The translations under genes were made by a program, and so were the position numbers. DNA of 32,000 nucleotides from Candidatus Nitrospira inopinata (GTDB lineage Bacteria > Nitrospirota > Nitrospiria > Nitrospirales > Nitrospiraceae). Of the stretch, positions 1 through 32,000 are shown one piece after another. The notes beneath the pieces are model-generated. The model was not told the DNA's origin. It made no database searches and saw nothing but the letters and a program-made list of their open reading frames with translations. Location of the stretch: contig NZ_LN885086.1 in NCBI RefSeq assembly GCF_001458695.1, positions 2,340,001 to 2,372,000 of the forward strand. The letters run 5' to 3'. Within the stretch, counting starts at the first letter, position 1; every line of letters begins with the position of its first letter.

Positions 1-85
1 ATCCCCTTCCGGCAAGATTTTGCGACATCGCTTGCGCGAAATCGGTGTCGCGGCGGCCGGAGCGGCGGTCCCGGCTTCTTCATAG
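1..85 (+). CDS. 3' end of an ANL-superfamily adenylate-forming (acyl-CoA/AMP) ligase gene; start lies outside the window
   Basis: Frame 2 reads ...SPSGKILRHRLREIGVAAAGAAVPASS followed by TAG at 83-85. SGKIxRxxLR matches the conserved C-terminal catalytic-lysine (A10) motif of adenylate-forming ligases. Only 27 codons are visible, so this is a family-level call only. Confidence 0.5.
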   Translation, partial: SPSGKILRHRLREIGVAAAGAAVPASS

Positions 86-169
86 GCCGCCATCATTCAC
101 CTATCCGGCGGTAGCTTAAAAAAACGACGCGCTGTAATTCAGTTGGATACCCTACTAGGGAGAAACAAT

Positions 170-1171
170 ATGGGAGAAAACAGGAATAAGTTCTCGCCCG
201 ATCATCTGCGGCTTGATGCAAAGGCCGAGGTCGAACGAATTGTCTCCTTCATCAGGGACACCGTGTTTACACGGCTCAAACGAAAGGGGATAGTCGTCGG
301 CCTATCCGGAGGCATCGACAGCAGCACGGTCGTCGCCCTCGCCGTCCGCGCGTTGGGAGCCGATCGGGTGATCGGGTTGTTCATGCCGGAGTCCGATTCC
401 TCGGATGACAGTTTGCGCTTGGGGCAATTGCTGGCGAAGGAGCTGGGGATCAAAACGTTCACCGAAGACATCTCCGGCATTCTTCGGGGAGCCGATTGTT
501 ACCGCAGGCGTGATGAAGCGATTCGCACCGTGGTGCCGGAGTATCATTCCGGCTACAAGTCCAAGCTGGTGCTCTCCCCGCTCGACAGTTCCGAGTTTCG
601 CATCTCCTACGTCGTGGTGCAGCCCCCGGAGGGCGAGCAGCGCAAGATCCGTCTGACAGCCGAGGCATTTTTGGCGCTGGTTGCCGCGACAAACTTTAAG
701 CAGCGTACCAGGAAGATGATGGAGTATTACTATGCCGATCGCTTTCTGTACGCTGTTGCGGGGACGCCGAATCGGTTGGAGTACGATCTTGGGTTTTTTG
801 TCAAAAACGGGGACGGCTCGGCCGATATCAAGCCAATCGCGCACCTGTACAAATCGCAAGTCTATCAACTCGCTGGGTATCTCGGCGTGCCGCAGGAGAT
901 TTTGAATCGTCCCCCCACCACCGACACGTACTCGCTGCCCCAGTCGCAGGAAGAATTCTATTTCTCTCTCCCGTACGACAAGATGGACCTTTGTCTGTAC
1001 GGCAAGACCCATCGATTGCCTGCTTCGGAGGTCGCCGAGGCGCTTGGAATGAGCGAAGCTCAGGTCGAACGGGTGTATCGCGATATCGACGCCAAGCGAG
1101 CCGTCGCCCGTTACCTTCACATGGAGCCGTTGCTCATCGAACCGATCAAGGAAGCGGTCGTCGATTTTTAA
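170..1171 (+). CDS. nadE: NadE-family PP-loop ATP pyrophosphatase (NH3-dependent NAD+ synthetase-like amidoligase)
   Basis: The track ORF is 143-1171 and begins at a TTG. The ATG at 170 is preceded by GGGAGA at 158-163 and is the likelier start. PP-loop SGGIDSS lies at 305-325. NadE-type blocks follow: KQRTRKMMEYYYA, GTPNRLEYDLGFFVKNGDGSADIKPI, LYKSQVYQLAGYLGVP, PPTTD. There is extra sequence between the PP-loop region and the KxRxR block compared with the short NadE proteins I remember. Confidence 0.75.
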   Translation: MGENRNKFSPDHLRLDAKAEVERIVSFIRDTVFTRLKRKGIVVGLSGGIDSSTVVALAVRALGADRVIGLFMPESDSSDDSLRLGQLLAKELGIKTFTEDISGILRGADCYRRRDEAIRTVVPEYHSGYKSKLVLSPLDSSEFRISYVVVQPPEGEQRKIRLTAEAFLALVAATNFKQRTRKMMEYYYADRFLYAVAGTPNRLEYDLGFFVKNGDGSADIKPIAHLYKSQVYQLAGYLGVPQEILNRPPTTDTYSLPQSQEEFYFSLPYDKMDLCLYGKTHRLPASEVAEALGMSEAQVERVYRDIDAKRAVARYLHMEPLLIEPIKEAVVDF

Positions 1172-1184
1172 AGTTCTCTCCTCC

Positions 1185-2726
1185 ATGAAACCCGCAACCT
1201 GTTCTTTGCCGGCGATGGATTGGACTGTCCCCGATCGGCGAGTCCTGATGCTTGGTTGTGTTCTGGCCGCCGCGTTCCTTTTTTGCTACATAGACGTGCT
1301 GATCGGAATGGGCAGGCAGTGGTGGAACATCTCTTTTTATTCCTACGCTTTTTTGATTCCCGGCATCAGCGCCTATCTCGTGTGGGTCAGGCGGGATCAA
1401 CTGTGGGCGGTACAGCCGGAGCCGGCCTATGTGACCGGGACGGTCATTACCGCCGCCGGCTTGTCGGCGTTGATAGTCGGTCGCGCGGCCGGCATTCAGA
1501 CCGTGCAGCAGATGTCGTTGCTGATCACCGTTCCCGGTGTCGTGTTGTTTCTTTTCGGGTGGCGAGTCCTCAAAGTGCTTGGCCTGCCGATTGCGTTTTT
1601 AGGATTTATGATTCCCGTGTGGGACGCCGTCACCGAACCGCTCCATTTACCCTTTCAACGCCTCTCGGCCGACCTTGGCGTGCGGCTGCTGAACCTGTTC
1701 GGGATTCCGGTCTATCAGAACGGCGTGTTCATCTACCTTCCGAATATCACGCTGGAAGTCGCCAAATCGTGCAGCGGTGTCAACTATTTGATCGCGGTGT
1801 TGGCCACGTCGATTCCACTGGCGACCATTGTGCTTCATAGTGTCTGGAAGCGGATAGGCCTTGTCGTATTAGCGGTGACGGTTTCCGCCCTGGCCAACAG
1901 TTTACGTGTCGCGTTGATCGGGATGTTGGCCTATTACGATGTGAGCGGCGATCTTCATGGTCCGTACCACACGTTACACGGCATATTTACCTCGATGGTC
2001 GGCTATGTGGTCATTTTCGTGGGGCTCTGGGTGTTGTCTCGCGGGCAGAAGCCTGCTCTGCGGGTGGCCGCGCAGGGTTCGTGGAAGCTGGAATGGCCTC
2101 GCGTGCGGATCGCTTGGGTAGTGTTAGCGGCGCTGTTGGTTCTCGTTGGAGTGTCCGGATATGTCGATCGGTCGCAACCTGTTGTCCTGGCGTCGCACGG
2201 GAACGATGTATCACTGGTCGATGTCGGATGGATAGGGATTGAAGTGCCGGTGAGCGACATGGTGCCGGGCGCCGATCAGAAATGGTCGTGGGCCTATCGG
2301 GCCCGCTCCGGAGAGGATGTCAGGTTGTCGCTCTGGTATTTCGCATCTCAATCCCAAGGGAAAGAATTGATCCATGCCGAGACGTCCACTCTTCACAGTG
2401 GTGCGACTACCGTCAAGCTAAGCCTTGATGGACAGAATACGATCGAGGTCAATCGGCGAATCTTTTCCGAAGGTGGAAAACGGCAAGCGGCCGTGTTTTG
2501 GTACGATCTCAACGGCCGACTGTTGACCAGCCCTCTTGCAGTCAAGCTCTACACGGCGCTTGACGGGATGACCCACAGTCGGACGAGCGGCGCGTTGGTC
2601 TGGGTGTCAACGGATCTGCCTTCCGCTGGAGAAGAGGGCGTGGAACAAGCGACCACTCGTTTGGAAACGTTTGTCGCGCAAGCCTTCCCTCGGCTTACCC
2701 GGTTTCTTTCCGGTTCCACGCCGTAA
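1185..2726 (+). CDS. Exosortase (EpsH/Xrt family polytopic transpeptidase) fused to a C-terminal EpsI-family domain
   Basis: 513 aa with a multi-TM N-terminal half. It carries the exosortase signature residues: Cys in ITLEVAKSCSGVNYL (codon 1770-1772), Arg in ALANSLRVALIG (1905-1907) and His in YHTLHG (1968-1979). The C-terminal ~210 aa (about 2080-2726) starts with a TM (IAWVVLAALLVLVGV). It contains EpsI-like segments LWYFASQSQGKELIH and AVFWYDLNGRLLTS. Confidence 0.85.
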   Translation: MKPATCSLPAMDWTVPDRRVLMLGCVLAAAFLFCYIDVLIGMGRQWWNISFYSYAFLIPGISAYLVWVRRDQLWAVQPEPAYVTGTVITAAGLSALIVGRAAGIQTVQQMSLLITVPGVVLFLFGWRVLKVLGLPIAFLGFMIPVWDAVTEPLHLPFQRLSADLGVRLLNLFGIPVYQNGVFIYLPNITLEVAKSCSGVNYLIAVLATSIPLATIVLHSVWKRIGLVVLAVTVSALANSLRVALIGMLAYYDVSGDLHGPYHTLHGIFTSMVGYVVIFVGLWVLSRGQKPALRVAAQGSWKLEWPRVRIAWVVLAALLVLVGVSGYVDRSQPVVLASHGNDVSLVDVGWIGIEVPVSDMVPGADQKWSWAYRARSGEDVRLSLWYFASQSQGKELIHAETSTLHSGATTVKLSLDGQNTIEVNRRIFSEGGKRQAAVFWYDLNGRLLTSPLAVKLYTALDGMTHSRTSGALVWVSTDLPSAGEEGVEQATTRLETFVAQAFPRLTRFLSGSTP

Positions 2727-2769
2727 TGTAACCACGTTCGACAAGTTGGAAGGAATACAGGCGGCGGCC

Positions 2770-3495
2770 ATGGCGCAAGTTCCCTGGGATCGATTGTCGC
2801 GCAAGCGGATCTGTTTTGGCCACCAGTCTGTTGGAAAAAACCTGATTGATGGGTTCCAAGGCCACGACCAAGCGCGTCTTCACGTTGTCGAAAGCGTAAA
2901 TCCTGAAACATTTCGGCTTCCGGTTTTTGCTCATTTTCGAGTCGGACAAAATCGGGATCCCCTGTCGAAATTTCAGCACTTTGAATCAGTCATGACGTCC
3001 GGCGTGGGAGAGTCGGTTGACGTGGCGTTCTTTAAATTGTGTTACGTGGACATCACGGCCCACACCGATGTTGGGAATCTGTTCAATGCGTATCGCCGCA
3101 TGATGGACGATCTTGCCCTGACCTATCCGGCTGTCACGTTTCTCCATGTCACCGTGCCGTTGAGACGCCTTGAGAGCGGGGTGCTCCAATGGATCAAGGC
3201 GCAGTGGCGAGGAGACGACCGGGAACGCCTTGCGCAAGTCAAACGCCACGCGTACAACGAACTCTTGCGCGCCACCTATGGGCCGTCAGGCCGGTTGTTC
3301 GACTTGGCGGCTGCGGAGGCGACGTATCCGGATGGACGGGCCTCGGTTATTCGGCATGAGGGAGAGACCCTCCCCAACCTTGTCTCCGACTATACGGATG
3401 ACGGCGGCCATTTAAATGGAAGGGCCGCGGAGCGCATCGTGACTCGGCTGCTGGCTTGTATTGGATCGATTGAAGAAGCCGTGCGTGATCAATAA
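2770..3495 (+). CDS. SGNH/GDSL-like hydrolase-fold protein with an atypical block I; function unknown (possible O-acyl esterase/transferase)
   Basis: The track ORF starts at a TTG (2671) that would overlap the exosortase by 56 nt. The ATG at 2770 with GGAAGGAA about 13 nt upstream is preferred. Block-I-like ICFGHQSVG has GHQS at 2818-2829 where GDS is expected. Block-V-like DDGGHLNGRAAE has its His codon at 3409-3411. No signal peptide or TM is seen. This is a weak, motif-only call. Confidence 0.4.
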   Translation: MAQVPWDRLSRKRICFGHQSVGKNLIDGFQGHDQARLHVVESVNPETFRLPVFAHFRVGQNRDPLSKFQHFESVMTSGVGESVDVAFFKLCYVDITAHTDVGNLFNAYRRMMDDLALTYPAVTFLHVTVPLRRLESGVLQWIKAQWRGDDRERLAQVKRHAYNELLRATYGPSGRLFDLAAAEATYPDGRASVIRHEGETLPNLVSDYTDDGGHLNGRAAERIVTRLLACIGSIEEAVRDQ

Positions 3496-3521
3496 GAGAT
3501 CAGGAAGAGGGCGGGGCGGCC

Positions 3522-4553
3522 ATGATACAGATCGTATATTGTGACGATGGTCACGAGCAGGCTTGGGATGAGTACGTCGGCCGTCATGAGCAGGGATCGT
3601 TCTATCATTTGTTTGGGTGGAAACGGATCAATGAGTCGGCTTTTGGACATCAAACATTCTATCTGGCAGCAATGGAGGATGGGCAAATCAAGGGGGTGTT
3701 CCCCCTCGTTTATTTGAAGACCAGGCTGTTCGGAAAGATTCTCTGTTCGCTGCCATTTGTCAATTATGGCGGCCCCTGTGCGGATGATCCCTCTATTGAT
3801 CGATTGTTGATCGAAGAAGCCAGGTCCATTGTTCAACAGCACGGTATCAAATACCTGGAGATCCGCGGGATACGAAAATTGGGCGGTGATTTGCCGACCT
3901 CGGAGCACAAGGTCAGTGTCACCATCATGTTGGATCCAAACCCCGATGCCCTGTGGAATGCGTTCAAAACCGGACACCGCAACAATATCCGCCGTGCTTA
4001 CAAGAGAGGATTAACGGTCCGAGGAGGCGGTGTCGAACTGCTCGATACGTTCTACGATATCTTGAGCGTAAGCTGGAGAAATTTGGGGACGCCGTTGTAT
4101 CGGAAAGAATACTTTGCGCGTTTGATGAAGGCATTTCCGAGCGAGACCAAGATCTTCGTGTTGGATCATCACGGCGTTCCGGTCTCTGCGGCGTTGAACG
4201 GCCATTTTCGAGGAGTGGTCGAAGGCATGTGGTTGGGAGCCCTTCCCAAGGCTCGCGAGGTGGAGTCGAGCTATGTTCTCTATTGGGAGATGATCAAAGA
4301 CGCCTGCGAACGAGGCTATCAACTGTATCATCTTGGCCGATCCACGGCGGATTCCGGCGGCGAGGCGTTCAAGAAAAAATGGAATGCGTTTCCCACTCAG
4401 CTCTACTGGCAGTACGTCGTCAGGAACGGAGCGCCGATTCCCCAACTGAATGTCGGCAATCCAAAATTTCAGTTGGCCATCAACCTGTGGAAAATGCTGC
4501 CCCTGTCGATCGCCAAGGCCATAGGGCCTCTGGTGGCAAAGGGGATTCCCTGA
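3522..4553 (+). CDS. FemAB-family (GNAT-fold, aminoacyl-transferase-like) protein of the PEP-CTERM-locus-associated type
   Basis: 343 aa. Segments FYHLFGWKRINESAFGH, FPLVYLKTRLFGKILCSLPFVNYGGP and YQLYHLGRSTADSGGEAFKKKWNA resemble the FemAB-related proteins recurrently found in exosortase loci. This is recollection and was not searched. Confidence 0.7.
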   Translation: MIQIVYCDDGHEQAWDEYVGRHEQGSFYHLFGWKRINESAFGHQTFYLAAMEDGQIKGVFPLVYLKTRLFGKILCSLPFVNYGGPCADDPSIDRLLIEEARSIVQQHGIKYLEIRGIRKLGGDLPTSEHKVSVTIMLDPNPDALWNAFKTGHRNNIRRAYKRGLTVRGGGVELLDTFYDILSVSWRNLGTPLYRKEYFARLMKAFPSETKIFVLDHHGVPVSAALNGHFRGVVEGMWLGALPKAREVESSYVLYWEMIKDACERGYQLYHLGRSTADSGGEAFKKKWNAFPTQLYWQYVVRNGAPIPQLNVGNPKFQLAINLWKMLPLSIAKAIGPLVAKGIP

Positions 4554-4604
4554 GCCGGTTGCATACTCCCTATCGTTGATTCTTGCGTCGTAGCGGAAAC
4601 GATC

Positions 4605-5822
4605 ATGGCCGCCAGATTTCGATTCGTTCCACCGGCCGGCACGCCGGTCAGTTTCTCCGATGTGGCGGGCAGCATCGGGACCGCGCTTGTCCATGAAGAT
4701 TCGATGGAACGGTTTAAGACCGAACTTTGCGCGAGGGTGGGGGTCCGGCATTGTGAGTTCGTCTCGACCGGTCGGGCCGCGCTCACCCTGGCTTTGCTTG
4801 CGCTCAAGGAATTAGACGGCGGAAGGCGGCAAGAAGTCCTTATTCCGTCCTATACCTGTTTTTCGGTGCCGTCTTCCGTCGTCAAGGCCGGATTACGGGT
4901 CAGGTTGGCGGATGTGAATCCGGAGACGCTCGACTTTCTCCCGGAAAGTTTGGATCGGATCGATGGAAAACGTGTCTTGGCGGTCGTGGCCACCAATTTA
5001 TATGGTATGCCCAACGACATGGAATTCTTGAGACGACTGACTCAAGATCGCGGCGTGTATTTGGTTGATGATGCAGCCCAATGTCTGGGCGGATCGGTCT
5101 TGGGACGACAGTCCGGCACGTGGGGCGATGTGGGGCTCTATAGTTTCGACAAGGGCAAGAATGTCACATCGATCGATGGCGGAGTGTTGGTCACGAATTC
5201 CGATCGAATTGCGGCGGCAATCTCCGCGCGGGCGAGGGGGCTACGGGATAGTACGATGGGCGAATCGGTGTCCCATGTGGTCAAACTGCTGATATATGCT
5301 TCTTTTCTGCATCCTCGAAGGTACTGGATTCCCAATTCGCTCCCGTTTTTGGGATTGGGCACGACGGCCTATCGGACGGATTATCCGCTGGCTCAGTATG
5401 ACAAGTGGATGGCGCCGCTTGGCCGGCGGTTGTTCGCGCGGTTGGATACCATTGCCGCTCAGCGGCGCACCGCAGCCGAGCGGTATGCCAAGCGATTGCC
5501 GTGGGGGAGCCTTCTCCGTCCCATAGTCCCGAGGCCGACGGCGGTGCCGGCGTATCTACGATATCCGGTCTTGGTTGCTCCTGAATGCCGAGACAGGGTG
5601 ATGGAATCGCTCCGGCAAAAGGGAATTGGAGCGACCGCCTCTTACCCGTCGGCTATCAACGACATTCCTCAGCTGCAAAGCCTGTTGCAATTGGAAGATC
5701 AGACAATCTCCGGGGGGCGGGATCTTGCCAAGCAAATCCTCACCCTTCCCACTCATGGTTACGTGACAGAAGAAGATCAAAATCGAATCGCGGCGATAAT
5801 AGGCGAAACCCTGGGCCGCTAG
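4605..5822 (+). CDS. DegT/DnrJ/EryC1/StrS-family PLP-dependent sugar aminotransferase
   Basis: STGRAALTLALLAL...EVLIPSYTCFSVPSSVVKAGLRVRLADV...LVDDAAQCLG...GDVGLYSFDKGKNVTSIDGGVLVTN. This is the typical fold-type I sugar aminotransferase layout, with the Schiff-base Lys in SFDKGK. Confidence 0.85.
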   Translation: MAARFRFVPPAGTPVSFSDVAGSIGTALVHEDSMERFKTELCARVGVRHCEFVSTGRAALTLALLALKELDGGRRQEVLIPSYTCFSVPSSVVKAGLRVRLADVNPETLDFLPESLDRIDGKRVLAVVATNLYGMPNDMEFLRRLTQDRGVYLVDDAAQCLGGSVLGRQSGTWGDVGLYSFDKGKNVTSIDGGVLVTNSDRIAAAISARARGLRDSTMGESVSHVVKLLIYASFLHPRRYWIPNSLPFLGLGTTAYRTDYPLAQYDKWMAPLGRRLFARLDTIAAQRRTAAERYAKRLPWGSLLRPIVPRPTAVPAYLRYPVLVAPECRDRVMESLRQKGIGATASYPSAINDIPQLQSLLQLEDQTISGGRDLAKQILTLPTHGYVTEEDQNRIAAIIGETLGR

Positions 5823-5843
5823 TCACGCGACGCCATCTTCCCA

Positions 5844-6962
5844 ATGTTTTCCGGGAACATTTTTTCTTCGATCGAGAGCGTTGGACTCGACGCTCGTGGC
5901 TGGAACGCCTTGGCGATCAAAAGTCCAACCCGAACGATCTTTCAAACGTACCAATGGCTTTGGAGTTGGGAAAAGACGTTCAAGGACCGATGCGAGCCGC
6001 TGTACATCGTAGTTGATTCCCCGGATGGATCGGGCATCGAGGCGGTGGCTCCGTTGATGATCACGAAAGAGTTTCCGGGCCAACGGGCCATCAAATTTGT
6101 GGGCGATGGCAAGGCCGACTATTGCGACCTGGTGTGTGTGGATGGCCGTCTGGATCTGCTGGAGAAGCTCTTCGACCAGCTCTTTGCGGTGAGGGAGCGA
6201 TGGGATTGTATTCAGTTGAATAGCATTCCGGCGGAATCGCCGACTGTTGCGGGGATTCAGCATCTCTGCCGTCGATACGGCTGCCGCATGTTCCAACGCA
6301 ATCTCTATTCTAGTCCCACCTTGCTGATCAAGGGGCAGGAAGAGGAAGCGTTGAAGGTATTCAATAAGTACAGTTTGCGCCGCCGGCAGAATTATTTTCA
6401 GCGCCAGGGCCGCCTCACCTTCAAAACGGTGCAGGGACCGGAAGTGATGTCTTATCTGGATGGTTTCTTCTCGCAACACATCGCCCGCTGGGCCAACACC
6501 GGGAGTCCCAGTCTGTTTCTTGACGAGAAGAATCGATCATTCTACCAGGAATTAGCGCAGGCTCTGTGTGGAACGGATTGGCTTGTGTTGTCGATTGTGA
6601 AGCTGGATGGGCGGCCGTTGGCGATGCACATTGGGTTCGACTATGAAGGAAAGCTGTTATGGTACAAACCCTGCTTTGATCCAGCCTATGCCAAACATTC
6701 TCCGGGGCTGGTCTTGCTCCGCTACTTGATCGGTTATGCAATTGAGCAAAAACGGGATGAGTTCGACTTCTCGATAGGCGACGAGCCGTTCAAGCAGCGG
6801 TTCTGCAATCATGTGCGCACGACCGTTCAGGTTCAGGTTTTTAAGGACAGCTTCACCTATGCCCTTGCTAAAACGAGGCAAAAACTGGGTTCGATAAAAA
6901 GAGCGCTGCACGGAAAAAACGAGGAAAACCGATCGTGCAAGTTCGTGACCCTGTCGATGTGA
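5844..6962 (+). CDS. CelD/BioF2-like GNAT acyltransferase (FemAB-like fold, Acetyltransf_6-type), paralog 1
   Basis: 372 aa. N-terminal W..L......IFQTYQWLWSWEKTF and C-terminal DEFDFSIGDEPFKQRF are characteristic of CelD-like GNAT proteins in polysaccharide loci. Confidence 0.7.
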   Translation: MFSGNIFSSIESVGLDARGWNALAIKSPTRTIFQTYQWLWSWEKTFKDRCEPLYIVVDSPDGSGIEAVAPLMITKEFPGQRAIKFVGDGKADYCDLVCVDGRLDLLEKLFDQLFAVRERWDCIQLNSIPAESPTVAGIQHLCRRYGCRMFQRNLYSSPTLLIKGQEEEALKVFNKYSLRRRQNYFQRQGRLTFKTVQGPEVMSYLDGFFSQHIARWANTGSPSLFLDEKNRSFYQELAQALCGTDWLVLSIVKLDGRPLAMHIGFDYEGKLLWYKPCFDPAYAKHSPGLVLLRYLIGYAIEQKRDEFDFSIGDEPFKQRFCNHVRTTVQVQVFKDSFTYALAKTRQKLGSIKRALHGKNEENRSCKFVTLSM

Positions 6963-7978
6963 GCGTCATCATTCCGACGTACAATCGCGCCCACTTGGTG
7001 GCCGAGGCGATCGAGAGTGTGCTGCGCCAGACGAGGCCTCCCAGGGAAATTATCGTTGTCGATGACGGATCGACGGATGACACGAAACAGGTGTTGGCTT
7101 CGTTCGGCGATCGGATTACGGCTATTCATCAGGACAACAAGGGGGTAGGAGGGGCGCGTAACAGGGCTTTGGAGGCGGCTCAGGGGCAGTACCTTGCTTT
7201 CTTGGACTCCGATGACCTCTGGATGGAACGAAAATTAGAATGGCAAGTTGCCATCATGGAACAATTCCCCAATTTGGGATTTCTATTCTCAGACTTTGTG
7301 ATCACAGGCAATAAAAGCAAGGTGATACCCAAAGGGCTGAGCACCTGGTTTCACGAACCTCTCCAGTGGGACAAGGTGTTTGAGGAAACGGCTATGGTCC
7401 TGGTGCCCTGTGCGGCTCGCGAAGAACCGGTTGCCCTGTACTCGGGGCGTCTGTACCATGCGTTGCTCGCCAAGCCCTATATTCTTCCTAGTTGCGCGAT
7501 TGTGCGGGCTGCTTGCGTCACACCAGACATTCGGTTTCCGGAGGACAATCACCATTGCTCCGATTGGGAGTTTTTTGCGCGATTGGCTCGTAGGAGCCAG
7601 ACCGGATTGATGGATGTGGAGACGACGATCAATCGAGGCGGAGACGAGTGGCCGCGATTGACCCATATGAGCACCGCGGAAAAAATCCGTTTCCACCTGC
7701 GCATGATTGAAGCAGTCTGGAAGGCAGACGACACGTTTTTTTCCGCTCACCGCGACGAGGTTGAGGAAATCGAGGCCGATCTCTGCGTGCAGTTGGCGAG
7801 ACATTGCATGATGGACTCGAAAGTGTCGGACGCTCGGGCGGCAATCAGGCGCTGGTTTGCGATCGGCAAATTTCGTCAATGGCCCATGGGAATGGCCCTT
7901 GTCGCATGCGCTTGGTTGCCCGCAAGCGGAGCGGCGCTGAGAGCCACTCGCTCGTTGATGAGAAGCGGATCCAAATAA
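6935..7978 (+). CDS. Family-2 glycosyltransferase (GT-A fold)
   Basis: GTG start at 6935 with GAGGAA at 6921-6926. It overlaps the upstream gene by 28 nt. Motifs: VSVIIPTYNRAHLVAEAIESVLRQT, EIIVVDDGSTDDT, and FLDSDD (DxD). Confidence 0.9.
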   Translation: MQVRDPVDVSVIIPTYNRAHLVAEAIESVLRQTRPPREIIVVDDGSTDDTKQVLASFGDRITAIHQDNKGVGGARNRALEAAQGQYLAFLDSDDLWMERKLEWQVAIMEQFPNLGFLFSDFVITGNKSKVIPKGLSTWFHEPLQWDKVFEETAMVLVPCAAREEPVALYSGRLYHALLAKPYILPSCAIVRAACVTPDIRFPEDNHHCSDWEFFARLARRSQTGLMDVETTINRGGDEWPRLTHMSTAEKIRFHLRMIEAVWKADDTFFSAHRDEVEEIEADLCVQLARHCMMDSKVSDARAAIRRWFAIGKFRQWPMGMALVACAWLPASGAALRATRSLMRSGSK

Positions 7979-8006
7979 CGGACGATTCTTACACGGCCAA
8001 AGGCGA

Positions 8007-9122
8007 TTGGTGGAGAGCGAACATTGGTATGAAATCGAGGTGGTCAAAAGCCGCTCGGTACTGGAAGGGATGGCCCGCGAATGGGATGCCCTTGCGGAAG
8101 GGGCGGGAGTGCCCACCTTGAGCCATGCGTGGATTTTGGCCTGCGTGGAAGCCTTTCATGTACAGGATCAACTCTTCATCATCGCCCTTCGCCGACGAGG
8201 AGAGCTTGTCGGGCTTGCGCCGCTAGTGGAGAGCAGGCGAGGTCGTGTCTCTAGATTGGAATTGATCGGCGTATCTTTCCTCTATGAACCATCGGGACTC
8301 TTGTATCGCGACGGCGAGGCATTAACCTATCTTGCCCGTTCCATTATGGAATGCGGATTCCCGGTCGTGCTGGCTAGAATACCGGCGGACTCGCCCGTTA
8401 TGTCCCAGTTCCCTTCCGGTCCGCTCGCTTCGCATCATGGGATCATCATGAAGGGAGGTATCGGATACTCGCTGATGATTCCGATCTCATCGGGATGGAC
8501 TGCCTATCTGGAGAAACTTTCCTCTCGCCGTCGTTATGACATCAGGCGGGCTCGCCGCCGTGCCGAAGAAGCGGGTTCGGTGACCGTTCGGGTTTTTTGC
8601 CCGAATGAAGAGGAGATCGAGCCTGGTCTTGCCGAATTCGTCAGAATTGAAGCGACAGGGTGGAAGGAACATCACGGTTCAAGTCTCAAGCGGCGCAAGA
8701 ACATGAGGCTATTTTTTCAGCGGTACGCAACGTTGGCGTCGCGATCCGGCGCTTTTCGGTTCGCGTTTCTCGACGTTGCGGGGACGCCGATCGCCGCGCA
8801 GCTTTCGGCCGTGTACGCCGACCGTTTTTGGGTCTTCAAGATCGGCTATGACGAAGTATGGAGCCGCTGCTCGCCGGGATGGCAGTTGCTGACGGAAACA
8901 ATCAAATACGCTTTTGAACATAAGCTGGCGTCATATGAATTCCTGGGAAGCGATGAATCATGGTTGCACGGATGGGTCACGGAGCGCCGGGGATATCAAA
9001 CGGTCTGGTATTATCCCGCCACTTGGCGCGGTTTCCACGGCTTGGCGTCGGATGTCATGGATCGCATCAAGACGCGTATGATGACGGCGGGGGGGAAGAC
9101 GAAGCGGGTCGCTTCATCATGA
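8007..9122 (+). CDS. CelD/BioF2-like GNAT acyltransferase (FemAB-like fold), paralog 2
   Basis: Starts at TTG 8007 or GTG 8010. N-terminal EWDALAEGAGVPTLSHAWILACVEAF and C-terminal ASYEFLGSDESWLHGW follow the same layout as 5844-6962. Confidence 0.7.
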   Translation: MVESEHWYEIEVVKSRSVLEGMAREWDALAEGAGVPTLSHAWILACVEAFHVQDQLFIIALRRRGELVGLAPLVESRRGRVSRLELIGVSFLYEPSGLLYRDGEALTYLARSIMECGFPVVLARIPADSPVMSQFPSGPLASHHGIIMKGGIGYSLMIPISSGWTAYLEKLSSRRRYDIRRARRRAEEAGSVTVRVFCPNEEEIEPGLAEFVRIEATGWKEHHGSSLKRRKNMRLFFQRYATLASRSGAFRFAFLDVAGTPIAAQLSAVYADRFWVFKIGYDEVWSRCSPGWQLLTETIKYAFEHKLASYEFLGSDESWLHGWVTERRGYQTVWYYPATWRGFHGLASDVMDRIKTRMMTAGGKTKRVASS

Positions 9123-10069
9123 AGTCGGTCGAGCAAAAAGGGATATCCTGGTGGATCGCTCTGATTTTTATAATCGGTCTGTTCGTCTTACCGAACCTCA
9201 TGGCCAACTCTCTTTCGAAGATATGGTTGCGGATGCCGGGTTTGGACAAGCCGGTTCATTTTCTGGCGTTTGTTGCGGGATTTCTTGTTGTGTATTTCGC
9301 ACTGCTTCGTTCTCCATGGCCTCGTGATGAGCGGAACAAAATTGGTTTGGCGGCAGGTTTCACCTTGGCGGTTGCCGTGGCGGACGAAGCGCAGCAGGCT
9401 CTTATGAGAATCGGTCGGACGGCGGAATCTGGCGATCTGGTTGCGGATACGGCGGGCATCCTTGTTGGTGTAGTGGTGGTGAGAAGCCGGCAGCTTGGAA
9501 TGAAATGGGCGGTGCCCTTGATCCTGCTGCTGTTGGTTCCGGTAGCAGGAGTGACGGCAAAAACCCATCACGATTTAAAACATTACAACCTCGGCATGTT
9601 ATACGAGCGGGAAAAAGACTACCAAAAAGCCAGAGAGGAATATCAGCTTGCCTTGGACAGCGGGTTCGAATCCGCTCAACTGTACAACGCCATTGCATGG
9701 CTCGACATTGAATTTTTAGACGCCGATCCGAAACTGGTTGAACCCTACGCCGCTCGGGCCTTTGCGCTTGATCCCGACAATCCGGACATTCTCGATACTT
9801 ATGGGTGGGTCTTGGTTCAAGCCGGAAAGATCTACGACGGGCTGCCGCTTATCGAGAAAGCCAAGCGATTAAAGCCGGACATCTACTGTATTGATCTCCA
9901 TCTGGGTGCGACTCATCTGGCGCTAGGAATGCGTCATCAGGCAATTCAATTTCTCCGTGAACAAGTGAATCGGACCGGGAGCGACCGTTTCGGTCAAGCC
10001 GCCGCCCGGTTGCTGGCACAGATCGAACAATCGTCCAGTCTACGCCACACTAATCGGCTTATTGGATGA
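9119..10069 (+). CDS. Membrane protein: VanZ-like N-terminal domain fused to C-terminal TPR repeats
   Basis: The track ORF begins at 8960 inside the previous gene. The ATG at 9119 overlaps the upstream TGA (ATGA) and begins MKSVEQKGISWWIALIFIIGLF. VanZ-like segments are DKPVHFLAFVAGFLVVYF, DEAQQ and GDLVADTAGILVGVVVV. TPR-like repeats run from about 9575 to 10030 (LGMLYEREKDYQKAREEYQLALD, LDTYGWVLVQAGKIYDGLPLIEKAKRLKPD). Confidence 0.55.
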   Translation: MKSVEQKGISWWIALIFIIGLFVLPNLMANSLSKIWLRMPGLDKPVHFLAFVAGFLVVYFALLRSPWPRDERNKIGLAAGFTLAVAVADEAQQALMRIGRTAESGDLVADTAGILVGVVVVRSRQLGMKWAVPLILLLLVPVAGVTAKTHHDLKHYNLGMLYEREKDYQKAREEYQLALDSGFESAQLYNAIAWLDIEFLDADPKLVEPYAARAFALDPDNPDILDTYGWVLVQAGKIYDGLPLIEKAKRLKPDIYCIDLHLGATHLALGMRHQAIQFLREQVNRTGSDRFGQAAARLLAQIEQSSSLRHTNRLIG

Positions 10070-11124
10070 AGATCATGGGTCGCGTAAAGTATGCAATCAA
10101 ATTGGTCATTGTCTACGGCCTCTATGGCCTCGGTTTACTTCAACTCTGGCAACGAATTGTGCTTCGACGGCGGGCCGTCGTCTTGATGTACCATCGCGTC
10201 CTCACCGAAGAGGAAATGAAGGTAACGGGGTCACATCCAGCTATCGTGGTCAAGCGGGAGACCTTTGCGGCGCAGATGGAGGTGATCAGCAAAAGATTCA
10301 AGGTGCTCACGATCGACGAGTTTGTCGAGCGGATGGAGCGCAGAATACCGTTTGAAAACTCAACTTGTCTTGTGACATTTGATGATGGCTGGAAAGACAA
10401 CTATTACAATGCCTTTCCAATTCTGACTCGCTACAGGATTCCGGCGGTTATCTTTTTGCCTGTCAACTACATTGGGGAGCAACGACTGTTTTGGCAAGAA
10501 GCACTGGTCCATGGACTCCTTGCTGCCATTAGAGAGGTTAGGAAAGATCCGTCCAAGGCTTCCATACTGCGCGAAATTATTGCTACGCTGGATTTAGAAG
10601 AGGTTCTCGATCTTGCTGGCGTTGATCCCCGTCATTGCATTATCGAACTTATGACCTTAAAGAGGAAACAGTTTGATCCGTTGGATGTGGACAAGGTTCT
10701 CTCTCGGATTGAAAGAGAACTAACCATTAATTGGGATGAGGCGAGCGCCATAGATGGTTTCTTGACATGGGAACAGGTTGCGGAAATGGCGAAAGAGGGG
10801 GTTCGCTTCGGTGGCCATGGTGCCGAACATTATTTACTTAGTCAGCTTTCGCTTGATGAGGCTCGTAAGGACATCGAAGAATGTACATCCGTGCTGACTA
10901 GTCGGCTCAAAGAGCAACCTGTAAGTTTTAGCTATCCTCGTGGCTACCGGACATCTCAGGTAGTCGAGTTCGTTAAACAGTCCGGCTACCGTGTGGCGTT
11001 TATTGCAAACGGTGGTAGTGTGCGGTGCGATGATGATCGATTTACGGTGCAGCGGATCAATATCTTTGAAGAAGACACGAAGACCGTTCCGCTTTTCTTG
11101 GCCAGGATTGTCGGGTTGTTTTAA
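10066..11124 (+). CDS. Polysaccharide deacetylase (NodB homology domain) with N-terminal membrane anchor
   Basis: The ATG overlaps the upstream TGA (ATGA at 10066-10069). An N-terminal TM is followed by LMYHRV, VTFDDGWKDNYYNAFPILTRYRIPAVIFL, FGGHGAEH and SFSYPRG. Confidence 0.85.
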   Translation: MKIMGRVKYAIKLVIVYGLYGLGLLQLWQRIVLRRRAVVLMYHRVLTEEEMKVTGSHPAIVVKRETFAAQMEVISKRFKVLTIDEFVERMERRIPFENSTCLVTFDDGWKDNYYNAFPILTRYRIPAVIFLPVNYIGEQRLFWQEALVHGLLAAIREVRKDPSKASILREIIATLDLEEVLDLAGVDPRHCIIELMTLKRKQFDPLDVDKVLSRIERELTINWDEASAIDGFLTWEQVAEMAKEGVRFGGHGAEHYLLSQLSLDEARKDIEECTSVLTSRLKEQPVSFSYPRGYRTSQVVEFVKQSGYRVAFIANGGSVRCDDDRFTVQRINIFEEDTKTVPLFLARIVGLF

Positions 11125-11137
11125 ATGGATCTGATCC

Positions 11138-12325
11138 ATGAATATCCTGGTGACAGATGGAGAGACAAGACCATCTCTGGCGATCGTACGCTCATTGGGG
11201 AGCAGAGGACATCGTCTTTTCGTAGGAGCGAAATCCCAGCCGTCATTGGCCCAGGTCTCGCGCTATTGCCATCAGCGATTCACATATCCTGATCCTGTTA
11301 CGAATGTAATCGGATTTATAGAGGCAGTTCAGCATGTTATACGGAGGGAACGAATTGATGTCGTTCTTCCAGTGACGGAAATTACCACAGCGTTGATCGT
11401 CCAAAAAAAGAGCGAGATCGAAGGGTGTTGCCGAGTTCCTTTTCCACCCGCCACTATTTTTAACTATGCGGCCGACAAGGCAAAGGTGCTGGCTCTTGCC
11501 GAAAAGTTGTCAATCCCTATTCCGATAAGCGTTGTGCTGGATAGAGTGGGTGCGAATCCTCCATGGCCGGAGGGACTTCGGTATCCAGTGGTCATCAAGC
11601 CGCATCGCTCTCGTATCTATGTTAATGGACAATGGAGGTCGACGTCCGTCACCTACGCCGATAATGAAGAAGAGCTCAATGTCATTTTGAGCGGCAAGGA
11701 TGCGTGGGAGTACCCGCTTCTTCTTCAGGAGCGGATCGTCGGGCCTGGAATCGGCGTGTTTCTCTGTTATCAGCGGGGCCGATGTGTGGCTCAGTTCAGC
11801 CACCGGCGGCTTCGCGAAAAGCCGCCCTCAGGAGGAGTCAGCGTGCTGTGCGAAAGCGTGCAGATCCCCACTCAAGCGTTGCGCCATGCCAAGATCCTCT
11901 TGGATGAGTTGCAATGGGAGGGTGTGGCGATGGTCGAGTTTAAGTTGGACAGTGCCGATCAAAAATACAAGCTTATGGAGATCAATGGTCGGTTCTGGGG
12001 GTCTCTTCAGCTCGCGATCGACGCCGGTGTGGATTTTCCCGATCTTCTCATCCAGACTTTGGGGAATGAACCGCTACGGCCGATTGAGACGTACCGCATT
12101 GGAGTAAAAAGTCGCTGGTTGATGGGCGATCTCGATGCTCTATTGATGCGGCTTCTCAAGAATGAGGCCGAGCTTCATCTCCCTCCTGGGTATCCGGGAA
12201 AAATTGAATCCATTTTTCGATTTGTAGGTTCATGGGGGCAAAATGTTTGCAGCGAAGTTTTCCGGCTCTCCGACGTAAAACCGGGGTTGCATGAGATAAA
12301 AAGATGGTTCTTTTCTCATGCTTGA
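11138..12325 (+). CDS. ATP-grasp fold carboxylate-amine ligase (predicted ATP-grasp enzyme family)
   Basis: MNILVTDGETRPSLAIVRSLGSRGHRLFV N-terminus. Also YPVVIKPHRS (ATP-binding Lys), LLLQERIVGPGIGV and MVEFKLD...KLMEINGRFWGSLQLAIDAGVDFP (E-x-N metal site). Confidence 0.75.
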   Translation: MNILVTDGETRPSLAIVRSLGSRGHRLFVGAKSQPSLAQVSRYCHQRFTYPDPVTNVIGFIEAVQHVIRRERIDVVLPVTEITTALIVQKKSEIEGCCRVPFPPATIFNYAADKAKVLALAEKLSIPIPISVVLDRVGANPPWPEGLRYPVVIKPHRSRIYVNGQWRSTSVTYADNEEELNVILSGKDAWEYPLLLQERIVGPGIGVFLCYQRGRCVAQFSHRRLREKPPSGGVSVLCESVQIPTQALRHAKILLDELQWEGVAMVEFKLDSADQKYKLMEINGRFWGSLQLAIDAGVDFPDLLIQTLGNEPLRPIETYRIGVKSRWLMGDLDALLMRLLKNEAELHLPPGYPGKIESIFRFVGSWGQNVCSEVFRLSDVKPGLHEIKRWFFSHA

Positions 12326-12334
12326 TGGTCTTCC

Positions 12335-13474
12335 ATGAAAGTCGGATTGGAAATGCTGTTCTGGCTGTCGGTCTTGGGGGTGCTGTATCCCTACGCCGGC
12401 TATCCGATCCTTTTGTGGATTGTGGGACGGGTGAGGGGCAAGCCGCCTCGATCGCTTGAAGCAGGGGGCTTTTGTCCTTCCGTCTCGGTGATTATCCCGG
12501 CTTGCAACGAGGAAAAGCGGATTGAAAAAAAGATCGCGAACACAAAGGCGCTCCGTTATCCTGAAGACAAGCTGGAGGTGTTGTTTGTGTCCGATGGCTC
12601 GATGGATCGAACGGTGGAGCTGATTCGGCGGCATGTTTCCCGTCAGTACCATTTGATCGAATTACCAGTGCGCGGTGGAAAAGCTGCGGCGCTGAATGCC
12701 GGTCTTGAGCGGGCCAAGCATGACATCGTAGTGTTCTCCGATGCGTCGATCGAGTTGGAGCCCGACGCTCTGTCTGCCCTTGTCCAAGGATTTTGCGATC
12801 CCAATGTCGGGTGCATTTCAGGAGAAGACAAAATTCCCGAGTCGGGTGGAGAGGCTTGGTACGGGCGATACGAACTGCTCCTCCGCCGGTTGGAGTCAAA
12901 GGTGCATTCCATCGTCGGCGCGAGCGGCTCGTTCTATGCGCAGCGACGAGTGCTCTGTACGCCGTTCGAGGAGGGGTTGGCGCCTGATTTTGTGTCGGTT
13001 TTGAAAACGGTCGAGCGGGGATTTCGCGCCGTCAGCGAGCCGGCGGCGATGGGCACGATGACGAGCGTCAAAGATTCCAAACAGGAATTCCAGCGCAAGG
13101 TTCGAACCTTGATCCGAGGCATGACGGCGCTCTTTGCGTACAAGCGGCTGCTCAATCCTCTCAAGTTCGGCATGTTTGCGGTCGAGCTTTGGTCACACAA
13201 AATCTTGCGGTGGATGGTACCGTTCTTCCTAATCGCCGCGTTGGTGAGTTCTCTGGCGATGCTGGAATCGCCGTGGTTTGTGGCGGTGTCCGTCATCCAG
13301 ATAGCTTTCTACGGGGCCGCGTTGCTGGCGTTGGCAGGTATCAAGAGTGTGCGGCAATCGCTTGTCGGCAAGGTAGCATTGTATTTTTCCGTGGTCAATG
13401 CGGCAATCGTGGTCGCATGGTGTAAGTATTTGGTCGGCGTCAGGCAGGAACTATGGACTCCCACGCAGCGGTAA
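12335..13474 (+). CDS. Integral-membrane family-2 glycosyltransferase with synthase-like topology
   Basis: An N-terminal TM (LFWLSVLGVLYPYAGYPILLWIV) is followed by a GT-A core: VSVIIPACNEE, VSDGSMDRT, VFSDASIE, ISGEDK. It has a degenerate QxxRW-like EFQRKVRTLIRG and 3-4 C-terminal TM segments. Confidence 0.8.
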   Translation: MKVGLEMLFWLSVLGVLYPYAGYPILLWIVGRVRGKPPRSLEAGGFCPSVSVIIPACNEEKRIEKKIANTKALRYPEDKLEVLFVSDGSMDRTVELIRRHVSRQYHLIELPVRGGKAAALNAGLERAKHDIVVFSDASIELEPDALSALVQGFCDPNVGCISGEDKIPESGGEAWYGRYELLLRRLESKVHSIVGASGSFYAQRRVLCTPFEEGLAPDFVSVLKTVERGFRAVSEPAAMGTMTSVKDSKQEFQRKVRTLIRGMTALFAYKRLLNPLKFGMFAVELWSHKILRWMVPFFLIAALVSSLAMLESPWFVAVSVIQIAFYGAALLALAGIKSVRQSLVGKVALYFSVVNAAIVVAWCKYLVGVRQELWTPTQR

Positions 13475-14322
13475 CAAAGTCCATGACCGAAAAGCCGATG
13501 TTTTTCCAGAACGGCGTTTGCCGCCTCTTCGGGCTGGTTCATGAGCCGGTCGGCGTTCCTTCCGGCGAGGCTTGGCTCTTCTGCCATCCGTTCATAGAGG
13601 AAAAGCTGTGGGCGCACCGGGTCTATGTGTCGTTCGCGAGGATTCTGGCCGCGCGCGGCGCCTGGGTGCTCAGATTCGATATGATGGGAAATGGCGACAG
13701 CGAGGGACGATTTTCGGATATCTCCGTGGACACCATGTTGGCTGATATCGATTGTGCGCTCAATTGCCTCGGTCGTCTGAGCGGAGCCGCGCACCATGCC
13801 AATCTGTTGGGACTGCGGTTGGGAGGGACGCTGGCCGCCTTAACGGCCGAGCGGTCGTCGAAGGTCGGAAAATTGATCCTGTGGGATCCCGTCGTGGACG
13901 GCGCGAAGTACATGCAGGAGCTTTTGCGGAGCAATCTGACGACGCAATCCGCGGTCTATAAGGAAATTCGTTATAACCGAGAAACGCTGGTGCGGATGAT
14001 GCGCGAAGGTTCAACCGTCAACATTGATGGCTATGAACTGGCGTACCCCTGTTACGAGCAAGTGTCGGCGATTAATTTGAAGGAGGGGCCCAAGCGATTC
14101 GCCGGCCGGTGTTTGATTGTCCAAATCGGGAAAGAGGGGCAGCCGATTCAGCCGGATCTCAAAGCGTTACAAGAAACGTATCAAGCCGCCACATTACGCA
14201 CCGCGGTGGAAGAGCCGTTCTGGAAAGAAATCAAGCGATGGTATCGGGCCGCTCCGAGTCTGTTCGAGACGACATTGGGATGGATGCAACATGACGAGCG
14301 AAGTGTTTCCTGCAACGTTTGA
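13453..14322 (+). CDS. Alpha/beta-hydrolase-fold protein (exosortase-system-associated 'hydrolase 2'-like) with an Arg at the nucleophile-elbow position
   Basis: ATG at 13453 overlaps the upstream gene by 22 nt; the alternative start is ATG 13483. FCHPFIEEK, LRFDMMGNGDSEG and the elbow NLLGLRLGGTLAA (GLRLG at 13810-13824, Arg codon 13816-13818). No obvious post-beta8 catalytic His. Confidence 0.6.
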   Translation: MDSHAAVTKSMTEKPMFFQNGVCRLFGLVHEPVGVPSGEAWLFCHPFIEEKLWAHRVYVSFARILAARGAWVLRFDMMGNGDSEGRFSDISVDTMLADIDCALNCLGRLSGAAHHANLLGLRLGGTLAALTAERSSKVGKLILWDPVVDGAKYMQELLRSNLTTQSAVYKEIRYNRETLVRMMREGSTVNIDGYELAYPCYEQVSAINLKEGPKRFAGRCLIVQIGKEGQPIQPDLKALQETYQAATLRTAVEEPFWKEIKRWYRAAPSLFETTLGWMQHDERSVSCNV

Positions 14323-15283
14323 AAATAAAGTGGGCCATCGGCTCTTTGGCATGATGCATCAGCCGGCGGTTCCGTGCGCGTCGGGAACCGCGATCATCTT
14401 ATTGTCCCCGGGCGTGAAGATGCGAGTTGCGCCCCATCAACTCTACGTGAACATGGCGGAGCGGTTTGTCTCGCTGGGGTATCCGGTCTTGCGATTCGAC
14501 TTTTACGGATTAGGCGATTCCGAGGGGGAAGCGGAAGAAGAATACCTGGCCGATCTCTATGGGGCCGTTCAGGTGGGGCGGTATATGGACGATACCATCG
14601 CGGCGATGGACTGGATGGAGCGAACGTATGGCTTCAACAAGTTCATCGTGTCCGGCTTGTGCGGCGGGGCGATCACGGGGCTGTTGACCGCGTCGAAAGA
14701 TCAACGCATCAAGTGTCTGCTGGGATTGGCGATTCCAGTCATTCTTGACGGCACACACATCGATTTTACGAAATACATGACCGACAACCAACTGAAGGAA
14801 ACGCGAGACGGCTACATTCGGAAGCTGTGGGACCTTCGTGCCTGGCGGTCGTGGATCCGCTTTCTAACCTTTCGAAGCCACTACAGCCTGATTTTTCGTT
14901 CGTTGCTGAAACCATTGCTTGAGAAAACCGACAAGGCAAGCCCGGCGCCGTCCGCGCCTGGTCAGAACGAACCCAAAGACAATACGAATCCGTATTTCGC
15001 TCCGGCCTTTTTCAACATGCTCTCGACGGGGCGGCACATTTATCTTGTCTTTGCCGGCAGCGATCGGCTCTTGTGGGAGTATGAAAAAAAATTCGTCGAG
15101 CGGCATCGCGAACGATTGGAATTGTATCCCGCCCAGTGTGGAATGCACGTCACGAAAGACGCCAACCACATCTTCTCGTTCCGCGAGTGGGAAGAAGACA
15201 TGTTGGATCAATGTTGCCGATGGCTGGTGGAGTTGGAAGCCAAGCTGAAGGACGGGACCGCTGTTTCGGGGATGACAAGATGA
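14291..15283 (+). CDS. Alpha/beta-hydrolase-fold protein (exosortase-system-associated 'hydrolase 1'-like) with a Cys nucleophile elbow
   Basis: The track ORF starts at 14117. The ATG at 14291 (MTSEVFPATFENKVGHRLFGMMHQP) overlaps the upstream gene by 32 nt. LRFDFYGLGDSEGE, elbow FIVSGLCGGAITG (GLCGG at 14654-14668, Cys codon 14660-14662) and a C-terminal KDANHIFSF candidate His. Confidence 0.65.
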   Translation: MTSEVFPATFENKVGHRLFGMMHQPAVPCASGTAIILLSPGVKMRVAPHQLYVNMAERFVSLGYPVLRFDFYGLGDSEGEAEEEYLADLYGAVQVGRYMDDTIAAMDWMERTYGFNKFIVSGLCGGAITGLLTASKDQRIKCLLGLAIPVILDGTHIDFTKYMTDNQLKETRDGYIRKLWDLRAWRSWIRFLTFRSHYSLIFRSLLKPLLEKTDKASPAPSAPGQNEPKDNTNPYFAPAFFNMLSTGRHIYLVFAGSDRLLWEYEKKFVERHRERLELYPAQCGMHVTKDANHIFSFREWEEDMLDQCCRWLVELEAKLKDGTAVSGMTR

Positions 15284-15864
15284 TGGCAGTGGCTTCTCAG
15301 ATCAAGAGAGGCTTGATCGATCTCTATTGGATGGTTCGAGGGACGTCCATCCACGTGCCCGCTCTTCCTTCTCGGCCGCGATCAGTCCTTTTTGTCTGCA
15401 AGGGAAATATTTGTCGAAGTCCGTTCGCCGAACATGTGGCCAGGAAGCTTTTTCACGAACTTGTGGGGGATACGGAGCAGTCAATTGCGTTTCAATCCGC
15501 GGGCCTACACGTGACCGCTCCAAAGGCCCCGCCGGAGACGGCCATTGTGGTGGCGCATCAGTTCGGTGTGTCGCTAGAGGAGCATCGATCGCAACCCCTC
15601 TCTCAGGAACTCGTGGCTGCTTCCGACGTCATCGTCGCGATGGAAGGATGGCAGTATGACGAACTGCGATTTCGATTCAAGGGATATCAGGATAAGTTGT
15701 TTCTTCTCCCTCTTTTCTTGAAAGAGGCGACGCCTCAATCGGGATACGAGGCCTATAACATCCAAGATCCTTACGGTGGCTCTGGGAGCGTGTTCGAGGA
15801 ATGTTTTAAAAAAATCGAGCGCAACGTCAAAGCATTGCTGGCCGAGTGTGGAATGAAGGAGTGA
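15280..15864 (+). CDS. Low-molecular-weight protein-tyrosine phosphatase (Wzb-like)
   Basis: ATG at 15280 overlaps the upstream TGA (ATGA); GGGGA lies 8 nt upstream. P-loop VLFVCKGNICRSPFAE (CX5RS at 15397-15420) and DP loop IQDPYGG. An N-terminal extension of about 35 aa precedes the P-loop. Alternative in-frame starts are ATG 15331 and GTG 15355. Confidence 0.85.
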   Translation: MMAVASQIKRGLIDLYWMVRGTSIHVPALPSRPRSVLFVCKGNICRSPFAEHVARKLFHELVGDTEQSIAFQSAGLHVTAPKAPPETAIVVAHQFGVSLEEHRSQPLSQELVAASDVIVAMEGWQYDELRFRFKGYQDKLFLLPLFLKEATPQSGYEAYNIQDPYGGSGSVFEECFKKIERNVKALLAECGMKE

Positions 15865-15883
15865 ACAAGGAAACGGCCTTACG

Positions 15884-16555
15884 ATGATGAGTCGCCGAAT
15901 TCGCCATCAAGTGGCGTATGCGCTGTCGAGCGAGAAGCCGGCTTCGATTTTTAGGAAGATGTGGCTTCGTCTCAAGCACGATTGCTACATTTCTCTCAAA
16001 GCCGATATCTTCCATGCCGACAGAATCGTCTTGGATCAGGGGGTCTACATCTATCAGTACGCCATGCTCAATTTGAACTCCCGTCACTCCAAATATTCCC
16101 CCAGTATCAAAATAGGGAGGCATTCTCGGGTCCTACCCTACGCTAAAATTATTCCACAGGAAGGATTCGTCAACATCGGCGCTCACTGCACAATTCAATA
16201 TGGTTGCCTGTTGTACGGAGTAGGGGGCCTGGAGATAGGCGACAACGCGAGAATCGCGGCTCATACCGTCATCAGCCCGATGAATCACATTTATGCGGAC
16301 CCCGATACGCCGATCTGGAAGCAAGGCGAGACCGCTATAGGGATTAAGATCGGAAACGACGTGTGGATCGGAAACGGTGCAAAAATTCTCGATGGGGTCA
16401 CAATCGGGGATGGGTGTGTAATTGGGGCGGGCAGTGTCGTGACCAAGAGTATCCCTCCCTTCTCGGTGGCCGTGGGTGTTCCGGCAAGAGTCATCAAGCA
16501 ACGGAGGTCACCCGTGCAATCGGACTCGCCTCGGCAGCATAGCTTCTCTTCATAG
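15884..16555 (+). CDS. Left-handed beta-helix (hexapeptide-repeat) acetyltransferase
   Basis: Tandem hexapeptide repeats: IGDNARIAAHTVI and IKIGNDVWIGNGAKILDGVTIGDGCVIGAGSVVTKSIPPFSVAVGVPARVIK. Confidence 0.85.
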   Translation: MMSRRIRHQVAYALSSEKPASIFRKMWLRLKHDCYISLKADIFHADRIVLDQGVYIYQYAMLNLNSRHSKYSPSIKIGRHSRVLPYAKIIPQEGFVNIGAHCTIQYGCLLYGVGGLEIGDNARIAAHTVISPMNHIYADPDTPIWKQGETAIGIKIGNDVWIGNGAKILDGVTIGDGCVIGAGSVVTKSIPPFSVAVGVPARVIKQRRSPVQSDSPRQHSFSS

Positions 16556-16569
16556 TTCGTAGAGACAGA

Positions 16570-17799
16570 ATGCCGCATACCATTCTCTATCTGGAGCGAA
16601 ATAGAGACGGAACCATCGGAGGTTCTTATCGATCGCTTCTCTATCTCATCCAACTGCTTGACAGGCAAAGATACCACCCCATCGTAGTGTTTTACCGGGA
16701 TCATCACCTGGTCGAGGAATTTCGTAAAGCAGGTTGCAAGGTCTTGTTGCTTGGCTATCCGGACGCAATTCGATTTGTCGGTGGTGGAGAAGCTGGTGAC
16801 AATCTTGCCGGGAGATATCTTCGCGGGGTGATGCTGTTGCTCCAGAAGATCGTGAATTTTTTCCACGGGACCATACAGGTGTTCGTGAGAGACCTGCTTT
16901 TGCTGGTACGGGAACGGGTGCATCTCGTGCATTTGAATAACGGCATGTTGACTGAGCCGGAGCTGCTGATCGCCGCAAAATTGCTCGGTGTCAAGACGGT
17001 CGTTCATCAACGTGGGATCGGACCGCTGCCCGGATCGGTCGGATGGCTGGCCAGGTTGGTCGATCATGTGGTTTGTGTCTCGGATGCGGCGAGGCTCAAT
17101 CTCATTCAGCAGGGAGTTCCGTCGGAAAAATGCACGACGGTTCACAATGGAATTGATCCTGAGAAATTCCTGGAAGGGATCAAGCGGAGTCCCGAAGAAA
17201 TCCGAAAGGAAATCGGTATCGATGAGGGCTGTCCGATCATCGGCGTGGCGGGAATGATCAGAGGATGGAAGGGGCAGCTTGTTCTTGTGAAAGCCATGGC
17301 GGAGATCAGCAAAAAGCATCCCAATGCGCGGTGCTTGATCATTGGAGGGATCTCCGATCAGAACCCGTTCGACAAAGCATATCTTGAGGAGATTCAGAAT
17401 TTTATCCGTGATCACCGTCTTGAGCCATGGGTCAAGATCATCGATTATCAGCCGCGGATCGCGGAGTACATGCAGATTTTCGACATCATGGTGCACACGG
17501 CGATTGATCCGGAACCGTTCAGCCGGTCGGTGCTTGAGGGAATGACGTTGGGACGAGCCATGATCGCAACCCGTACCGGCGGAACGCCGGAAGCGATCGA
17601 AGACGATGTATCCGGCATTCTCGTGCCTCCAAATGATCCCGCCGCCTTGGCGGATCAAGTCATCAGGCTGCTGGCCGATGAGGCGTTCCGTGTACGGTTG
17701 GGGAGGCAAGCTCAAACCCGCATTCGCAAGCATTTTCAGATTGATGGAAACGTCAAGGCGACCATGCGAGTGTATGAGTCGCTTTTGGGCCAAGAGTGA
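16570..17799 (+). CDS. Family-4 (GT-B) glycosyltransferase
   Basis: EX7E-type motif EPFSRSVLEGMTLGRAMIATRTGGTPEAIEDDVSGILVPPND. The N-terminal domain has GGSYRSLLYL. Confidence 0.85.
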   Translation: MPHTILYLERNRDGTIGGSYRSLLYLIQLLDRQRYHPIVVFYRDHHLVEEFRKAGCKVLLLGYPDAIRFVGGGEAGDNLAGRYLRGVMLLLQKIVNFFHGTIQVFVRDLLLLVRERVHLVHLNNGMLTEPELLIAAKLLGVKTVVHQRGIGPLPGSVGWLARLVDHVVCVSDAARLNLIQQGVPSEKCTTVHNGIDPEKFLEGIKRSPEEIRKEIGIDEGCPIIGVAGMIRGWKGQLVLVKAMAEISKKHPNARCLIIGGISDQNPFDKAYLEEIQNFIRDHRLEPWVKIIDYQPRIAEYMQIFDIMVHTAIDPEPFSRSVLEGMTLGRAMIATRTGGTPEAIEDDVSGILVPPNDPAALADQVIRLLADEAFRVRLGRQAQTRIRKHFQIDGNVKATMRVYESLLGQE

Positions 17800-17841
17800 T
17801 GAGCAAGCAGGTCTCAGGAAGAAAAACGAGATAAGCGTTCA

Positions 17842-19284
17842 ATGGCGGTGGAGTCAAAAAAGATCGTCGGAGGGTTCGGGTGGATCACGTTGGTGAAGTA
17901 CTCGAACGACATCCTTGGTTTTCTCACGACGCTGCTTTTGGCGAAGCTGCTCGTGCCGGAAGACTTTGGATTGGTGGCCGTGGCCGGCATGGTCATCGAA
18001 GCGTTGCGGATCTTCAAGGACCTGGGGCTGAGTCAAGCCTTGATTTATCGACAAGACGACGTCGAACGGGCCAGCCATACGATGTTCATCATGGTGATCG
18101 CGCTCAACGTCGTCGTGTTTTTGTGCGCGGTTCTCATCTCTCCGCTGGCCGGGCGATTCTTTAATAATCCGGGCGTCGTTCCGATTATCGCGATCATGGC
18201 GTCCAACCTGATCTGGACCTCTATCAGGGCTGTGCCTGACGCCTTGATGAACAAGGAGCTGTCTTTCAAGAAGCTCGTCGTTCCGGATATTATTCCCGTC
18301 GGAATCGGCTCCATCGTCAGCATTGCCATGGCCTATCAAGGGTTCGGAGTGTGGAGCTTGGTCGTGCGCTCCCTGATCATTTCCATAGGCGGCATGATCT
18401 TGATTTGGCCCTACACTTCCTACCGACCGGCCTTTCAGTTTGATCGAGCGGTCGCTCGCGAGTTAATGAACTATGGAAAACACATCGTGGGATCTTCCGT
18501 CGTGATGGTCGCCGTATACAACGTCGATAAGTTTTTTATCAGCAAGTTTGTCGGCGTGGCGGCCCTTGGTCTCTATACCATGGCCGTTCACATTGCCAAT
18601 TTGCCGATCAATCAATTCGCCCATATCGTCTGCCGATTGATGTTTCCGGTCTTTTCAAAAATGAATCGAGAGTCCGAGGTTTTGAAGCACTCGTTTCTTC
18701 AAACGATTCGATATACCACCTGCGTTACGTTTCCTATGGCCATAGGCATCGCAATCTATGGACCGGATGCGATTGATGCGTTCTACGGCGATAAATGGTC
18801 TGCCGTGGGGCTGCCGCTCCAAATTCTTACAGGCTACGCCTTATGCCGATCGCTGAGCGTGATCATTTACGAGATGTTCAAGGCTACAGGAAGACCGGAT
18901 TTAATGCAGTTTTTTGTCTTGGTGCGGTTGGCGTTGATCGGTCTTTTGGGAATCCCGGCTCTCTTATGGCTTGGGCTCCCGGGAATTTGCTGGCTGATTA
19001 CCGGTACATATGCAATTGTCCTGGCGTTGGAGGTTAAGAAGGTGGCGGCGGATCTCAAAATTTCAGGCGGCGAATTTATGAGGGCGTTGGGGCTCCCGGT
19101 GCTATTATCGGCTAGCCTTATCCCCGCCGTCTATTGGGCGGTCCTGGTTGGTTTCGGTTCCATGGGCCTCTTTCAGGTGATAGGCGGGATTGTTGTGACA
19201 GGCGCTTTGTATTCAGCCGCCGTCGTCTTGCTGGACAGGGTCCTCGTGGCCGAGGCGAAAAAGGTTCTGTTTTCCACCGCATAG
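17842..19284 (+). CDS. wzx: Wzx-type polysaccharide flippase (MOP superfamily)
   Basis: 480 aa, about 12-14 hydrophobic segments. N-terminus ITLVKYSNDILGFLTTLLLAKLLVPEDFGLVAVAGMV is typical of polysaccharide biosynthesis/flippase proteins. Confidence 0.8.
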   Translation: MAVESKKIVGGFGWITLVKYSNDILGFLTTLLLAKLLVPEDFGLVAVAGMVIEALRIFKDLGLSQALIYRQDDVERASHTMFIMVIALNVVVFLCAVLISPLAGRFFNNPGVVPIIAIMASNLIWTSIRAVPDALMNKELSFKKLVVPDIIPVGIGSIVSIAMAYQGFGVWSLVVRSLIISIGGMILIWPYTSYRPAFQFDRAVARELMNYGKHIVGSSVVMVAVYNVDKFFISKFVGVAALGLYTMAVHIANLPINQFAHIVCRLMFPVFSKMNRESEVLKHSFLQTIRYTTCVTFPMAIGIAIYGPDAIDAFYGDKWSAVGLPLQILTGYALCRSLSVIIYEMFKATGRPDLMQFFVLVRLALIGLLGIPALLWLGLPGICWLITGTYAIVLALEVKKVAADLKISGGEFMRALGLPVLLSASLIPAVYWAVLVGFGSMGLFQVIGGIVVTGALYSAAVVLLDRVLVAEAKKVLFSTA

Positions 19285-19357
19285 ATATTTCAGAGAAGAT
19301 CGGTTCGTGATTTCTTGCCGTATCCTACGCGCGATGAAAACCGGAGTGTGACCTCAA

Positions 19358-20473
19358 ATGCCTGATTGGCTGATTAAAATTCTGTTGACCGTCTACACGA
19401 AAATTCCTCCCGCGCTGAGACCTACACTCAAGGAGCTGTTTGTCAAAAGCACCTTGCGAGTAGAATCGCTGGCCAAACGACGGCAGATCGTTCAAGGGAA
19501 GCGGGTTGAGTTTTTAGACTTCGAGATCGCGCATCTTCTCCCCTATGAACTGCTTGGACCAGGACCAGACGAAGTGTTGGTCGAGGCGGAGTGCAGCCTC
19601 ATCAGTCCGGGAACCGAACGAGCCGTGCTCTGCGGACTTCCCGGCGCGCGCAGGAGCTTCCCCTACGTGCCGGGGTACTCTACGGCCGGGAAAGTCGTCA
19701 AAAAAGGCGGCGCGGTTAAGGGGATTGAACTCGGCGATCGAGTCACGGGGCGTATCAAGCATGCCAGTCACGAGACGGCCGTTGCGAACAAGCTCTTCAA
19801 GGTGCCGTCCGGTGTCACCGCTGAAGAAGCAAGTTTTATAGAACTTGGTATCATCGTGCTTCAGGGAATCAGAAAAGCCGCCATCAGACCAGGCGAACGG
19901 GTGGCGATCGTCGGACAGGGCTTGATCGGCCAGCTCTCGAACCGGTTGGCTCGTCTTCTCACGCCGGCTTTGATCATTGCCGTCGCTCCGAGCCGAAATC
20001 GAGAACGATTGGCGATGCTGCCCGGCGGCGTTGATCGATATTTATCTCTACAAGAAGATCCTTCCTGCGTGTACGACATCGACGCTGACGTGGTCATCGA
20101 AGCGGTCGGTACGCCTCAGGCGAATATCACGGCGATGCATTGTGCCCGTGAGGGGGGGCGAGTCGTCCTGCTTGGCAGCTCGCGCGGCTTGACACGGGAT
20201 TTGGATATGTGGAGCGCGGCTCAAAAGAGAAATTTGACGGTAATCGGAGCCCACATCAGCGACATGCCGGAGAAAGACGCAAGCCCGCAGCGTTGGACCT
20301 ATGAGCAAGAGGGCAAACTGTTCCTTGAACTGTTGCAAACGGGCCGATTGAAAGTGGCGGATTTGATCACCTGGCGGGCCAAACCGGAAGAATGTAATGC
20401 CGTGTACGAGGTGCTGGCGGAGGGAGGGCGCGATCACGTGGGAGTGACGTTCAACTGGACGATCAAAGAATAG
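19358..20473 (+). CDS. Medium-chain dehydrogenase/reductase (MDR, alcohol-dehydrogenase-like) oxidoreductase
   Basis: LISPGTERA, PGYSTAGKVV, GDRVTG, Rossmann RVAIVGQGLIGQL, VVIEAVGTP, GGRVVLLGS. An N-terminal extension of about 45 aa precedes the MDR core. Confidence 0.7.
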   Translation: MPDWLIKILLTVYTKIPPALRPTLKELFVKSTLRVESLAKRRQIVQGKRVEFLDFEIAHLLPYELLGPGPDEVLVEAECSLISPGTERAVLCGLPGARRSFPYVPGYSTAGKVVKKGGAVKGIELGDRVTGRIKHASHETAVANKLFKVPSGVTAEEASFIELGIIVLQGIRKAAIRPGERVAIVGQGLIGQLSNRLARLLTPALIIAVAPSRNRERLAMLPGGVDRYLSLQEDPSCVYDIDADVVIEAVGTPQANITAMHCAREGGRVVLLGSSRGLTRDLDMWSAAQKRNLTVIGAHISDMPEKDASPQRWTYEQEGKLFLELLQTGRLKVADLITWRAKPEECNAVYEVLAEGGRDHVGVTFNWTIKE

Positions 20474-20538
20474 CGCGATGATGAATCGGTCCGGCTAGTG
20501 GGGGGAGGAGTCTGTTTCGGGATTATGGGGGAGGAGCC

Positions 20539-21591
20539 ATGGAGCCTTTACGAATCGGCATTGTGGGGGCAGGCGCGATTGCGCAGCGGAATGCAAAGGA
20601 AGCCGCTGCGTCCGGGGCGGCAAAGATCGCGGGCGTGTTTGATCTGAACCATAAAGTGGCCCGAGACATGGCCAAGGCGCTGTCCGCGCCGTTCTTTCCG
20701 AGTTATGAATCGTTGCTTGCGAGTTCGGACGTGGAGGCGGTTCTCCTTTCCGTTCCCCATTATCTCCACAAAAGCATGACCATAGAGGCGGCCTCTCGCG
20801 GAAAACACGTGCTTGTCGAGAAGCCAATGGCCAACAGCCTTGATGAAGCGAGAGAAATGATCGCCTGCTGCGAGAAAAACGGTGTCCAACTCACAGTCAA
20901 CTATAGTTTCCGATATTTGCCGAAGATTCAAAAGGCCAGGCAATTGATCCAAGACGGAGCGGTCGGCGATATCACGGGTATTCAGATCATCGCGCATCAA
21001 TTCAAGGATCGAGGCTACTGGAGCGGGGCTAGAAGCAACTCTCCCGACGACTGGCGGGCCTCGAAGGAGAAATGCGGCGGGGGATTTCTCATCATGAATG
21101 TGTGCCACGTGATCGACTATCTCTATTTTGTAACCGGGTTGAAGGGGTCTCGCGTGTACAGCGAATACGCGACGCTGGGCTCGCCTGCGGAAGTGGAAGA
21201 CATCATCAGCGTCACCGTGCGACTGTCCAACGGGGGGATCGGCTCGATCAGTGCCAGCTCAATCATGCGGGGAGCCGATCAGGCGGAAGAACGGATCTGG
21301 GGAACGAAGGGAACCATTATTTTAGACGGAGAGGGGCTGTCGCTCTATTCCACAAGACCTATCGACGGTAAGAGACCGGGCAAGCTGTTCCGCTACGCGA
21401 AATTTCCGAACGTGAGCTGGACGGCTGAATGGGTCAAAGGCTTTGCCGCATCGGTTCGCCAAGGAACAAAACCGGATATCTCCGACCGGGAAGGATGGGA
21501 CAATCTCGCGTTCATCTCCGCAGCCTATCAATCGATGGAAAAGGGAAGACCCATGGAAGTCACTCCCTTCCCTGAGCACGGAATGTCGTGA
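20539..21591 (+). CDS. Gfo/Idh/MocA-family NAD(P)-dependent sugar oxidoreductase
   Basis: LRIGIVGAGAIAQRNA Rossmann N-terminus and the HVLVEKPMANSLDEAREM (EKP) motif. A strong purine-rich SD (GGGGGAGGAG, 20527-20536) lies just upstream. Confidence 0.85.
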   Translation: MEPLRIGIVGAGAIAQRNAKEAAASGAAKIAGVFDLNHKVARDMAKALSAPFFPSYESLLASSDVEAVLLSVPHYLHKSMTIEAASRGKHVLVEKPMANSLDEAREMIACCEKNGVQLTVNYSFRYLPKIQKARQLIQDGAVGDITGIQIIAHQFKDRGYWSGARSNSPDDWRASKEKCGGGFLIMNVCHVIDYLYFVTGLKGSRVYSEYATLGSPAEVEDIISVTVRLSNGGIGSISASSIMRGADQAEERIWGTKGTIILDGEGLSLYSTRPIDGKRPGKLFRYAKFPNVSWTAEWVKGFAASVRQGTKPDISDREGWDNLAFISAAYQSMEKGRPMEVTPFPEHGMS

Positions 21592-22391
21592 GCCTGACGA
21601 TGCAAAACCACATGCTTGAAATTATCGTCGAAAAAACGTCGCGGTCATTGATTGCGGCTATGACGGATCCGCCAGACTATGGAGTCGCACGGGTCGTGGG
21701 AAGCAATGGAGGATACGTGAAAAGCGGGGGAGCATCACACGTGCTCACAACGGTCACTGGGCCGCGGTCCTCCATAATCACCGTGCCGGAGGGCGAATGC
21801 GTCCCCGTACCGCCATCGCTCGGCGGAGACGAGGCATTGCTTGCCGTTCCGCTCGCTGCGGCGTTGAGCGTGTGGGACCGTCTCCAACTGGAGCTGGGAG
21901 AAATCGCCGTCTATACGGAGGGAAATATATTGGCAGACCTGATCGGACAGGTTGCCGTCTGGCGAGGCGGCTGTCCGGTGGTTCGTCTAGACAGCGATCC
22001 CGAATGGGCGCCGTTGAATATGGGAGAACGTCTGTCGATAGCCGATCCGGAAGAGGCGCTGCGTCATCTTCAAAAGCGCGTTCACGACAAACCGGGATTT
22101 ACCGCCGTTGATTTGAGCGGGCGACCGGAAATCATCGATCTTCTCTTGGAAGCGATGCCACGCTGGGGACGGCTGATGCTTGCCGGACGCACCCAAAAGC
22201 CTCTGACCGTGGATTTCTACAATAATGTCCATCGAAAGGGTGCGTTGCTGTTGTGCGAAGTGTTTGAGCCCGTCTCGGTATTTGAGAAAAGGGAACGTGA
22301 GGCATACCTCTCCACCGCGTTTCGGCTTCTGGAAAAAACGGAGATCGCCGAGGTCTGCTCCCGTCTGGTACCGGCGCATCGGTCAAGCTGA
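21588..22391 (+). CDS. Hypothetical protein; degenerate MDR-like domain lacking the glycine-rich dinucleotide motif
   Basis: GTG at 21588 overlaps the upstream TGA (GTGA); the alternative start is ATG 21600. EALLAVPLAAALSVWDRLQLELGEIAVYTEGNILADLIGQVAVWRGG aligns by eye to the substrate-to-cofactor domain junction of MDR enzymes. However, TEGNILAD sits where GxGxxG is expected. Confidence 0.35.
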   Translation: MSLTMQNHMLEIIVEKTSRSLIAAMTDPPDYGVARVVGSNGGYVKSGGASHVLTTVTGPRSSIITVPEGECVPVPPSLGGDEALLAVPLAAALSVWDRLQLELGEIAVYTEGNILADLIGQVAVWRGGCPVVRLDSDPEWAPLNMGERLSIADPEEALRHLQKRVHDKPGFTAVDLSGRPEIIDLLLEAMPRWGRLMLAGRTQKPLTVDFYNNVHRKGALLLCEVFEPVSVFEKREREAYLSTAFRLLEKTEIAEVCSRLVPAHRSS

Positions 22392-22506
22392 CAAGTTTGG
22401 CATGAGGACGTGGAAGCTTCTTGTGTCATCCTGATCCGAGAGCATCCTTGGAGCCTCTCCTTTCTCCTTTTATTGCTCCTGACGAGTATCGGAGGCATCA
22501 AACAAA

Positions 22507-23652
22507 GTGCACAAGAGCATGAAACCTGTTTTGGTCCTGCATCTGCGGGACACCTACGAAATCGGCGGGCCGGGAAAAACCATTCTTGAAACCTTTCGAG
22601 CCATCGATCAATGCAGATTTCAACTACACCTGGGTGTGTTCCTCAAACGAGGAGAAGCGCAAGATTCTCCCTTCATCAAAGAAGCCAAACATATCGGCAT
22701 GCCGGTTCATTTCATCATAGGCGACCACCAATATGACCCGCGCATGATTGTGAAAGTCAACGAGGTTGTGCGGAGCGAGAAGATCGATATCGTCCATGCA
22801 CACGAAGTGAAATCGGATGTAATTGCGTACCTTGCTTCAAGATTACAGCCAATTCCCATTGTCACGACGTTACATGGGTGGATTGGCAATAGTCCGAAAG
22901 GTCGGATGTTCATCGCGTTGGATAAACGCATTGTTCGAGGGTTCGATCGAGTGATTGCGGTCTCACGGCAGATCGAGCGGGATTTACTTGAGGCCGGAGT
23001 TCCGGAGAGCAAAATACGCCTTCTGCATAATGCGATCGTTGTCGAAAAATACCGGCGAACCGGAGCTCGCGGGGTCCTTCAAGAGGTGGTCGGCCGACCG
23101 GTGGAAAGTCCGGTCATCGCCAGCGTGGGGCGGCTGAGCCTTGAAAAAGGCCATGCTGATCTTATCGACGCCCTTGCGCTGGTGAAGAAAGCCGGTCATA
23201 AGGTGTCTCTTGTGTTGATCGGTGATGGGCCAGAGCGGCAATCCTTGGTGCGACAGATTGAAAAGCTTGGCTTGCAAGACTGTGTTCACTTGCCAGGTTA
23301 TGTTCAAACTCCGCAGCGGCTGCTCGAAGAAGTCGATCTGATGGTACTGCCGTCGCATACTGAGGGTTTGCCCAATGCGGCGTTGGAAGCTTTGCTGATG
23401 GAAGTACCCGTGTTAGCGACGAGAGTCGGTGGAACACCGGAAGTGATCACCGATGGAGAAACAGGCCGGCTGGTGGCGCCCCGCTCGCCATCCGAGCTGG
23501 CGGACGGCATTCTGGAATTTCTTGCTTCGCCGGAGAGTTGGAAGCAGATGGCGAGACGAGGAAAAAAAATGGTCGAGACCCATTTTGATTTTCGGGCGAG
23601 GACGCGCAAGCTGGAAGCAATTTATGAAGAGATGTTGAGAGAGCCGACTTAA
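22507..23652 (+). CDS. Family-4 (GT-B) glycosyltransferase
   Basis: GTG at 22507 (GGAGG at 22491-22495), or ATG at 22519. EX7E motif EGLPNAALEALLMEVPVLATRVGGTPEVITDGETGRLV. N-terminal EIGGPGKTIL. Confidence 0.85.
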   Translation: MHKSMKPVLVLHLRDTYEIGGPGKTILETFRAIDQCRFQLHLGVFLKRGEAQDSPFIKEAKHIGMPVHFIIGDHQYDPRMIVKVNEVVRSEKIDIVHAHEVKSDVIAYLASRLQPIPIVTTLHGWIGNSPKGRMFIALDKRIVRGFDRVIAVSRQIERDLLEAGVPESKIRLLHNAIVVEKYRRTGARGVLQEVVGRPVESPVIASVGRLSLEKGHADLIDALALVKKAGHKVSLVLIGDGPERQSLVRQIEKLGLQDCVHLPGYVQTPQRLLEEVDLMVLPSHTEGLPNAALEALLMEVPVLATRVGGTPEVITDGETGRLVAPRSPSELADGILEFLASPESWKQMARRGKKMVETHFDFRARTRKLEAIYEEMLREPT

Positions 23653-23656
23653 AACG

Positions 23657-24925
23657 ATGGTCTATTGGGGCATTCTTCTATTCTTTGCATTGGAATATAT
23701 CCGTCCGGGCAGCTATGTGCCAGCGTTGAACGCGCTGCACCTGAACTCGATCGTTCCGCTCTCCGTGTTTCTAGGCTCTCTTGTGAGTCGTGGGGTCAAG
23801 ATTGCAGATGTCTTGAACAGCCCCAACGCCCGCTGGATCGCGTATTTGCTGTTTCTGATCGTCATCTCAGGGCTGACCTGCGACGTCAAACAATATGCGC
23901 TCAATGTCTTTGAGATGGTATTGGGCTATTGCCTTGCCTATTTTTTTCTCAGAAAGGAAATCCATACCGTCAACAGGATGAGCGGAGTATTGGCAACGCT
24001 GGTCTTGGTTCACGTTGCCATTGGGCTTTTGACCCCAGAATTGTTCGCGGGGGACGGGGAACGCCACTACATTGCTTCCGGCGGGTTCTTGGGAGACGGC
24101 AATGATTTCGCTCTGTCGGTCAATATCACAATTCCGTTTTGTCTGTTTTTGATGCTGAACGCGCAAGGAAAAATTAAGAAGCTGTTTTTCGCCGGGCTGT
24201 TGTTCTTGCTGATCTTTGCGGTGGTTGCGACGCAATCGCGAGGAGGAATCCTTGCCCTGTCCAGCATCGGCTTTTACTATTGGCTTAAGAGTGAGAGAAA
24301 GATATTAGGAGTTATTGGGATTGGCATTGTGATCTTCTTTATTTTAGCCGTCGCTCCCGGTCAACTTTTTGACCGTTTGGCCACGCTGACCAAGACCGGT
24401 GAGGAAATGGAGGGATCCGCTCAGGGCAGAATCTTGGCATGGACGGCTGCGGTCAAAATGGCCGCCGACAACCCGTTGTTGGGAGGAGGAGTCGGCCATT
24501 TCCCCGTCAAGTACGGGGCTGAATATAGACCGGCTGGGTATGGGCTGAATGAAATCCCATGGCAAACGGCTCATTCATCTTATTTTCTTATTCTTGGAGA
24601 ATTGGGTCTTCCGGGTATCGTGTTTCTTGTGGGAATTATTGTCTCTAATTTAATGGCGAATAAGCGTATGCTGCGTGAATTGGGTCAAGGAGTGACTCAG
24701 CAGGCGATTGCGTGTAGGAATCTAGTGATCGCGCTCAATGCAAGCCTGATTGGTTTTGCGGTAGGGGGAGCATTTCTCTCAGCCGCATACTATCCGCACA
24801 TCTATATATTGGCGGCTCTGATGGAGTGCGGGCGTGATCTTTATAAAAAGTCGCTTGCCCCCAAGTCTGCTGCGGATCTCAGTGATCCGGCCCCCCAGCC
24901 GATCTATCGACAGGTACCAGCCTGA
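23657..24925 (+). CDS. Wzy_C / O-antigen-ligase-like polytopic membrane protein (polymerase or exosortase-associated O-glycosylation ligase)
   Basis: About 10-12 TM segments. VVATQSRGGILAL, loop GSAQGRILAWTAAVKMAADNPLLGGGVGHF and HSSYFLILGELGLPG are typical Wzy_C/O-antigen ligase blocks. Its start lies 4 nt after the upstream stop. Confidence 0.75.
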   Translation: MVYWGILLFFALEYIRPGSYVPALNALHLNSIVPLSVFLGSLVSRGVKIADVLNSPNARWIAYLLFLIVISGLTCDVKQYALNVFEMVLGYCLAYFFLRKEIHTVNRMSGVLATLVLVHVAIGLLTPELFAGDGERHYIASGGFLGDGNDFALSVNITIPFCLFLMLNAQGKIKKLFFAGLLFLLIFAVVATQSRGGILALSSIGFYYWLKSERKILGVIGIGIVIFFILAVAPGQLFDRLATLTKTGEEMEGSAQGRILAWTAAVKMAADNPLLGGGVGHFPVKYGAEYRPAGYGLNEIPWQTAHSSYFLILGELGLPGIVFLVGIIVSNLMANKRMLRELGQGVTQQAIACRNLVIALNASLIGFAVGGAFLSAAYYPHIYILAALMECGRDLYKKSLAPKSAADLSDPAPQPIYRQVPA

Positions 24926-24967
24926 TTAAAAGGTGTCGGCGACTGTGCCGATTCCAAGCGTATTGGT

Positions 24968-25999
24968 TTGGTGACAAAAGACGGCATGCTGAAACGGGCG
25001 ATCTTGTGGTCGTTTGTTCTTGTCCCGATGGCGCTGGGCGGCTTGGTGGTGCTGTTGGTCGGTTTGGCCCTGTTCGTCATCCATGTGACTCATGATGCCG
25101 AAGCATTTGCCGGTGCAATGGAGCCGATCCGACAACTCGCGAGAGATGTGTACGAAAGACATCGGTCCATCTGGCAGGCGCAGAGCGACTGCATCGTGTT
25201 TGACGAAGACCTGTTTTACAAGCCGCGACCGGGGCCCTGCGAGTTCAAGAACGTCGAGTTTTCGACGGTCCTCACCTTCGATGAGATGGGATTTAGGCAA
25301 TCGGGTTTGTCTGATGAGAAGATGCGACGCCCAACCAGCGGTCGAGTCGTGGTGCTTGGCGATTCTCAGGCCATGGGTTGGGGCGTTCAAGATCACGAAA
25401 CGTTTGCCGCCGTGCTGGCTCATGAGTACGGCTTTGCGGTCTTTAACCTTGCGGTATCAAGTTATGGAACGGCCAGGGAACTTTTGAGACTGCAAAAAGA
25501 ATTTTCGCTTCAGCCAGGTGACGTAGTGGTTATTCAGTATCATCCCAACGACTTGCCAGAAAACCTCGCCTTTCTGATGAACAGCGGTCGCTTACCTCAT
25601 CGTAGTCCATCCGATCTGGCTCGGCTAAAGCACGCACCTCAGGACTATGGAGTATTGCAGGTGACGGCGTCGATCTTCTTTATTCTAAAGGGGAAGCTCA
25701 TTCATGCCGTCAGCGGTTCGTCGAAAAGCGAAAGAGACGGTCGCCACGCGGAAACATTTCTTGCCGTTGTCGATCGCTTCTCGTTCCTCAATAAAGCGCG
25801 CGTCCTTGTCTGCGAGGTCAACAGTTTCGGATTGGCAACGTCTTTTGCGGATGAGCTCGAACGATCAGCCGATGGTCGCATCGGTGTGTTAAAGCCGGTA
25901 TGGGAACCAGAGGACTTCTACAAATTGGATCCTCATCTGACCCCGACCGGTCATCGCCATGTCGCACGTGTGATTGCCGCCGCCATTGTGACGAACTGA
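24968..25999 (+). CDS. Membrane-anchored SGNH/GDSL hydrolase-family protein (candidate polysaccharide O-acetyl esterase/transferase)
   Basis: The start is uncertain: TTG 24968, GTG 24971 or ATG 24986. It has an N-terminal TM (ILWSFVLVPMALGGLVVLLVGLALFVI). All four SGNH blocks are present: VVVLGDSQAMGWG (GDS at 25358-25366), AVSSYG, YHPND and LDPHLTPTGH. Confidence 0.7.
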   Translation: MVTKDGMLKRAILWSFVLVPMALGGLVVLLVGLALFVIHVTHDAEAFAGAMEPIRQLARDVYERHRSIWQAQSDCIVFDEDLFYKPRPGPCEFKNVEFSTVLTFDEMGFRQSGLSDEKMRRPTSGRVVVLGDSQAMGWGVQDHETFAAVLAHEYGFAVFNLAVSSYGTARELLRLQKEFSLQPGDVVVIQYHPNDLPENLAFLMNSGRLPHRSPSDLARLKHAPQDYGVLQVTASIFFILKGKLIHAVSGSSKSERDGRHAETFLAVVDRFSFLNKARVLVCEVNSFGLATSFADELERSADGRIGVLKPVWEPEDFYKLDPHLTPTGHRHVARVIAAAIVTN

Positions 26000-26074
26000 G
26001 CCGGCGTTGACCGATCGATGAGAAGGTGATCGAGTACATGATGAGCCGTTGAAGGTGTATCGGTCATAAAAGTC

Positions 26075-27259
26075 ATGAGCCGTCGGATCCTTGTGATCAT
26101 TCCTTATGACATTACCATCGGCTTTGCCTTCAGCCGACTGATAGGGGTGTTTTTCGATGCTTGTGTCCAAGCCACGGGAAGATCCGACGACGTACACTTC
26201 GCCTTTTCCACAGTGGGGGCGCAGCATTCGGCGGCTCTGCCGAGCGGATTCTCCAACCTTGTTGAATTCAATTCACGGGACTATCAAACCGATGATGTCC
26301 AAAGACTGTGCGCTTATATCCAACGATATGGCATCGAGGCGGCGTTTATTGTCGACGTCGCGGTGGAGGCCGGTTACTTACATGACATTCGGAACACGGG
26401 GATTAAAACTATTATTGCATACTGGGGGGCCCCTTTAAGCGGGATCAACCGAGGATGGAAACTCTTGCTAAAGCGCTTGGAAGTAAGGTACCTGCGGCTG
26501 GCAAAACCGGATCATTTCATTGTGGAGTCGCAGGCTATGAGAGACACAGCGATTCAAGGGCGAGGGATCCCCGTCTCCATGACGACCATTGTGCCTACCG
26601 GCGTAGACGAAGCCAAATTCCGCCCTCTTTCGGAATGCCAAAAACACGTTTATACAAAGTTTGATATTCCTCCGCATCGATCCGTGGTTGTTTTTATGGG
26701 GCATCTCCATAAACGAAAAGGAGTGCATATCCTCCTCCAAGCAGCAGATCATATCGTGAAGCAACTTCGCCGGAAGGACATGCATTTTCTTTTTTTAGGA
26801 AATCGTCCGGGAGAGGCCGACGCCTTCGACGGGATCTATGATCCGCTTGTCACAGGCCCGTTCATTACATTCGGAGGCTATCAGGCGGACGTTCCGGAAT
26901 TGTTGGCCGGATGCCGAGTGGGGTGTGTGCCGACCACGGGATGGGATTCTTTTCCTCTCTCTCCGCTGGAAATGCAGGCGTGCGGCTTGCCGGTGGTTGT
27001 GAGTGATTGTCAGGGCCTTCCCGAAAGCGTCATCGACGGCGTCACAGGGTTGGTCGTTCCGGCGGGTGATGTGACGGCGTTGTCGTCGGCTCTCCAGCGA
27101 ATTATTGATAATAATGAGATGCGTCGTACAATGAGTGCGGCGGCTGTCGAACGAATTCGTTCCTCTTTTACCCGATCTCGTCAGGTTGATGGGATTTGCG
27201 AGGTGGTCCGTCGCGTGACCGGATGGCGGGAAATGTCCCCGGTACCAAGTACGGTGTAA
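26075..27259 (+). CDS. Family-4 (GT-B) glycosyltransferase
   Basis: VVVFMGHLHKRKGVHILL and FPLSPLEMQACGLPVVVSDCQGLPESVIDGVTGLVVPAGD. Confidence 0.8.
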   Translation: MSRRILVIIPYDITIGFAFSRLIGVFFDACVQATGRSDDVHFAFSTVGAQHSAALPSGFSNLVEFNSRDYQTDDVQRLCAYIQRYGIEAAFIVDVAVEAGYLHDIRNTGIKTIIAYWGAPLSGINRGWKLLLKRLEVRYLRLAKPDHFIVESQAMRDTAIQGRGIPVSMTTIVPTGVDEAKFRPLSECQKHVYTKFDIPPHRSVVVFMGHLHKRKGVHILLQAADHIVKQLRRKDMHFLFLGNRPGEADAFDGIYDPLVTGPFITFGGYQADVPELLAGCRVGCVPTTGWDSFPLSPLEMQACGLPVVVSDCQGLPESVIDGVTGLVVPAGDVTALSSALQRIIDNNEMRRTMSAAAVERIRSSFTRSRQVDGICEVVRRVTGWREMSPVPSTV

Positions 27260-27318
27260 GATTTTGGTTCGGCCGGGCTCCTCGGGAGTTGAGGCGCCTC
27301 ATATCGTGGAGTTGTACG

Positions 27319-28467
27319 GTGTCATTCGCATTTGGTGATAACCCCGCCCGTTCGAATCGGCAGGAGCGACGAATCAATCTGATGATCGTAGCGTCGCATC
27401 TGTGGATCGGAGGGGCGGAAACCGTGATACAGCATCTGGCCGAATCGATCGATCGACGTCGTTTCAATGTGACGGTCTGTTGTTTGAAGCAGCGGGGGAC
27501 CGTTGGCGATGAATTGGCGAGAAGAGGCATTGAGATCATCAGCCTGTCGGATGACGGAAAAACCGACTATTTCTCTTTTCGAAAATTGCTCAAAGTTCTC
27601 CTGGCTGAACGCATCGATGTTGTCCATACGCACACCACCCATGCGCTGGTCGATTCGTGCTTGTGCTCGTTTGTGATGCCGCGCCTGAAAATCGTTCATA
27701 CGTTTCATTTCGGAAATTACCCCCACACGAGTCCTCGTATTCTATGGATGGAGCGACTGGGTGCTCGGATCGCGGATCGACTGGTCGCCGTCGGCGAGGT
27801 ACAGCGAAAGCAAATTCAGTCCGTATACGGCTTAAGGGACGATCGGATCGGAACGGTTTATAACGGCGTTCCGATTCGGTCGAGTCAGGGCGACCCGGGA
27901 TTTCGGCAGACGATCGGAGCGGAACATTCCGTTTTGATCGGAACGATCGCGACGTTCATTCCTCAAAAAGGTCTGACCTATTTGCTCGATGTGGCGAAGG
28001 CCATACGGGACTCCGGTCGGAAGGCGGTATTCGCCATCGTGGGCGAGGGGCCGTTGAGGAGGGAGTTGGAGGCTAAGAGAGATCAATTGGGCCTGCAAGG
28101 GGTGGTCGTCTTTACCGGATGGGTCAATAACGCCGCGGAGATGGCGCTTCCCACGTTCGATATCTTTTTCCAGCCTTCCCTGTGGGAAGCCATGTCGATG
28201 GTCATTTTAGAGGCGATGGCGTGCGGGAAGCCGGTCGTAGCAACCGCCGTTGGAGAGAATGATTTCATCATCGAGGATGGAGTGAGCGGATTGCTCGTTC
28301 AACCGAAAGCCGTGGAAGAAATGGCCGCGGCGCTGGGGCGGTTGATCGATGATGCGGCCCTTCGCGTTCGGCTCGGTCAAGAAGCTCGCCAAAAGATTGA
28401 GCGGCGATTCACCGTTCAGCACATGGTCTGTGACTATGAGACCGTGTATGAAGAGTTGATGCGATGA
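27319..28467 (+). CDS. Family-4 (GT-B) glycosyltransferase
   Basis: The track ORF starts at 27196 inside the previous gene. The GTG at 27319 with GGAG at 27308-27311 is preferred; ATG 27382 is the alternative. RINLMIVASHLWIGGAETV N-terminus. EX7E motif WEAMSMVILEAMACGKPVVATAVGENDFIIEDGVSGLLV. Confidence 0.85.
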   Translation: MSFAFGDNPARSNRQERRINLMIVASHLWIGGAETVIQHLAESIDRRRFNVTVCCLKQRGTVGDELARRGIEIISLSDDGKTDYFSFRKLLKVLLAERIDVVHTHTTHALVDSCLCSFVMPRLKIVHTFHFGNYPHTSPRILWMERLGARIADRLVAVGEVQRKQIQSVYGLRDDRIGTVYNGVPIRSSQGDPGFRQTIGAEHSVLIGTIATFIPQKGLTYLLDVAKAIRDSGRKAVFAIVGEGPLRRELEAKRDQLGLQGVVVFTGWVNNAAEMALPTFDIFFQPSLWEAMSMVILEAMACGKPVVATAVGENDFIIEDGVSGLLVQPKAVEEMAAALGRLIDDAALRVRLGQEARQKIERRFTVQHMVCDYETVYEELMR

Positions 28468-29696
28468 ACGTTCTGTTTCTCTCGCAAATTGTCCCCTATC
28501 CACCGCACGGGGGTGTGCTGCAGCGCGGATACAACCTCATCAGGGAATTGGGAAATGAAGCGGAGGTTCACCTGCTGGCGTTCGTCCATCCCGATGTGTT
28601 GGGCGGCGATGCGGCGATGGAAGAAAGTCGCGTCGCGCTGCAAAAACACTGTGCGAGGGTAGAGTATTTTCGGCTGTGGCCAAAGGCCTCACCATTGCAT
28701 CGAGTCGCAGCATTGACAATGGCGGCGTTGTCTTCCCGTCCGTTCAGTGTGCTCGCGCACTATTCAGGGACATTTCGTCAACGTGTCCGCGAGTTAGTTG
28801 CGTCGAATCAGTTTGATGTCATTCATGCCGACACCATTGCGCTGGCGCAGTTTCTAGGTAACCGATGGCCGATCCCCACTGTATTGACCCACCATAACAT
28901 TGAGTCTCAATTGATGGAGCGCCGAGCCGGGGCCGAGACAGGATTTCTGGCTCGAACATACCTTTGTCGTGAAGCGCGCAAGTTGTCGACCTATGAGAAT
29001 CAGATGTCCCGGATGTTTGATGTCAACGTGTTTGTGTCGGAGGCCGACGAGCGGACGCTGGCCGAGAGAATTCCGAGATTGCAGACGGCCGTCGTGCCGA
29101 ACGGCGTTGATGTGGAGTACTTTACGCCGCATCAGAAGAACGGCCGGCCTACGTTGATTTATACGGGCGGCATGAACATGTTCGCCAACCGCGACGCGGT
29201 TCTGTATTTTCTTGAGAAGATGTGGCCGTTGATCAAGAAAGCGGTTCCCACAGTTCGGTTTTTTGCCGTCGGCCAAGATCCGCCGAAAGAGCTGCTTGAT
29301 ATTGCGGCTCGTGATCCTCAAGTGGTGGTGACCGGCTATGTCACTGACGTCCGCCCTTTTGTCTGGGATGCGACGGTGTACGTCGTGCCGCTGCGAGTGG
29401 GCGGCGGAACCCGCTTGAAGGTGTTGGATGCCATGGCGATGGGGAAGGCGATGGTCTCGACGTCAATCGGCTGTGAGGGGCTTGACGTCAAGCCGGACGT
29501 TCATTTGTTGGTGGCCGACGAACCTGCGGCATTCGCGGACAAGACCATTCAATTGCTGCGGGATGATGAGTGCCGGACTCGATTGGGGCGCAACGCCCGC
29601 GAGCTTGTGGAACAATGCTATTCCTGGAAGAAAATCGGCAGACAACTTATCGAAGCCTATCGCCTGGCAATTGATGGGAGGCGCCGGCGTTCATGA
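28464..29696 (+). CDS. Family-4 glycosyltransferase of the PEP-CTERM/EpsH-locus-associated sugar-transferase type
   Basis: The ATG overlaps the upstream TGA (ATGA at 28464-28467). MNVLFLSQIVPYPPHGGVLQRGYNLIRELG N-terminus and PLRVGGGTRLKVLDAMAMGKAMVSTSIGCEGLD resemble the exosortase-locus 'stp'-type transferases as I recall them. Confidence 0.8.
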   Translation: MNVLFLSQIVPYPPHGGVLQRGYNLIRELGNEAEVHLLAFVHPDVLGGDAAMEESRVALQKHCARVEYFRLWPKASPLHRVAALTMAALSSRPFSVLAHYSGTFRQRVRELVASNQFDVIHADTIALAQFLGNRWPIPTVLTHHNIESQLMERRAGAETGFLARTYLCREARKLSTYENQMSRMFDVNVFVSEADERTLAERIPRLQTAVVPNGVDVEYFTPHQKNGRPTLIYTGGMNMFANRDAVLYFLEKMWPLIKKAVPTVRFFAVGQDPPKELLDIAARDPQVVVTGYVTDVRPFVWDATVYVVPLRVGGGTRLKVLDAMAMGKAMVSTSIGCEGLDVKPDVHLLVADEPAAFADKTIQLLRDDECRTRLGRNARELVEQCYSWKKIGRQLIEAYRLAIDGRRRRS

Positions 29697-31099
29697 ACCG
29701 GTTGGCGGCCGCGCTGTATAACCTGGCGCCGGTGTGGGGGCAGAACCTGATCCTCTCCGGCTACAGTCTGTTGCTCGATCGCGAACGGTACGGCGAGCGC
29801 TTTCGAGGGTTCAGGGATCTGTTGGCGAAAACGGAGTGGTATTCGGAGAGCGAGCTTCTGGCCTATCAAGATGAGCGACTGCGCGCCACGATCGCGCATG
29901 CGTACGAGGCCGTGCCGTTCTACCGGCGCCGGTTCGATGAACGCAAATTAAAACCAGCCGACATTCGCGGGCAGCGGGATTTGCCAAAAATTCCGTTGCT
30001 GACGCGCGATGAAGTGCGCGCCCATTTCGGCGAGCTATGGTCAAGCCGCATCCCTCAAGGGGCGAGAAAAACCGGTCATACCAGCGGCACAACCGGCACG
30101 CCGCTGACGGTCGGATACGATGACCAAACGATCGGGATGGCCTATGCGGCGCTTGATCGTCACTATCGGTGGGCCGGGTGCCGACTGGCTAGAGACGGCG
30201 ATCGTATCGCCGTCGCGCGCGGAAACGTCATCGTGCCGTTGCATCAGAAGAAGCCGCCATTCTGGCGGCTGAATCGTTGCCACAATCAATTGCTCTTGTC
30301 CTCTTTTCATCTTTCCAAACAGAATCTGCCGGCCTATTTCGATGAGTTGGCGCGGTTCAAACCAGCCGTTCTCGATGGCTATCCATCCACGCTCTATGTG
30401 TTGGCAAAGTTTCTCCAGAGTTGTGGGCAGACGTTTCCTGTTCGAGCTGCCATCACGTCGTCGGAAACGCTCTACGACTTTCAGCGCGAATTGATCGAGG
30501 AGCGCTTTCAGTGCCGAGTCTTTGACTACTATGCGTTGGCGGAGCGCGTGGTTTTCTCAAGCGAGTGCGATCGGCATGAGGGGCATCACGTGGCGATGGA
30601 ATATGGGGTTGCCGAGGTCGTCGATGACAAGGGACAGCCCGTGTCAGACGGAGCCGCGGGCAAGTTGGTCGGGACGAGTCTGCACAACGATGCCATGCCT
30701 TTGATTCGCTACGTCACGAGCGATATGACGAGTCTGCGCGAAAGACGCTGCTCGTGCGGGAGAGGGTTGACGATGATGGGCGACGTGACCACCAAGGCGG
30801 AAGACGTCCTCACGCTCAAGGACGGGCGACTCATCTCGCCGTCCGTGCTGACCCATCCGTTTAAGCCGTTGGACTGTATCGAGGGGTCGCAGATCGTCCA
30901 GACTGATCCGCAGACCGTCGTTGTGCGGCTGATCCCAGGTCCCGCCTATACGGAAGCCCATACCCGTCATTTGATGACCGAACTGACAGCTCGCTTGGGA
31001 GCCGATGTGAAGGTCGAGGTCCAAATGGTCGATCGTCTGGAGCAAAAACCCAACGGAAAATTCAAGTGGGTCATCTCACACGTTCCATTGGGAATCTGA
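29693..31099 (+). CDS. PaaK/CapK/F390-synthetase-like adenylate-forming enzyme (phenylacetate-CoA-ligase family)
   Basis: The ATG overlaps the upstream TGA (ATGA at 29693-29696). AMP-binding P-loop HTSGTTGTP (TSGTTGTP at 30080-30103), then DGYPSTLYVLA, TSSETL, DYYALAERV, MPLIRYVTSDM and a C-terminal KPNGKFKWV lysine. Confidence 0.75.
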   Translation: MNRLAAALYNLAPVWGQNLILSGYSLLLDRERYGERFRGFRDLLAKTEWYSESELLAYQDERLRATIAHAYEAVPFYRRRFDERKLKPADIRGQRDLPKIPLLTRDEVRAHFGELWSSRIPQGARKTGHTSGTTGTPLTVGYDDQTIGMAYAALDRHYRWAGCRLARDGDRIAVARGNVIVPLHQKKPPFWRLNRCHNQLLLSSFHLSKQNLPAYFDELARFKPAVLDGYPSTLYVLAKFLQSCGQTFPVRAAITSSETLYDFQRELIEERFQCRVFDYYALAERVVFSSECDRHEGHHVAMEYGVAEVVDDKGQPVSDGAAGKLVGTSLHNDAMPLIRYVTSDMTSLRERRCSCGRGLTMMGDVTTKAEDVLTLKDGRLISPSVLTHPFKPLDCIEGSQIVQTDPQTVVVRLIPGPAYTEAHTRHLMTELTARLGADVKVEVQMVDRLEQKPNGKFKWVISHVPLGI

Positions 31100-31139
31100 T
31101 CGATCGCGGATTCTTGGACAAGCAAGGGAGAAAACCGGT

Positions 31140-32000
31140 ATGTGCGGCATAGTGGGGCTGATGTACGCCGATCCAGCCCGCCATTGCTCCCGTGAGGTTG
31201 TCACGAAGATGCGGGATACGTTTGTCTATCGGGGGCCCGATGACGCCGGCCTGTATCTGGATGGTCCGGTGGGGTTGGGGCATCGACGATTGAGCATTAT
31301 CGACCTCGGCGGCGGCCATCAGCCGATGTCGATTGAAAACGGCGCGTTCTGGATCGTGTTCAACGGTGAAATTTACAACTATCGATCATTGCGCGAAGAG
31401 TTGATCCGGAAAGGCCGTCGATTTCAAACGCAGAGCGACACGGAAGTGATTCTCCATCTCTATGCCGAGCGAGGCGAAGCCTGTGTGCACGCGCTCAACG
31501 GGATGTTTGCGTTCGCCGTTTGGGATACTCGTCGGCGCGCGCTGTTTCTGGCCCGCGACCGAATGGGGGTCAAACCCCTCTATTATGCGGTGACGCCGGA
31601 GGCGTTTCTCTTTGCGTCTGAAATCAAGGCCATTTTGAGCAGCGGATTGATGCCGGCGCGCTGTCGAAGCGAGGCCTTGGGGGAATATCTGCTCTTTCGC
31701 CAGGTCGCCGGCCCGGAAACCCTGTTTGCGGGAGTGATGAATCTTCCTCCCGGATGCACCCTGACGCTCTGTGATGGAAAGTCTCACGTCACTCGCTACT
31801 GGTCTCTCAGGCCGGCTGCGGACCGACCAGCGATCACCTACGAAGAGGCTAAGAACACGTTGACCGAGTTGCTGGAAGACTCCGTCAAGTTGCGACTGAT
31901 CAGCGACGTCCCCGTCGGGACTTTTTGCAGCGGAGGCGTTGATTCCAGCCTCGTCACGGCCTTGGCGTCGAAAATCAAAAGCGACCAAGTCAACACGTTT
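31140..32000 (+). CDS. asnB: Asparagine synthase (glutamine-hydrolysing) family amidotransferase, 5' part (287 codons, runs off the window)
   Basis: This gene is not in the supplied ORF track because it has no stop in the window. My own translation from ATG 31140 (GGGAG at 31126-31130) is open to 32000. It reads MCGIVGL (N-terminal nucleophile Cys codon 31143-31145), HRRLSIIDL, GHQP, FNGEIYNY, QSDTEVILHLY, LNGMFAFAVWD, LARDRMGVKPLYY, FASEIKA. The synthetase PP-loop SGGVDSS lies at 31929-31949. Confidence 0.9.
   Translation, partial: MCGIVGLMYADPARHCSREVVTKMRDTFVYRGPDDAGLYLDGPVGLGHRRLSIIDLGGGHQPMSIENGAFWIVFNGEIYNYRSLREELIRKGRRFQTQSDTEVILHLYAERGEACVHALNGMFAFAVWDTRRRALFLARDRMGVKPLYYAVTPEAFLFASEIKAILSSGLMPARCRSEALGEYLLFRQVAGPETLFAGVMNLPPGCTLTLCDGKSHVTRYWSLRPAADRPAITYEEAKNTLTELLEDSVKLRLISDVPVGTFCSGGVDSSLVTALASKIKSDQVNTF

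Follow-up and report, generated by a model that had tools for sequence, protein, structure and literature searches.

Fem-type transferases beside exosortase W in a Nitrospira exopolysaccharide operon: a candidate cassette for amide-linked decoration of amino sugars

In the present study, we describe a gene cassette at positions 3522-12325 of a 32,000-nucleotide stretch of the Candidatus Nitrospira inopinata genome (hereafter the window), which we propose, at a probability of roughly 0.55, adds amide-linked amino-acid or acyl groups to amino sugars and is built in two layers, a core and an accessory one. The evidence supports six of its genes as a real conserved functional unit beside an exosortase, and anchoring of exosortase-processed proteins via the group that the cassette adds is plausible by analogy with a known system. 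A sequence-only reading had seen here a likely multi-step machine placing an amino-acid or short-peptide substituent on an amino sugar as a possible anchoring point for PEP-CTERM proteins; that interpretation is partly supported.

Operon context and gene content

The window covers the central part of a Nitrospira exopolysaccharide operon of ~45-50 kb. This Wzx/Wzy-dependent operon belongs to the XrtA/PEP-CTERM type and carries exosortase W (XrtW) instead of exosortase A. The genes are co-directional, and the cassette sits just 3' of an exosortase W-EpsI fusion inside one long plus-strand operon, embedded among glycosyltransferases, a sugar aminotransferase, a flippase and a polymerase. The features considered here are as follows.

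143-1171, plus strand: NadE-like ATP-pyrophosphatase/amidoligase, annotated as NAD+ synthase (NF002048, 502 bits)
1185-2726, plus strand: exosortase W with C-terminal EpsI domain (NF038142, 608 bits, cutoff 425)
2671-3495, plus strand: position-conserved protein of unknown function between XrtW and GNAT1
3522-4553, plus strand: GNAT1, FemAB-family PEP-CTERM-system-associated transferase, VimA-type (TIGR03019 pepcterm_femAB, 332 bits, cutoff 260)
4605-5822, plus strand: DegT/DnrJ/EryC1 sugar aminotransferase (Pfam, 177 bits)
5844-6962, plus strand: GNAT2, CelD/BcsL-type (PF13480) tandem-GNAT, FemX-fold transferase (Pfam Acetyltransf_6, 115 bits)
6935-7978, plus strand: GT2 glycosyltransferase between GNAT2 and GNAT3 (Pfam Glycos_transf_2, 124 bits)
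8007-9122, plus strand: GNAT3, second PF13480 tandem-GNAT, FemX-fold protein (Pfam Acetyltransf_6, 94 bits)
9119-10069, plus strand: VanZ-like membrane domain fused to TPR repeats (Pfam VanZ, TPR; mechanical ORF from 8960)
10066-11124, plus strand: CE4/NodB polysaccharide deacetylase, PgaB/IcaB-like, split domain (Pfam, 76 bits)
11138-12325, plus strand: ATP-grasp carboxylate-amine ligase (PF15632, 35.7, cutoff 29.1)
12335-13474, plus strand: GT2 (Glyco_transf_21-type) membrane glycosyltransferase after the module (Pfam; in 36/79 loci)
13453-14322 and 14117-15283, plus strand: two alpha/beta hydrolases, related to exosortase-A-system hydrolases 2 and 1
20539-21591, plus strand: GFO/IDH/MocA sugar dehydrogenase (Pfam; best PDB match 3q2k)

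The six cassette genes (GNAT1, DegT, GNAT2, GNAT3, CE4 and ATP-grasp) had been placed near the exosortase from the letters alone, and this placement holds: an ORF check of the window recovered all six on the plus strand, their families were confirmed, and the public calls for the source contig agree, with starts at 8010 for GNAT3 and 10075 for the deacetylase. Promoter-like and terminator-like matches in a scan of the window were not clearly above shuffled expectation, and no tRNA genes were found in it. A PEP-CTERM cargo gene was found neither in the window nor in the 10 kb that precede it on the source contig, and the called genes of the ~10 kb downstream stretch of a related contig include none. 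The locus also encodes an LbH O-acetyltransferase and SGNH proteins, which show that the polymer receives further kinds of decoration.

Three Fem-type tandem-GNAT proteins

That all three GNATs are Fem-type tandem-GNAT proteins, as had been predicted, is supported by profile-HMM and structure comparisons, in which FemX, FemA, tRNA-dependent peptide synthases and MprF are the best structural matches. GNAT1 also matches the Pfam FemAB (57 bits) and Acetyltransf_6 (60 bits) models, and its profile matches FemX of S. aureus (E 1e-11) and of Weissella (E 1e-10). GNAT2 and GNAT3 match neither the FemAB nor the TIGR03019 model and give no match to FemX by sequence, even with a profile; FemX is nonetheless the top match of their AlphaFold2 models (GNAT2: pLDDT 92.9, Weissella FemX, E 1.7e-14, TM 0.62-0.71; GNAT3: pLDDT 94.1, E 4e-12, TM 0.56-0.63). 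For both models, FemX, FemA, the tRNA-dependent peptide synthases Sba18/Sbb17 and the C-terminal domains of MprF rank high (TM 0.5-0.7), and VipF/MshD-type acetyl-CoA tandem GNATs rank below this group (TM 0.33-0.42); the clavulanate-pathway tandem GNAT 2wpw (TM 0.44-0.53) falls below it for GNAT2 and within it for GNAT3. The description of the three as paralogs is a loose one: GNAT2 and GNAT3 share 22% identity, and GNAT1 has no BLAST similarity to either and is related to them only through profile-profile alignment (95% probability).

The catalytic or essential residues of tRNA-dependent Fem transferases include Lys305 of FemX and Phe328/Lys329 of DhpH-C, and the Phe-Lys dyad of these enzymes is kept in GNAT1 and GNAT2. 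In GNAT1 the pair (F283-K284) is invariant, and alignment to S. aureus FemX places it on the 'AFKK' motif; in GNAT2 the pair aligned to it (F316-K317) is invariant in 72 sequences. GNAT3, in contrast, has Trp-Leu (W319-L320) at the position of the GNAT2 pair and so lacks the Fem catalytic lysine; it weakly matches the model of the acyl-CoA-dependent crotonyl-transferase BspF (51 bits), to which a Steroidobacter homologue scores 84 bits. An invariant Ser-Pro-Gly occurs in both GNAT2 and GNAT3, and we read it as equivalent in position to the site where classical GNATs bind the CoA pyrophosphate.

Candidate enzymes for the sugar amine and further amide bonds

The PDB relatives of the DegT protein include WbpE, QdtB and perosamine synthases, and the MocA-type dehydrogenase, which scores 103 bits (under cutoff) against a UDP-GlcNAc 3-dehydrogenase model, is a candidate 3-dehydrogenase feeding a keto sugar to this aminotransferase. 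In the deacetylase at 10066-11124, T104, D106-D107, H251, H255 and Y290-P291 are invariant, the Asp-Asp and His-x3-His motifs being so in 22 homologues. This enzyme is the second CE4 of the locus and pairs with the ATP-grasp; the canonical deacetylase partner of TIGR03019 is the TIGR03006 protein, encoded ~7 kb before the window begins. Because of its hydrophobic N-terminal stretch and its likeness to PgaB/IcaB, the 10066 enzyme may act on exported polymer in the periplasm, where it would be uncoupled from a cytoplasmic ATP-grasp. The ATP-grasp profile (17 homologues) matches the carbamoyl-phosphate-synthetase-like 2pn1 (E 8e-15), as well as VanA/D-Ala-D-Ala ligase, cyanophycin synthetase, RimK and L-amino-acid ligases, and K154, E281 and N283 (E281-x-N283) and R285 are invariant. 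No transmembrane segments are predicted in the GNATs, DegT or the ATP-grasp, and since these enzymes are predicted to be soluble, they probably act in the cytoplasm.

Exosortase W and its conserved partners

The XrtW-EpsI protein matches both Pfam Exosortase_EpsH and DUF3485/EpsI, and a hydropathy scan predicts eight transmembrane segments. Around XrtW, a TIGR03006 deacetylase, AsnB, an acyl carrier protein (ACP), an AMP-ligase, the NadE-like protein, XrtW itself and one FemAB gene form an invariant set, part of which is encoded upstream of the window; the AsnB-type amidotransferase gene lies just upstream of it. Besides an ACP, the locus has three adenylation domains, in a double TIGR03098 adenylating enzyme and a PaaK/CapK-like ligase. 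A NadE-like homologue is present in 34/79 loci centred on GNAT2 relatives and just upstream of XrtW in all four distant XrtW loci, directly adjacent in three and separated by one small ORF in L089; the gene is accordingly part of the polysaccharide pathway.

The protein at 2671-3495 matches no Pfam or NCBIfam model and probably starts at an internal codon (public calls give 167-241 aa); 17 loci, some of them in Delta- and Gammaproteobacteria MAGs, have a homologue in the equivalent place. The VanZ-TPR gene is kept in 13 Nitrospira-type loci, and its product, with three predicted transmembrane segments, has a TPR part resembling the PrsT C-terminus (TIGR02917, 88 bits). The two hydrolases score under cutoff (TIGR03101, 119 bits; TIGR03100, 67 bits), and the pair is syntenic in Nitrospira, L036 and L063.

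Conservation and modularity of the cassette

Comparison of 79 loci fetched around GNAT2 relatives shows the grouping of these genes to be no coincidence. It found GNAT2, the intervening GT2 and GNAT3 together in 37, with that GT2 present in 41. DegT accompanies GNAT1 wherever the latter occurs (22/22), and CE4 is present in 21 of the 22 loci having ATP-grasp. The complete six-gene set was found in 12 loci from three lineages: seven Nitrospira, four Gammaproteobacteria/Chromatiales MAGs and one Deltaproteobacteria MAG, the last of which carries a genuine XrtW (522 bits). Parts of the cassette are also joined by two independent gene fusions: ATP-grasp and GNAT2 form one ORF in five Acidobacteriota loci (Pfam-verified in three), and GT2 and GNAT3 form one in L036.

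In 29/79 loci, PF13480 proteins occur in a polysaccharide locus that has no exosortase marker within 10 kb. A TIGR03019 gene lies close downstream of the exosortase (adjacent or one gene away) in most XrtW loci examined. Each of four distant XrtW loci has only one or two GNAT-type genes; the one beside the exosortase is clearly FemAB-like in three, the fourth being L089, where a 349-aa gene adjoining XrtW matches only Acetyltransf_9, weakly. One FemAB gene is part of the XrtW core, as had been suggested, but three GNATs are not a universal hallmark. ATP-grasp occurs in only one of these four loci, as a different type, and GNAT2-GT2-GNAT3 is also seen alongside XrtA and in the absence of a TIGR03019-like best hit. 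Because of this variability, GNAT2-GT2-GNAT3 plus CE4-ATP-grasp looks like a separable accessory module rather than one obligatory stem-building line.

A two-layer model and its alternatives

The analysis shows directly the gene content, folds, motifs, synteny and fusions; the pathway that we infer from them covers the acceptors, the donors and the order of steps. In it, a nucleotide- or lipid-linked repeat unit would be the probable substrate. The exosortase-tied core would comprise GNAT1, the TIGR03006 CE4 and the AsnB-type amidotransferase: with a free sugar amine supplied by a deacetylase or the DegT aminotransferase, GNAT1 would place an amino acid on that amine by Fem-type chemistry with its catalytic lysine, most likely from aminoacyl-tRNA. 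In the accessory layer, a second Fem-type group, N-aminoacyl or acyl, would be attached by GNAT2, and the ATP-grasp, working with GNAT2, would form a further amide bond via an acyl-phosphate intermediate; GNAT3 would partner the GT2, using an acyl-CoA or acyl-ACP donor or serving to bind substrate. Given the carrier protein and adenylating enzymes of the locus, aminoacyl-tRNA is not the sole candidate donor, as these could supply acyl or aminoacyl thioesters in its place. The product might then provide the amine used by the exosortase for cleaved PEP-CTERM proteins.

A possible alternative, although we consider it unlikely, is plain N-acylation from an acyl-CoA or acyl-ACP donor. The GNATs would then attach acetyl, hydroxyacyl, crotonyl-like or fatty acyl groups to amino sugars and so adjust how charged, cohesive or hydrophobic the matrix polysaccharide is, a role suggested for Caulobacter HfsK together with the deacetylase HfsH; they would play no part in PEP-CTERM attachment. 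The BspF-like GNAT3 lacking the Fem lysine, the ACP with three adenylation domains and the HfsK precedent favour this reading, whereas the Phe-Lys dyad of GNAT1 and GNAT2 and the dominance of aminoacyl-tRNA users among structural neighbours do not, and VimA, the sole experimentally dissected TIGR03019-like protein, specifies an amino acid. PF13480 loci without an exosortase marker, a number of extra GNATs that varies between XrtW loci as for decoration genes, and the other polymer modifications fit simple decoration, but the TIGR03019 gene near the exosortase in most XrtW loci, L089 excepted, does not.

Improbable in our estimate is a scheme in which GNAT1, GNAT2, GNAT3 and the ATP-grasp serially build a peptide stem whose amine is the exosortase W nucleophile for PEP-CTERM proteins. 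Despite the tight clustering and synteny with XrtW in Nitrospira and L036, the ATP-grasp-GNAT2 fusion, which fits successive steps on one substrate, and the analogies of FemXAB with sortase and VimA with PorU, the accessory genes are missing or replaced in four other XrtW loci, the GNAT2-GT2-GNAT3 group occurs with XrtA, GNAT3 lacks the lysine, and no cargo gene lies nearby; moreover, a GT2 between the GNATs, once fused to GNAT3, suggests that different sugars are modified. A non-sugar acceptor, such as a membrane lipid (as for the MprF aminoacyl-phosphatidylglycerol synthases), peptidoglycan precursors or the PEP-CTERM proteins themselves, is very improbable: MprF domains and the peptidoglycan-precursor enzymes FemX and FemA are among the best structural matches, but the genes lie amid polysaccharide genes, one locus has a GT2-GNAT3 fusion, no MprF-type membrane domain is present, and VimA works in sugar biosynthesis.

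Comparison with known systems

Caulobacter HfsK, a FemX-like tandem GNAT with two paralogues, alters holdfast cohesion. A direct experimental precedent is the type IX secretion system, whose sortase uses an aminoacyl "linking sugar" produced by VimE, VimA and WbpS: VimE (a CE4 enzyme) and VimA together yield an N-seryl- or N-glycyl-substituted sugar, the amine of which is the sortase acceptor, with VimA, which matches TIGR03019, setting Ser versus Gly on the 2-N-aminoacyl linking sugar (Veith et al., 2020). GNAT1, the TIGR03006 CE4 and AsnB are the counterpart here of VimA, VimE and WbpS. The protein-anchoring hypothesis is accordingly not new, the same role having been explicitly proposed for the TIGR03019 proteins of exosortase loci (Veith et al., 2020).

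Setting of the cassette

Nearly the whole window is occupied by a single co-directional operon on the + strand, in which genes for three GNAT-fold acyltransferases (GNAT1, GNAT2, and GNAT3), a DegT aminotransferase, a CE4 (NodB-type) deacetylase, and an ATP-grasp enzyme adjoin exosortase W (XrtW), itself fused C-terminally to EpsI. The positions and family assignments originally proposed for these six genes all hold. The flank covering 10 kb upstream of the exosortase was read on contig CZLC01000016.1 of GCA_001458715.1, part of which matched the window exactly where checked, and the exosortase protein is identical in two NCBI assemblies. Locus L002 covers this upstream DNA; the other handles of this form denote loci fetched from other genomes or contigs, mostly around relatives of GNAT2.

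Features of the upstream flank (in order, on CZLC01000016.1) and of the window
Upstream, first: Wzc-type co-polymerase/kinase
Upstream, second: priming transferase (TIGR03013, 424 bits against a cutoff of 393)
Upstream, third: "XrtA system polysaccharide deacetylase" (TIGR03006, 366 bits against a cutoff of 276)
L002:2757-3263, +, RfaH-like antiterminator, an RfaH/UpxY-like NusG paralogue within the operon
Upstream, fifth: AsnB-type amidotransferase (TIGR03108, 436 bits, under the cutoff; NAGGN amidotransferase model, 370 bits, also under the cutoff)
Upstream, sixth: ACP
L002:5770-8901, +, double TIGR03098 "exosortase A system" acyl-AMP ligase (834 bits against a cutoff of 592)
143-1171, +, NadE-like ATP-pyrophosphatase (profile searches)
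1185-2726, +, exosortase W-EpsI fusion (NF038142, 608 bits against a cutoff of 425)
2671-3495, +, conserved family-less protein, real start probably internal (profile searches)
3522-4553, +, GNAT1 (TIGR03019, 332 bits against a cutoff of 260)
4605-5822, +, DegT aminotransferase (profile searches)
5844-6962, +, GNAT2 (PF13480)
6935-7978, +, GT2 between GNAT2 and GNAT3 (profile searches)
8007-9122, +, GNAT3 (PF13480)
9119-10069 (ORF from 8960), +, VanZ-TPR membrane protein (profile searches)
10066-11124, +, CE4 deacetylase (Pfam)
11138-12325, +, ATP-grasp (PF15632)
3' of the ATP-grasp gene, in order: second GT2, two alpha/beta hydrolases, low-molecular-weight tyrosine phosphatase, LbH acetyltransferase (15884-16555)
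Then: GT4 enzymes, Wzx flippase, dehydrogenases, Wzy-type polymerase, SGNH protein, further GT4s, PaaK/CapK-like adenylating enzyme

The system-specific markers TIGR03013, TIGR03006, TIGR03098, and TIGR03019 all exceed their cutoffs together with XrtW, and the cassette therefore sits in a canonical XrtA/PEP-CTERM-type polysaccharide locus in which the exosortase is XrtW. The TIGR03098 ligase of Nitrospira comprises two complete adenylation modules in tandem within a single 1043-residue protein; elsewhere, in non-Nitrospira lineages, it is one module of ~510 residues encoded 3' of a small ACP. The in-operon RfaH/UpxY-like paralogue suggests operon-specific antitermination of a very long transcript. 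When the first 13 kb was compared with shuffled sequence, internal promoter-like matches fell under the shuffle mean, and internal terminators lay ~1.9 sd over the mean, not clearly beyond expectation; a search for tRNA genes across the window found none.

Several neighbors deserve mention in their own right. The TPR part of the VanZ-TPR protein resembles the C-terminus of the PEP-CTERM-system lipoprotein PrsT, and in a Competibacteraceae locus (L007) a VanZ domain fused to a Laminin_G_3 domain occupies a similar place. At 19358-22391 (+), a GFO/IDH/MocA dehydrogenase lies between a Zn-ADH-like protein and a 267-residue protein without a Pfam match; both flanking proteins are weakly BchC-like and may represent a split or degenerate dehydrogenase pair. 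Downstream of the window end, as read on a related contig (L087:11448-15356), the operon runs on with a second AsnB-type amidotransferase and a GFO/IDH/MocA-epimerase fusion (678 residues), along with methyltransferases, a GDSL protein, DUF218, and additional GT4 genes.

Families, fold, and active sites of the three GNATs

The sequence-only reading had treated the three acyltransferases as paralogs, a term that needs qualification. GNAT2 and GNAT3, both of the CelD/BcsL-type family PF13480, are 22% identical, and GNAT1 shows no BLAST similarity to either. GNAT1 matches TIGR03019 over the full length of the model, of which GNAT2 and GNAT3 are non-members (no match), and its gene lies ~800 bp 3' of the XrtW/EpsI end in the same operon as the TIGR03013, TIGR03006, and TIGR03098 genes. 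It also matches Pfam FemAB (57 bits against a cutoff of 24) and recovers FemX at the sequence level, with E values of 1e-7 to 1e-6 as a single sequence and, with a 17-sequence profile, of 1e-11 for Staphylococcus aureus FemX and 1e-10 for Weissella FemX. All three proteins exceed the 22-bit threshold of PF13480 Acetyltransf_6 (GNAT1, 60 bits; GNAT2, 115 bits; GNAT3, 94 bits), and homologues carry the JGI label "CelD/BcsL family acetyltransferase". Profile-profile alignment linked GNAT2 to GNAT1 with 95% probability and to GNAT3 with 99.9%.

Sequence searches of the PDB with GNAT2 and GNAT3 returned no FemX, even with a 72-sequence GNAT2 profile, and structure prediction was therefore used. AlphaFold2 models built on 72- and 77-sequence alignments, respectively, reached a pLDDT of 92.9 and pTM of 0.88 for GNAT2 and a pLDDT of 94.1 and pTM of 0.91 for GNAT3, and both models are tandem GNATs. 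The supposed kinship with FemX was recovered at this level, as Weissella FemX was the top Foldseek PDB match for GNAT2 (E 1.7e-14, TM 0.62-0.71) and for GNAT3 (E 4e-12, TM 0.56-0.63) alike. The other top matches for both models were S. aureus FemX, the aminoacyl-tRNA-dependent peptide synthases Sba18/Sbb17, FemA, and MprF aminoacyl-phosphatidylglycerol synthase domains. Tandem GNATs of the acetyl-CoA-dependent VipF and MshD types scored below the Fem-type matches (TM 0.33-0.42), and the clavulanate-pathway tandem GNAT 2wpw (TM 0.44-0.53) ranked lower for GNAT2 and among the tRNA-dependent matches for GNAT3.

The active sites separate the three proteins differently. In the active site of FemX, Lys305 is the sole reactive residue, and the activity of DhpH-C requires Phe328 and Lys329 (2026 review, PMC12945691). 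The corresponding dyad is invariant in GNAT1 (F283-K284, aligned to the "AFKK" of S. aureus FemX) and in GNAT2 (F316-K317, invariant in 72 sequences and aligned to the GNAT1 dyad by transitive profile alignment), whereas GNAT3 carries an invariant Trp319 followed by Leu (W319-L320) and hence no catalytic Lys. Thus, two of the three, GNAT1 and GNAT2, look like working Fem-type catalysts, and GNAT3 is either mechanistically different or non-catalytic; it weakly matches the model of the acyl-CoA-dependent crotonyl-transferase BspF. Both GNAT2 and GNAT3 contain an invariant Ser-Pro-Gly at what we read as the position where classical GNATs hold the CoA pyrophosphate.

Conservation of the cassette and gene fusions

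When the GNAT2 alignment was run against one genome per species, 79 loci were recovered, and their ORFs, with ±10 kb flanks, were assigned by best BLASTP match to 35 reference proteins of the window operon. The Nitrospira gene order from the ACP to the ATP-grasp gene, and on to the hydrolases where the ±10 kb flank reaches them, is kept down to ~55% identity. The sequence-only reading had suggested a multi-step machine made up of the three GNATs, the deacetylase, and the ATP-grasp ligase. Co-occurrence supports the six genes as a real unit, all six being found together in 12 loci. Seven of these are Nitrospira loci, four belong to Gammaproteobacteria/Chromatiales MAGs (L043, L044, L063, and L077), and the last (L036), whose exosortase is a true XrtW (522 bits), belongs to a Deltaproteobacteria MAG. 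Subsets recur more widely, with GNAT2, GT2, and GNAT3 together in 37 of the 79 loci, ATP-grasp accompanied by CE4 in 21/22, and GNAT1 accompanied by DegT in 22/22.

Two gene fusions tie particular enzymes to one another. Five Acidobacteriota MAG loci (L023, L024, L025, L026, and L034) encode an ATP-grasp domain and a GNAT2-type PF13480 domain in one ORF of ~770 residues (for example, L024:8717-11050, +), whereas in the window the two genes are separate, with 4 kb between them. BLAST domain assignment recognized all five fusions, and a Pfam run on three confirmed those three. The Deltaproteobacteria MAG carries a GT2-GNAT3 fusion as a single 711-residue ORF (L036:11054-13186, +). These two Rosetta-stone fusions are independent, and the co-occurrence is far beyond chance, which together argues that GNAT2 partners the ATP-grasp enzyme and that GNAT3 partners GT2.

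Related loci (L005/L028, L088, and L091) also contain genes for sulfate activation (PAPS reductase-like, CysN/APS kinase), sulfotransferase, or ComA/2-phosphosulfolactate phosphatase, which suggests sulfated or sulfonated variants of the polymer.

Relation to the exosortase and its cargo

The surroundings of four XrtW homologues (~40% identity) were inspected for the association with the exosortase itself. Their invariant neighborhood runs from a TIGR03006-type CE4 (with DUF3473) through AsnB, the AMP-ligase, and the NadE-like gene to XrtW/EpsI, with an ACP-sized small ORF after AsnB and a priming transferase 5' of the CE4 each in three of the four. A GNAT-type gene follows 3' of XrtW, adjacent or one gene on. 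Three of these genes are clearly FemAB-like, and the one in the remaining locus (L089) has only a weak Acetyltransf_9 match. Beyond this, a DegT gene follows in 2/4, a second CE4 is present in 3/4, an ATP-grasp of a different type occurs in only one, and an extra PF13480 GNAT is likewise present in one and in none of the other three. The idea that XrtW loci are always marked by three GNATs was accordingly dropped after this inspection.

Loci of the Steroidobacter type, which carry XrtA, have the order CE4(DUF3473)-GNAT2-like-GT2-GNAT3-like-AsnB-ACP-ligase-NadE; they contain no TIGR03019-like best match, and their GNAT2-like protein matches no NCBIfam model. Since XrtW neighborhoods vary and XrtA loci can contain GNAT2-GT2-GNAT3, we read the locus as two layers, namely an exosortase-linked core (the TIGR03006 CE4, the TIGR03019 protein GNAT1, AsnB, and the ACP/ligase/NadE-like set) and a separable accessory module (GNAT2-GT2-GNAT3 and CE4-ATP-grasp). 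No exosortase-system marker was found within 10 kb in 29/79 loci, many of which are short contigs or remote homologues.

Two less familiar genes belong to this neighborhood. The protein encoded at 143-1171 scores as an NAD+ synthase (NF002048, 502 bits); its gene lies just 5' of XrtW in every XrtW locus inspected, and NadE-like genes were found in 34/79 of the GNAT2-centred polysaccharide loci. The NAD+ synthase annotation is probably misleading, and, judged by gene context, an amidoligase role in polysaccharide synthesis is more likely. The protein encoded at 2671-3495 has no Pfam or NCBIfam family; its gene is conserved in 17 loci, those of Delta- and Gammaproteobacteria MAGs among them, where it separates the exosortase gene from GNAT1. 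We read its GHQS... and DGGHLN stretches as reminiscent of SGNH hydrolases.

A C-terminal motif scan of the window and of the upstream 10 kb of the source contig found no PEP-CTERM cargo genes, and none was called in ~10 kb downstream on a related contig. The same scan did detect PEP-CTERM proteins in Acidobacteriota loci (L006, L027, and L029) with several PF13480 GNATs, where the protein ends ...VPEPGSLLLVGTGLFGLLASARRRRSR (L006/L029:15926-16780, -; L027:15197-16075, -). At least in L006/L029, where three GNATs were called, the PEP-CTERM gene lies ~0.5 kb 3' of the last GNAT, and in L006 it adjoins the gene of a large TPR protein.

Deacetylase and ATP-grasp enzyme

The CE4 protein encoded at 10066-11124 matches its Pfam model with 76 bits (cutoff 23), is PgaB/IcaB-like, and has an N-terminal hydrophobic stretch in a simple hydropathy scan. 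Its D106, D107, H251, and H255 (Asp-Asp and His-x3-His) are invariant in 22 homologues, and the window protein does not keep the motif-5 His. The ATP-grasp protein matches PF15632 with 35.7 bits (cutoff 29.1) and gave no PDB match as a single sequence; a 17-homologue profile matched carbamoyl-phosphate-synthetase-like proteins, D-Ala-D-Ala ligase/VanA, cyanophycin synthetase, and RimK, and K154, E281-x-N283, and R285 are invariant in that alignment. As far as alignments can indicate, both enzymes retain their catalytic residues. If the CE4 encoded at 10066 is periplasmic, it cannot feed a cytoplasmic ATP-grasp enzyme.

Proposed pathway and possible anchoring role

In the pathway that we propose, GNAT1 would aminoacylate a sugar amine, the source of which would be either DegT or deacetylation by the TIGR03006 protein. 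Further amide-linked groups would come from GNAT2 and the ATP-grasp enzyme. The latter would work via an acyl-phosphate, using the carboxylate of a sugar or amino acid or else adding to the amine freed by the second CE4, and GNAT3 would act with GT2. The Phe-Lys dyad and the structural neighbors of the models favor aminoacyl-tRNA as the donor. Acyl- or aminoacyl-thioesters are a candidate alternative in view of the ACP, three adenylation domains, and PaaK/CapK-like ligase of the locus and of the Ser-Pro-Gly in both PF13480 proteins.

We put at roughly one in five the probability that the cassette builds an aminoacyl- or short-peptidyl-amino sugar on a lipid-linked unit, the free amine of which serves as the nucleophile for exosortase transpeptidation, with the accessory GNAT2/GNAT3/ATP-grasp module diversifying the stem between lineages. 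If true, such a structure would be a Gram-negative, polysaccharide-based counterpart of the pentaglycine bridge of lipid II and of the type IX "linking sugar".

Novelty and significance

Exosortases were predicted in 2006, and Fem proteins are not discussed by Haft (2006). The literature searched contained no paper identifying the exosortase acceptor and nothing relevant on exosortases with FemAB or on XrtW. The signature of one FemAB protein plus a deacetylase in exosortase loci is curated knowledge (TIGR03019 and TIGR03006), and the anchoring idea is not itself new, as an amino-acid-modified sugar had already been hypothesized as the exosortase acceptor in 2020 (Veith et al., 2020, PMC7468200). 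What appear to be undescribed are the extended cassette shared across phyla, the two fusions, a Fem dyad that GNAT1 and GNAT2 keep and GNAT3 has lost, and the NadE-like enzyme always found beside XrtW. At this locus, the exosortase-linked FemAB gene sits in a larger conserved set of amide-bond-forming enzymes, and the fusions and kept dyad yield predictions about residues, enzyme pairs, and donors that can be tested by mutation; a published speculation is made specific and testable, and nothing is overturned.

PEP-CTERM systems are linked to floc and biofilm formation in wastewater bacteria. Because Nitrospira form aggregates and are central to nitrification, the chemistry of this matrix polymer is of practical interest. 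Relatives of GNAT2-GT2-GNAT3 occur in the cultured Steroidobacter flavus and Peristeroidobacter soli (L067 and L068), which are perhaps easier to handle than Nitrospira.

Comparison with known systems

The XrtA/PEP-CTERM system (exosortase system type 1) is described by the NCBIfam models TIGR03013, TIGR03006, TIGR03019, TIGR03098, TIGR03087/88, TIGR03097, TIGR03100/101, and TIGR03108. The first four are exceeded here, whereas the stp1/stp2 glycosyltransferases, the O-ligase-like protein, hydrolases 1 and 2, and the amidotransferase score under their cutoffs; the exosortase is an XrtW-EpsI fusion rather than XrtA, and no system-specific NCBIfam model covers the GNAT2-GT2-GNAT3 and CE4-ATP-grasp module.

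With FemX/FemA/FemB, DhpH-C, PacB, VlmA, and Orf11/Sba18, the window proteins share the tandem-GNAT fold, a basic helix opening the second domain, and, in GNAT1 and GNAT2, the Phe-Lys dyad, the Lys of which GNAT3 lacks. They differ in the predicted acceptor, an amino sugar of a polysaccharide unit here and a peptidoglycan stem peptide or natural product there, and GNAT2 and GNAT3 have no sequence-level similarity to FemX. HfsK of the Caulobacter crescentus holdfast is a FemX-like tandem GNAT with two paralogues and a genetic link to polysaccharide synthesis; it has been proposed to acylate amines exposed by the CE4 deacetylase HfsH, and a possible anchoring role was raised (Sprecher et al., 2017, PMC5362036). 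Its likeness to GNAT2 and GNAT3 is by description, and HfsK differs in being under c-di-GMP control via a C-terminal tail and in having no exosortase link. In N-acetylglutaminylglutamine amide synthesis, Ngg combines a GNAT and an ATP-grasp domain in one protein and works with the AsnO amidotransferase, producing a small N-acyl peptide amide without tRNA. The window system offers a parallel in its AsnB gene and in the ATP-grasp-GNAT2 fusions of its relatives. Ngg differs in having one GNAT domain, of the classical acetyl-CoA type, and in yielding a free osmolyte instead of a substituent on a sugar.

The Wbp/Vim pathway of type IX secretion is the best precedent. In Porphyromonas gingivalis and Tannerella forsythia, cargo is amide-bonded to 2-N-seryl-3-N-acetylglucuronamide or 2-N-glycyl-3-N-acetylmannuronic acid; the CE4 protein VimE is the proposed remover of the 2-N-acetyl group, VimA is reported as a TIGR03019 match, and the AsnB-type WbpS makes the uronamide (Veith et al., 2020, PMC7468200). 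Swapping VimA between the species turns Ser to Gly, so VimA sets the amino acid, and the free amine of the product takes the protein C-terminus from a sortase-like enzyme, in connection with which the authors themselves named exosortase loci (PMC7468200). Candidate counterparts of VimA, VimE, and WbpS, likened by family (TIGR03019, CE4, and AsnB-type), are present at the window locus, as are a DegT enzyme like WbpE, if generic, and a GFO/IDH/MocA 3-dehydrogenase like WbpB, which scores under the model cutoff. The best PDB match of the latter is 3q2k, which, like 3q2i, we take to be WlbA, a WbpB homologue. The LbH transferase was dropped as a WbpD equivalent, since its best matches are maltose and galactoside O-acetyltransferases, to which it is nearer than to WbpD; it scores only 39 bits to the LPS-biosynthesis acetyltransferase 3mqg, presumably WlbB, a WbpD homologue. 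The UDP-sugar 6-dehydrogenase WbpA was found neither in the window nor in the 10 kb upstream (source contig) or ~10 kb downstream (related contig), and the WbpA/B/E/D set that would make a 2,3-diamino uronic acid is thus incomplete in this region. The transpeptidase is the membrane exosortase XrtW here and PorU there, and the window locus, in which the TIGR03019 protein is accompanied by two CE4 genes, adds to the Wbp/Vim scheme two Fem-fold GNATs, the second CE4, the ATP-grasp enzyme, an ACP, adenylating enzymes, and the NadE-like protein.
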